Source: Schmidtea nova
Lineage: Eukaryota
DNA: 64,000 nucleotides
Assembly (NCBI GenBank): GCA_044892505.1
Contig: CM097883.1
Span: forward strand, 275,094,001-275,158,000
Direction: 5' to 3'
The translations under genes and the position numbers were made by a program. The notes under the pieces are model-generated. The model saw nothing but the letters and a program-made list of their open reading frames with translations. It had not been told where the DNA came from and made no database searches. Positions 1-64,000 of the stretch are shown piece after piece. Position 1 is the stretch's first letter, and every line of letters begins with the position of its first letter.

Positions 1-745
1 TGTAAATATTTTTAGGAAAAGGAAAAGTAAATTAAAGAAATAAAAGGAAAAATAAATTTAAATTAAATTCCATTTTAAATTCATTAAATTGAATATTTGA
101 GTTATTCAACTCAATTTTTATTGGGTGATTTCTTTTGACATGAAGAACAGATTTGAAGTTAGTAATCAATTTAGTCCAATAAATTCATTTCATGAAAAAG
201 TCTTTTTTATTTGAAATTGTGATTGTTTTGTTCAGAAATTGAAATGTTTTTATTTATTATTTTTTGGTTTTTAATTGTCAATTTTTTTCTTTATTTTTAT
301 ATTATTTATTTACTTTTCTTTATTATTTTATGAAATAAATCATTGGAATTATTATTATTTATCAATTTAATATTTTTATTTTTACCAAACTAGGAGCGAG
401 TCCTTTGTTAAAATCTTTATAGCTCACCACTGAATATAAATTTTCAATATTTATTACTTTAAAGATACCTTTTAAACCAAATCTTCCCGTTGCAAACGAT
501 TCTGGAAATGAATTAATATTTTTTTAATATAATTGGTTATGGAATACATTCTGTAGTTAGGAAGATAAATATATCCATAAAATTATATTCGTTTCAAAAG
601 TAAAAGGAAAGTGTAAAATGCTTTTATGAGTTGGGAATGTCATAAAATAACACAAAAAAATTATATTTATAATAATTGTCATTTATTTTCAGTTAACCTA
701 AATTGCATATAAAATTTTCAGGCTAGTAAATTCACATTAGGGTAA

Positions 746-1185
746 GGGGTCGTACTTAAATGACGTCACAGATATAAGGACAGTGGGAGATTGAAAATGT
801 GACAACTACTGACAAAGGGGATAGAGGGAGCTTTATCAAATGTAACGTTACACATTTTTTAAAGTGCTTTGGTAAAAAAATCATTCCATATTCGGGCAAG
901 AAGAATCAAAATTACATGAAAAAAACTCATATTTGACAGTTCTGTCTCCTATTTTTGTCATTTCCCCAAGTTTTCTGTAGTTCACATGATTACTATTTTC
1001 TTCAAATATAAATGTTATATTTGCTTGATTCGAACCTATTAGAAGGGGAATCCCAAGTAGATTCTTACCAATAAAGAATATGGCGTCACAATGAAGATAG
1101 GGGTATTGAAAAAATGTGACAATGGGGAGGGAGGGGGTTCAAAAAATTGGGGGGAAAAACCTATGACGTCCTTTAAGTATATTCT
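746..1185. mobile_element. Probable PIF/Harbinger-like MITE
   Basis: Imperfect terminal inverted repeats (GGGGTCGTACTTAAATGACGTCAC ... TGACGTCCTTTAAGTATATTC) preceded by TAA; no coding capacity. Confidence 0.4.
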
Positions 1186-1378
1186 TGTTCCTCAGAAAAA
1201 GAATCTGCAGTTAAAAATTTATTTTGGTATCAAACAAATATGGTTATATAGACGGAATTTGCCTTGACACGGCACTATGACACAATACTGCTTACCTAAT
1301 GGTTTGCTAAAATCAACGTTCTACTGTTTTTTACTAAAATTGTTACATTTTAAAAATGAATAAAACTATTTTTTTCAG

Positions 1379-2203
1379 ATTATAACGCATTAAATTCCAA
1401 TTCTCTTGGTCTTCATCAATCTATTAAATTCAACAATATCACGGGTTCCGGTAGTTATAACGCAAATAATATGAACAATTCTCTCATTACTGGAGACAGA
1501 AATAATTTATCTTCTTCCGCAATAAATTCACTGCACAACATCAACAAACCCATTTTTACAGATTTGTCCATCGGGAATGCTGATTTAAACAAATATGATG
1601 ATGTTTCTCCACCCAACAATGAAGAATCAAATCCGATTTCGTTTAATAGTAGAGAATCTGAAAACAATGTCAAATGTAAAGGACCAGTGGAACAGTTTTC
1701 AGTTTCAGACTGCACATCCCTCGAGTCTTCTCTTCCTGTCCAGGTTGATCGAGAGTCAATATCTCTGACGGAACTGAAACCTATAGAAACTTCAAACTTA
1801 GACGAATTAAGAAATAATTTGACTTACAATGCTAATTTGAACGATAACATGCCTCATTTATATAATTATCTGCCTTCAACTTACCTCCAATCTCATCCTA
1901 GTAATTACAATATCAATTCTACTACTAATCCTACATCAGATTCGTTTAATTCACCATATCCTCTTTCTATGGGACTGCACGGATATGGCTACAACTACAA
2001 TTCCACGCATAGTCAATATCCTATAAATCCCATAATGTACGCTAATCATATTCATTCATACGCAACGGCCGCCATCGGGAATGGGGTTGCGTCTATATTT
2101 TCCCAATATGAAAATTCCGTCAGTAATAATGTTGCAAACTCATTGATATCTCAGTATGATTCCTATCAAAATCAGCATCACAATACAAATTTAATGACAA
2201 CAG
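1379..2203 (+). CDS. Probable internal exon of a host gene, N/S/Y/P-rich low-complexity segment (regulator-like, unidentified)
   Basis: Acceptor TTTTTTCAG ending 1378 and donor CAG|GTAAAA at 2203/2204; 825 nt, open throughout, phase 1-1; contains track ORF 1471-2214. Confidence 0.6.
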
Positions 2204-2321
2204 GTAAAAAATAAATTTTCATATTTAATTTTTATTATTTAATTTCAAGGATTTAAAAAAAATAATTTAGTGTATAATTTAATGACAACAGTTAAAAAAT
2301 AAATTTTCAAATATAATTTTT

Positions 2322-2493
2322 NNNNNNNNNNNNNNNNNNNNNNNNNNNNNNNNNNNNNNNNNNNNNNNNNNNNNNNNNNNNNNNNNNNNNNNNNNNNNNN
2401 NNNNNNNNNNNNNNNNNNNNNNNNNNNNNNNNNNNNNNNNNNNNNNNNNNNNNNNNNNNNNNNNNNNNNNNNNNNNNNNNNNNNNNNNNNNNN
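2322..2493. other. Assembly gap flanked by a tandemly repeated AT-rich unit (about 2190-2560)
   Basis: Run of N; the sequence TTAAAAAATAAA(A/T)TTTCAAAT recurs on both sides. Confidence 0.9.
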
Positions 2494-3507
2494 TTAAAAA
2501 ATAAAATTTCAAATTTAATTTTTATTATTTAAATTTAAGGATTTAAAAAAATATATTTAATTTATAATTTTTTTTGTGTAGGTTTATCGAGTTCTTTAAC
2601 TGAAAAATAAATATTTGTACAAGACCCAAAAAAAGTAATTCTTGTGATAAACTATGAATAAAATTTAATATATTAGTTATGTTTTTTGTTTTGTTGATAT
2701 TTCTAATTGTGTGATTCTCATGAAATTTAACTTTGATTTTTCTTGTAAATTGTTTACAATACATAAATAAACATGTTGTTTACATTTTAATCAGTAGTCG
2801 TGTTTTTAAAATCTATTTATAATTTGTTTACTTATGTTGCAAAAATTCATGAATTTTTTTGGCAAATGAAATAGAAATCATTCAAGACCCTTGTACAATG
2901 CATTTTTACAATAGAACAATAATTTTATTGTTTAAATAGAGTACATTATTATAAACAAATTTATTTAATTATTTATTTGTAAATAAAATTTAACAATTTT
3001 TTCTTACTGAAAATCAAAAGTTTTTTTAATATATTTTCGTTTTCATATGATTTAAGATAAATTAACATAACTATTAGATCAACTATTATATAAAAATGGT
3101 AAATTTTTCAAATAAATGAAAGCACCGTTTTTTAAACCTTTTGAGGGCTGAATTATTTTTTCTTTTGAAAAATTAATGAATAGGGCATATTTACTGGCTA
3201 TTTATAAACAAATAAAACATACAAAACTAATATAATGAAACCGAATTATTCACGTTATCCTGCAGGACGCGGTTATCTCACGAGACCACCTGACCGCAAA
3301 AGGCAAAACAAAAAGGATATGTTTTTTATAAACTATTTATATTCAAAAAATAACATTTCAAAATTCGATAGACATTTTATTATTTTGTATGGAAAGCTGC
3401 AAAACAGTTTTTGTCGTGCTTGATGCACAATCCAACATTGCATGTTGCACATTTCCACATTGTACGACTAAAATTATCCTCAGTACTACAGTGAGCACAC
3501 CTTAGTG

Positions 3508-4078
3508 CAGTGGTTCTCAAACTTTTTGAAGTCGGGGAACACTAAACTCTGATACATTTTTAGGCGGAACATCTACAATACAACATAAACTTTAAAACAG
3601 AGGGCGCGGGTAGTTAACCTTTTTAAAATCAAAAGAGCAATAAAAAATGGAATAATGTTCGCAAAAACACTCCATTATTATAGAACAAAAAAGAAAACGG
3701 AATCGTGCTGCAGCGTGTAATTGGCAACCCCCTGTTTCAAAGTGCTACTTTTAGAAAAAATATGTATATAAATAAAATATGTACCAATATTGGTTGATGC
3801 AAATATATTTATTGAAAACACAATTAAAATTACAATACTTTGAAAAAAATATCTAACTTAATGCGATACATGAGCTTGACGATCTTTACAGATCTCAGCG
3901 ATATTGGGATGAATAAATGATAAAGCCATTTATACAAAGCCGAATGGTACGTATAAATTTTATATTGAATTGATTTTTATGTGCGAACAATTTTTAATTG
4001 ATTTGATTTTTTCGCGGAACATTTGAAAGTGATCGCCGGAACACCAGTGTTCCGCGGAACACGCTTTGAGAACCACTG
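3508..4078. mobile_element. Non-autonomous hAT (Charlie/Buster-like) element nested in the piggyBac
   Basis: TIRs CAGTGGTTCTCAAA / TTTGAGAACCACTG; perfect 8-bp TSD CCTTAGTG (3500-3507, 4079-4086); internal remnant CKDRQAHVSH* on the minus strand. Confidence 0.92.
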
Positions 4079-5092
4079 CCTTAGTGACGTAGTTCTTTCT
4101 GGCATATGACAAGCTTTCGATGCACGGACTTCTGGCTGAATAATATTTTTGTATTTCCTGGGCGGTTTATCCATTTACGTCCGCCCTTTTTTAGCGGGTA
4201 TAATTGCTCCTACGAGACCAGATATCAGCGATAATCGAAATTCTTTTAATGTCATTTTCTTTTCGTTGTTTATTTGTTGGTATAAAATATGAGCATTTAC
4301 TACGCTAGCAGCAAGAAAATAGAAAAAAAGTTCGGTGCCACCATTTGTGGGACTTGCCATCTATTTCATATAGACCTTTTAGCATATCAAATTTGTCAAC
4401 ATAACCCATATGTTTGTTAGAGTCAACACTTTTACGATCCATCCATTCCAGTGCTAAATGTCCATCTGTAGAAATTCGATAATCAAAATCTCCGCGATTC
4501 AAATTTCTAGCGTTTTCTAAATCAGGAAATTGTTTCCTTCCCTTTCTTACTGTTCCGCAACTATATATTCCATTTGACAATAATGCTCTTTGTAATTCAA
4601 CGGAACTGAAGTAATTGTCAAAAACACTGATATTTACCTATCAAAGGTTTAGTGAGATCCTGTACAATTGTTCTCGGCAGACTCGCCTACTTTCCCCGAA
4701 TAAATTTGAAATTGGCTCATATTCCCATTAGAATCTGCTTGGGCCCATACTTTGTACCCACGTTTCACAGGCTTATCAGACATGTATTGTCGCAGGCTAC
4801 TGCGCCCTTTGAAACAAATCATCGATTCATCTACTGATTGACACTCATGAGGCTCGAGTGCTGGGAGAAATATCTCTTCAAGTTTAGTAAGAAAGGGTCG
4901 CACTTTGTATAGTTTGTCGAAATCTTCTTCATTTTTTTGGTTGACAAGAATTATCATTCAAATGAATATATAAAAGTAGCCAATCAAAACTAGCTCTTGA
5001 AATGACATCACTAATGAAATTATCTCAAAGCTCATCACTAGAGGGCCAGTAGTCCTTGTAAGCAGGCATTTGCTTTATTCCCATCAACAAAT

Positions 5093-5335
5093 CATCTTAA
5101 TCATATCAATAATTCCCATAATGGATGACTATAGATCAACATTTCTTTAAATAAGTACACAATATTTCGGCACAGCCTTTATCAAGCGATATTATCAGAT
5201 ACACACTTGATAAAAGTTGTGCCGAAATATTGTGTACTTGTTTAATGAAATTTTGATCTATAGTCATCCATTATGGGAATTATTAATATTAATATTAAAA
5301 AAAGATCAAAGGTGAAACAAAAAGATAATTATGAT
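5093..5335. mobile_element. Foldback MITE interrupting the piggyBac ORF
   Basis: Inverted arms of about 75 bp; splits LAVNLL/MGIKQMPAYKDYW; flanking duplication AACAAAT; same family at 41168-41592. Confidence 0.75.
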
Positions 5336-6299
5336 AACAAATTAACTGCTAGAATTTTTTTCATTTCTTCTTCGATGGTTGGGACAAATGTAGGATATCC
5401 TCCATGTGTTTGCGCATAATATAAATTCGTTTGAAAAACAATATGTTTTATAAGTTCTTCGGGAAACAATTGATGTAATATATTTGTACAGCTTTGTGCA
5501 TAATCGGATAAGTTTGGACCATTATCTTCTTTGCATTCATTTTGCTGAGAAACATAACTTCCATCATTTGTCCAGTAAACCAAGCTATCTCGTGTTCTGT
5601 ATTTCAATGATGATAGTGGAATATTGTCCTCCTCATCCCAATTCGACATATACTTTGTCTCGTTTTTAAAATCATATCCATATTTTCTATATCAAAAAGT
5701 TCACTGGTTTCCCGAATTAGATTTGTTGTAAACTTCTCTTGCATTTCGCCATCAACAACAGGGTTTATTGGTTCGTTATCAGGCGATATTAAATTCATCC
5801 TGGTCCATCTTCTCCAGATCCATAAAACTGTACAGTCGTTTTTCCATTTCTAAGAAATAAAAAACTATATTACCACTTTGCGGCCTGGTGTATTGTCAGA
5901 CGACCTCATAAAAAATTACAATTTGCAAAACAAATTGAATAAACATTATTTGAAATACTTATTCAGATGGTGAGATAATGCAAATAGAGTTAACTTACTG
6001 GCAATTGCGTCCTATGAATTCACAATAATACATTTGTATATCTTTAATACGGCAGTAATTCCAACTATACAAGAGCACATGTGTTTACATTAACCTGAAC
6101 TAGCTCACAATAAAATTATTACACGAAACGCATAGTATGCATATAAAGTACCATATAGACAACACATTTAAAGTCGTGACTAGTTGAAAAAACCAATAGG
6201 AAGATATAAAACAATTTTTGAGTGGATGATCTTTTCAGATAACCGGCTGCCCTGAAATAGTTAAATATATATTTGGTCACTAATAAATTTAAAAATAAT

Positions 6300-6700
6300 C
6301 TATTGTTTTTATTGAATTTGTTTAGTGCCTGATGATAACATCTGAGCTGTGGAAATATATTGCTAGGCATACCAAAACTCATTGAAACTTCGTCCATGTT
6401 TCCAACTTTATTTTTTCTACAACAGATACTTTTATTTTAAAACAAGTTAAAAAAGCTCAACTTTTTCATTCCAGTTTACAGACAATCTTTCTCAAGATAA
6501 AGTAGCAGATCTTGCACTCAGCTGATCCACTCAGCTTCCGAAACTGGCCAATGTACACTTCTTCTTCCCCTGACTCGTTTATTAGATTTCAGTGTTTACA
6601 AAACAGATTTTGTCTTCCACCATTCTCTAATTGAGGCTTTATTAACATGCTATACCCTTCCTGTTTCAAGATTACCGTAAATTTCTACATGTTGAAATAT
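6300..6700 (-). pseudogene. pogo/Tigger-like transposase remnant
   Basis: GNMDEVSMSFGMPSN resembles the pogo first-Asp motif; upstream RGRRSVHWP resembles a CENP-B-type HTH region; heavily disrupted. Confidence 0.45.
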
Positions 6701-6974
6701 TTCAAGATTTTTAATCATGAATATGAGATTCTTATTTTCTTCGATACCGTTTTATTGGATTAAAATAATAAATCAATAATTTTATTGGTTTTCGCTAGAT
6801 AAAGCTAAAACTTAGAAATAATTTTGAATATATATTTAATGACGCGCTTGTTGTACGTACAAGAAAAAAAGTTGATTTAAAAATACAGGCGCGTGTTATA
6901 CAGAGGATTTTAGGGGATTTTTATTAATTATGAATCACATTCGTACTTATTTAAAGAAATTTTGATTTATAGTC

Positions 6975-7131
6975 NNNNNNNNNNNNNNNNNNNNNNNNNN
7001 NNNNNNNNNNNNNNNNNNNNNNNNNNNNNNNNNNNNNNNNNNNNNNNNNNNNNNNNNNNNNNNNNNNNNNNNNNNNNNNNNNNNNNNNNNNNNNNNNNNN
7101 NNNNNNNNNNNNNNNNNNNNNNNNNNNNNNN
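6975..7131. other. Assembly gap
   Basis: Run of N. Confidence 0.99.
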
Positions 7132-7609
7132 ATATATTTATGGGAAATATATTTCGATGGTATAACCATCATCTTCAGTCCTAAAATTATCGATTATTTA
7201 AACAAATTATGCGGTCAAATATAAATAACTACTATACGCATTGTGCAAATTTAAAGAATGAAAAATAAAATATTTTTCTTCTTTCCCTCTCTTCTAATTT
7301 AAGACACTCAATAGATTTGTTGTCTCACTTTGTAATTTAATCTTAGGATTCAAAGATTTGATATACAAAGCTTCGCAAACCACTCTTTCCCAGTAACTAA
7401 GTGATTTACAAAGTGAGACAACAAATCTATTGAGTGTCTTTAATTAGAAGAGAGGGAAAGAAGAAAAATATTTTATTTTTCATTCTTTAAATTTGCACAA
7501 TGCGTATAGTAGTTATTTATATTTGACCGCATAATTTGTTTAAATAATCGATAATTTTAGGACTGAAGATGATGGTTATACCATCGAAATATATTTCCCA
7601 TAAATATAT
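7132..7609. repeat. Long inverted repeat (foldback/MITE), left end lost in the gap
   Basis: Arms 7132-7335 and 7406-7609 are near-perfect reverse complements with a 70-bp spacer. Confidence 0.88.
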
Positions 7610-7659
7610 TTTGAAATGGCAAATTGGTCTTTTTAATAATAAATTACCATTATTTTTCA

Positions 7660-7704
<45 letters not shown>

Positions 7705-8054
7705 TGTTGGGCCCGCCAAATCACCTAAAAACACAATAAAACGAACAAAATCATGAAACAATAAAGAAATGATAAAAATAAAAATAGCAAGAAAAACAAA
7801 TTAAAAATAACAATAAAACGACAAATAATAATTGAGAAATTTTCAGTAAAAGGAAATTTTGAAAATAAACCGGTAAACAACCGCAAAAGGGGGCCTGAAA
7901 TAAGAAAAGTAGAATTAAATAAAATAATAGTACAAATAATTAATTAATTACTTAGAAAATCAGGACCACCCAGCGAGAAACCGGAAAAGGAAACAAAATA
8001 ATGTTTAGATTAGATTAAAATAATAAAAATACTTTGAAGGACGGCCTGATCCTG

Positions 8055-8089
8055 ATTGGTCAATCCAACCAGACGGATCAGTATAAATA
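8055..8089 (+). promoter_or_regulatory. LTR core promoter: inverted CCAAT box plus TATA box
   Basis: ATTGG at 8055 and TATAAATA at 8082; the same pair with the same 27-bp spacing occurs in the diverged solo LTR (54458, 54485). Confidence 0.65.
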
Positions 8090-9092
8090 CCGATCCAAAA
8101 ATCACAACAACAGACTTGAGACGTTTTTACTTTTCACTTACAATCAAGACTAAACTTTGATTTAAGTAACATTTCATTTAACGAAGCGAGAATTTTTTGA
8201 AAAAACAGAATTCAAGTACGGAACGTAATTTTTATTGTTATTTTTTAATGTACCCATGATTTTTATTTTAATTAAAAGTTTATATGTAAACGTCATTTCA
8301 TTTTTTCATTGATTATTTTTAATGCATATAGCTATACTTCCTATGCTGCTCACGCGGCGAGGGAGTCCGAGTCGTCGTCGTGGGGCCTCAGGGTCTCACA
8401 TGGCGGTTCAACCTTTTTATTATTTAATTTAGATGTGAAGTTTTATCTAGAAAATTTGATTGAATTTTTAGTCTAATACAGACCATTTGCAAATTATTTA
8501 ATTTTGGGTTGCACAACGGACGAAGGTCGAGGGCCAAATATGTAGATTGCGGAGGGCGGATGGATAAGGAGGGACACCCCATGGTAGGGCATGCTCAGTC
8601 TTTAAATTTTTGGTAAATTGAATCGAAAGGGAACCTCCCGCATGGAAAACAGTGAGCAACAACTAAAATAAATTTGAATAATTTCGTTGGAATGAGAAAA
8701 TCCAACGTAGTCCAAAGTCCGATTTCATTCGGAATCAGCATTTCGCCTACGAAATTTTAACATCGATAAATTCCGATCGCGATGGAATGCGTCGGAAAAT
8801 CCAAATTAAATTAGTTACTAAAAATAGGCCGATCGTCGTATATGACGCGGTTTCCCAAGTTATTCTCCGATCGCTGTATATAGCGCGGAAATCTTGATTA
8901 AATTCGATAATTCCTGAATGCTGTATATAGCACAGGACTAATTATGAACTCTTTATTCCGACCGTGGTAGATCACGGCGGAGAGAAATAAAATTAATCTT
9001 ATTTTTTAACTGTTGTGATTATATGCAACATAATTAAATTATCAACGAATTTCCCCCTTAACTCATATTTATATCCAATAAATGTAATATAG

Positions 9093-9572
9093 ATGTCGAC
9101 AGCTGAACTTATACATCAATTGACGCAACTACGGAATATGGAGCAAGGGAATCTGCGAAATGGAAATATCTCGCAGCTCAAGGATCTACCAGCATCGATA
9201 TTGCGGACCCTCAACTGCCAAATGTATAAGTGGCGACAGGGGTTTGGCCGAAAATGCCCGTTCTCGATATGGACAGGAGGGCACGACCAAATACTCTATC
9301 GAGGAGGACCGAACTGGCCGATTTCTCAAAGGCCGTACTCAAACAAATTTGGCCGACTTGTCGTACTGATCAAGGACACCGATGGACGGACAAGCCGTGT
9401 AATTTATTGGGGGCATATCCCTCGTCGGGAACTATGCCAACTAGGCCTACACGAATTCCTGCCACGAAAACCGTTCGGCAAGGAGTGCCAGAAAGGACAA
9501 TCCTCATTCTCTTGGGCTCGTCTCCGTCAGAAACCGATTAACAGCGAATTGCATAGCCTGTTTCGGAGATAA
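9093..9572 (+). CDS. LTR-encoded ORF1, 159 aa, unknown function
   Basis: ATG directly after TAG acceptor-like site; identical copy in 3' LTR; positional counterpart in solo LTR at 55618. Confidence 0.55.
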   Translation: MSTAELIHQLTQLRNMEQGNLRNGNISQLKDLPASILRTLNCQMYKWRQGFGRKCPFSIWTGGHDQILYRGGPNWPISQRPYSNKFGRLVVLIKDTDGRTSRVIYWGHIPRRELCQLGLHEFLPRKPFGKECQKGQSSFSWARLRQKPINSELHSLFRR

Positions 9573-9755
9573 GAACTGATTGTCAAATCTTTCAAATTGT
9601 GATTAAATATTAATATTCAGTAGTGTTTTTGTTTTGTTGTTTTGAGTTTTGGTATTGTGTTTTTATAATTCATATTCGTAACCAAATAACCCTATAATCA
9701 GTTTCATTTTTCACATCATTTAATCATAGAGTAAATATCCTAAATAAATTATAGA

Positions 9756-10352
9756 ATGAACCCAGATTTGATGCAGAAAGAATTGGAAAAGATGTGGCGG
9801 ATTCGGAGAGCCCAGGACAAGGAATTGGGTCTCCTCAAGGCACAATTGATCAAAGCAGAGGCACAGATTGCATATTTGCGCAAAAGCTGGTTTGCTCCGG
9901 CCCGTATGAAGGAGCAAATCAGTAAAACCGAGCGCGCCCAACAGACTGCAGCCGATTACCAAATGGAATGGGAGGCTACAAAGATAGAACTCCGAAAATG
10001 CCTCCATTCCGTAACTGCCTCATACATCGAGAAGGAACTCAGAGAGCAAATCCGTCCGATTACGTACCAAGCTTGGACGGCAGAAAAGAAGACAGTAAAC
10101 TCCATTGGAACGGATGTCACCGATTTAATTGAAAGTCGGAATGAGACAGCTCCTCCAGCCAATTCAACCACTTCATCGGCGACTGCGCACCAGAAACGCA
10201 AGCGCATTGGGCAGAAACGGCGGAGACAGAGAAAATTATTTGCCCAGCAATTACAAATCCAAGTCGATGGTCTACATCAGATGACTGAGGAAGCATTATT
10301 GACGGAGATTTTTCCTCCGGCGGGAGTTTTTACCGAACTCATTAAAAATTAA
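9756..10352 (+). CDS. LTR-encoded ORF2, 198 aa, coiled coil plus basic NLS-like C-terminal region
   Basis: Protein-level homologue in solo LTR (56445-57008): WFAPARMK/WFNPERVK, IEKELREQIRPITYQAW/ITEQLRPVIRASTFNRW, KRKRIGQKRRRQR/RRNRLGAKKRRER. Confidence 0.8.
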   Translation: MNPDLMQKELEKMWRIRRAQDKELGLLKAQLIKAEAQIAYLRKSWFAPARMKEQISKTERAQQTAADYQMEWEATKIELRKCLHSVTASYIEKELREQIRPITYQAWTAEKKTVNSIGTDVTDLIESRNETAPPANSTTSSATAHQKRKRIGQKRRRQRKLFAQQLQIQVDGLHQMTEEALLTEIFPPAGVFTELIKN

Positions 10353-10826
10353 ATAAATTGTTGCATTGGCTTAAGAATCTCATCGTTCATTTAAATTGAT
10401 TTAATTAACTTTACCAATGATTAAATAAAGATAGAACAAAAGTATAAATTCAGTTTACAAAATATCGAATAGAGATAATTAAATAATTAAGCGAGCATTC
10501 GTTGAAATACTTCTCGCAGACTGAGCAATGATAAAAATAAATTTTCTGAAAGATTAACGCGGGATACATAAGTAGATGATTAAAGCATAAGTCCTTCTAA
10601 CGGCAGCAATGAACCCGTAAACATAAATGGGGAGTAGTACTAGCGATAGTGCTCACCTGCCCATCATTGTTTAACCACCCTGCGCATCACCAACTTGATT
10701 ATATAGGGAAATAATCAAGGGCGCTGGAGTGTAGAATTGCAATTTTATGCATGATCATGGATGAGGGATCCCTAGTCATTGTTAGAACATTTTTCATCTA
10801 ACCCCTCCATGAACCCAGCATAAATT

Positions 10827-10844
10827 TGGGGGCTCAGCCGGGAT
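10827..10844 (+). other. Primer-binding site, tRNA-Pro type
   Basis: TGGGGGCTCAGCCGGGAT, 6 nt after the LTR; 16/18 identical to the canonical tRNA-Pro PBS TGGGGGCTCGTCCGGGAT. Confidence 0.85.
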
Positions 10845-11148
10845 CAACTTCGTTTTATCGGAAAAATGTAAACGTAAAATCTGCAGAGAGGTTTAAAATG
10901 CTCGGGTCAATTAATTTAATAAAAAACAGAAAGGTTATAATTAAATGTAAATTATTGTATAAAAATTAAATAAACAACACGGCAGTGAACAAAAGTGAAT
11001 TTAAAAATTAAAATGCATGCATAATTTGTCGGGACGACAATTTTCAGAAACACGGGGGGAGTTAAATATTAAAAGATACAAAACGAAACATATTACTACC
11101 TTAAAAACGATAAAAATAACAGAGTTAAAACGATTATTTATTCAGTAA

Positions 11149-11610
11149 ATGGAGGAAAAACTGAAAGAAATCGAAGAATTCCTCAACACAGAAAGCGAAA
11201 CATTAGAAACGATTGGCAAGAAAATAAACCGATTTAGAGAAATTGAATTTCAAGAACCCACAACACAGACTGAGGAAACAGATGAATTAATAAAGATAAC
11301 AGAAAGAATAAGTAAAATCGACATAGAGACCCGCTACAAATGGTACAGAACACGATTAGAAAATGCAGAATTAAATATTAAGTGCAGGCAAATAGAACAA
11401 CAGTTAACCTCAACATACAATCGATGGAGGGCGCAAGGGGTAGAAGCAGCGAAAAAATACCGACAGTGCTATATATGTGGGGATAGCGAGATACAAATTA
11501 TGTTTTTACCTTGCGGACATTTTCGTTTTTGTAAGATATGTGCCAGCAAGTGCGACCTATGTCCTATGTGCAACCTGATGATAGACGATAAAATTATTGT
11601 ATATTTATAA
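11149..11610 (+). CDS. Coiled coil plus C-terminal IAP-type RING finger protein (153 aa)
   Basis: CYICGDSEIQIMFLPCGHFRFCKICASKCDLCPMC followed by IIVYL*, the spacing and terminus of XIAP/cIAP RINGs; no BIR domain visible. Confidence 0.85.
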   Translation: MEEKLKEIEEFLNTESETLETIGKKINRFREIEFQEPTTQTEETDELIKITERISKIDIETRYKWYRTRLENAELNIKCRQIEQQLTSTYNRWRAQGVEAAKKYRQCYICGDSEIQIMFLPCGHFRFCKICASKCDLCPMCNLMIDDKIIVYL

Positions 11611-12085
11611 TAAATAAAATTTGAATGGAATTTTATTGGTTTATTAATGATGAAATCATGGGTACAATTGTCATATATAAATAATTTTTGAGCTACTGCA
11701 AAGTAGTCCGATAGGAATCCATTGGGAGGTACCGATTGATCAACTTATTCAGGGTGTATAGAAAGGGGCCCATCGCAAATGTTGGAAAGTTTTTGTGATG
11801 TGATTGATCACCACATCCTGCATTAATGGACCAACGCGATCTTTTTGTATATTTTGGTTGGGGAGAGAGATAGGGAAATCTTGATGGAGTAAAGCGCGCA
11901 TAAGAAAAATAAATAAAAAGTTGAAGCAGACTGATCAGGAATAGTTATGATAGAATAAAGAGATAAATGACAAATTTTGAAAGAATAAAAGGTGCATAGT
12001 CAGCTCGCATAGAAGTAGTTATAACTCAGCTGAGAAATTTTAATCGCTAGCGAAGTAGGGAAGTGTGATTAACCGGTTAAGTAAA

Positions 12086-12467
12086 GTTAGGAGATTTGTC
12101 CCTTGAAACAAAGGGTTAGGAGATTTGTCCCTTGAAACAAAGGGTTAGGAGATTTGTCCCTTGAAACAAAGGGTTAGGAGATTTGTCCCTTGAAACAAAG
12201 GGTTAGGAGATTTGTCCCTTGAAACAAAGGGTTATGAGATTTGTCCCTTGAAACAAAGGGTTAGGAGATTTGTCCCTTGAAACAAAGGGTTAGGAGATTT
12301 GTCCCTTGAAACAAAGGGTTATGAGATTTGTCCCTTGAAACAAAGGGTTAGGAGATTTGTCCCTTGAAACAAAGGGTTATGAGATTTGTCCCTTGAAACA
12401 AAGGGTTATGAGATTTGTCCCTTGAAACAAAGGGTTATTAGCGGTTTGTCCCTTGAAAAAAAGGGTT
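12086..12467 (+). repeat. Tandem array, 29-bp unit, about 13 copies
   Basis: Unit GTTAGGAGATTTGTCCCTTGAAACAAAGG with a GTTATGAG variant; no spacers. Confidence 0.95.
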
Positions 12468-12509
12468 GAGGCCAATGAGCCTTATTGAATGACCTAGCTA
12501 GGCGTTATG

Positions 12510-12795
12510 GAGAGATTAAACTGAGGCCAATAGAGCCATTTGAGAGATTAAATTGAGGCCAATAGAGCCATTTGAGAGATTAAATTGAGGCCAATAGAGC
12601 CATTTGAGAGATTAAATTGAGGCCAATAGAGCCATTTGAGAGATTAAATTGAGGCCAATAGAGCCATTTGAGAGATTAAAATTGAGGCCAATAGAGCCAT
12701 TTGAGAGATTAAATTGAGGCCAATAGAGCCAGGTGAGATAGTAAAATGAGGCCAATAGAGCCATGTGAGATATAAAATTGAGGCCAGAAGAGCCA
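12510..12795 (+). repeat. Tandem array, 32-bp unit, about 9 copies, each with a CCAAT box except the last
   Basis: Unit TGAGGCCAATAGAGCCATTTGAGAGATTAAAT; CCAAT at 12527, 12559, 12591, 12623, 12655, 12688, 12720, 12752. Confidence 0.95.
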
Positions 12796-13408
12796 TAGTG
12801 AATTATAGAGATATCCGGATAAATAGTAACAGGGGGAATATAGACCCATAGTATAATCGTCGACGAGATTTAGAGTAGTGCGCACCAGTAGTTAAGAGAA
12901 TGCGAGTAAAGCTGATTATGCAACCTTAAGTAAAGCATGCAAGGAGAATAGTAAAAATTTGGGCTGACCGGAGCAACCGGCAGAATGAGTAGAACGATTG
13001 TTAGCAGGGAATAATGAATAGAAATGATAAAATAATGATAAACGAGTCAGGAAGACTCAGGGAATTAGAGCGCTCGAGCGACCAATAAATTGGGAAACTG
13101 TGGGAAAAGTAATCGATTTGATAAAACATAGATAATTATTACGACGTAAATAGATAATTGTGACCAGTCTATAGATAATTTAAATAGACTAAAAATAAAG
13201 GGGAATCTGGGAATTGGGAAATAATGAAAACCCAGTAATAAGTAATCCCGAAAGAAAGGGAATAAAAGCGCGACGATAACAATAATGTATCGTTGAGGAC
13301 CTTTGTATTTTAGATATACAAATCAATCAAATCAATCAATCAAGCAAGAAGAATCAGAAAAACGATAAGAGATAGAACAGGAAAATTGAGTATACAAAAG
13401 TAATCCCC

Positions 13409-16400
13409 TTGAGAAAAGGAGCAAAGAGTGTCGAAGTAAAGCCAACGGAAAAGAAAGTCGATAGCAACAGTAATAAAAAAGACAAAACTAGTACTACAAC
13501 AAAATCAACAAAAAAGCAGAAAGCCGGCAAAGATAACCCACAAGGGAGTAAATCGAGGAAAATAATAAGAGATAAATCGATTACCGAGAACGATAAATTG
13601 TCAATAATAAGCAACAGCTCAAGTAACAAAGAAAACCAAGCCGAACCCAAGGAGAACCAAGCAAGTGAAACAGAGAGCGACGAAACTAACAACGATAATA
13701 TCGAAGAAGTAGAAAACGAGGTAGAACCAGAGATAGAAATCAACGCGAGTGATAACGAAAGTATAATATCAGATAACGAAGGAATAAGAGAAACAGAAAG
13801 CGATTCAAGCTCGAGTGGAACAGAAGACGAACATAACAACGAATTAGAAACAAGAGGAAACGAAAGTAAAATAACTCAAGACAGCGGAATTGAAATGAGC
13901 GAACCAAGAGAAGAAATAAAGGATAAATTTTCGGGAGAACCGTTTAACGGAGATGCGAGTAAATTAGAAATTTTTCTCAAGGAATTTGGCATATTCGTGG
14001 AAGTATGCAAATGGAAAGCTGAGACAACAGCAAGTAGAATACAGTTATATTTGAAAGATAGCGCATTGGACCTATATTTGGAAGCAAAAAACGGTACCAA
14101 TCCACCTGCAGACTGGCCAGCGATAAAGGACTTTTTCCAACAAACATTTGGAATAAATAGAGTGCTGAGCGAAGCATTCATAGAATTTTCAATGAGAAAA
14201 CAAAAGATGAATGAATCTAACGCGGTATACGCGAGCGAATTGAAAAAATTAGCAAAATCGGTATTCAAGGATGGGAGTCCAATAAACGAGGAATTAATGG
14301 CAGCTATCTTCATAGGAGGATTAAGAAGACCTGACATAAGAGCGCAAGTAGGATGCCAAGGATGCAAAACCCTAGACCAAGCATTAGAAACAGCTAACAG
14401 ATTCGAACTGCATATGATAGGAAGTGAGGGCAGAATTTATTTAGCCATGGATACAGCGCAAACCGAACCAGAGGTAAATCTCAACAATCACATTCCAAAT
14501 TCGCAACAATTAAACCGACCACCCCCTCAACGAAGGAATGAAGGAAATAAAGTGCAGAACTTTGAAAACCAAAACAATTACAACCCTCAAAGACAAACAA
14601 AACAATGTAAAACATGCGGGAAGTTGGGACACTGGCAGCAAGAATGCTATCAAAATTTGAATTGCGGAAAATGTGGAGTTAAAGGACACTCGGAAAGCAG
14701 ATGTTCTACGATAATCTGTTTTAATTGCGGACGACCTGGTCACTATTCAAGGAATTGCGGACAAAAAGGTAATCAACGAGGAAATTGGCAGAGTAATGGG
14801 AACCGACCAAATTACGGAAATCAAGCAAATACCGTAAACCGACCAGATTATGGGAACCAACAAGTCAATAATAACAATAATCAGAACAAAACCACCCCCA
14901 AAGAAATACATTTAATGCAAGAAGTCCAAAGATTGACGGAACTTATAAACAATACGACGAGAGGAAATCCGCAAACCAATCAACAGCAAATTAGCATGAT
15001 GAGAAAAATAGAAAGCGAAAACGAACGATTGAATCAAGAAAGTCAAGCACGACACGCTCAGGAATGGGCAAGAATACAAAGAGAGGATGAACAAAAACAG
15101 CAAGAAAGAGAGCGACAACCTCTAAGAATTAACATGCTAAGAGCAACAAACCAAACAGACACTCGCGAGAAAGAAACCACACTGGAAATGAATTCGATAG
15201 ACCCAAATCCAGCCGACAACGAAAGTCGAAAAGAGACAGTACAAAAAGACGAAGAAGTAGAAAAAGAAATAAAAAAGGAAGGGGAAACTGAGATAAACCA
15301 GGAAGAGAGAAGAAAAATTTGGAAAAAAGGAATGATGGTAATCATGCCCAACGACCATATGTTTCGATTCCAATATAACGCAAAAGAAAAGGTGGAAATA
15401 CTATTCAATAAAGTAAACCAGATGATTCCAGGAGTGACAAAACTGCCCAGAGAAGCGTTCTTACAAATAGGAGATGCACCATCAGTAAAATTGAAATTAA
15501 CGGATATATGGGAAAACATGGGAGTAGTAGAAACAAAAAGAAATGTGATGAGAATTAAAGAAATAGAACCAGAAGAAATTCCACCACCAATACGTCACGA
15601 AACCCGAATCCGGCGAATATTTGAAGGAAAAATGATAAGAAGGCGTTTAAAAGAGATAGACGAGTTGGGAAAGAAAATGGAAAAAGTCGAAGTAATAGAG
15701 GACAAGAGTGAACCAACACCAGAAATTGACAAAAACGAACCAGAACCAACGGAGAATATACAAGGAGAAACGAACCAAATAGCACATATTAATATGCTAA
15801 GAAATACCACCAGAGAGTTTTCCGATGAAGAAGAAGATAGTGATATCAGTAGCCTAGCAGGAGACATATTAAACGAATCCGAAGATGAAAATAAAGAGAG
15901 AGAAGTAATAAAGACCTCAGAACCTACACAGATAAAAGTAGATGAAATCCAGAAATTACTAGATAACTCACTAGAAGTAATATATAACGAAGAGTTCATG
16001 GACAAGAAACAATATCGGAAATTCATGAAAGCATTATTACAAATGAACTACAAAGAATGGTTACAAGACCGGGAAGTAGACATGTTGAATCGATACGTAG
16101 GGAAATTAATAGAGGAACCACTCCTCAATTACACCATCTCAATAATAATAAATACATCTACACCAAGAATCTGGATCAAAACTCCATTTACAGACGATAT
16201 CTACAGATGGGTAGAGGATAGACTAGGGAGCTCATATAAAAACAAATTCATCTATTCGCAGAATAGACTCGTAAAGAAAAGAACTCACTTAGTAGAAACA
16301 GGTATATGGCCAGGAGAAATAACCCTGTTATCAATATGTGATGAAAAAGAAGAAGAGAACCTACAAGAAGTTGCAAGGGAAGCAAACGCGTGCTTCGAAA

Positions 16401-18247
16401 GGAGAATAAAACCACGGTTAGAATACGAGAAAGAACGAGTTTTGCGAAAGAATCTAAATTCCCTGATAGAACAAATCATACCACAAGTCAAAAAACATAG
16501 AAAAGAGTTAATGAGAAACGAATACGAGAAATTGAAACGATGTATTGAGTGCATACGTGACACAAGTCACACGAGATGGTCACAGATCTCACACGACAAA
16601 TTAATCGCAAAAATGGGAAAAACAATGTTTAGACAAGGGAAAATAACAGATCTAAAAATTTCGGTAGAATTACCTAATGAGGACACCAAAGAAATTGAGG
16701 TGGTAGCGGACTGCACCATTAAGGAATTAATAAATGTCATCAACGAGACACTAGTGCAAAGAGAACCAGAAGACGAATGGGAAGACGACATAATCATACA
16801 ATACAACGAACATGTATTATGGGATCACGATGAGAGACGATTATATAAAATCGGTATATGGGATAATCACCAAACAATCCACGTTAGCAGAATGGACAAT
16901 ACACCCAGAGAAACTGCTAAAGATGAGAAAAGAGAACGGGAACGACGGAAAGAAGTTGTGCGTAAATTACAACAAATAGTAGAAATTTATCGAAATTGGC
17001 GAATTTGGCCAGAGTGGGAAAATGTATTAGAAGAACTCAATCTCAACAGACGAATACGAACACCCGTAGAAAAACAATGGAACGAGAAAGGAAAATGTTG
17101 GGAACCAAAAGAAGGGGAATATGAAGAAGAATATAAAAGAGGAATTGAAGATGACTGTGAACCAGAGATAGGAAGAGTTTGCATGGTAACAAGGAAAGCT
17201 ACGCCAATAGACCTAGATGGACCAGAAACCGCGGCTATGTGGTTGGAAAGGGAAAAGCAAAAAACGGAAGAATTCGTCGAAATATTAAAAACTAATGCGC
17301 ACGGTAAGAGAAAAGTAATAAAGGGTCTCGCAGATTTTTTCGTGGTAAATGGGGAGGATATAACATGCTTACGTAAAGTAGCAAAAGCAATCGCGGAATA
17401 TAAAAGAGTTAACGAGTGGTGTCCGGAACAACTAGACCACGTAATTAGGAAATGGAGAAATCAAGAATTCTCGCAAGAAATTCCACAGAAAGTACATTTA
17501 AGAATAATATACCCAAACAAGGATAAGGAAGAGTTGTGGGTAGGAATAGCAGAAAAAATTCGAGATATTAAAAAGAAATTGAGATACGAACCACCATTCC
17601 ATTTACAACATCAAGGACGATCATTAGATAACAGTTTAGAGATTGGAATAACGCCAGCACAATTAGACCTCATGAATACCTTGACAGTAGAAGCAATAGC
17701 GGGTCAACCATTGAAACGTAAAGAAGAAAACCATAAACCACACGGAAGTATAAGTACGCCGAGCCCGATGAAATCAGCACTAACACCAGGGACAAGTTCG
17801 AGACGATCTGAGACAACACCCAGAGGAAATAGAGAAAGGACTCCACCACAACCATATGACGTGGACGAAATATTTACAGACAGCGACGATATGATAGAAG
17901 AATTAACCGAATTAACAAGGGAAAAGGACGATAACATTTTCGAAAGAATACAAGAACTACCTACAACAATACAAGTAACCAACACCGGAGAAACAGAAGT
18001 CGAAGAAGAGATAATAATAGAAGAGGTAAACGATTTGACGGAAGATGAAACGAGAGGAGCAAATGTCGAAAATGTACAATTAACACAAGAAATGGAAAGA
18101 TGGTTAGAAGAAAGAGCTAACGAACCAAGAGATGTCACCGAAGAAACAGGACGAGCAACAAGGTTTGTGGAAACAGGTACAGGAATGGATAAACGACCTA
18201 GAGGTAGACCTAAGACAGACCCAGCAAACTGTAGTTGTAAGAAATAA
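13409..18247 (+). CDS. gag: Extended Gag: capsid, three CCHC zinc knuckles and a long C-terminal extension with ubiquitin-like modules
   Basis: Capsid-like PFNGD...FLKEF, YLKDSALDLY, FIGGL; CKTCGKLGHWQQEC, CGKCGVKGHSESRC, CFNCGRPGHYSRNC; frame open from 13376 but first ATG at 13895, so the true start is uncertain. Confidence 0.92.
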   Translation: MRKGAKSVEVKPTEKKVDSNSNKKDKTSTTTKSTKKQKAGKDNPQGSKSRKIIRDKSITENDKLSIISNSSSNKENQAEPKENQASETESDETNNDNIEEVENEVEPEIEINASDNESIISDNEGIRETESDSSSSGTEDEHNNELETRGNESKITQDSGIEMSEPREEIKDKFSGEPFNGDASKLEIFLKEFGIFVEVCKWKAETTASRIQLYLKDSALDLYLEAKNGTNPPADWPAIKDFFQQTFGINRVLSEAFIEFSMRKQKMNESNAVYASELKKLAKSVFKDGSPINEELMAAIFIGGLRRPDIRAQVGCQGCKTLDQALETANRFELHMIGSEGRIYLAMDTAQTEPEVNLNNHIPNSQQLNRPPPQRRNEGNKVQNFENQNNYNPQRQTKQCKTCGKLGHWQQECYQNLNCGKCGVKGHSESRCSTIICFNCGRPGHYSRNCGQKGNQRGNWQSNGNRPNYGNQANTVNRPDYGNQQVNNNNNQNKTTPKEIHLMQEVQRLTELINNTTRGNPQTNQQQISMMRKIESENERLNQESQARHAQEWARIQREDEQKQQERERQPLRINMLRATNQTDTREKETTLEMNSIDPNPADNESRKETVQKDEEVEKEIKKEGETEINQEERRKIWKKGMMVIMPNDHMFRFQYNAKEKVEILFNKVNQMIPGVTKLPREAFLQIGDAPSVKLKLTDIWENMGVVETKRNVMRIKEIEPEEIPPPIRHETRIRRIFEGKMIRRRLKEIDELGKKMEKVEVIEDKSEPTPEIDKNEPEPTENIQGETNQIAHINMLRNTTREFSDEEEDSDISSLAGDILNESEDENKEREVIKTSEPTQIKVDEIQKLLDNSLEVIYNEEFMDKKQYRKFMKALLQMNYKEWLQDREVDMLNRYVGKLIEEPLLNYTISIIINTSTPRIWIKTPFTDDIYRWVEDRLGSSYKNKFIYSQNRLVKKRTHLVETGIWPGEITLLSICDEKEEENLQEVAREANACFERRIKPRLEYEKERVLRKNLNSLIEQIIPQVKKHRKELMRNEYEKLKRCIECIRDTSHTRWSQISHDKLIAKMGKTMFRQGKITDLKISVELPNEDTKEIEVVADCTIKELINVINETLVQREPEDEWEDDIIIQYNEHVLWDHDERRLYKIGIWDNHQTIHVSRMDNTPRETAKDEKRERERRKEVVRKLQQIVEIYRNWRIWPEWENVLEELNLNRRIRTPVEKQWNEKGKCWEPKEGEYEEEYKRGIEDDCEPEIGRVCMVTRKATPIDLDGPETAAMWLEREKQKTEEFVEILKTNAHGKRKVIKGLADFFVVNGEDITCLRKVAKAIAEYKRVNEWCPEQLDHVIRKWRNQEFSQEIPQKVHLRIIYPNKDKEELWVGIAEKIRDIKKKLRYEPPFHLQHQGRSLDNSLEIGITPAQLDLMNTLTVEAIAGQPLKRKEENHKPHGSISTPSPMKSALTPGTSSRRSETTPRGNRERTPPQPYDVDEIFTDSDDMIEELTELTREKDDNIFERIQELPTTIQVTNTGETEVEEEIIIEEVNDLTEDETRGANVENVQLTQEMERWLEERANEPRDVTEETGRATRFVETGTGMDKRPRGRPKTDPANCSCKK

Positions 18248-21200
18248 AGACGAAAAGAGACAAGATCAATGGGAATTATGTTTAAGGAAATTAAATAAAA
18301 TTGCGGAGATGAAAGAAAAAGAGACAACACCAATATGTCAAGGGGAGGAATGGATATCGAAAACAATAATGGAGATATTGGCAATAATTGATCCGGAATT
18401 GAGAAAATACTGGCGGATAACTGAGATAAGCGAAAAGGCGAAGTCACTACACAGCGCAATCGCACCCATTTTACCAGAATTCATAAAAGAAAAGACGAAA
18501 TCAAATCACTTAGACTGGCAAGGAACCACTATGTTAATAAAGAAACTGACAGAAGGAGCGGAAACGGATAATAAATACGTAATAGCCATTGCATACACGA
18601 TCTACAATCTATTAACATTGAGAAGAGGTCGACCAAAACCCACTGCATTAGAGAGACATATAAAGAATACCGCAAAGATTATAGCTAGAGAAATAGAACC
18701 CTACGTCATTAACAAAGGAGGATGGGAAACATTTATAAAAACTAACCAGAAGAAAACCCAAGCCAAGAATATGAAAAAGAAATTCGAAAAAATATTGGAA
18801 GAGTTAGGAAAAGAACAAGCAGGAACAGGAAACGCAAAGTCATCAATGAATCTGAGTGCTATAATAATGATGATGTTGATTTGGATGATTAGCACCGATA
18901 GCGCAACAGCATTCGAAGTGTTTGATTGCGACCAAATGAAGTTAGGAGAAAAGTATTCATTGAGAGGTACGGAGCAATGCAAAGATGCGACTCCAGTAGA
19001 GTTGCAAAAGATTAAAAAGGAACAATGGTACCACGTGTATCAAGAAGCAGAACTCATAAAGACAATGGTGAATGAATGTAAAGTGCAGAAGACGAGATTC
19101 GCGTTCTACTGCGGGAGAGGACATTATTCAGCAATTGTCATGCCAGGAACGGAAAGAGAACCAATCGTGTTACAAGGAGAAGACTGCGAAGCACTGTTTA
19201 AACATGGAGAAGTAACAACAAGAGATAAAATCAAGATAAGAGGAAAGCCAGGAATGATGATGCAACAAACGTACTATGTAGCAGGACGGATTACGGGAGG
19301 AGAAGGATATTGTCAAGGAGAAACCTACCCGATATTCGGAGTACCCGCAACCAACCTAGTAGTAATGGATACGTATATAGTCGAATTAAAAAGCTATGAA
19401 GCATTCTTCGAACCAACAACGGGAGAAATGAAAACGTTATCCATGTGTAAAATCGACAGGAGCATGTGTCAAACGGGAATGTCAACATTAGTGTACAAAC
19501 CAAAGGTAAACGAATGTCAGTTACAACTGCTACAAGGAGCAAAGTTCGACGAAATCCAAGGAAAAACGTTCCAGGAAGAAGACGATGACGACAAAGATAG
19601 AGCAAAGCATCTCAAGGAAGCTTTAGAGAATAAAAGACAACTGAAACCAGATCATAGAGAAAAACGAATAGAGATGAGAGCCACACCAACAGTATTGATA
19701 ACCACAAATCAGGATGTGGGAATGAGGTTCATAAAAGGAAAAGCAACCCTCAAGTGTAGTACAACGGTATACGAAACAAATTACCCAGGAATATATGTGT
19801 CAAAACAAGAAGTGCCAAACGCGAAACCCAAAATCGACACAATGGATATCAAACTACATTTGTATGTAAATAATAAAATGGATTTCCTATTCCATAGAGG
19901 ACAAGCCTCATTACAAAAAGTGTACTACGATCTAATAAATAATGATTGTATACTGAATCGAGAAATATTAAAGACAAAGTTGGCCGTAGCGATTACGAAT
20001 CCAGATAGCGCGATGCCATTATTACCACTGAGAGAAGGACATTTCGGAAGAGTGGTTGGAGAAGCAATGTATGTATACATTTGCGAAAAGACACACGCGT
20101 CACTAGCAGCAACAACACAGTTGAAACCTGGAACCTGTACAAATGAGTTAGAAATCGATTACAAAGGAAAAGTACGATACGTTCAACCGGTGACGAGAAT
20201 CATCAATCCACCAGGGTTTGAACCAAATCCATTCAACTGTAGTAATGCGTATGGACCACTTTATCAGAAACCAGATGGTAAATGGGTTATGTTCCCAGGA
20301 AGATCCGAAGTGATAGCACCAAGAGAATTCGAGCTAATGCAGTTGTCAAAGGATAGGCAATTCAGCGACGTGGATGTCTCAAACAATGGAATATATAGCC
20401 CAAAGGATTTAGAAGCAGCAAGGCAGAATATATTATTCCCAGCGAGAAGAGAAGCATTACTGTCAAATATCGTAACGATAACAGGAGGAACGGATTATCG
20501 AGAAGGACCGAATTATGAACTATTGTTGTCACCAGCACATTTCAAAAAAGCCACAGAAAACATGATGAAAGCAATGTGGGGAAGATTTCTGATATTCGGA
20601 CAAATGATGGCTGGAATACTGGGGGTTATATTAATCATCCAAATCGTCAGAGTAATAATAACACAAATGTTAGCATGTTTTGACATCTACAAGAGAGAAA
20701 AGAAAGTGAATTGGAAAATGGTAGTAGGATTTTTACCATTCCTTGCGAAAACGATGGTGTTACACGGTCACTCAAAAGATATCCACCGAATAAAAAGACT
20801 CCTAAAGATATTAGCAAAAATGAAGGGAACAGATGAAGAAGTAGGACGAAAATTTAAAAAGATAATGAATGACGAACAAGCAAGACAACAGCTCAAGAGA
20901 GAAAGAAAAGGTTTATGGGAGAGGATGAAAGGATATAAAACCCAAAATGATTCGAGTGACGACGATGACGACGATGACGACTATAAGGGAGGACAAGTGT
21001 ATAAGAACCAAGCACCACAATACATCGAAAAGAATCCAGCCGACGCATGGAAATGTTACGCACCTCCACCAACAATGTACCAAGAACCACTACAAGGAGG
21101 AAAAAATAGCACGATGCAAATGATGCCAATGACAAATGTATACCCCATGATACCAGAAGATTATAAAATGAGAAGATGTAGAAGCGTAGATCCACAAGGA

Positions 21201-24200
21201 GATACACATACGATCGCCGTAATGTCATCAAACACAGGTCCGGTATTAACCACGACAATAGAAATTAACGGAAGAGAAATCGAAGCAATGATCGACACTG
21301 GAGCAAACATTTCCGCCATCGACATCAAATGGATACCACAAGAGCAAAGACGGGAAATAGAAAGGACAAACGTCCATGTAATTGCATGTAGCAAAGAAGT
21401 TGTAGAAGTAGCAGGAAGATGGTGGGTAAAAATACGCCACTTAAACACGGAAATCGATACATACGTAGCTGTTATAACAGCATTAAGCGTACCTTGCATT
21501 ATCGGAACAGATTTGATGCCAGCATTATTTAAAGAGATTGTAATCGATCTCGGAACAATGAGACTAAAGGATCGCACAGGACAAATATGCGCAATAGAAG
21601 CCAAAGTGACAAGTTCAAAGCAAATGATAATACCCGCAAGAAAGGAGAAAATATGTTACGTAAAAATAGATCCGACAATCCAAGGGGATATGATTTTCGA
21701 ACCAAGTAAGAGATTCGAGAAAAGAAAAGCGTTGCCAATGGCAAGAGGACTAGTCAACATAAATGACGATGGAGAAATCCCAATAAACGTAGTAAACTTC
21801 GATGAAGAGGACAAAATAATATACGAAAACGAAAGATTAGGTAAATTAACCCCAATGATGGATATCGAACTGCCAATAGAAGGAGCAGAGAAAGATAAAG
21901 AACCAACCTGGAATATAGATAGTGAATTATTAAATGAGGATCAAAGGAAGCAGTTAGAAAAACTCCTGATAGAGTATAAGGATATATTTGCAGCATCCGA
22001 TTTGGATCTAGGAACATGTGATGTCACACTACATACAATACCATTAACAGATGAAACACCAATTGCATTAAGGCCGTACAAATTAGCGGAAGCACAGAAA
22101 GCAGTAGCAGAAGCAGAAGTGAAAAAAATGTTGGATGCAGAAGTAATCGAACCAAGTTGTTCACCCTGGCAATTTCCAGTGGTAATGGTGAAGAAGAAAG
22201 ACGGAACACAGAGATTCTGTATAGATTACCGAAGATTGAATACAGTGACAAAACGAGATACTTACCCATTACCAGACATCAACGAGATGCTACTAACATT
22301 ACAAGGAGCAGCATATTTTACGTCGTTAGATCTGAAAAGCGGATATTGGCAAATAAAAATGAAGGAAGAAGATAAAGAGAAAACTGCCTTTACCATCGGT
22401 AGAGACCTATATCAATTTCGAAAGATGCCATTTGGATTAACGAACGCACCAGCATCATTTCAGAGATGCATGAATTTCGTCACCCATGGAATAAAGCAGT
22501 GCATGGTCTACATCGACGATTTATTAATTTATTCTAGTACATTTGAACAACACATACAAGATATTCGAGATGTATTCGTTAGACTTAGACAATGGAAGTT
22601 AAAACTCAAGCCATCAAAATGCGATTGGGCAAAAGAAAAGGTTACATTTTTAGGACATATAGTGTCAGCAAAAGGAAAAGAACCGGATCCTAGAAATATC
22701 GACAAGGTAAAAGAATGTCCAGTGCCAAAAACAATAACCCAAATACAAGAATTTCTCGGACTATGTGGATATTATAGAAAGTTTATAAAAGATTACGCCG
22801 GAATAGCAAAACCTATACAGGAGCTGGTAAAGAAAGATGTATCATTCATATGGGGAGATGAACAACAAATAGCCTTTGAAACGTTGAGAGATAAATTGAT
22901 AACCGCACCCATATTGGTACACCCAGACTTTAAGAAGCCATTCCTACTTGCAACAGATGCAAGCGGATATGCAGCAGGAGCAGTATTAGGACAATACGAC
23001 GACGAAGGAAAAGAACGGGTAATCGGATATTATAGCCGAACATTCAAAAAGCATGAGAAAAATTACTCAGTGACAGAACGGGAAGCATTAGCGATTATAT
23101 TAGCGATTAAACATTTTAAATACCTATTATGGGGACACATCATCTGCATAACAACAGATCACCAACCGCTTGTATGGTTAGGACAGCACAAGGAAACATC
23201 CAGTAGATTAATGCGATGGGCAATGCAGTTACAGGAGTACTCACCAGACATTAAATTTAAATCAGGACGAGCGAATGCGAATGCAGATTGTATGTCAAGA
23301 CTGACATTTCCAGAACTAACCGATCCTGATGTACAACGAATTTGTGTATTAATAGCGGAGGATTTAGATTTTAGTGAGTTAAAGAAAGATCAACAAGAAG
23401 ACAAAGAATTAGGACAAATCATAGAGTTCCTAACATCTCGAAATATGGAAGTATTCAAGGATAATAAGGAATTAAAGGAACATATAGGAAAATATCAACA
23501 TCGCTACATAATAAATAAAGGATGGTTATTAATACAAGACGGGGAAAAGAGATTGATGTGTTTACCGGAAAACAGAAGGAAAGAGATAATGATCCAGTAC
23601 CATGATGGGAAACTAGGAGGTCATATGTCCGAGAAAAAGACAATAAATCGTATGAGACAAAAATATTATTGGCGAACAATGGAAGAAGATATAAAGGAAT
23701 GGATTAAAAATTGTCTAACTTGCGCAACCAGAAAGGATAGTGGGAAGAAATGGAAGAACCCACTACAACCAATGCCGATACCAGCAGAGCCAATGACAAC
23801 TATAGCAATGGACGTAATAGGACCATTACCAGAAAGTTTAAACGGAAATATTTATATATTGGTAATAACGGATTATTTGACGAAATTCCCGGAAGCATTT
23901 GCCATGCAAGACCAAAAAGCAAAAACCGTAGCAAAAATTCTAGTGGAAGAAATATGTTGCAGATACGGAACTCCAAAACAAATACTCACAGACCAAGGAA
24001 CTAATTTTATGAGTGAATTATTGAACGAGGTGACAAACTACTTCAGAATAGCAAAATTGAGAACTTCACCATATCACCCGCAAACGAATGGACAAACGGA
24101 GCGATTCAACGGCACATTGATTAGAATGTTATCAAACTACGTCAGCAGACACCAAACTGACTGGGATGAATACATAAAATTATGTTTAATGGCATACCGA

Positions 24201-27200
24201 ATGTCGATACATGCAGCAACAAAACTAAGCCCATTTCAACTTATGTATGGAAGAGAATGCAACATGCCCATAGATTTAGAGTATCAGCCACCATTATCGC
24301 AATATATGGAAGATGACGACTACGTAACCAAATTCAAAGAAAGAATGCAGGAGATATGGAAAACGGCAGAACTCAACATTAAATTCTATCAGGAAAGTTA
24401 TAAGGATTTACACGACCAGAAGAAAAATGTTAAAGCAAACGACCTAAAACCAGGAGATTGGGTGATAATAGAAACTCCCGAAATAATACCAGGAACTGTT
24501 AAGAAACTCCAAAGACCTGGAAGAGGACCTTATGAAATTATATACAAAAAGGACAACAATGTCAAAGTTAAGCTAATAAATAGACCGTTAATACGACCCA
24601 TATATGTAAACACCTGCAGATGTAAGAAAGTGCCTAAAACGATAACTACAACACCAGAAAATCGAATAATAACCAGATCACAAACAGCCAGGATAAATAT
24701 GCTCAGAGCTAATGCAACTGAAGACGACAAAGCAGAAATAAGGCAAAAAGAAATCAGAAATAAAGAGATCATATTGAAGGCGAGAGAAATAATGGGAAGA
24801 TGGCATGTTAAAGACGAAGTAGGCATATCAAGGGACATTAGACATATAATTAGCCGTTACGCACAAGGATTGCCAACCGAACCAATTATTTCGGATTTAT
24901 TGGAAAAAATCCCGGAAATACTCTTATTGAAAGATGTAGGAGGACAACCGGCCTTACATAATGCGATTCAGTGTAAAAACATTGAAAGAGCAAAAGAATT
25001 CTTGAAAATCGCAAAAGAAACAAACCAAAACCTAGACGTTGGGAATCGTGAACAAGAAACTCCATTAATGACAGCCGCAATCCACCAAGCAGATAAAGAA
25101 ATGATAGATCTATTGATAAAAGCTCATTTCAGTTGGACAGAACGAGATAGAGAGGACAAAACAGTGCTAAATCACGTAATATGGAGTTCTCACCAACCAA
25201 TGCTGGAATACATAATAGCTAACTCCACTTGGGAGATAGACGAACTAGTTAAAGGAGACATTATCAAAGAGGCAATCAAAATTGGTAAATGCAACACGAT
25301 CCGTAAGTTAATCAAATGGAAACGACCAGAAGATGATACATGGGTCTTAGACATAAACGAAGTATACAGCGAAGGACAAAACGCACTGTTAAGATACCTT
25401 TTGAAATTTACTTGTGATCAGAAGACATTACTAACCTTATTAGACAGAGGAAACATAAACATCACAAAGAATGAAGAAGAATACAAATTCGATAAAGAGA
25501 AGGAAGCCTTATTCAATAAGATTAGGAAATGGTGTGCGAAACCACTTGATAAACTAATAACATACAAAGACATAAACAATTTTAACGAGAAATACCAGAC
25601 GATAGTAAGCGAATATGAGGAATTAGTAAAAATCTTAAACCATCCCGAAAAATGCAAACAGGTTTTAGAGAAAAAAGAAAGAGAAAGTAACAAGAAACTC
25701 ACACCACTCTTCAAAGCAGAAGCACCATACCAAGCTAGACTAGATGCGATACAAGAAAAAGCAAAAGAATTGTTACCGGAATTCGAGAATAGTAAACATG
25801 CACTGGAAATACTCGGCGCATTAGTTGAAAAAGTACACGCATACGCAAAAGGAACATACAATGGTAACGACATAGTAATAATAAAAAAGGAGATGCCAGT
25901 AACATTCCTATTACCAAAAGACGGAATAATGCCCATACATAGAGCTCTACGAAATGGCAAAGATAGGAAAGTAATGGAAATTGCAAGAGTAATGCTAAAT
26001 TGCGGAAGCAATATGAATATGATAGACGAGAAAGGAGATACACTTATGATATTTGCAGCAAGGGCCAAAACGAAAACAAAGGTATTAGAAGAACTATACA
26101 AAGCAGGTGCAGGACTTACAGGAAAGACAGATAAAGATAATTCGATATTGGATGTAGCATTATTAACACACAATTGGGAAATGGTCAATTTCATTAAAAC
26201 CGTCCCAAATCAGGAAGAAATAGATCACCTAACTGATACGGTCAAGAAACCCAGTGTACTAGCAATGATGAACAACGTCGAACTAACAGAATCAATACTT
26301 ACGTGGATAAATCCTAATACTAACGAACCAGCATTCAGGATTAATAAGTTTACAGAACATAACCAAAACTGGTGTATAAGAAGTGCCTTAATAACGTATA
26401 AATGGCCAGAGATATTGAAGATGTTTATGGAAAGAAAAGATCTAAAAATCACAACCAGCCCGAAAGAGGAAAAATACACAGGCAAATGGAAAGAATTGAT
26501 GAAGACATACATCAACAATTGGATCAAGGCCAAAAAGGAAATCTTGGAACATAAATCCACTAACAAAGTAATACCGGAGCAGGTAGAAACACAAGAATTT
26601 GAGGCAAGTAATCTAACGACATTAGCATATGCAAAATTGATAGAAGAAATCAATGTCGAGGACGACATTTTCGACGAGCCAGGGGGAGATGACAACACAG
26701 ATAGTGACGACGGTAACAACTCAGAAAATTCAAGCGATCACGAACCACCCGATAAAGAGGAAAACGAGAGAAAAGACAAGAAACGAGACAAGGAAGGAAA
26801 GAAAGGTGAGGACGAAAAACAAAGAGATGAAGAGAGAGAACAAGGAACAAACGACCAAGGAGATAAAAATGACACCCAAAGAACAGGTTATAAATCAACC
26901 ATAAAACCATTCTTCAAACCAGAATTACTATTACTAACAATGATTATAACGTTAATTAATCCAAGTCAGGGAATGACATGTGAAGAAAGGGCAATAATAC
27001 AAATAAAAAACGCAAAAGGAATCGAACGAGTATGTTGGTCGAAAAAGGACAAAATCACGGAACAAAATAGCCCGATGGATTGCAGAATCTCAGAACACGA
27101 GCAAGAAATCATAGAGATCAACGACCTAGATCTAGATACCTGGTACAAAATATGCACCGTTAGGAAACAAAAGCATCCAAGATCACACAACACAATCGCA

Positions 27201-30200
27201 TGTGCAAAATACCAAACACCTAAAGCAGCCATGACAATACAACAGTCACCCAAAGGAGATTACATCATCGGAAAATGTGGAAGAACAGAGACACAGGGAA
27301 CAGAAAACAAAAAACCCCAGGCAATAGATAAGCAAACAACACCAACCCTACGAATTACAATAGAGAGGCCCGAAACAAGAATTGCCACAAACGAAACCGA
27401 AAGAGTGTCTTACCAAATGGAAGTATTATGCTTAGCACTCATACTAATAATGATAAAACGATTAGAGGAAGGAATAGAAATTGAAACTATGACAATAACA
27501 GAAGTAGAAGATACACAGAATACTAACATAAAATGTTGGGCGAGGAATAACGAGGAAATCGGCGTAAATGAAATAAGGAAAAGTCGAAAACCAACAACGA
27601 ATAAAGTAATTAAAGTATCCGAAGTAAAAGCAGATAAGACGTACAAACTATGCCTACTAGAAAAAGAGACAAACAAGAAAGGTACCACAAAATGCAAAAC
27701 ATTTCAACCCGGAGAAGTAATAAAGTTCAGAAGGAGAACGAGGAAGAGAAATAAACAAATCAAGCGGAAAATGAACATAACATTAGAAATAAAAGAGATA
27801 GAACCAAATGTGAAAGGAGTATGCTGGAGGAAGTACGAAAAAGAAACAAATAAAAGAACGACACCACAATGTCAAACAAGCACAGGAGCAACGACGATTC
27901 AAATAAAAGGTTTAGAAAGTAAACAAACTTACGAAATATGTCTGATAAAGAAAAATGATCAGATAACGATAAACGATCTAGAATGCGGAATATACACCAC
28001 TTCATCCGGAACAAGAACTAAAACGATAACACGAAAAAATAAAAGAAGACAACGAAACAAAGGGAAACCGAAGTACACCACTACCTTTAAAAACAATAAA
28101 CAACCGATAAGCCAAGAAGTTACGACAAAACCCGAGAAAAAGACATCAGCAACTCTGACATTATGGAAAATAGAGAATAAAACATTGGAGATATGTTGGA
28201 TAATAGTTCAGAAACATATAAGAAGACAATCAAGAGAGTGCAGAAAAACAAATAAAGAAATCAAGATCGAAAAACTACAATTTAATAGCGAGTATGAAGT
28301 ATGTACAATAGAAAAGACGGACGCACTAGGAAACCAACAAGAAAGATGCGAAACCTACTATACACCAGCGAACGCAACATCAAAAGGAATAACAAGGAAA
28401 CTCGAATTCAGGGAACTAAGCCAAACGAATGAACAAATGGACGCAGAAAAAACAATAACCGACCCTCAAGCAAAATGGACACCCGAAGAAGTTATCAAAG
28501 AAGTCAAAAGAAAGCAAGAGGAACGAGAACAATTAATGAGAAAACTAAAGGGACAATACGGAATAATGTTCAACCAAAGCGAACCTATACAAACAGACGA
28601 GAATAAAGAAATTAAAGAACTAATCGGCTTAGGAATATTAACAGCAACCATACCAGTAATAATCGCGTTATCAGCTATATGGATACGCAAGATAAACCCA
28701 AGAAAATCAACAACCCAATGGCTAAATATAGATAATACAAGCCATGGAGTAGAAATACTAGAAGAAAAAGCACGAGAAGAACCAAATAAGAAAGAAGCGA
28801 AAAGCGGAAAACTAGGAATAAACAACAAAGACAAGGAAATAAAAGAGATTAAAGGCGAAGAGAAAAAATATGAAAGGCGAACCAGAAGCCTACCGCAGAG
28901 TTCAAAATGGTTGGGTCTAACAATAATATTGACATTAATCAATAGGGAAGAAGCAACAAACCTACAAGCAGGGATAAAAATAGTAAATGTCCAGGAGGTC
29001 GAGAAAATATGCTGGAATAGAGAGGATGAACCAATTGGGAAAGATAACCCACTAAAATGCATAATCAGAAAATCCGACCAGGATATAGTACGAATAGAAG
29101 GGATGGATAGAGGAATCATGCATCGAATATGCATAATAGGAAAGGAAAAGAAGTCGGGGCTACCTAAGACAGTCGTATGTCAAAAATACGAAACGCCTGG
29201 ACTCGAATGGTATAGAGTAAAACCAACAAAGAAAGAAATCAAAAACACCATAGATCAACCAGCAACTCAGATAAGAAACACAACGGATAAACCAGGAGAA
29301 GGAGAGAAAAGCACCAATAAAACGAGAGAAAGAATATCACCCCAACAGGAGTGCGTATGCATAGCATTAATACTAGCAATGTCCAAACGTATCGATAAAG
29401 GAATAATAATAGAACAAATGGCCATAACAATAAGGAAAACAAGCAGCAACAAACTATGCTGGGGAACATATAACGAACCAAGGAAGGAATACCAAGTTCA
29501 GACAAGCGACGAATCACGAACAAACAAGGAAATCGAAATACAAGAAATACAAATGAATGAAGAAGGAAGTATATGTATATGGGAGAGAGGAATCCAAGAG
29601 GGAATAGAGCATTGCAAGACATTCCAAAAAGGGGAGATACTGAAATTCGATGAAGAAGAATTAACAAAAACAGAAAGAACTCTGACATTAACAGGACTCG
29701 ATCAGACAGTTAAAGGAATATGTTGGACAAAGCATAACCCAGAAGGGGAAGAAGACAACCTAACTCACTGTAGAGAAATAAAGAATAAAGAAAAAGTCGA
29801 ATTAAAGAAAATGGAAGTAAATAGGACATACGCGATATGTACCTTCACCAGAAAAGGTTCAGAAAAACCAGAATGCGGATTATATCAGATCTCAGAGAAA
29901 CTACAACAACAGATCGAACCAGGAAACATGGAAAACCGAACAAAAGAAAATAACGTCAAACAACTACTAAACCGCCATTGGTCTACCCAAGAAGTAATGA
30001 ACAAAGTCAAGAGTCAAATACCGAAAGAGAAGAAGCCAGAGGCTCAAACCCGAAATGAGATAAAAGTAAATCAGAATAAAAACAAAGAAACAAACATGGG
30101 GAAAGCAGTAATAGGATTGATCAGTATGGGAATATTAATAACGTATGGAATACTGACGACAAGCATAATAATATATTGGAGATACAGAAAGAGAAACAAA

Positions 30201-30362
30201 GCGACAGCCATACAATGGCCAGATATTAAAATTATGAAGCAAAGAATAGAAATACCAGAAGAGATACAGCAAGAATTCCAAAGAAGAACGAAAGGTAAAG
30301 AATTCTGGAAACAAATAGAAGATGAAGAACGATACGAGGAAAAGACGATAATGATGGTATAG
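18132..30362 (+). CDS. pol: 4076-aa polyprotein: Bcl-2-like / envelope glycoprotein / PR / RT / RNase H / IN / ankyrin repeats / two FN3 membrane proteins
   Basis: DTGA at 21294, YIDD at 22509, TDAS at 22953, integrase HHCC plus D,D,E and GPY; uninterrupted ORF. Confidence 0.96.
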   Translation: MSPKKQDEQQGLWKQVQEWINDLEVDLRQTQQTVVVRNKDEKRQDQWELCLRKLNKIAEMKEKETTPICQGEEWISKTIMEILAIIDPELRKYWRITEISEKAKSLHSAIAPILPEFIKEKTKSNHLDWQGTTMLIKKLTEGAETDNKYVIAIAYTIYNLLTLRRGRPKPTALERHIKNTAKIIAREIEPYVINKGGWETFIKTNQKKTQAKNMKKKFEKILEELGKEQAGTGNAKSSMNLSAIIMMMLIWMISTDSATAFEVFDCDQMKLGEKYSLRGTEQCKDATPVELQKIKKEQWYHVYQEAELIKTMVNECKVQKTRFAFYCGRGHYSAIVMPGTEREPIVLQGEDCEALFKHGEVTTRDKIKIRGKPGMMMQQTYYVAGRITGGEGYCQGETYPIFGVPATNLVVMDTYIVELKSYEAFFEPTTGEMKTLSMCKIDRSMCQTGMSTLVYKPKVNECQLQLLQGAKFDEIQGKTFQEEDDDDKDRAKHLKEALENKRQLKPDHREKRIEMRATPTVLITTNQDVGMRFIKGKATLKCSTTVYETNYPGIYVSKQEVPNAKPKIDTMDIKLHLYVNNKMDFLFHRGQASLQKVYYDLINNDCILNREILKTKLAVAITNPDSAMPLLPLREGHFGRVVGEAMYVYICEKTHASLAATTQLKPGTCTNELEIDYKGKVRYVQPVTRIINPPGFEPNPFNCSNAYGPLYQKPDGKWVMFPGRSEVIAPREFELMQLSKDRQFSDVDVSNNGIYSPKDLEAARQNILFPARREALLSNIVTITGGTDYREGPNYELLLSPAHFKKATENMMKAMWGRFLIFGQMMAGILGVILIIQIVRVIITQMLACFDIYKREKKVNWKMVVGFLPFLAKTMVLHGHSKDIHRIKRLLKILAKMKGTDEEVGRKFKKIMNDEQARQQLKRERKGLWERMKGYKTQNDSSDDDDDDDDYKGGQVYKNQAPQYIEKNPADAWKCYAPPPTMYQEPLQGGKNSTMQMMPMTNVYPMIPEDYKMRRCRSVDPQGDTHTIAVMSSNTGPVLTTTIEINGREIEAMIDTGANISAIDIKWIPQEQRREIERTNVHVIACSKEVVEVAGRWWVKIRHLNTEIDTYVAVITALSVPCIIGTDLMPALFKEIVIDLGTMRLKDRTGQICAIEAKVTSSKQMIIPARKEKICYVKIDPTIQGDMIFEPSKRFEKRKALPMARGLVNINDDGEIPINVVNFDEEDKIIYENERLGKLTPMMDIELPIEGAEKDKEPTWNIDSELLNEDQRKQLEKLLIEYKDIFAASDLDLGTCDVTLHTIPLTDETPIALRPYKLAEAQKAVAEAEVKKMLDAEVIEPSCSPWQFPVVMVKKKDGTQRFCIDYRRLNTVTKRDTYPLPDINEMLLTLQGAAYFTSLDLKSGYWQIKMKEEDKEKTAFTIGRDLYQFRKMPFGLTNAPASFQRCMNFVTHGIKQCMVYIDDLLIYSSTFEQHIQDIRDVFVRLRQWKLKLKPSKCDWAKEKVTFLGHIVSAKGKEPDPRNIDKVKECPVPKTITQIQEFLGLCGYYRKFIKDYAGIAKPIQELVKKDVSFIWGDEQQIAFETLRDKLITAPILVHPDFKKPFLLATDASGYAAGAVLGQYDDEGKERVIGYYSRTFKKHEKNYSVTEREALAIILAIKHFKYLLWGHIICITTDHQPLVWLGQHKETSSRLMRWAMQLQEYSPDIKFKSGRANANADCMSRLTFPELTDPDVQRICVLIAEDLDFSELKKDQQEDKELGQIIEFLTSRNMEVFKDNKELKEHIGKYQHRYIINKGWLLIQDGEKRLMCLPENRRKEIMIQYHDGKLGGHMSEKKTINRMRQKYYWRTMEEDIKEWIKNCLTCATRKDSGKKWKNPLQPMPIPAEPMTTIAMDVIGPLPESLNGNIYILVITDYLTKFPEAFAMQDQKAKTVAKILVEEICCRYGTPKQILTDQGTNFMSELLNEVTNYFRIAKLRTSPYHPQTNGQTERFNGTLIRMLSNYVSRHQTDWDEYIKLCLMAYRMSIHAATKLSPFQLMYGRECNMPIDLEYQPPLSQYMEDDDYVTKFKERMQEIWKTAELNIKFYQESYKDLHDQKKNVKANDLKPGDWVIIETPEIIPGTVKKLQRPGRGPYEIIYKKDNNVKVKLINRPLIRPIYVNTCRCKKVPKTITTTPENRIITRSQTARINMLRANATEDDKAEIRQKEIRNKEIILKAREIMGRWHVKDEVGISRDIRHIISRYAQGLPTEPIISDLLEKIPEILLLKDVGGQPALHNAIQCKNIERAKEFLKIAKETNQNLDVGNREQETPLMTAAIHQADKEMIDLLIKAHFSWTERDREDKTVLNHVIWSSHQPMLEYIIANSTWEIDELVKGDIIKEAIKIGKCNTIRKLIKWKRPEDDTWVLDINEVYSEGQNALLRYLLKFTCDQKTLLTLLDRGNINITKNEEEYKFDKEKEALFNKIRKWCAKPLDKLITYKDINNFNEKYQTIVSEYEELVKILNHPEKCKQVLEKKERESNKKLTPLFKAEAPYQARLDAIQEKAKELLPEFENSKHALEILGALVEKVHAYAKGTYNGNDIVIIKKEMPVTFLLPKDGIMPIHRALRNGKDRKVMEIARVMLNCGSNMNMIDEKGDTLMIFAARAKTKTKVLEELYKAGAGLTGKTDKDNSILDVALLTHNWEMVNFIKTVPNQEEIDHLTDTVKKPSVLAMMNNVELTESILTWINPNTNEPAFRINKFTEHNQNWCIRSALITYKWPEILKMFMERKDLKITTSPKEEKYTGKWKELMKTYINNWIKAKKEILEHKSTNKVIPEQVETQEFEASNLTTLAYAKLIEEINVEDDIFDEPGGDDNTDSDDGNNSENSSDHEPPDKEENERKDKKRDKEGKKGEDEKQRDEEREQGTNDQGDKNDTQRTGYKSTIKPFFKPELLLLTMIITLINPSQGMTCEERAIIQIKNAKGIERVCWSKKDKITEQNSPMDCRISEHEQEIIEINDLDLDTWYKICTVRKQKHPRSHNTIACAKYQTPKAAMTIQQSPKGDYIIGKCGRTETQGTENKKPQAIDKQTTPTLRITIERPETRIATNETERVSYQMEVLCLALILIMIKRLEEGIEIETMTITEVEDTQNTNIKCWARNNEEIGVNEIRKSRKPTTNKVIKVSEVKADKTYKLCLLEKETNKKGTTKCKTFQPGEVIKFRRRTRKRNKQIKRKMNITLEIKEIEPNVKGVCWRKYEKETNKRTTPQCQTSTGATTIQIKGLESKQTYEICLIKKNDQITINDLECGIYTTSSGTRTKTITRKNKRRQRNKGKPKYTTTFKNNKQPISQEVTTKPEKKTSATLTLWKIENKTLEICWIIVQKHIRRQSRECRKTNKEIKIEKLQFNSEYEVCTIEKTDALGNQQERCETYYTPANATSKGITRKLEFRELSQTNEQMDAEKTITDPQAKWTPEEVIKEVKRKQEEREQLMRKLKGQYGIMFNQSEPIQTDENKEIKELIGLGILTATIPVIIALSAIWIRKINPRKSTTQWLNIDNTSHGVEILEEKAREEPNKKEAKSGKLGINNKDKEIKEIKGEEKKYERRTRSLPQSSKWLGLTIILTLINREEATNLQAGIKIVNVQEVEKICWNREDEPIGKDNPLKCIIRKSDQDIVRIEGMDRGIMHRICIIGKEKKSGLPKTVVCQKYETPGLEWYRVKPTKKEIKNTIDQPATQIRNTTDKPGEGEKSTNKTRERISPQQECVCIALILAMSKRIDKGIIIEQMAITIRKTSSNKLCWGTYNEPRKEYQVQTSDESRTNKEIEIQEIQMNEEGSICIWERGIQEGIEHCKTFQKGEILKFDEEELTKTERTLTLTGLDQTVKGICWTKHNPEGEEDNLTHCREIKNKEKVELKKMEVNRTYAICTFTRKGSEKPECGLYQISEKLQQQIEPGNMENRTKENNVKQLLNRHWSTQEVMNKVKSQIPKEKKPEAQTRNEIKVNQNKNKETNMGKAVIGLISMGILITYGILTTSIIIYWRYRKRNKATAIQWPDIKIMKQRIEIPEEIQQEFQRRTKGKEFWKQIEDEERYEEKTIMMV
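18354..18740 (+). other. Bcl-2-like domain within the polyprotein
   Basis: Helical domain ending in BH2-like YVINKGGWETFI, with a hydrophobic alpha5-like NKYVIAIAYTIYNLL in the BH1 position. Confidence 0.65.
18846..20690 (+). other. Chuvirus-type envelope glycoprotein domain (signal peptide, Cys-rich ectodomain, TM)
   Basis: Signal MNLSAIIMMMLIWMISTDSATA; motifs FEVFDC, FYCGRGHYS, LYVNNKM, YYDLINNDCILNREIL, VGEAMYVYIC, NNGIYSPKDL...ILFP in the order recalled for chuvirus G; TM from 20586. Confidence 0.8.
21210..24640 (+). other. Core Pol: aspartic protease, reverse transcriptase, RNase H, integrase
   Basis: IDTGA; RFCIDYRRLN, DLKSGYWQI, MPFGLTNAPASFQR, YIDD; TDAS...YSVTEREALA...TDHQPL; H-H-C-C, AMD, TDQG, QTNGQTER, GPY. 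Confidence 0.98.
24930..26190 (+). other. Two clusters of ankyrin repeats after integrase
   Basis: GQPALHNAI, ETPLMTAA, KTVLNHVI; GIMPIHRAL, GDTLMIFAA, NSILDVAL, spaced about 33 aa apart. Confidence 0.85.
26925..28685 (+). other. Type I membrane protein module 1: signal, four FN3-like repeats, TM
   Basis: LLLLTMIITLINPSQG; four CW...L..x.Y.IC...C..Y/F.T repeats; TM LIGLGILTATIPVIIALSAIW. Confidence 0.7.
28908..30185 (+). other. Type I membrane protein module 2: signal, three FN3-like repeats, TM (paralogue of module 1)
   Basis: WLGLTIILTLINREEA; three similar repeats; TM AVIGLISMGILITYGILTTSIIIYW followed by RYRKR. Confidence 0.7.
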
Positions 30363-30488
30363 GGGCGGATTATGACTGTAAATAATAGTGTAAATAACAA
30401 AGCATTACCGTAATAGTATGGGTATCGATATTATAAAAAATTGTAAAAAGCTAGAAAAACAAAGTAAATGATGTATATAATTTAGAAA

Positions 30489-30845
30489 ATGACCGAACAG
30501 GACGAAACAACTGAAATAACTATGGCTATGAGATGGAAGGCACAATGTGATTTATTAGTACGAACAGTCAACTCATTACAGAACCAATTAGCGGAAAGAC
30601 AAATGTTATTATCAGAAAGTTATAACAATTGTTTCGAACAATTACACAGAATAGAGGAACAACAAAGAGCGATAACTGAACTCACCAGAGAAAATCAAAC
30701 GATAAGCAACACCAATCAAAGACAAGCAATAGAAATAAACCATTTAACACGAGGAGAAAGAGAAGGATCCGAAGAAGGATGGATGAGTTGGGTAATAAAT
30801 AGATTAAACAACGAAGCGGAACCAGATTCAACGAATGAGCCATAG
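30489..30845 (+). CDS. Accessory ORF, 118-aa coiled-coil protein
   Basis: Intact ORF with the element's A-rich codon usage, heptad pattern, TAG-AAA-ATG start context. Confidence 0.7.
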   Translation: MTEQDETTEITMAMRWKAQCDLLVRTVNSLQNQLAERQMLLSESYNNCFEQLHRIEEQQRAITELTRENQTISNTNQRQAIEINHLTRGEREGSEEGWMSWVINRLNNEAEPDSTNEP

Positions 30846-30937
30846 ATAAATAAAGCGGAAAACTGTAAATATGTAAAAATAAAAACAAGAAAAACCAAAA
30901 ATAAATGACAAGTCGAATGTATATATTATTGTAGAAA

Positions 30938-32314
30938 ATGGACAGAGAAGAACGAATAATCGAAATTTTGAGACTAGAAAACAGAAAATGGAGCAAGAGA
31001 CTCACATGCGGAAAATGTAACAATTTATTACGAGAACCCAGACAAACGATATGTGGATGTAGAATATGTACAAAATGTATACAAGAATTAGATGTAACAG
31101 GAATAACAACATGCCCAGCATGTAAAGAAGGAAGAATAGTGTTGAACGAAACCAGAACGGACAAAGCAACCCAGAGAGAAATTATGAGCACCATAACGGA
31201 GTGCGTAAATACACCTTGTACATGGCAAGGACAAATAAGCAATCTAGAGAACCATATGGAAAAATGCGAGGAAAAGAGAGCCGAATGCGAGAAATGCCAA
31301 CAGACAATAACTCTAAAGAAGAGAGAACAACACAAGGAAGAATGTAAAGAAGAAGAAATCGCATGCGAGTATTGTGAAACTCGAGAAACAAGGAGAAAAA
31401 TCGAAGAGGAACACTTGAATATAACAGAAGAGAAAGTATGCAGACAATATGTAAGTAAATGTCCAAACAATTGCGAAATAACCGAAGAAGTAAAGTTACA
31501 TGAACATTGGAAAGTATGTACCGAAAGACCAAGAGAATGTCCATATAACAAGCAGGGATGCAAAGAAAAGCGGACGCGGCAATCAATGAAACAACACCTA
31601 GAAGAAGCAGCACTAACGCATGTGGAAATGACAAACGAAACGACAAAAGAAACGGAACAGACAATCCAGAAATTAGAAAAAGAAGTAGAATCACATAAGA
31701 TAATGATGAGTTTACTACTAGAAACAAGAGAGCAGTTTGAACTAACTCGCGAAAGAATGGAAAAGAAAATAATAGCCATAGAAGAATTAGGAAAAGGAAT
31801 GAAAATACAATATAATCAATTAATACGAGAAATTGACGAAAGAAGGGACTTACCAATCGCACCTTACCTATGGAAAGTAACAGATTTCAGAGACAAACTA
31901 GCAGAAGCCAGAAATATGACGAAAACAGCAGTAATAAGCCCACCATTTTATTTATGGAAAAACGGGGTTAAAATAAGATTGAAAGTATACCCAAATGGAG
32001 ACGGAAGAGGACAAGGAACACACGTGTCAATATTCTTCTCACTATGTAAAGGAGAATACGATGACCTAATAGAATGGCCCTTGAAAATAGGAGTCATTAT
32101 AAGAATCAAAAGTATGGGAAAACCGGTAGAAAAGTTCTTTGAAACAGACAAACATTCGAGTACGAGCGAAAAACCAACGACAGAATGCGGACTAGCAGCA
32201 GGAGAACCAATGTTTATAAGGAAAGAAAACCTATGGGAGCAACTATATGCAGACACGCTATACATAGAGATGGAGAGGCATGAGAAAACAGACAGAAAAG
32301 GATGGTTGGCGTAA
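30938..32314 (+). CDS. Full-length TRAF-family protein (RING, TRAF zinc fingers, coiled coil, MATH/TRAF-C), 458 aa
   Basis: CGKCNNLLREPRQTICGCRICTKC...CPAC; C-x-C zinc fingers; LWKVTDF...SPPFY...YPNGDGRGQGTHVSIFFSLCKGEYDDLIEWP. Confidence 0.95.
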   Translation: MDREERIIEILRLENRKWSKRLTCGKCNNLLREPRQTICGCRICTKCIQELDVTGITTCPACKEGRIVLNETRTDKATQREIMSTITECVNTPCTWQGQISNLENHMEKCEEKRAECEKCQQTITLKKREQHKEECKEEEIACEYCETRETRRKIEEEHLNITEEKVCRQYVSKCPNNCEITEEVKLHEHWKVCTERPRECPYNKQGCKEKRTRQSMKQHLEEAALTHVEMTNETTKETEQTIQKLEKEVESHKIMMSLLLETREQFELTRERMEKKIIAIEELGKGMKIQYNQLIREIDERRDLPIAPYLWKVTDFRDKLAEARNMTKTAVISPPFYLWKNGVKIRLKVYPNGDGRGQGTHVSIFFSLCKGEYDDLIEWPLKIGVIIRIKSMGKPVEKFFETDKHSSTSEKPTTECGLAAGEPMFIRKENLWEQLYADTLYIEMERHEKTDRKGWLA

Positions 32315-32428
32315 TGAAGGAAGTAACCATGTAAATAAAATGTATAGAAACAATATAAATTAACGAATAATCAAAAACAATAAAAATAAAAAAATGATTA
32401 AATATTCTTTTTATCTGTAATTATAGAA

Positions 32429-33490
32429 ATGGGAAATATAGAAGTAACCTTACAAGAAGTAACAGTACATCAAGACGAAATGATCAGAAATCACATGGAG
32501 CGGATTGGGATATGGATTCATGCCTATTATCGAAAACAGGAGGAATTGGAAAGACAAACCCAAGCACTAAGAGAAGCCGAGAAAACGAATCAAAGAAGTC
32601 GAGAAAAAATAGAAGAAGTCTACAAACTACTAAGACAACAAAACGAATACTACAAAGAGATGATGAAAGAGCGACGAGAGGAGAGGGATAGACAACAAAT
32701 AAAAACAGACCATAAGATTCAGTCAATCACAGAACAAGCCAGATATTGGAAGAAAGAGGCAAAAGACTCTTATAAGGAAGCAAGGGAGATAATAGAACGA
32801 ACAGCGTACAGCGATGATTGGAAACTGTTTAAAGAGATCGATGAATTAAAAGAGGAATTAGGGCAAAAGATCAGTCAAGAAGCATCAAATAAAGTATGGA
32901 GTAAGAAAAGACAACAATTTATCCGAGAACAAGCCAAGAAAATAAAAGAATTAACTTATCAAGTACAAAGAATGGGAGAAGACTTAGCCAATCAAGAACA
33001 GTTAAAAGGTATGCTGACAGGAATGTGGAATCACAAGGAAGAAAACATGAAAAGAGACATAAATGGATATCAAGGAGTGATCACCCAGAAGAAAATAGAA
33101 TTAAAAAGAACTAAAGAAAGAATGGAAGAAACGAGGCAGAGTTATGAAGAGAACATAACAAATTTGGCAAAAGAAAACGAAGAACTGAGAAAGAAGTTGG
33201 CAGAAAAACCAACACCAATAAAAGAAACAAGTATCACAGCAGCAGTGACCGAAATGATGGAGAAGGAAGAGAGAGAGAAAAAATTGGCAGAACTAGAAAA
33301 ACAAATTGAAACCCTAACAGAACAGGCGAACTATCTGGAATACTTATTAGATGAAGAGATCCAGATATCCCACACATACCGAGAAGAAGTCGAAATGTGG
33401 AGGAGCACGGTAATATGGATGCCACTCCCCATAAATCAGGTGGAACCTCAAGACGAAGGTTTTCACGAACCCAACGAAACCCTTGTATAA
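32429..33490 (+). CDS. Accessory ORF, 353-aa coiled-coil protein
   Basis: Intact E/K/R/Q-rich heptad ORF; pyrimidine tract plus TAG directly before ATG. Confidence 0.75.
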   Translation: MGNIEVTLQEVTVHQDEMIRNHMERIGIWIHAYYRKQEELERQTQALREAEKTNQRSREKIEEVYKLLRQQNEYYKEMMKERREERDRQQIKTDHKIQSITEQARYWKKEAKDSYKEAREIIERTAYSDDWKLFKEIDELKEELGQKISQEASNKVWSKKRQQFIREQAKKIKELTYQVQRMGEDLANQEQLKGMLTGMWNHKEENMKRDINGYQGVITQKKIELKRTKERMEETRQSYEENITNLAKENEELRKKLAEKPTPIKETSITAAVTEMMEKEEREKKLAELEKQIETLTEQANYLEYLLDEEIQISHTYREEVEMWRSTVIWMPLPINQVEPQDEGFHEPNETLV

Positions 33491-33565
33491 ATGTGCGGAA
33501 ACCAAGTGTAAATAAATTATGTAAAATAAAAAGTGTCAAGCTGTATTGACCGATGTATAAAAGAA

Positions 33566-34135
33566 ATGAGAAAGCTCGCAATAGCAACACTCCTATGGTT
33601 AACAACCATTACCCTACAGAGAGAAGATCTACAACTAACCGAAACCCAATTACGAGTTCTACCCGACAAAACCTATCAGAAAGTAGACAGCCTAATCGAA
33701 GAAGTAATTAAAGAAATCAACGAATTCCGACAGAAATTCCCCCACAATCAAGATCGTCAAATCCAACAAATCTTCGATAATCAACAACTGAAACTAGAAG
33801 AAACCCGAAAAATCCTGAAAGAAGGTAGAGAACCCATAAAAAGCCTATCCCAAGCTGAAATAGAATATCAAGAGAAATGGATCATAGCAATCATCATAAT
33901 CCTAGCAGTCAGCACAACTATCATCGCAATCACAATCCTGCTTGCCTCATATAGAATAAAAATCCTAAAACAAAAGCAGAAAATCTACAACCAAACCTCC
34001 AGACGAGATAACCGAGCTCAAAGACGAATAAGGAGCCATCTCAACCACATTCAAACCCACTACGAGCTACAAATGATCAACGAGAGGACCCGAACTCAAC
34101 CCCAAGCGAGCCAGACGATCGAACAAATTGTATAA
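33566..34135 (+). CDS. Accessory ORF, small type I membrane protein (signal, helical ectodomain, TM, basic tail)
   Basis: ATG at 33566; MRKLAIATLLWLTTITL; TM WIIAIIIILAVSTTIIAITILLASY. Confidence 0.72.
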   Translation: MRKLAIATLLWLTTITLQREDLQLTETQLRVLPDKTYQKVDSLIEEVIKEINEFRQKFPHNQDRQIQQIFDNQQLKLEETRKILKEGREPIKSLSQAEIEYQEKWIIAIIIILAVSTTIIAITILLASYRIKILKQKQKIYNQTSRRDNRAQRRIRSHLNHIQTHYELQMINERTRTQPQASQTIEQIV

Positions 34136-34323
34136 ACATTATGATAACTTATCGAACTATTGTGACAAATCATTACATTTTGACTATTTAGTGACAAACT
34201 TTATGATATGTATAAATCCGATCACCTTATGTGATTTTTATCTTTGCATGTATAACTTTATAAAACTTTTTATGGATGATGAATATAAGTATTTATGTAT
34301 AATTAATTGCGGGACGCAATTTT

Positions 34324-34339
34324 AGGGGTCCCCGGGTGA
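34324..34339 (+). other. Plus-strand priming position (atypical PPT)
   Basis: AGGGGTCCCCGGGTGA abuts the 3' LTR; G-rich but not a pure purine tract. Confidence 0.45.
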
Positions 34340-35727
34340 TGTTGGGCCCGCCAAATCACCTAAAAACACAATAAAACGAACAAAATCATGAAACAATAAA
34401 GAAATGATAAAAATAAAAATAGCAAGAAAAACAAATTAAAAATAACAATAAAACGACAAATAATAATTGAGAAATTTTCAGTAAAAGGAAATTTTGAAAA
34501 TAAACCGGTAAACAACCGCAAAAGGGGGCCTGAAATAAGAAAAGTAGAATTAAATAAAATAATAGTACAAATAATTAATTAATTACTTAGAAAATCAGGA
34601 CCACCCAGCGAGAAACCGGAAAAGGAAACAAAATAATGTTTAGATTAGATTAAAATAATAAAAATACTTTGAAGGACGGCCTGATCCTGATTGGTCAATC
34701 CAACCAGACGGATCAGTATAAATACCGATCCAAAAATCACAACAACAGACTTGAGACGTTTTTACTTTTCACTTACAATCAAGACTAAACTTTGATTTAA
34801 GTAACATTTCATTTAACGAAGCGAGAATTTTTTGAAAAAACAGAATTCAAGTACGGAACGTAATTTTTATTGTTATTTTTTAATGTACCCATGATTTTTA
34901 TTTTAATTAAAAGTTTATATGTAAACGTCATTTCATTTTTTCATTGATTATTTTTAATGCATATAGCTATACTTCCTATGCTGCTCACGCGGCGAGGGAG
35001 TCCGAGTCGTCGTCGTGGGGCCTCAGGGTCTCACATGGCGGTTCAACCTTTTTATTATTTAATTTAGATGTGAAGTTTTATCTAGAAAATTTGATTGAAT
35101 TTTTAGTCTAATACAGACCATTTGCAAATTATTTAATTTTGGGTTGCACAACGGACGAAGGTCGAGGGCCAAATATGTAGATTGCGGAGGGCGGATGGAT
35201 AAGGAGGGACACCCCATGGTAGGGCATGCTCAGTCTTTAAATTTTTGGTAAATTGAATCGAAAGGGAACCTCCCGCATGGAAAACAGTGAGCAACAACTA
35301 AAATAAATTTGAATAATTTCGTTGGAATGAGAAAATCCAACGTAGTCCAAAGTCCGATTTCATTCGGAATCAGCATTTCGCCTACGAAATTTTAACATCG
35401 ATAAATTCCGATCGCGATGGAATGCGTCGGAAAATCCAAATTAAATTAGTTACTAAAAATAGGCCGATCGTCGTATATGACGCGGTTTCCCAAGTTATTC
35501 TCCGATCGCTGTATATAGCGCGGAAATCTTGATTAAATTCGATAATTCCTGAATGCTGTATATAGCACAGGACTAATTATGAACTCTTTATTCCGACCGT
35601 GGTAGATCACGGCGGAGAGAAATAAAATTAATCTTATTTTTTAACTGTTGTGATTATATGCAACATAATTAAATTATCAACGAATTTCCCCCTTAACTCA
35701 TATTTATATCCAATAAATGTAATATAG

Positions 35728-36207
35728 ATGTCGACAGCTGAACTTATACATCAATTGACGCAACTACGGAATATGGAGCAAGGGAATCTGCGAAATGGAA
35801 ATATCTCGCAGCTCAAGGATCTACCAGCATCGATATTGCGGACCCTCAACTGCCAAATGTATAAGTGGCGACAGGGGTTTGGCCGAAAATGCCCGTTCTC
35901 GATATGGACAGGAGGGCACGACCAAATACTCTATCGAGGAGGACCGAACTGGCCGATTTCTCAAAGGCCGTACTCAAACAAATTTGGCCGACTTGTCGTA
36001 CTGATCAAGGACACCGATGGACGGACAAGCCGTGTAATTTATTGGGGGCATATCCCTCGTCGGGAACTATGCCAACTAGGCCTACACGAATTCCTGCCAC
36101 GAAAACCGTTCGGCAAGGAGTGCCAGAAAGGACAATCCTCATTCTCTTGGGCTCGTCTCCGTCAGAAACCGATTAACAGCGAATTGCATAGCCTGTTTCG
36201 GAGATAA
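35728..36207 (+). CDS. LTR-encoded ORF1, 3' LTR copy
   Basis: Translation identical to 9093-9572. Confidence 0.55.
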   Translation: MSTAELIHQLTQLRNMEQGNLRNGNISQLKDLPASILRTLNCQMYKWRQGFGRKCPFSIWTGGHDQILYRGGPNWPISQRPYSNKFGRLVVLIKDTDGRTSRVIYWGHIPRRELCQLGLHEFLPRKPFGKECQKGQSSFSWARLRQKPINSELHSLFRR

Positions 36208-36390
36208 GAACTGATTGTCAAATCTTTCAAATTGTGATTAAATATTAATATTCAGTAGTGTTTTTGTTTTGTTGTTTTGAGTTTTGGTATTGTGTTTTTA
36301 TAATTCATATTCGTAACCAAATAACCCTATAATCAGTTTCATTTTTCACATCATTTAATCATAGAGTAAATATCCTAAATAAATTATAGA

Positions 36391-36987
36391 ATGAACCCAG
36401 ATTTGATGCAGAAAGAATTGGAAAAGATGTGGCGGATTCGGAGAGCCCAGGACAAGGAATTGGGTCTCCTCAAGGCACAATTGATCAAAGCAGAGGCACA
36501 GATTGCATATTTGCGCAAAAGCTGGTTTGCTCCGGCCCGTATGAAGGAGCAAATCAGTAAAACCGAGCGCGCCCAACAGACTGCAGCCGATTACCAAATG
36601 GAATGGGAGGCTACAAAGATAGAACTCCGAAAATGCCTCCATTCCGTAACTGCCTCATACATCGAGAAGGAACTCAGAGAGCAAATCCGTCCGATTACGT
36701 ACCAAGCTTGGACGGCAGAAAAGAAGACAGTAAACTCCATTGGAACGGATGTCACCGATTTAATTGAAAGTCGGAATGAGACAGCTCCTCCAGCCAATTC
36801 AACCACTTCATCGGCGACTGCGCACCAGAAACGCAAGCGCATTGGGCAGAAACGGCGGAGACAGAGAAAATTATTTGCCCAGCAATTACAAATCCAAGTC
36901 GATGGTCTACATCAGATGACTGAGGAAGCATTATTGACGGAGATTTTTCCTCCGGCGGGAGTTTTTACCGAACTCATTAAAAATTAA
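36391..36987 (+). CDS. LTR-encoded ORF2, 3' LTR copy
   Basis: Translation identical to 9756-10352. Confidence 0.8.
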   Translation: MNPDLMQKELEKMWRIRRAQDKELGLLKAQLIKAEAQIAYLRKSWFAPARMKEQISKTERAQQTAADYQMEWEATKIELRKCLHSVTASYIEKELREQIRPITYQAWTAEKKTVNSIGTDVTDLIESRNETAPPANSTTSSATAHQKRKRIGQKRRRQRKLFAQQLQIQVDGLHQMTEEALLTEIFPPAGVFTELIKN

Positions 36988-37454
36988 ATAAATTGTTGCA
37001 TTGGCTTAAGAATCTCATCGTTCATTTAAATTGATTTAATTAACTTTACCAATGATTAAATAAAGATAGAACAAAAGTATAAATTCAGTTTACAAAATAT
37101 CGAATAGAGATAATTAAATAATTAAGCGAGCATTCGTTGAAATACTTCTCGCAGACTGAGCAATGATAAAAATAAATTTTCTGAAAGATTAACGCGGGAT
37201 ACATAAGTAGATGATTAAAGCATAAGTCCTTCTAACGGCAGCAATGAACCCGTAAACATAAATGGGGAGTAGTACTAGCGATAGTGCTCACCTGCCCATC
37301 ATTGTTTAACCACCCTGCGCATCACCAACTTGATTATATAGGGAAATAATCAAGGGCGCTGGAGTGTAGAATTGCAATTTTATGCATGATCATGGATGAG
37401 GGATCCCTAGTCATTGTTAGAACATTTTTCATCTAACCCCTCCATGAACCCAGC

Positions 37455-37486
<32 letters not shown>

Positions 37487-37504
37487 TATTATTATTATTA
37501 TTAT

Positions 37505-39274
37505 TGGTGGGTTGTTGATCGTCAATATGACCTTGACGTTGCTATGGCTCGCATCAACAACTCAACACATAAAACATTGAAATTACCATCTTGTTACCCG
37601 TCACTATGTAACGTTGGTACTGTAACAAGTGGGTGGGTATTCGCAATCAGTGAGCGTCGTCAATACGAAACTATGATTGACCGAATATCTCCTGGGTCCA
37701 AGGGCTACCGATAGAAGGTTTAATGCCCATTTTGTCCCTCCTTTAATGATTGATCTATAAGCATTCAACAAAATTTTATCGGAAATTCAACATAAACACT
37801 CTACGCAACTATTAATTCATTATTGCACCCAAATAAATTATTCCGAGCATCAAAAACACTAATATAACCCTGTATTTTACCAATATTGCATTTTATGATA
37901 ATTAATACATAAAATATTTTATTTTTATAGAAAAATTTTAATCTGCATTTGAAATTTAAGAAAAATTTTAATTATTACCGTAATTTAATCCAGTTTAGAA
38001 ATAATAAAAATAAAATTTCCGTTTGTTTAAAATTGCTAATTTAATCAAAAGGACAAATTTACTCAATTTAAAAATTATATTAATTTTAAAGGTAATTTTC
38101 TGAAGTTTTCACTAAATTGATAAATTAACGATTTCTATAGTTCAGATCAACAAGAAATGGACCTCTCCAGAAACTACGAAGCCAGAGGAAAATTCTCCCA
38201 CCCAAACGGGTCAATCCGATTAGAACTCGAGCTCCTATGAAGCAAAATAGCCCGCTCTACCAACCAAGTAAAATTTTGATTATTTCAGAATTATAATTTA
38301 TTTTGAACAATTTTAGAAAATTTCTTGAAGAGAATATGTTAGAACCGGCCCTTCAAGCACTATAAACCGGAAAAAATCCTTGCCGGGGACTCTTATCCCT
38401 CAAACTGAATTTTTATCAATAAATCTTTAGATAAAAAAAATTTTTTTCGTCTTTACTCTTTTTCGTTTGAGTTTTTATTATTTTTATGAAATTTTTGTAA
38501 ATTAAAAAATAAACTGTAATGTAAATGGCCTATTTGGCTGGGTAAATTCAATTTTATATGGTAGGTTTGAATGATAGAAATTTTTGTATGGTTTTTCTGG
38601 ATGTATGTTGCCGACTAACATAACTGTGTAGAATTTTCAGTATTGTTTGCTTGTGTGTATATAACTATTGAATGCTAATAAATGATACTGTGTATGTGTG
38701 TATATTGTATTTTAAATATATGTTGCTTGTGTATTAGTATGGGAAATGTTATTGAATGAAATGGATGTAATTTTTTGCAATTAGGGATGCATTATGATTT
38801 TTGAGATATCGTGGGGGTATTTATAATATATATATATATATAAATTATATAAAATATTTTTAAAATTAAAATAATAAAAATAATTTTTATATTAAAATAA
38901 TAATAATAATTTTTATAATACTTTTCATAAATTTTAGATTTATAATTTTACGAAAATAATACAATAATAAAATTTCCAATTTTTATATTATAAATTTTTA
39001 TAATACTTTTTATAAATTTTAAATTTATAATTTTATAAAGATATAATAATAAAATTTCTAATTTTTACAATACACATTTTCCCAATACTTCTTATAAATT
39101 TTAGATTTATAATTTTATGAAAGTAATATAATAATAAAATTTCTAATTTTTATAATACATATTTTTATAATACTTTTTATAAATTTTAAATTTATAATTT
39201 TATGAAAATAATATAATAATAAAATCTCTAGTCTCTATAATATACATTTTAATATTCGAATTTTTATATTTTAA

Positions 39275-39330
<56 letters not shown>

Positions 39331-41131
39331 AAAAATTTTTCCTATAAAATTTTGAAATTTTGGATTTTTTAAAATGATAAAATTTTCGATATAATAATAA
39401 TATTTTCGATTTAAAATTCTTATGGGTTTCAATATAAGTTTTGATTTATAAATTCTTAGGAATTTTATAAAATGACAAAATCTTTTATATCATAACAATA
39501 TTCGGAGAATTTTTGGTTCACAATTTTTCATTATAAAAATTTTCAATATAATAAAAAGTAAATTTTTATTTTTTGATCGAAACGAAATCCACATAATAAT
39601 AAATTTTTCATCCATAAATTCCGAAATCTAAATAAGCATTTAATCAAAAATAAAATTTTATATGCTAAATAAAAATAAAATAAAAATAAGTTATAAATTT
39701 TTCAACGAAATTTTTTCGACATCGAATAAAGTTAATTTCGGTTTCATTATTATTCCATCGGATTTGAGCATTAATTCGAACGATTTACTTTTTAATATCG
39801 GTTTTTAATATTCTGGATCTTGGATGAGAAGAAAATTATTGTGAAGGTGAAGGCGAAGGACGAGTAAAATGTTTTTGCATAATTATTTTTCCTAATGGAA
39901 AAGACATTGTTGGAGAGATTTGTCTTTACGTTTTCATGTGGTATTACTTTTCAATATATTAAAATTTATAAATTCGGATAAGCTACATTTATTATAAATA
40001 AATATCATTAATATAACACCTTGCCTTGGGCCAAGCCACTGTTCCCCAGTTGGGATGAAGTGAGCATGGATGGTTAGGCTAATCACCTGAACTCGGACGA
40101 ATGGACTGATCGATTTACGTATCGAACCAGCGATCCGCTCAGGCTACTTCCACCCGATCGGCGCAAGGCCAGACACAGGCTTCAGGGGGTAAGGAAGTAA
40201 AAAAAAAATTTAATATTTTTTATTTATTTATCCTCTTTATAATATATATTATTGTGACTTTAAACGGCAATTTGTGACAAACAAAAATTAAAGAATTAAA
40301 AGTAAATATTTTAATATTCAATAAAGATAGCATAATAATAATAATAATATAAAAATTATAAACACATTACCGGTACGGGATAATCGAACAGGCATGGTGT
40401 TCGATGACCCCGCGCCAACAAAAGAATAAGACTTACGAATAAATTTAGAAATCTTCTTGCATAAAATTTTTAAAAAAAATTTTTCACAAATTCTGAATAG
40501 ATTCCATTTTGATGGCGGTATATATACCGTCGATTTTCGTCACCTTCACCAGTGTAATAAAACAAATTGTTCTAGAACTTTCCATTTAATTTTTCTAAAT
40601 TAATTCTAATGATTTTCCGAAAATTAAATCCATATTTTTGTGTAATAATTTTTTACAAAACACAAATAATTTATTTTAATCCAAAATTTTTATTTTTGAA
40701 TCGAAATTTGTTCGATTTAATTTAATTTACGATATTTCAATCAATATTAATTCTTTTTATTGTTAATGTGAAATATTTTGCTAAAATCACAATTTTCGGC
40801 TAAAATTCTGTTAATTTTTTCTGCATGAAGGTTTTATAACACAATTCCGTTGTTTATGGGTATTTTCAATGGGTTTTCCGCCTTATTCTAACTTTTAAAC
40901 GTTCTTCTTTTGATGGTATTTGATTTTTTCTCGAGGTTTCAATGTAAGAGCTCTCAGACTCACAGCTAGCGCGTTCTCTACTGGTTGATGTGTTGTGAGT
41001 TCACTTCACCTTTTGCTGTTTTTCACTTAATCGTTTCGATTTTTAAGGGATATTTGGGTTAAAACTGAATCTTGCGCGTTCTCTACCTATGGGGTTATCG
41101 CTTTATTAAAACATTTGTGGTTTTTGCCCAA

Positions 41132-41133
<2 letters not shown>
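37505..41133 (-). mobile_element. Probable solo LTR of a related family (3629 bp)
   Basis: Minus strand starts TGTTGGGC and ends CCCACCA; TTAT on both flanks in a (TTA)n tract; first 300 bp homologous to 63699-64000. Confidence 0.68.
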
Positions 41134-41167
<34 letters not shown>

Positions 41168-41170
<3 letters not shown>

Positions 41171-41402
41171 CAATAATTCTCATAATGACTATAGATCAAA
41201 TTTTTTTTTATAAACAATAACACAATATTTCGGCACAGCCTTTATCAGCCTTTATCAGCCTTTATCAAAGATACACACTTGATAAAGGCTGTGCCGAAAT
41301 ATTGTGTTTTTGTTTATAAAAAACAAATTTGATCTATAGTCATTATGAGAATTATTGATAATAATAATAAAAAAAGATCAAAGGTGAATAAAGATAACTA
41401 TG

Positions 41403-41456
<54 letters not shown>

Positions 41457-41589
41457 TTATCATAATTATCTTTTTTCACCTTTGATTTTTTTTTATTATT
41501 ATTATCAATAATTCTCATAATGACTATAGATCAAATTTTTTTTAATAAACAATAACACAATATTTCGGCACAGCCTTTATCAAGTGTGT

Positions 41590-41592
<3 letters not shown>
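41168..41592. mobile_element. One full and one partial copy of the foldback MITE seen at 5093
   Basis: ATAATGACTATAGATCAA...TTTCGGCACAGCCTTTATC arms and the AAAGATCAAAGGTGAA tail, embedded in (AAT)n. Confidence 0.75.
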
Positions 41593-41661
<69 letters not shown>

Positions 41662-41671
41662 TAATAATAAT

Positions 41672-41868
41672 AAATTATTTGTAAAAATAAATAACATTGT
41701 GGTATTTACAAACATGTGTGTGTTTCCTCGAATTTGATTGGTTAAAAATTTCTGAATTTATTATATAAACTTTATATAATAAATTCAAAAATTTTGAACC
41801 AATCAAATTTGAGGAAACACACACACGTTTGTAAATACCACAATGTTATTTATTTTTACGAAAAATTT
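41672..41868. repeat. Near-perfect palindrome of about 195 bp centred at 41770
   Basis: Arms are reverse complements; right arm homologous to about 63003-63100. Confidence 0.85.
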
Positions 41869-41901
41869 ATTTTTTTAATTATTGAACACATAATTCATTG
41901 C

Positions 41902-41955
<54 letters not shown>

Positions 41956-44900
41956 CAGTGGTGGATTTAGATTTTGGTGCGTGGGGGGCGACGAAAATTT
42001 TCAAGGGGCGCCACAAATTATGAAGATTGTACTACTCATTTTCCCGAGTATTGAGTGAATACTAATATTATTATAAAGCATTAGATTCAGTAAATTTATT
42101 GATGTAACAAACATACCAGTTTATTTATTATTTAAATTGCTTCCTGCGTGATTTCATTGAAGCAAAACGATTTATAATCGATTCAAAGTCAATGTTCTCA
42201 GCCAGTTCGCGTTCTATTGAAATTAATGCTAATCCAGACAGACGTTCGTTTGTCATTGTTGATGGCAAATAATTTTTGATAATTTTCAGTCTACTGAAAC
42301 TTCTTTCAGCAGTAGCAGATGTAACAGGAAGAGTCAAGTATATTTTATAGAGAATTGCCAAATTGGGAAGTCCCGGCGCCATCTGATTTCAACCAAGAAA
42401 GGCAGCACCTCTTTAAGTTGTAGTTCACAAGATAGTAATGGGCGTATTGATGCATACACGTATTTGAAAGTATCATATTCTAGGATTGCTTCTTCAATAT
42501 TAATATCGTTTTTGTAAATGTCGCATAAATTTTGAAAAGATTCTTTATTTTCTTCTGATATTTGTGATGGATCAAGACAGGAGAATAAAGCAACAGTGTT
42601 ATGAAAATCATTAAAACGTTCATCTAGTTGTGTTACAAGTGTATCCAAGACAGTGAAATACGTTTCACATTTGAAACGTGTAGTTGGATCATCAACCCTT
42701 TCATCTCTGTTAAGTTCACCTGCCATGCGTTTCTTTTTTGCAACTCGCTTTTCTTTAAATTCTGTTTCAACATCTGGTGAAGAACAATTTTTGATAATAA
42801 ATGATTTTACAGCAACATTTAGACTTTCAAAAGCTTTATCACTTCTTATATCAGCAAACTTATTTCTGGCAACATAAATCAATTGTTTTGCAAAGGCAAT
42901 ATCTATGTCCTTTCGTTGCAAATAGTTTGATAACACAAAGATATTATCTAACAGCTTTTGTAGAAATAGCATCAGAAAAACAAAAGAATATTTTGTTATC
43001 AAAATAGATAGTCCCATAGCTTCTGCTCTGACACTTCCTTTGTGTTCTTTTGATTCCCCAAAATTTATATCTTCTAGAGTAGATATAGTAGCAGAGAATG
43101 ATCCAACAACTGCATCAACTGCATGCTTTCGGCTTGCCCATCTTGTATCAGAAAGTCGTTTTAGAGTATCTACTGTCGATTCATATCGAGACTTCTGATG
43201 TTCTTCGAGAATATGTAGTCGTGGTAAACTTGATGTAAGGAAAGTATACAACTTTTCTGTTGTACCAAAAAACAACTGAACATCACTGTTAAGAGACATT
43301 GCTTCAACAGTCACCAAATTCAATGCATGAGAACAACAGTGAACAAATATAGCATTTGGTGAAAGTGTCTTTATCTTAGTTTGAAGACCATTTTTAATCC
43401 CAGACATCACAGAGGCACCATCATATGCCTGTCCTCTACAAAGTGTAATGTCAATGTTTCGCTTTTGTAACTCCGTTAATATTATATCAGAAAATGCTGC
43501 AGCATTACTGTTTTCCAACTTGTAGAAGCCTATAAATCGTTCAACAACTTGTCCTGATTTTAACACTAATCTTAAAGAAACTGACATTTGATCAACTCTG
43601 GATATATCAATTGTTGAATCAACAATTAGAGAAAAGAATTGTGCAGACCTAACTTCATTATCAATATTTGCGGATAATTCAGAAGCAAGTGATTGAATTA
43701 GGTCATTTTGTACATCATGACATAAATAAAGTTCATTTTTCTTTTCAAACTTTAGATGATTGTCCAAAGTGGAATCATATTTAGCCAATAAAAATAGCAA
43801 TTCTCGAAAATTTCCAATATTACTACTACTGTCAGAGCCAGAATGTTCTCTGTGTCCTCTGAATGGCAAACCTTGTTTTGCTAAAAACAACGTTGCATCT
43901 ACCATGCGTTTCAAAACTTCTCTATTTTTTTCCACTTGATAACGCTCCTGACTGATCAAACCAGATATCACAGTTTTATCATTTGAAATGCGATATTTAG
44001 CCAGCAAATATTGTCATATTGCACTTTGATGTTGATTGGAAGCTTCATGTTTAACGATTTTTTCCATGCCTTTTTTCCAGTTATAAACTCCAAAATTTGG
44101 ATCGGACCATTCCTTGCTATAATTTTCAGTTTTACAATCAGCGAATAACCAGCAAGCTTGGCAATGCATTTTTTGATTTGTTGGTGAATAGACAAGCCAA
44201 TTTCTTTCCTCCTTCATACTAACTTTTCCAAAACATTTTGTGTACCAAGAAATTTGAAACTTGCGCCCCAATTCATCTGTCGGAAATTGAAATGGTTCAT
44301 TGAGTCCAGGTTGACATGGTCCGATTTCAAACAATTTTCGTATCAGTTTCGAGCTTATGCTCGTATTAATGTAGAGTCCTGGATCTGTAGGAAAGTCGGA
44401 TTGAGGAAGAAGTGGTTCTTGTAAAATATCTGAAGCAAGTTGTTTTTCCACTGTATCAAATTCTGAACCACCCTGATTATGTTTCAAGCCCTGAGCAGGT
44501 AATGTTACCGTCTCAGTATTCTCTGCACATGAATGTATAGCTGGGTGTTGATCATCAACTACAGATAGTACTTGCTCATCTTCAACAAGAACTTCAGATG
44601 ATGTTTCTGTCTCAGCAGGCTCAGTACAGGAACTCGAATGCGTAGATGCGTGTTGATCATCAAATACATGCACATTTTTAGCAGAAACTTCAGCTGATTG
44701 AACTAATGGCAGTTTAGACTGTTTAGTAATAAATGATGTTAACTTAATACATTTGCTAGCATCTGCCTTGAGACTGGCTTCCTTTGCCAATTTACGCCTA
44801 GATGATCCACTTAATTTGGTAACTGATTTTCTTTTATTAGTGTCACCAGTTGACTCAGCCATGGCTCTAATTTAAATTTTATTTTAATTCAATATTGAAT

Positions 44901-45504
44901 ATTATGTTAATATTTCAATACTAACGCAATAATTTGTTTGTCATAAAAGTCCAAATTGACAATAATTATTATGGTTAGATTTATGTACAAACACTATAAA
45001 AGCTTAAAAAAGTCAAACTGTCGCTCTTCACAGGAGCTATGTAATATTATTAATATGATGCAGCATAACAGCTGTAGTTGCTTAAATCCAGTTGAACTTT
45101 GTACACAGACAAAACTGTAATAAGAGAAAGGCCAGGCCGTCTGGCTAGTGGCAGTCTCAGCACTTCTGAGTAAGCTGTAATCTGCACTACTGAAGAATAT
45201 GCCTGCTGCTGTGCTGCATCAACTATGTTTAACAACATAGCTGAGTAATAGGTACTATCAATAATAATAATAATAATAATATAAACGGTGACTCTGAGCA
45301 GCTGTATGCTGCAGTGATAGTAGAATACATTTCAATCCATTTAGCTCTTCCAAATCAAAGATATATTAAATTGTCAGTGTTAGTGATCGGATTAATCTTA
45401 ATGCTTGTACACATTCATAAAAATTATCTTTGGGGGGCGCCAATTAGGATTCAACAGGGGCATGGGGGGCGACCCGCCCCCCGCCCCTGTTGAATCCGCC
45501 ACTG
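41956..45504 (-). mobile_element. Full-length hAT transposon (ZMYM1/TTF zinc finger type) inserted in (TA)n
   Basis: TIRs CAGTGGTGGATTTA / TGAATCCGCCACTG; flanks ATTTATAT and ATATATAT (7/8). Confidence 0.92.
42128..44862 (-). pseudogene. hAT transposase split into three ORFs by two frameshifts
   Basis: TTF-type zinc finger (CQAC...KHE..H), GLPFRGH, DSTID, YDGASVMSG, HCCSHALNL, TRWASR, SATAERSFS; breaks near 44010 and 42370. Confidence 0.92.
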
Positions 45505-45574
45505 ATATATATATATATATATATATAAACAAAAAAAGCTTGTGATTTTTTGTGATAACCAGTGCAAATCCCCA

Positions 45575-45616
45575 ATAGCAGACTAGTTTCGAGCTTTTGG
45601 CTCTCATCAGTTCTAT
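45575..45616 (-). ncRNA. Minimal type I hammerhead ribozyme, one stem I mismatch
   Basis: ATAGAA-CTGATGA-GAGC CAAAA GCTC-GAAA-CTAG-TC-TGCTAT on the minus strand. Confidence 0.8.
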
Positions 45617-45955
45617 GCAGGAGACGCGAAAATTTCTCTCCGCGCCAGGTAAGTATAAAACAAAGTCGAAAGATTTTTGTTATATACTATACCTGGTACA
45701 CTGGATAAAACATCACTTGAATATGCAAGGTCCTACAGATAATCTGTAACTTGCAAACATGGCGTATGAATTTCATTTTCACCTCTGCGCACTAAACGTG
45801 TTCAACAGAAACTGTTTGCAAGCGCACCCGACTGCCTTAGCTTCATTATTTCAAATTCTTCATTATTTCAGTGTACCAGGTATAGTATATAACAAAAATC
45901 TTTCGACTTTGTTTTATACTTACCTGGCGCGGAGAGAAATTTTCGCGTCTCCTGC

Positions 45956-45997
45956 ATAGCACTGATGAGAGCCAAAAGCTCGAAACTAGTCTGCTAT
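45956..45997 (+). ncRNA. Minimal type I hammerhead ribozyme
   Basis: Stem I ATAGCA/TGCTAT, core CTGATGA, stem II GAGC/GCTC, GAAA, palindromic stem III ACTAGT, predicted cleavage after GTC at 45991. Confidence 0.9.
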
Positions 45998-46784
45998 TGG
46001 GGATTTGCACTGGTTATCACAAAAAATCACAAGCTTTTTTTGTTTAAAACAAATAAGTCATCCGACAAATGTTTTTTTCACATATATATATATATATATA
46101 TATATGATCATTTAATGTTAAATATGAATTATTATTAAAATACATTGTAATAAATTTAGAATAATTTTAAAATTAAATTACACTAATAAATAATAAAAAT
46201 TATTACAAATTAAAGTAATTGAAATTAAATGAATAAAAAAGGAGTTATTTAATTATTCGATAAATTGTAAATTAATTAATATAAAAATAAATTAATTAAA
46301 AAGTAAACTATTTATTCACTAAGTTATTATTTTATACATAATGAATTATTGTAGAGAATTAAATTTAACATATAAATTGTTACAGTGAAAATACAATAAA
46401 AGTATCAATCATCAAATAAAATCAATTATTTTCAACAAAACACGTGTGTAACACTAAAAACAATAACTGAAATTTCTAGTCAAACTATTTAGTAGATAAT
46501 TAAATTTTATACATACAATATTACAATGAAAACTCTATAAAATTATTTTTAATAGTTCAAAATTATAAAATTAACAATAAACATGTGTGCAGCACGAAAA
46601 ATGACAAATTATATAATTTTATTCAAGCGATTTTATAGAAAATTAAATTTTACCTTTACTATATACAGATCAAAACTCAATAATGTTATTTTACATACTT
46701 GAAAACAGAACAATTAAATGCAAAACACATGTGCAATTCAAACAAAACGGCACACTAAATTTCTTATCAATTCATTTTATAAGA

Positions 46785-47310
46785 AATTAAATTCTACATG
46801 TGCATTGTTAATGTGAAAACTCATTATCTTTATTATATCCTCAAAGAAAACCAATTATTAACAACAAAACGTGTGCGGCGTGCAAAGCACAAAATTTTGA
46901 ATTTTTAAGTTGGCTCTCTTGTAGAGAATAAAATTCTATCTATACATTGTTACAGCGAGAAAAAAGAATAATACCAATTTGAGGCACAAAATAAAAAAAA
47001 TACGGCAGAGTAGGGAATAGTGAGCGATCTAGTTTAAGCTATAAATATTTTATAATTAAATTCTACATGTGCATTGTTAATGTGAAAACTCATTATCTTT
47101 ATTATATCCTCAAAGAAAACCAATTATTAACAACAAAACGTGTGCGGCGTGCAAAGCACAACATTTTGAATTTTTAAGTTGGCTCTCTTGTAGAGAATAA
47201 AATTCTATCTATACATTGTTACAGCGAGAAAAAAGAATAATACCAATTTGAGGCACAAAATAAAAAAAATACGGCAGAGTAGGGAATAGTGAGCGATCTA
47301 GTTTAAGCTA
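46785..47310 (+). repeat. Tandem duplication, 269-bp period
   Basis: ATTCTACATGTGCATTG at 46791 and 47060; both copies end GATCTAGTTTAAGCTA. Confidence 0.9.
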
Positions 47311-48106
47311 TTTATCCCAAAACTGTATATTTTATGCAATAATTATACAGTTTACCCCGCTCCGCGCGTGTTGATGAAGCCGATGATCGTTATTGAATAA
47401 ATATTTATTTAAAACTTGTTTTTTATAATTTTTCACCTTTCAATTGTGATTATTTTGATGTAAAAATTATTGAATTCTGACTATTTTTGAAATGTTGAAA
47501 AAATTAATTAATTTTATATTTTTTGTAAAAAATTATCAAAAAATAAATATTAAATTTCAGTATTACATCATCAATAACATAATAATTAAATTGTTTATGT
47601 AATTTTTAAAAGTAATATGTAAGAATTAAGGTAATTATAAATTGGTATGTAATAAACAAAGTATCTCCTGATGGTTAAGTAATGATTACATAACATACAT
47701 AATATTATGTAATGATTATGAAATATCTAAAGTATTATGTGTATTTGGGTAGGCGGTGCAAATTGTATAAATATTACATAATATATAGAGTTTATGGACA
47801 AATGGCTTGTGCTTGTCCGCCCACTATCCCCTACTTTATAACCATCATTGATCGAAATTAGTAATTATAAACACAAATTTTCGGCACAGTCTTTATCAAA
47901 TATTGGATTTGCTATGTATATCTCATTGATTTATTTCTAATAATATATTAATTTAAAAAAAAAAATTTTTGATTAAAACAATAAAAATTAATTGATTTTA
48001 AAACAAATAAATATGATTTATGAAAAATAAACTCGTTTAATCGCAAAAATAATGTTTAATTAGTGCCATATGGTCCAGAAATTGTGATTGCCTTATTGTC
48101 ATTAAT

Positions 48107-49333
48107 ATGAGTTTTTTATGGAATTTAAAGGCTTGCAAAGTCAAAGTAATTTTGTATATAATAATTTTTGTTCTTTTAATATATATTTTGCTAAAATATT
48201 TTCAAAATCGAAATGAACCTAAAATCATAAAGCAAAATGATTTTGAAAAAGGTATTTCATTGAGTCTCTCCGATGCGTGGAAAACGGTCAAAAAGTCCGA
48301 CAATTTCGAAAGAAAGATAAAGAGCTCATCGAAGAATGTTTCACGGGAAAATTCTAACCGAAAAGAAAGATATAAATCCATTCCGACCGATCCAACAAGT
48401 CCTCAAGTGGCATCTGTGGTGAAAAAATACTGGAACATTCCAAAACCGAAAATCCACGAAGAGATAAAGATAAAGCGTCAACCAAAAGTCGATTCAGAAT
48501 TCTGCGGCTTCAAAGACTTGGTGATAATATTTTCGATGAGCATCTCTGAGAATGTTGCAAATAGAAATGCAATAAGAGAAACTTGGGGGAACCGAAATAA
48601 AGCATACAACAGCAATTACAGAAACCTTGACAACCTTGACTACCGGGTTCTATTCGTCATCGGAAAAACCAACAATGACAATGCAAACCTCTTACGGGAA
48701 ATTACCGAAGAAATTCTATATAACAATGACGTGATAGAGTTGGATTTCCATGAATCGAAATACGAATATACGAGAAAATTCATCGGTTTGATGATGTGGT
48801 TAAAACAGATTCCTTGTTCAAACGTTATATTTGTCTTGCGGGTTTTAGATGACGCCTTTATCAATGTGCCCCCCATCATGAATTGGCTCACTGCGGTATT
48901 TGTTCAACCGAAGTCACTGGAAAACGTTTATCTTGGACATTTAATCAGACAAGACAAACCTATTCGAAACTCTCAGCATCCGCTTTTCACCGACCACGAC
49001 GACTATCCGGAAGACTATTTTCCCGATTATATCCAAAGTCCGATTTATTTATTTTCGATTGACACTGTAAAATGCATGTTTAATGAAAAAGACAACGTTC
49101 CTGTTCTTCCAATGGAAGACGCTTTTATTGGACTGCTGGCAGTTAAATGTGAAATTTCTCCAAGGCATAATGAACACTTTGTTCTTCTTCAAATGCCTGA
49201 CAATGTCTGCCATCACCAAAACATGTTCTTCATCGGCAATATCAAACCTATAGATAGTATAAGGGTTTTTCAGAATTTATCAAAAAAGAATGACACTGAA
49301 TGCAATCAAGTTGAAGAAAATAGAGAATTATAA
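48107..49333 (+). CDS. GT31-family beta-1,3-glycosyltransferase (B3GALT/B3GNT-like), type II membrane, single exon
   Basis: N-terminal TM; NRNAIRETWG, VLFVIG, DVIELDFHE, RVLDDAFINV, YPEDYFPDY, MEDAFIG. Confidence 0.88.
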   Translation: MSFLWNLKACKVKVILYIIIFVLLIYILLKYFQNRNEPKIIKQNDFEKGISLSLSDAWKTVKKSDNFERKIKSSSKNVSRENSNRKERYKSIPTDPTSPQVASVVKKYWNIPKPKIHEEIKIKRQPKVDSEFCGFKDLVIIFSMSISENVANRNAIRETWGNRNKAYNSNYRNLDNLDYRVLFVIGKTNNDNANLLREITEEILYNNDVIELDFHESKYEYTRKFIGLMMWLKQIPCSNVIFVLRVLDDAFINVPPIMNWLTAVFVQPKSLENVYLGHLIRQDKPIRNSQHPLFTDHDDYPEDYFPDYIQSPIYLFSIDTVKCMFNEKDNVPVLPMEDAFIGLLAVKCEISPRHNEHFVLLQMPDNVCHHQNMFFIGNIKPIDSIRVFQNLSKKNDTECNQVEENREL

Positions 49334-49542
49334 TCTCATTTGAAGATTTTTAACGGCGCTCGAAAATAATATTATTAAATAGTTTTTCCCAATTTTTATT
49401 AATAGAAATTTTTTCTATATGATTTAAAATTTGGTTTGAAATTTGTTTTAGCTATTGTGATTTAATTTATAGGGGTATTCGAGCAAAATATATTCTATGA
49501 CATTTTTTGAATTTATTTTTGTTTTATGATGTTTAAAATATT

Positions 49543-51350
49543 ATTTTTGGGATTAGCAAATTATTATCGCAAATTTGTTCCAAATTTTGCTGAAATAGCC
49601 AAACCGTTGTATGAATCTACATAGCTACATGAAAAAGACATTAAATGGAATGACGAGTGTGAGGAAACTTTCCGAAAACTTAAGCATGCATTATCGAGTG
49701 CACTAATATTGGCGGTTCCAAATAAGGTCGATTACTTTATTTTGGATACTGATGCGTTTTTAGTGGAATTGGTGCTGTTCTAAGCCAAGTTCAAAATGGT
49801 TGTGAAAAATTCATAGCATATGGTTCAAGACTTTTAAGTGCTCACGAGAAAGGATACTTTGTGACTAGAAAAGAACTATTAGCAATATACGAGTACGTCT
49901 TATATTTTCGACATTATTTATATGGAAAGAAGTTTGATATACGTACGGATCATAAGGCTTTAAAGTTCATAAGATCAACTTCGAAACCAATAAGTCCACA
50001 ATTCCAAACATAGTTGAGTGAGTTGTTAGGTTAGAATTTTGATTTAAAATATAGGAAGGGTGAGAATCATAACAATGCTGATGGACTATCGAGGATACTA
50101 CGAAGTTATTGCTCACAATCTCAAACCGAACACGAAGAAGGAAAACTTGAAAAGAGCCGAATAAGATTTTTAAGCGTGATTACTTCAAGTAATTTAAATA
50201 TGCAGGTATATTTTGAGAATCAGGAAACAGATAATTTACTGTCTACAATAAAGAAATATGTACTAAACCCGAGCCCCGATATACCTCACTTGATTCGGGA
50301 TTCACCTTATTCCAAAGGACTGGATCAGATATTCGTAAAAGATAATCTGTTATTAATAGTAAATGGTGATAAGCAGAAGATAATAATTCCGCAGAATATG
50401 GTGTCACAAGTCGTACAGCATATGCACAAAGAACTCTGTCATTTAGGAGTTAAGAAAACAGCAAATTATATGAACGATTATTTCTTTTGGATACACATGG
50501 TAACCGATATACGAGATATTATAAAAAAATGTGATGTATGCATGAAAAGGAAAGTGTTGACAAAAAGAGACAGCTGAGTATTTAATTTCTAGGGTAATAA
50601 TGAATTCGATGGAACAAATTGCTCATATGAAAGAAACCAGAAACCGTAACTGTTATTTGGTAGTAATAATTGATCAGTTCAGCAAGATGGTTAGTTTAAC
50701 GTCTACTCAGAACCAAGATGAAAAGACTGTATATCGGGTACTTTTACACAATTGGATATACAAATTCGGTAAGCCAGCTTACATTGTTTCGGTTAGAGGT
50801 AAAGGTTTTGAGGGAAGTCAAATCAAAGTGTTAATGGATAATTTTAAAATCGAATGGATATTTACCTCACCATATGATCATAAGTCTAATGGCTTAGCAG
50901 AACAAGTAATACGAACGGTTCGTGATATAATCGTGACATTTCTGAATGATGGGCAAACTGGAGGGTGTTGGGATGACATTATGCCAAAAAGTGAATATTC
51001 CCTAACCTCAACAACACAGAATTCTACCGGATTTTCACCAATGAAAATAGTATTTGGAAGGTAATATACATGGAAAGAATTCATTTATAGATCTTAATCG
51101 AGAACAAGAATTATTGACATCACAAAATAATATTAAGCTAGCGGCAGATAAAATGAAATCAAGAGATGCAGATAAGAAAATTCATTGTCATTTTGAGGTG
51201 AGTCAGAGAGTTCTAGTAAAAATGGATCCCCATAAGAGATCAAAGCATGGTAATTTGTTCGAAAGTTCTGTAAAGATTATTGGTTTTCCAACCGAACACC
51301 AAGTTGAACTAGAATATCAAGATGTGAAAAGATGCAGAAGAATTGAATGA
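49543..51350 (+). pseudogene. Decayed conventional Ty3/Gypsy pol (RT end, RNase H, integrase)
   Basis: FLGLANYYRKFV, ILDTDA, RKELLAI, RTDHKAL, HKELCHLG...CDVC, SNGLAE, QNSTGFSP; multiple stops and frameshifts; PPT AAGAAGGTGGGAG then TG at 51387. Confidence 0.9.
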
Positions 51351-52049
51351 CTGAAAGAGTATTACAGTTCTTAAAGAAGGTGGGAGTGACGATATTTGGA
51401 TTAATATGTTTAAATATTGCAGTTTTTGAATATAATATATTTTTTTGTAAATAGCGTGTTATATTTAATGATTATTAATGGAAAAGTTACTATCTAATTT
51501 AGTACGAGGTCGTTTTAAATTTTAAAACCTAATTTAAAACTGAAAAACAATCAACCCGTAAATTTTCATAATAGCAGAAATATAAGGTTCTTAAATTATC
51601 AGGATCTCTATATGTTAAACGTTGCCGTTGCTAGGGCCTCGGTGATAATTTAAAAGTTGAAAGTTTTCATAATAGTAGAACACCAAGTTGAACTAGAATA
51701 TCAAGATGGGAAAAGATGCAGAAGAATTGAATGACTGAAAGAGTATTACAGTTCTTAAAGAAGGTGGGAGTGACGATATTTGGATTAATATGTTTAAATA
51801 TTGCAGTTTTTGAATATAATATATTTTTTTGTAAATAGCGTGTTATATTTAATGATTATTAATGGAAAAGTTACTATCTAATTTAGTACGAGGTCGTTTT
51901 AAATTTTAAAACCTAATTTAAAACTGAAAAACAATCAACCCGTAAATTTTCATAATAGCAGAAATATAAGGTTCTTAAATTATCAGGATCTCTATATGTT
52001 AAACGTTGCCGTTGCTAGGGCCTCGGTGATAATTCAAAAGTTGAAAGTT
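51294..52049 (+). repeat. Tandem duplication, 384-bp period, covering integrase end, PPT and LTR start
   Basis: GAACACCAAGTTGAACTAG at 51294 and 51678. Confidence 0.9.
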
Positions 52050-52709
52050 GAATTTTTGAGAAAAATTGTAAAATAACTTTTTAAGAAAAGGGAAAACAAT
52101 AGAACTAGAATATAAATCAAATTTAATTAAATTTTGAAATTGAAATGAGAAAATTTGAAAAATCACGAAAATGATAGTTATTTGGACCAAAACAATAGTG
52201 ATTGAATATCCCCGAATATAAGCATTTTATTAAGGAATATTTGATCCCCGAATTGGGTAGCGATCAGATTCTACATTAAAGAATGATGTTGTATAAATAG
52301 ATACATAGAGAATTTTTGCATTTTTAGGATTATCACCTTTTGTTTGTTTGGAAATAACTGTTCTAATGACCACAATTAAGATAATATTCGTTGTTGACGC
52401 CGTTTATTGATTGAGTTTACAATGATCTGACGGAGGGGCTCGTGAAATAAAACTGCGCACAAATTTTACAGGATCCGAAAACTTTGATACTAGGCGACTA
52501 ATAATTTTAATAATTTTGTTGTGTCTTTTGATATGTTGCGTATATCTGAAATGGATTCTTGAATGAATTTGATTTTGTTAATGTTTTGATGTTGGAAAAA
52601 TGATTTATGTTGATCTATTAATAATTTTTTATTGATGTGGATATTTATTTTAAAGTGCCGATTAAAAATCTTATTGAATATTTATTGATTCACTGTTCAA
52701 TAAGGAACT

Positions 52710-52935
52710 GAAATGGGCATTAAACCTTCTATTGGTAGCCCTTGAACACATTGTAATGTTCGGTCAATCATAGTTTTAATTTTTCGACGCTCACTGTTTG
52801 CGGACATTCAGCTATTTGTTGCATTAAAAACGTTACATTGTGACGGGCAACAAGATGGTTTTCAATAATGTTTTAAATGTTGAGTTGTTGATAGGAGCCA
52901 CAGCAACGTCAAGGTTTAATTGACGGTCAACAACC
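52710..52935 (+). repeat. Fragment homologous to the 3' end of the 37505-41133 LTR family
   Basis: Reverse-complement similarity to 37510-37735. Confidence 0.7.
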
Positions 52936-55617
52936 TGGTAGGATCAACAGGGAAAAGTTTGAAACTAACACAAAAATAAACCTTTCAGAGAGATTAAGTT
53001 GGTAATTAATTATTTATTTATCTGACTCCAAATTATGTATCGTTATATTATTGAAATAGGTTACGCTCACTATCAAATGATAAAATCAAAAGAAACTTCT
53101 TTTCTCTTTAAATACTTTTATTAAATAACAATGTGTACAAATTTTACTACAGATATAACTAAGAACATGATCAACTGATCAATCCCTCAATGATCCGCAA
53201 GCTATACGATGCTTTCTAACGGCAGGTCACCGTTGAATATATATACTTATTGAACTCACCATGTAAATAAATTATTATAAAACCTAATTAATTTAGTAAA
53301 ATGAATTAGTAAGAATAAATTTATGGATCTTGAATTTTTTTAAATAGTCATGCTAGTCATATTTGGTCAAAGAACTTACCTTTTCCTGGCAAAGAAGATT
53401 ATAATTGCGGAGTTTAGCAAATTGAAAATATTAATGGATTTTATAACATTTTTATAATAATACGGCTACATTACAGTTAATGAAAAATTGATAATTGTTT
53501 TTTCTCTCGTAAATTCGTAATTATGTAAATAATTGCTGAAATAACAAAACTCAAATCATATTCAACTTACAATTTACTTTATTGTATTAAAAAATTCCTG
53601 TCTATCTGTTGAGGATACCTAAATAATAAATTAAATATTGGCACAAATAAATAAAATTATTTCGGGAAAATGAACACGGTGAATGATTTATTGTTTAGAA
53701 ATATGAAAAAAGATGTTTGAAGAACAAAACTTGAAGGATGAGAAGTTGGCAGCAAAACAAAGGAAATTGAAAAAATAACCAAGAACGGTCATTCCTAATT
53801 AAAAAGTACAAAAAGCAAAAAAGAATTCCAAAATCGAAAAACAAAGAGAAAATTAGAAAATTAGCCTGTCAGAGATATCGGAATTATAGGAGAAAAGTCG
53901 GAACAACAAAAAGGAAAAGCAGTCCATATCTCGACAGCTGTCACAGATAAGGCAATAGCTGTTGAAGAAGGCCAAAAGCAAAGTTGAAAAACTAATTTAT
54001 TTTTCAAGTACCACAAAATTTACCGCGCTATAAAAGCAAAAGTCAGCGCAGCTGAATTAGAGAAAAAAATTCGAGTGAGACTACTGTTGGGCCAGCCAAA
54101 TCGAGCAGCATCTGAAAATAATGTACAATCAATAAAATAAATTAAATACAGAATAACAACAAAATAAATTACCAACACCAAAGCGTAACAAAATAGGCGG
54201 CAACATCTAAAAGAAATAAAATATTAATCAAAACAACAAAAATCTTCAAAACTCACTCATGCGAAGCAGAAAAAAATTGAATATGACAGCGCGTGGGCGG
54301 ATGTCACCGAAGAGCTAAAACAAAATCAAATAAAAATTAAATCATACAAAAATAAACTTACCGCATGATTAACCAAATAAATCATTGAGTTGAGTTAGGC
54401 ACCAAAAAGCCGGCAATACAAAATAATGAAGCAAACATACACACATACTCGATGCTGATTGGCTAACCAACAACACCGGTTGAGTATAAATACTGAAGTC
54501 AAATCAGTATTTGACAATGTCATTTTTACTGAAGTTAAATCAGTGCAACAGTCACTCTTACGGAAGACATTGTAAAACCGAATTGGAAATAAAAGGTAAT
54601 TTGGTGTTATGTTATTGATGTGTCTAAACCCTCATAATCATAATTGTTTATAATCATATTAAAATCAATAAGGTTTCCGGAGGCCTAACAGCCTGACGGA
54701 TTCTTGGGGCCTCTCAGCGCAACACAATCTTTCGGTTGTGAGGTGCTGATGCGGCGGGACCATAAGTTTACTAAATACTTGATGGGGGAAAAGGGGGATG
54801 CACATAGGGTATCGAGTAAGACCTAATGAACATGAACTAAATCGAGGTAGAGACGGCCTGATATAAACGCTATACATCACGATGATAGGGTATCGAGTAC
54901 AAACTAGTAGTCGTAAACGAGCGCAAAGGGAAACCCGTTTTATAGGAAGGATATATATCGTGGCGAAGTCTAGACGAGGGATAGACGTGTAGTGAATAAT
55001 GTTAGGGTAGATGAATTAGGTGACGACGAGGGTAGGTATATGTCGACATTAGCGCGTACGAGTTCGGCATAGTGAACCTAGTATCAAGGGTTAAGGATAA
55101 TCGATAACCTCTGTCAGCTGTGTTTAGTCGCCAAGAGAGATGATAAATAAATCACAGGCATTGAGAACTGATAAAATGATGAACCCCAGTGAGTAAGGAC
55201 CACAGGAACTTACGAGAATTACCCGACATAGTGTGATCATTGCTGGTTAGATGAGGAAGTGATTGAGAACGACTGATGAGATTGAATGTAATAAATAGTA
55301 TTATCAATAAACAAAAACGGTTGTAGTTGGGTGGTTGAACCTGATTGATGAAAGTTAAGTATAATAGTGATATGATTAAAAAATGCAACAAATCGTGCGT
55401 AGCTGAATCGTTGAAATAAAAAGCGGAGTACACTAGCTTCAAGCTATCATCTAACACGACCCACGTTAAGTCACCAACTATGATCCGGCAAAAATACAGA
55501 ATGTACCACTCAGACCTACAAAATTTCATAAATAAGACGGGTGGGTCGACTAATATAAATAGGTCCGTTCTACCGTAGAATCCGTAGATAAAATCAACCA
55601 TTTTCTTTAGGAATACT

Positions 55618-56253
55618 ATGGTGAAACTGGAGAGTTACCAAAAGAAGTCGATGGTCGCGTGCCCTATAAAGCTAGAGAAGACCATCATTCGTAGGAAACG
55701 GCGCACCCGTTCCGTCCTCAGACCAAATGCGAACCCAAATATCAGAGGAGAGAACGAAGCACCCCGAAAAGTTGTCGAAGTATCACGTCGCCACCTACGA
55801 CGGTGGATGAGGGCCCATATGAGCTCAGCCGCTAGCACCCCAGCTTGCGCGTTTGGACTACAGTTGCGGTGGGAAGGAGATACCGATTGGGTACCCTCCT
55901 CGGATCGTATCAAGCCGGAAAATACCCGATGGTTTTATCAATTCCTAGATGAGTTAAAGCAACCCCGCTGGCTACTGAGTACCGGAATGATGTCCGGAAA
56001 AGAGCTACATCAACTCGGATACATGCTGCTAGACAGGCCTCGGTGTGGCGACACTGGGGAAGTCTTCGCCTACTCAAACGCGCCAGGAAGCGTGTCATTG
56101 GACCAACACCCCGAGCCCAAAGACCTTCGTCTCTGGGAGGTATTCATCTTTCGGGACAAGTTAAGTTGGAGCCCCGCCCCGGAGTTATACTATGAGAGCG
56201 GAATCCGTCGTGACGAGAACACGGCCGACCAGGAATTACGACCCTTCATCTAA
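55618..56253 (+). CDS. Solo-LTR ORF A, 211 aa, unknown; positional counterpart of LTR ORF1
   Basis: TTTTCTTTAG acceptor-like site just upstream of ATG; short shared motif GMMSGKELHQLG vs GHIPRRELCQLG. Confidence 0.55.
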   Translation: MVKLESYQKKSMVACPIKLEKTIIRRKRRTRSVLRPNANPNIRGENEAPRKVVEVSRRHLRRWMRAHMSSAASTPACAFGLQLRWEGDTDWVPSSDRIKPENTRWFYQFLDELKQPRWLLSTGMMSGKELHQLGYMLLDRPRCGDTGEVFAYSNAPGSVSLDQHPEPKDLRLWEVFIFRDKLSWSPAPELYYESGIRRDENTADQELRPFI

Positions 56254-56444
56254 ATCGCAAGGAAACCGACCCACCGAAGGAATATTTGATGTGTATTAAA
56301 AATAAATGTATTAATTTTTGGGTTTTGTTATGTCTTTGAATGTATGAAGCGATCTGAGAGTAAAACACCTGTTTGATAATAAAGATAGTGACTGGGAGAA
56401 CAGACAAACCATACATAACCCGATTAATGATACATTTTACAGAG

Positions 56445-57008
56445 ATGAGTGAACATCCAACTAGGAACTACAAACAAGAGGCAAAAGAGCATAAAGCACG
56501 ATCGCGAGTCCTAGAAAACCGCTTGCGGCAGCTAAACGAAGAGCACCAGCGAATTAAAGCCACGTGGTTCAACCCAGAGAGGGTTAAAACCATCCTGCAA
56601 GCCAGATACAGGGCGGAACGAACAATCGACGAGCAAGCTAGGGAGGTAGCAGCACTAAAGATGGAGCTGTCGAATTACTTGAGGGCATCAACCCAGGAGT
56701 TTATCACCGAGCAACTACGCCCAGTGATCAGGGCTAGCACCTTTAATCGGTGGGTGGACACAATATCGATGACAACAAGTACCCAAACGGAAATAGAAAC
56801 CATCCCAATCACAACTACCCCAACATCCCCAATAATTCTGGAAGGCTCGAAACGAACAAAGAGACGGAATCGCTTGGGAGCGAAAAAGCGTAGGGAGAGA
56901 CGCGCATATGCAGATCGCGTAGGAATAGAGGTAGACTTGCTCAGTGGTCTATCCGAGCAAGAACTACTAAATGTAATCCGACCCTCTGTATTGTTGAACT
57001 ACAAATAA
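56445..57008 (+). CDS. Solo-LTR ORF B, 187 aa, homologue of LTR ORF2
   Basis: Collinear similarity to 9756-10352; CATTTTACAG-AG-ATG start context. Confidence 0.8.
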   Translation: MSEHPTRNYKQEAKEHKARSRVLENRLRQLNEEHQRIKATWFNPERVKTILQARYRAERTIDEQAREVAALKMELSNYLRASTQEFITEQLRPVIRASTFNRWVDTISMTTSTQTEIETIPITTTPTSPIILEGSKRTKRRNRLGAKKRRERRAYADRVGIEVDLLSGLSEQELLNVIRPSVLLNYK

Positions 57009-60000
57009 ATGTATAAAATGAATGATTTGACTTGTCTTGTTTGTTTGTGGAATGTCTGAGGATCGAATGTAGATAAAGCCCGGATTCATGTTAAGGCTGC
57101 AGATATCTAAAAAGTAAATTACCCTAGGACAAAAGAAAAGAGCATAAGTGGGACCGAAAGAAATCCACAAACACCTTCTATCGGTAGTGGTGGACCCGTG
57201 AATAAACAAGGGAATAGTAGCCGAAAGGTTGCTCACCTGCCTTGTCATTTCACAACGTTGACACAGTACCAACATGATGAGTAGTTAGGGATACATCATG
57301 GGTGTCAGCGGGGGAAACGTTTTTATGTTGGCGAGATCACCCTAACGTATAAAATCATAAGGATCTCAGTTGTCAATCCAACCAACACACCAGCACTACA
57401 AATTTGTGCGAAAATATTTTATGACAGAAATTTATTGAAAAGCTTATCGAGAGGAACTTATTGAGCCGAAGTTCAGGTCAATGCATAGAAAGCAATTAGT
57501 TAGTTGCCCATTGTTAACACTAAATCAGTAGCTAGTGGTTGTTAGACGGATATATTATACAAGAGTGCTTATTCTTCAAATAAGTGTCGTAATAAGCACT
57601 GTATGATTGTTTAATATTATTGATTTATTGTACCAGTTGTGATATCAATAAAAATCACTGTTGTAATTGTTATTCTATTGATTAAGAAAGCACGCATTTG
57701 GAGTCAGAATTTTCATTGGTAACTTTGAAATTTCACTAACTGTACAATAACCCAACATATCTATGGTCCGATTGACTTCCAACTAGGAACTTCAGATCTA
57801 CCCTATAATTCAAATTTCTTTCTTTATGTTGGAATTACTATTAAAAGCATAAAAGTAAAATCCAACACACAATAAATAATTTGAAAATCAAAAAAAAATA
57901 TCAAAATAATTAAAAGTGCAAAAATTAATTAAAATCTATCAAAAATTAAAATTCATCGGGGGAAATTGGTATGGTTGAAAGCCAAATCAAAATACGAATC
58001 CAATAATAATAATAATTGAGTGAATGGTCCCAAAGAATGTTATATTAAAAAAATTAATCGCTCAATGGGAAGTCTGAGCCGATGGGAAACCCGAGAGGTG
58101 AAAAAACCCGGAGCGCAAGAAGACCCGAGAGTTCAAAGGCGGATAATTGTGCAAAACAAATAAAGATAAAACCCATCCGGGCCCTAGTAATGGATGTACA
58201 ATTTAATTTGTTATTGTCCCAATTAGGCTAAAGATTTCCAGATAATTATCTTCGTGATAATGATATAAAAGGAGAACGGAAAAGAAACGAGCCACCACGT
58301 TGTCGAAAAGAGTCAAGGTAAAATACTGAGTTGAGGAATTTTAAGGAATGTAAGAAGCGATTATAATAAACCTTTTTTTTCAATTAGACGTACCAGAAAA
58401 GGAAATTACCCTTTGGGTTATCTGCCTTAACGTTAATCAAATTAATAAATAAAAGAATGTGCAAATTATTGGAAAATTGTATCGATTTAAAATATCGTAA
58501 TAAGACAAATTGTAATTTGTTGTGACTTTCAAATTAAATTATTCTGAGTTACGTATTATTGATATAAATAAAAGGACACGATGAGTCAAAATTTAAACCC
58601 ATCTATTGTTTAAATAAAATAACCCAACACTTAACATTACAAAAATGGGTTAAATTCTACTAAATAATATTAAACATTGTTTAAATCCTGAATTAAGATT
58701 TAATTCATTCAAATAAAAAAATCAATTTCTAAACAAGTCATTTCTCCAACTTATATATTGCACAAAATTAAGTAATTAACATTTTTAACAGACTGGCAAG
58801 TCTAAATTCAGTATCTAAATTAAATGAACAATCAATTTTCAGTTTTTTAAATAAACAAAAATAATAAAAATCAAACTCAAATAAAAGTTTTTCAAATAAA
58901 ACCAAATTTCATTTGTTAAATTACTTGAAAATAATAATACAAATACAATTAATAAGGTCAACACAATTTCGAATTAAACAGCCTTTACATAATTAACTCA
59001 AAAGAAAATTTGATCCTAATTATGAAAATTCGAAAAACAATTTATATATAATATCACATAATTAGAAATTGTAAAAAAACAAATCACCAATTTTATTGCG
59101 TGTCATTAAAAAAAATCAAATATTTTGGAAAAACTCATTTATTAAATTTAAATCAGTGCATTGATTGCCGACTAATCGATTTTTCTAAATATTTAAAATA
59201 ACATTTTTTTCATTATTATTTTTTAATTAAATAATATAAACTACGTTTTTTAAATTTATGAGAGTTGGAATTTCAGTTAATTTCAAATCAGAATCACATC
59301 GAAATTTATTTTCCGTTGATTTCCATCTATTTTATAATAAACAAAACAAGAAAACGGTACACTAAATTTTACAAGAATTTACTCGTCTTTATAGCCAACT
59401 TCTACTAAAGCAAATACCAAATTACTGCATAATTCCATTCCTTTTTCAACGAAAGGTTCAGCTGGTTTTAATTTTTAATTAATAAATTATTAAAAGATAG
59501 ATATTAATAAATTGATAATAAATATCAATTAATAAATTTTAAAAAATCAATACCATCACGACAATCAGAACACCAGCTATCTCCGGTGGACTCTTCAGTT
59601 GAACCACAGAAAAATAATATCACTGAATTTTCTAGCGATTTTAACTCTTCAATTTTGGCTAGATATTTGTCATAATTTCCAATATACAATTGTTCACATG
59701 ACATTGCACAAATATTTTATTTGATTTACAGCTAATATAAATTGAAAATGGAATTAACAAATAAATAAATAAAATCAGTTAGAAGTATTTAAACAAATAA
59801 CTTATTTAACACATTTTTTCTGAATTATTTAATTGATAAAATTTTTCCTAAAGTCAATATTGTCAACTAATTGTGTATTTAATTTTATAAATTAAAATAA
59901 GAAATTTTACTTCATATTGATTAAATTGAAATGATTAAAATTTTTTTCTAATGCAAATGTTGTGCAAAACAAAAATAGGGTTTAAAAGTGTTGGATTATT

Positions 60001-60204
60001 TATTTTAAATCGGTTTATTATCTGACTCCTCATGCTCATATAATTGAAAATCACCAAAACCGAACACAATAAAATTTTTTGAATTACATCAATTCACAAA
60101 AGATAAATCAATACAATTTTTATTTTCTGCACAAACACTCAGAAATCTCCTTTATTCAAGCGATAGGGGCAGGTCTACCAAGGGTAGATTGCATTTTCTG
60201 ATGT

Positions 60205-61620
60205 TGGTACCATAGCAGGATCTAATTCTATAGTGACCAAAACAACTGTTGTTTTAACTGGTAGTTACCTGTCACAAGCAACTGGTGGGTTATTGGGCAT
60301 GAGGAAAACTAATTACTGCGGTTCTATTTCCAGTAACCTCGCGTATAAACATTGAATAACCACCTTGTTGCCCGCTACAGTGTAACGTTGGTACTGCAAC
60401 AAGTGACATTCGCAAAAAGTGAGCGTCGAATGAATCGAAAATATAATTGTCCGAATGTTGCGGTTGGGTTCAAGGGCGACCGATAGAAGTGTTGGAATTT
60501 CAACGTAAACTGATCGAAACATTCATTTTAGATAAATATTATAGGACTGTGGCAAACAGTTTCCGAATAAATATCTACGCAAAAGCTCAGTTCGAAGATC
60601 TCCACAATATATTTCATTCAAGTCAAATCTAATAAATTGCGATCATATATAACTCCAAATATAATCAGTTCAACCTTATCTAATCTGTGTAGTCCTAACA
60701 AAAGCAACAAACCACAAACACCTCAAAGATCAATCCAATCCAGCCAATACAACAATTATCTTATGACAATTTATATGACGATTTCAGATTTTATCCTATG
60801 ACAATTTAAATAAGACAATATGTCAATTTGCAATTCTGGCAATCTTGTATATGATCTATTAATGTGGATGACTATATTGAAATTTTGTTATTTTATTTTG
60901 TCATGCCAGAAACGGGCATTTAACCTTGTAAATTTTATATAAATACAATATTTTAGGCTAATTTCAAAATTCTAAATTTTGGTACATAAGGGTAAATATA
61001 ATTAATATTAATTTTATTAGAGTTCATAAAATATTGTACATAAGCTTATATAAAATTTAATATTTTCGCCCAAAAAATTCGATAACTTAAAATTAGTGTC
61101 TCTTCTTTTTAAGGTAATCAGAGAGAACACTTAAAACCCGAGCAGGCAAAAAAGCTCACCAGAGTTATTTGCACATAACATAACATTAAATTGCACACTA
61201 CATTTAACAAAATACAACATGCATTTCCTTTAGTTTGAACAGTATTGTTGGTACCATAACGGATTTTATTTTATGATAACCAAATAATTTTTGATTTTAC
61301 CAGTAGTTACCTGTCGCAAAAACAAGCTTCATCCCAACTGAGGGTGGACGAGAAAACTCGCTCTCATCATTTTTATATGCTTTTCGATGTTTCCAGCTAA
61401 CACAATCAATATCCCGCCTGAGCCCGCAAATATTATGTTGGTAACATAACAGGATTTAATTTTATTGTAACTAATTAATTATTGAATTTACCAGTAGTTA
61501 CCCGTCACAAGTAACGTTGATACTGTAAATAATGGGCTAAAATACTCGCAAAAAGTCAGTGTTGTTTCCAAAACTATAATTGTTTGAGTAATTTCTTCGG
61601 CTTCACGAGCTATCGATATA
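60205..61620 (-). repeat. Cluster of degenerate fragments related to the 3' end of the 37505 LTR family
   Basis: TGGTGGG end at 60287; recurring GTTACC(C/T)GTCAC and GTAACGTTG(G/A)TACTG motifs near 60265, 60370, 61305, 61498. Confidence 0.5.
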
Positions 61621-63002
61621 AGATATGTGCTCAATTTCGGTGTTCGGTCCCTTTTCACATTTTAACCCTTATCAATTCATGTTTTAACTGTTAATGATCA
61701 TACTACTGTTTTATCTGAGAAAATTAATTATTATATTTACAGATTCAAAATTTTATTATTTTAAATGCAAAATTAAGATTGTATGGAATGATGATAAGTT
61801 TCGTGTGTAAGGGGATAAAATAATGATAAAATTACAAGAATTACAGATTTTCCCAAAGAAGGTAAATATATTCGAACGATGTGGTTAGGTTAGAAGAATA
61901 GTTAGCAGAGTCTCGTCTGCAAGAAGTGCAACAACAGAAGAAAAGAAAAACTGATAATATAAGCTTAATTGATAAATTTTCTTGGGTGAATTTGTTTCAT
62001 TATGGTACAATTTATTTCAGATTTTTATGCTTTCGGAATCAACTCTCGCTCCCTATTTGGACTTCATCGCTTTTCCAGTCTGTCTCGCCGACCCTTTGAA
62101 TTTTATTTCTTCGTCGCTGAAAAATTTTTATGATATCAACATTGTAAGTTTTATGTTAAATAAATGTGTTGTTTTTTTTTTATTTATATAAATTTTAATT
62201 GATTAAATTCGATGTTAAGATTCACATTTTTTACTAAAATTAAATACGTGATGTCGTCAAAAAGTTTCCGGCCTACCCTACTTAACAAATTGATTTTTTA
62301 ATGGAAATAGGTTTATTTTATTGGAAATTTATTGACAATTTCATGTTGAAAATCAGTAGGGGATAGTGAGCGCACGTCACCACTTTTTTCACATAGCAAC
62401 GGTTGCTAGGGTAAATACACACATCAATATATAATCCACGAGGAACCTGTTTCCAAGGTAAATACACACATCAATATATAATCATCGAGGAACCTATTTC
62501 CAAGTTAATTATTTTACAGTTAATTATTTTAAGTTGTCATTAGTATTTATTAACTTATCATAAATATTACAAATCTTATTGAATAATAAATAAAGATTAA
62601 TTATTAGATTACAAAGATCAATAAAGAAAACTAATTATTAAATAATCTAAATTAATTTTTATTTACAAAGGTAATTAATTATAAATTGAATTGATTAAAT
62701 AAATTGATACTTACAGTTACTTTCTTTTCTCTTTTCATCGGTAAGTTTATTTTTCATTAAACTATTCATTGTTGCAGATGCTTCAATATTATAACCAATA
62801 GCATTGTTCATGTTATTGTCGACATCGTTGTTGTAATCATTGATCATGGTAATATCCATATTGTTGTTGGTGTTGTTCATTTTATCTAAAATAAGTTGAT
62901 TATTTAAAAATTTTAAAACAAAAATTAACTTACCAAATTTAGGTTGCAATAAAAAGTGATTCTTAAATGAAAAACTATTGCTTATATACTAAATTCAACA
63001 AT

Positions 63003-63698
63003 TTTTAACCAATCAAATTCGAGGAAACATACACACACGTTTGTAAATACCACAGTGTAATTTATGTTTACAATTAAATTTTTTTTAAAATTATTGAACA
63101 CATCATTTATTGTTATAAATATATGTCATCATTTAATGTTAAATATCAATTATTTTTAAAATACAATGTAATAAATTAAGATTAATTTTACAGTTAAATT
63201 ATTCTAATAAATTATAAAAATTATTACAAGTAATTAAAATTAAATAAAAAAAATTAATTATTCGATAAATTGTAAATTAATTGAAATAAAAATTAATTAA
63301 TTAAAATAAAAATTAATTAAAAGTAAACTAATTATTCACAAAGTTATTAGTTTTTACATAATGTATTATTGTAGAGAATTAGAATATAAATTGTTACAGT
63401 GAAAACACAATTAAAGTATCAAATAAAATCAATTATTTACAACAAAACCCATGTGTAACACGATAATTTTTAAATTTCTAATCAAACAATTTAGTGGAAA
63501 ATTTATACATATAATGAAAACTCTAAAAAATTATTTTAAATAGTTCAAAAATATCAATAAAACATGTGTACAACACGAAAAATGATTAATTATATATTTT
63601 TATTTAAGCCATTTTATAGGAAATTAAATTCTAAATATACACTGTTAATGTGAAAACTCATTATCTTTATTACAACATCAAAGAAAACCAATTAATAA
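63003..63698 (+). repeat. AT-rich dispersed repeat, uninterrupted counterpart of 41800-41900 plus 46105-46860
   Basis: Collinear similarity across the site that is filled by hAT and the hammerhead foldback in the other copy. Confidence 0.7.
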
Positions 63699-64000
63699 TG
63701 TTGGGCCAAAACGCAATTTGTTTTAATAAAACGATAACCCCATAGGTAGAGAACGCGCAAGATTCCATTTTTAACCTTAGCTTCCATTGAAAATCCAACA
63801 ATTAAGTGGAAAACACCAAAAGGTGAAGATGAATCAAAACACATCAACCGGTAGAATGCGCGCTAACTGCGAATTTATAAATATTTTCACTGAAATCGCG
63901 AGAAAAATTAAAAGCAGAATGTTTGGAAGCTAGAATAGGCAAAAAACCCATGGAGAGTGCCCATAAGGAACAGAATTTTGTCATAAAATCTTCAGTGCAG
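63699..64000 (+). mobile_element. Start of another LTR of the 37505-41133 family, running off the window
   Basis: ATAA then TGTTGGGCCAAAACG...CCCCATAGGTAGAGAACGCGCAAGATTC, collinear with the minus strand from 41133. Confidence 0.75.

Follow-up and report, generated by a model that had tools for sequence, protein, structure and literature searches.

A full-length TRAF gene carried by a Burro-type LTR element of Schmidtea nova was found to be a fixed accessory gene and not a passenger. The window is the whole stretch of DNA that was analyzed, 64,000 nucleotides of contig CM097883.1 (assembly GCA_044892505.1, positions 275,094,001 to 275,158,000, forward strand). The gene was present in every copy sampled through an anchor outside it. 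Purifying selection acts on every domain of the protein, which indicates that the product matters to replicating lineages, and by this evolutionary evidence the gene appears to be a real, functional one. On balance this selected accessory gene of the element probably encodes an adaptor for signalling or a ubiquitin ligase through which the host cell survives during element activity.

The TRAF gene and the element that carries it

The element spans 29,754 bp (29.75 kb) and is of the Burro-type Gypsy/env kind. Its LTRs (7705-10823 and 34340-37458) are 3119 bp each and 100% identical, and it is inserted in an (AAT)n tract with TAAT at both flanks. Related families are designated A2, A3, B, C and D, the family of the window being A1. 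The features of the window are as follows.

7705-10823 (+): 5′ LTR, TG...CA, end at 10820; 100% identical to the 3′ LTR over 3119 bp
10827-10844 (+): primer-binding-site-like sequence immediately downstream of the 5′ LTR, as it is of the family D LTR
11149-11610 (+): 153-aa ORF with a C-terminal IAP-type C3HC4 RING (Pfam zf-C3HC4_3, E 3e-11)
13376-18247 (+): gag part of ORF1 with CCHC knuckles (Pfam), in a separate frame from the next ORF in this copy
18108-30362 (+): env (Monjiviricetes-type fusion protein)-PR-RT-RNase H-integrase-ankyrins-long tail with membrane segments (Pfam PF24664, E 1e-70; RVT_1, RT_RNaseH, rve, Ank_2)
30489-30845 (+): small coiled-coil-like ORF, first gene of the cassette; 73%, 61%, 51% and 32% identity in A2, A3, B and D
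30846-30937 (+): 92-nt spacer with TGTAAATA at 30864, AATAAA hexamers, acceptor-like TTGTAG and AG at 30933-30934 (copies, families, shuffle test)
30938-32314 (+): TRAF gene, 458 aa (ORF, Pfam, PDB matches, AlphaFold model, selection tests)
31007-31123 (+): RING with eight Cys ligands (24, 27, 39, 41, 44, 47, 59, 62), compared across 70 copies
31202-31621 (+): TRAF-type zinc fingers, about residues 89-228 (conserved Cys/His columns, Pfam zf-TRAF)
31610-31846 (+): coiled coil, model helix 225-303 (AlphaFold model)
31865-32278 (+): MATH/TRAF-C domain, residues 310-447 (Pfam, PDB, structural match)
32429-33490 (+): coiled-coil ORF with no family assigned and an acceptor-like AG ahead; identity 75% (A2), 55% (B) and 30% (D)
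33566-34135 (+): ORF with a signal-peptide-like start and one membrane segment; 59%, 53% and 34% identity in A2, A3 and B, no firm Pfam match
34340-37458 (+): 3′ LTR (repeat comparison)

The genes thus run in the order small RING ORF, gag, env-PR-RT-RH-IN-ankyrins-tail, small ORF, TRAF, coiled-coil ORF, membrane ORF. The sequence at 10827-10844 resembles what we take to be a tRNA-Pro primer-binding site. In the Pfam order the env domain PF24664 precedes RVP and Ank_2 follows integrase. Hallmarks of Burro-type elements found here are a length of ~30 kb, multi-kb LTRs, the PR-RT-RH-IN order, env between gag and PR, and ankyrins, with the one-polyprotein frame seen in 17 of 20 siblings. In the window copy the gag-pol frame is split at ~18.1-18.25 kb (18108-18247) despite the identical LTRs. 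The same junction carries a stop in the other 3 of the 20 siblings, and the continuity of the 17 implies a polyprotein of ~5,600 aa. The split may be a mutation or an assembly error, and this copy may not be autonomous; its family looks recently active, since the LTRs are identical. Homologues of the 153-aa RING ORF occur in A2, A3, B, C and D. No BIR was detected by Pfam in the window's own family, this ORF included. A BCL2-like domain before env gave no Pfam, PDB or Atlas match, and a GGW motif there, presumably BH2-like, was noticed by eye only.

Several other observations were made on the element and its surroundings. The pol tail (26700-30362) contains repeated Cys/Trp-containing units, a weak FN3 match (E 0.003) and membrane segments, like receptor mimics, and ~500 aa of it are a duplication missing from A2 and A3. 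Tandem arrays of 29-nt and 32-nt units lie between the RING ORF and gag (11999-12828). Each LTR contains two ORFs (9093-9572 and 9744-10352 in the 5′ copy), the second with homologues in A2, A3 and B (28-43%). Outside the element, at 48053-49333 and 42334-44871, are an intronless ORF for a galactosyltransferase (E 1e-29) and a DUF4371 ORF (Pfam), the latter presumably a DNA-transposon remnant.

The TRAF gene is a single uninterrupted frame from the ATG at 30938 to the stop at 32312-32314. Pfam placed TRAF3_RING at residues 24-62 (weak, E 0.006), zf-TRAF at 166-220 and MATH at 310-446 (E 1e-20). The protein has the defining parts of the TRAF family, a C-terminal MATH/TRAF-C domain, a coiled coil ahead of it, and an N-terminal RING and zinc fingers. 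The AlphaFold model (mean pLDDT 94.7) predicts a long helix at 225-303, with pLDDT there mostly above 94, and its best structural matches were the TRAF domains of TRAF3/5/1/2. In the PDB comparison TRAF3 matched the MATH/TRAF-C domain (E 1e-23) and the N-terminal part matched N-terminal structures of TRAF6/5/2; the MATH groove region differs from that of TRAF2/3. A word-indexed homologue search returned only distant TRAFs (10 matches, 24-37% identity). The ORF, Pfam, the model and the flanking LTRs agree with the earlier note of a complete, intronless RING-zinc finger-coiled coil-MATH gene inside an element. The resemblance to TRAF2/3/5 proposed in that note holds for architecture and not for ancestry. 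A TRAF2/3/5 orthologue was rejected, as the protein groups with triclad-type TRAFs and has a RING Cys in place of His.

That replacement, in CGCRIC (residues 39-44), had also been noted, and it is real. It is not specific to the element, however, since CGC was found in 6/6 full-length host TRAFs examined and in a Dendrocoelum TRAF, and a Cys-for-His RING in 23 of the 109 public matches with a scorable RING. Seven of the eight RING ligands are invariant in 70/70 copies and C24 is kept in 69/70. Because all eight are kept across copies, the RING is, judged by its sequence, inherited and not decayed.

The four spacers of the cassette (30363-33565) are 126, 92, 114 and 75 nt long. TGTAAATA occurs 5-30 nt past the stop in all four (0 of 5,000 shuffles), and a YAG 1-6 nt ahead of the ATG ends three of the four (9 of 5,000 shuffles). 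Of eight TGTAHATA sites in the 23.5-kb interior, seven lie within cassette spacers. The AG before the TRAF is invariant in 70/70 copies and is also found in families A2, A3, B and D. The spacers read as a poly(A)-like site followed by a splice acceptor, which suggests that the downstream genes are expressed as separate mRNAs. With an AG before its ATG and a poly(A)-like site after its stop, the TRAF would be made from its own spliced mRNA. The available text of PMC8629364 describes operon spacers of ~100 bp for the flatworm Macrostomum and refers to spliced leaders of planarians. Cis-splicing from an LTR leader would fit the spacer signals equally well as a spliced-leader route. As a separate observation, the operon-like signals (TGTAAATA past the stop, YAG ahead of the ATG) are conserved across element families.

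Retention and selection across copies and families

Copies were sampled as the first 70 of 159 exact matches to a 22-mer upstream of the TRAF, so that selection on the TRAF itself was avoided. The gene was present in all 70 (68 fully covered), free of stops and frameshifts in 51, and open over 440 aa or more in 55. All 20 of the 20 matches without the upstream anchor were of A2/A3 types. Among 44 RT-motif matches in the first 331 Mb of contig C1, a TRAF 20-mer lay within 9.5 kb in 36 and within 60 kb in seven; the remaining one (L090) carries a TRAF that has suffered a deletion. Of 5,722 candidates from a protein search, 92 were scored, with identities of 95-100%, and element flanks were present at all 30 that were fetched; these 92, chosen by similarity, were left out of dN/dS.

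TRAF variants common to at least four of the 70 copies comprised 137 synonymous and 63 non-synonymous changes, a dN/dS of 0.11, with 0.13 for the RING, 0.13 for the zinc fingers, 0.10 for the coiled coil and 0.08 for MATH. Elsewhere in the element (~30-39 copies) shared-variant values were 0.00 for RT, 0.08-0.09 for the ankyrins and 0.23-0.32 for the pol tail. Private TRAF variants gave an omega of 0.50 with 16 stops, and 19 of the 70 copies were broken. Against the sister family A2 a codon model gave dN 0.12, dS 1.36 and omega 0.086 (LRT 212); domain-wise dS was saturated for A3 and B, and the A2 values alone were relied on. The MATH region has a dS of 0.51 between A1 and A2 (31865-32278 against L158), compared with 1.25-2.8 in most other regions; this low value suggests recombination between families over MATH.

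At fourfold sites the frequency of A is 0.71 in the window TRAF and 0.62 in pol, and 0.55-0.71 across the element TRAFs; in six ORFs of host TRAFs it is 0.30-0.39. The earlier view that the TRAF codons are as A-rich as those of pol is thereby borne out. Long residence in the element, as opposed to fresh capture, is supported by purifying selection, by the divergence from A2 and by the element-type codon bias. The dN/dS analysis proposed in the note thus returned 0.11 on shared variants and 0.086 against A2. A TRAF absent from other copies and nearly identical to one host gene had been named as the mark of recent passive transduction; it was found in 70/70 copies, and no host TRAF examined exceeds 31% identity to it.

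Families A2, A3 and B have the same gene order as the window's element. TRAF identity to A2, A3, B and C is 78, 71, 52-53 and 36% (for C the MATH region only), and RT identity falls in the same order (99, 96, 93 and 89%). Family C has its MATH within a 4,706-aa polyprotein and retains nothing of the TRAF beyond MATH and a portion of the coiled coil; the RING is therefore dispensable there. Family D, found via public protein P0013, measures 25.8 kb; in the copy examined (C1:514766270-514792087, L212-L215) the two LTRs share 99.95% identity. It encodes a RING, a protease-ankyrin ORF, a full TRAF (36% identity) followed directly by a BIR-RING IAP, and several unassigned ORFs. No gag core, env, RT or integrase was detected in two whole copies or in 18/18 upstream stretches, 16 of which extended to the 5′ RING gene. 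Of the first 40 pattern matches to family D, 39 had the TRAF (unbroken in 26) and all 40 the IAP (unbroken in 33), with shared-variant omegas of 0.14 and 0.16, respectively.

Family D is a non-autonomous LTR element and the commonest family found. Exact 20-mer counts were 333 for A, 116 for B, 249 for C and 995 for D (reversed controls 0), with the context of matches checked on a sample per family. These counts amount to at least 1,693 element-borne MATH loci in the genome, and, with the TRAF kept in sampled copies, they support the suggestion that the element amplifies TRAF copies.

Relationship to host TRAFs

Trees of 51, 52, 32 and 24 rows were built from subsets of 160 public matches and fetched loci, with multi-MATH proteins left out throughout and the long row P0035 left out of the 24-row tree. 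In the 24-row tree the element TRAFs A1-A3, B, C and D, with public proteins P0013 and P0027, form one clade (99/97), and in the 32-row tree the element TRAFs fall within a triclad-type group (100/98). In a MATH-only tree (52 rows, without D) family C joins the element clade at only 79/55. The clade may owe some of its support to a composition bias common to its members and to long branches, both of which were flagged in the 32- and 24-row trees.

A MATH profile applied to 2,419 candidates gave, by position and frame length, 73 host-type, 75 B and two C matches among the best 150; the host-type count is a lower bound from a method other than the element 20-mer counts. Most host-type matches are clustered at C2:405-455 Mb, a region dense with tandem copies. 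Twelve cluster rows form their own clade in the MATH tree (100/99), apart from the element TRAFs. The phylogeny proposed earlier thus groups the element TRAFs together and away from the host clusters. The count of host TRAFs inside LTR elements called for in the note came, for the element cassette, to none of the 33 host-type TRAF loci whose flanks were checked. The suggested link to planarian TRAF expansions stands in part: elements inflate the number of TRAF loci, but they did not seed the host clusters, since the clustered expansion is a separate clade. Among the host TRAFs examined no sister gene of the element TRAF was found (best identity 31%). One host TRAF is sister to Dugesia japonica TRAF-2A, and several host TRAF ORFs are also intronless.

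The element TRAF shares its domain order, CGC RING and broad clade (100/98) with planarian host TRAFs (Smed-TRAF-2A/B, D. japonica TRAF-2A ADF47429.1, Dendrocoelum T1DBK6), but is 29-35% identical to them, forms a separate subclade and has A-rich codons. With vertebrate TRAF2/3/5 it shares the TRAF-domain fold, and family D encodes TRAF and IAP side by side, a pairing comparable to the TRAF2-cIAP module. The element TRAF is nevertheless ~28-30% identical to these, non-orthologous in trees and different in its RING (His to Cys), and IAP binding is putative.

Proposed role, alternatives and significance

TRAF proteins form trimers, recruit partners with the MATH domain and work together with RING ligases, and cIAPs bind TRAF2 through BIR1. 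The element TRAF would derive from a single ancient capture of a triclad TRAF mRNA. Its product may trimerise and bind signalling partners via MATH, like TRAF2/3, and may cooperate with element-encoded IAP/RING proteins in damping stress or apoptotic signalling; a copy whose products spare its own cell would leave new insertions. RNAi of host TRAF in planarians increased cell death, as given in the available text of PMC7586133. The Burro1 BIR-RING IAP reportedly protected stem cells from apoptosis (Lee 2026, as cited in the accessible part of PMC13465017). These two reports, with selection on the protein, make a survival role the most likely reading. A TRAF-IAP partnership in the window's own family is weakly grounded, because its RING protein lacks a detectable BIR and cIAPs use BIR1. 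An LMP1-like self-contained module was also considered and rejected; none of the TRAF-binding motifs considered was seen, by eye, to be conserved in the membrane ORF tail across four families.

The TRAF could instead be an immune-evasion decoy that joins the trimers of host TRAFs or sits on receptor tails and so shuts off defence signalling, with no survival effect as such. The C-terminal TRAF domain alone acts as a dominant negative, and it is all of the TRAF that family C keeps; the MATH groove has diverged from host TRAFs, and the element encodes an envelope protein. In A1, however, the RING and zinc fingers are constrained as much as MATH, all eight RING ligands are kept, and in family D an IAP adjoins the TRAF, so that a decoy is considered unlikely. 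Removal of a host restriction factor by an E3 or adaptor, or help with particle trafficking or budding, would agree with the intact RING, the several element RING proteins, the env gene and the membrane proteins. Such a direct life-cycle role is very unlikely, given that the TRAF is retained by family D, which has no detected gag core or env, though D could act on helper particles. Retention by a family that cannot replicate by itself points to the cell more than to the particle as the site of action.

That the animal might depend on TRAF made by the element, in stem cells or regeneration for instance, and that host selection might maintain it, has a precedent in the mutualism reported for the Burro1 IAP (available text of PMC13465017), and the non-autonomous family has 995 matches with TRAF and IAP under selection. 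Constraint is strongest, however, on variants shared by replicating lineages; the weak constraint on private variants and the broken copies are as expected for selection through transposition, and host-level mutualism is judged quite unlikely. Recent passive transduction of a host TRAF is hardly credible and is refuted by the selection and sister-family data: omega is ~0.1, sister families are 36-78% identical, the codon bias is of element type, and element flanks were present at every A-family match examined. The gene is intronless, as such a transduction would have it, but so are several host TRAF ORFs; a near-identical donor could hide among further matches beyond those examined.

That Burro elements carry MATH/TRAF cargo is already published. 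The available text of PMC6431247 lists MATH_TRAF_C, BIR, RING, ankyrin and BCL2-like motifs, and proposes meddling with apoptosis and ubiquitination. It describes Burro1/GYPSM1 and Burro2-4 of Schmidtea mediterranea and a Burro-like element of Dugesia tigrina which, like that of the window, are ~30-kb Gypsy-type elements that place env between gag and PR, encode ankyrins and carry RING and MATH/TRAF cargo. MATH lies inside ORF1 in Burro1 and on a separate upstream accessory ORF in the D. tigrina element, whereas the window TRAF is full length, from RING to MATH, and is a separate ORF downstream of pol in a multi-gene cassette, with no BIR detected in its family; family C has the Burro1-like layout. 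The Burro1 B-IAP (Lee et al. 2026, via the accessible part of PMC13465017) is likewise a host-derived cell-death regulator on a Burro element, and family D, too, encodes an IAP of the BIR-RING type. For the B-IAP a function was demonstrated, and here one is inferred; the cargo here is a TRAF, and family D is non-autonomous. Burro1 expression is under PIWI control according to the available text of PMC8532177. Planarian TRAF expansion is described in the consulted portions of PMC6109357 and PMC7586133, the main text of the latter, as available, making no mention of transposons or Burro. The literature searched held no description of a TRAF that is full length and under selection, of a non-autonomous family pairing TRAF with IAP, or of the cassette signals; Grohme 2018, Lee 2026, Jurka 2007 or supplements may cover part.

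In its widest form the proposal is possible but doubtful: Burro-type elements would carry a single TRAF capture as a virus-like TRAF-IAP survival module in an operon-like cassette resolved by spliced-leader trans-splicing, a ~1,000-copy parasite of these elements, having lost the entire replication core, would persist by supplying the module, and transposons would be the main source of TRAF gene dose in the animal. What had been a listed Burro MATH domain becomes a full-length signalling gene under selection, of apparent single origin, in three layouts: a separate ORF, fused into a polyprotein, and paired with an IAP in a non-autonomous family. Since element-borne loci far outnumber the host-type loci found, planarian TRAF/MATH counts and RNAi targets need checking for element origin. 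Whether these elements manipulate the death of host cells, and who gains, host or element, becomes a question that the findings open to experiment.
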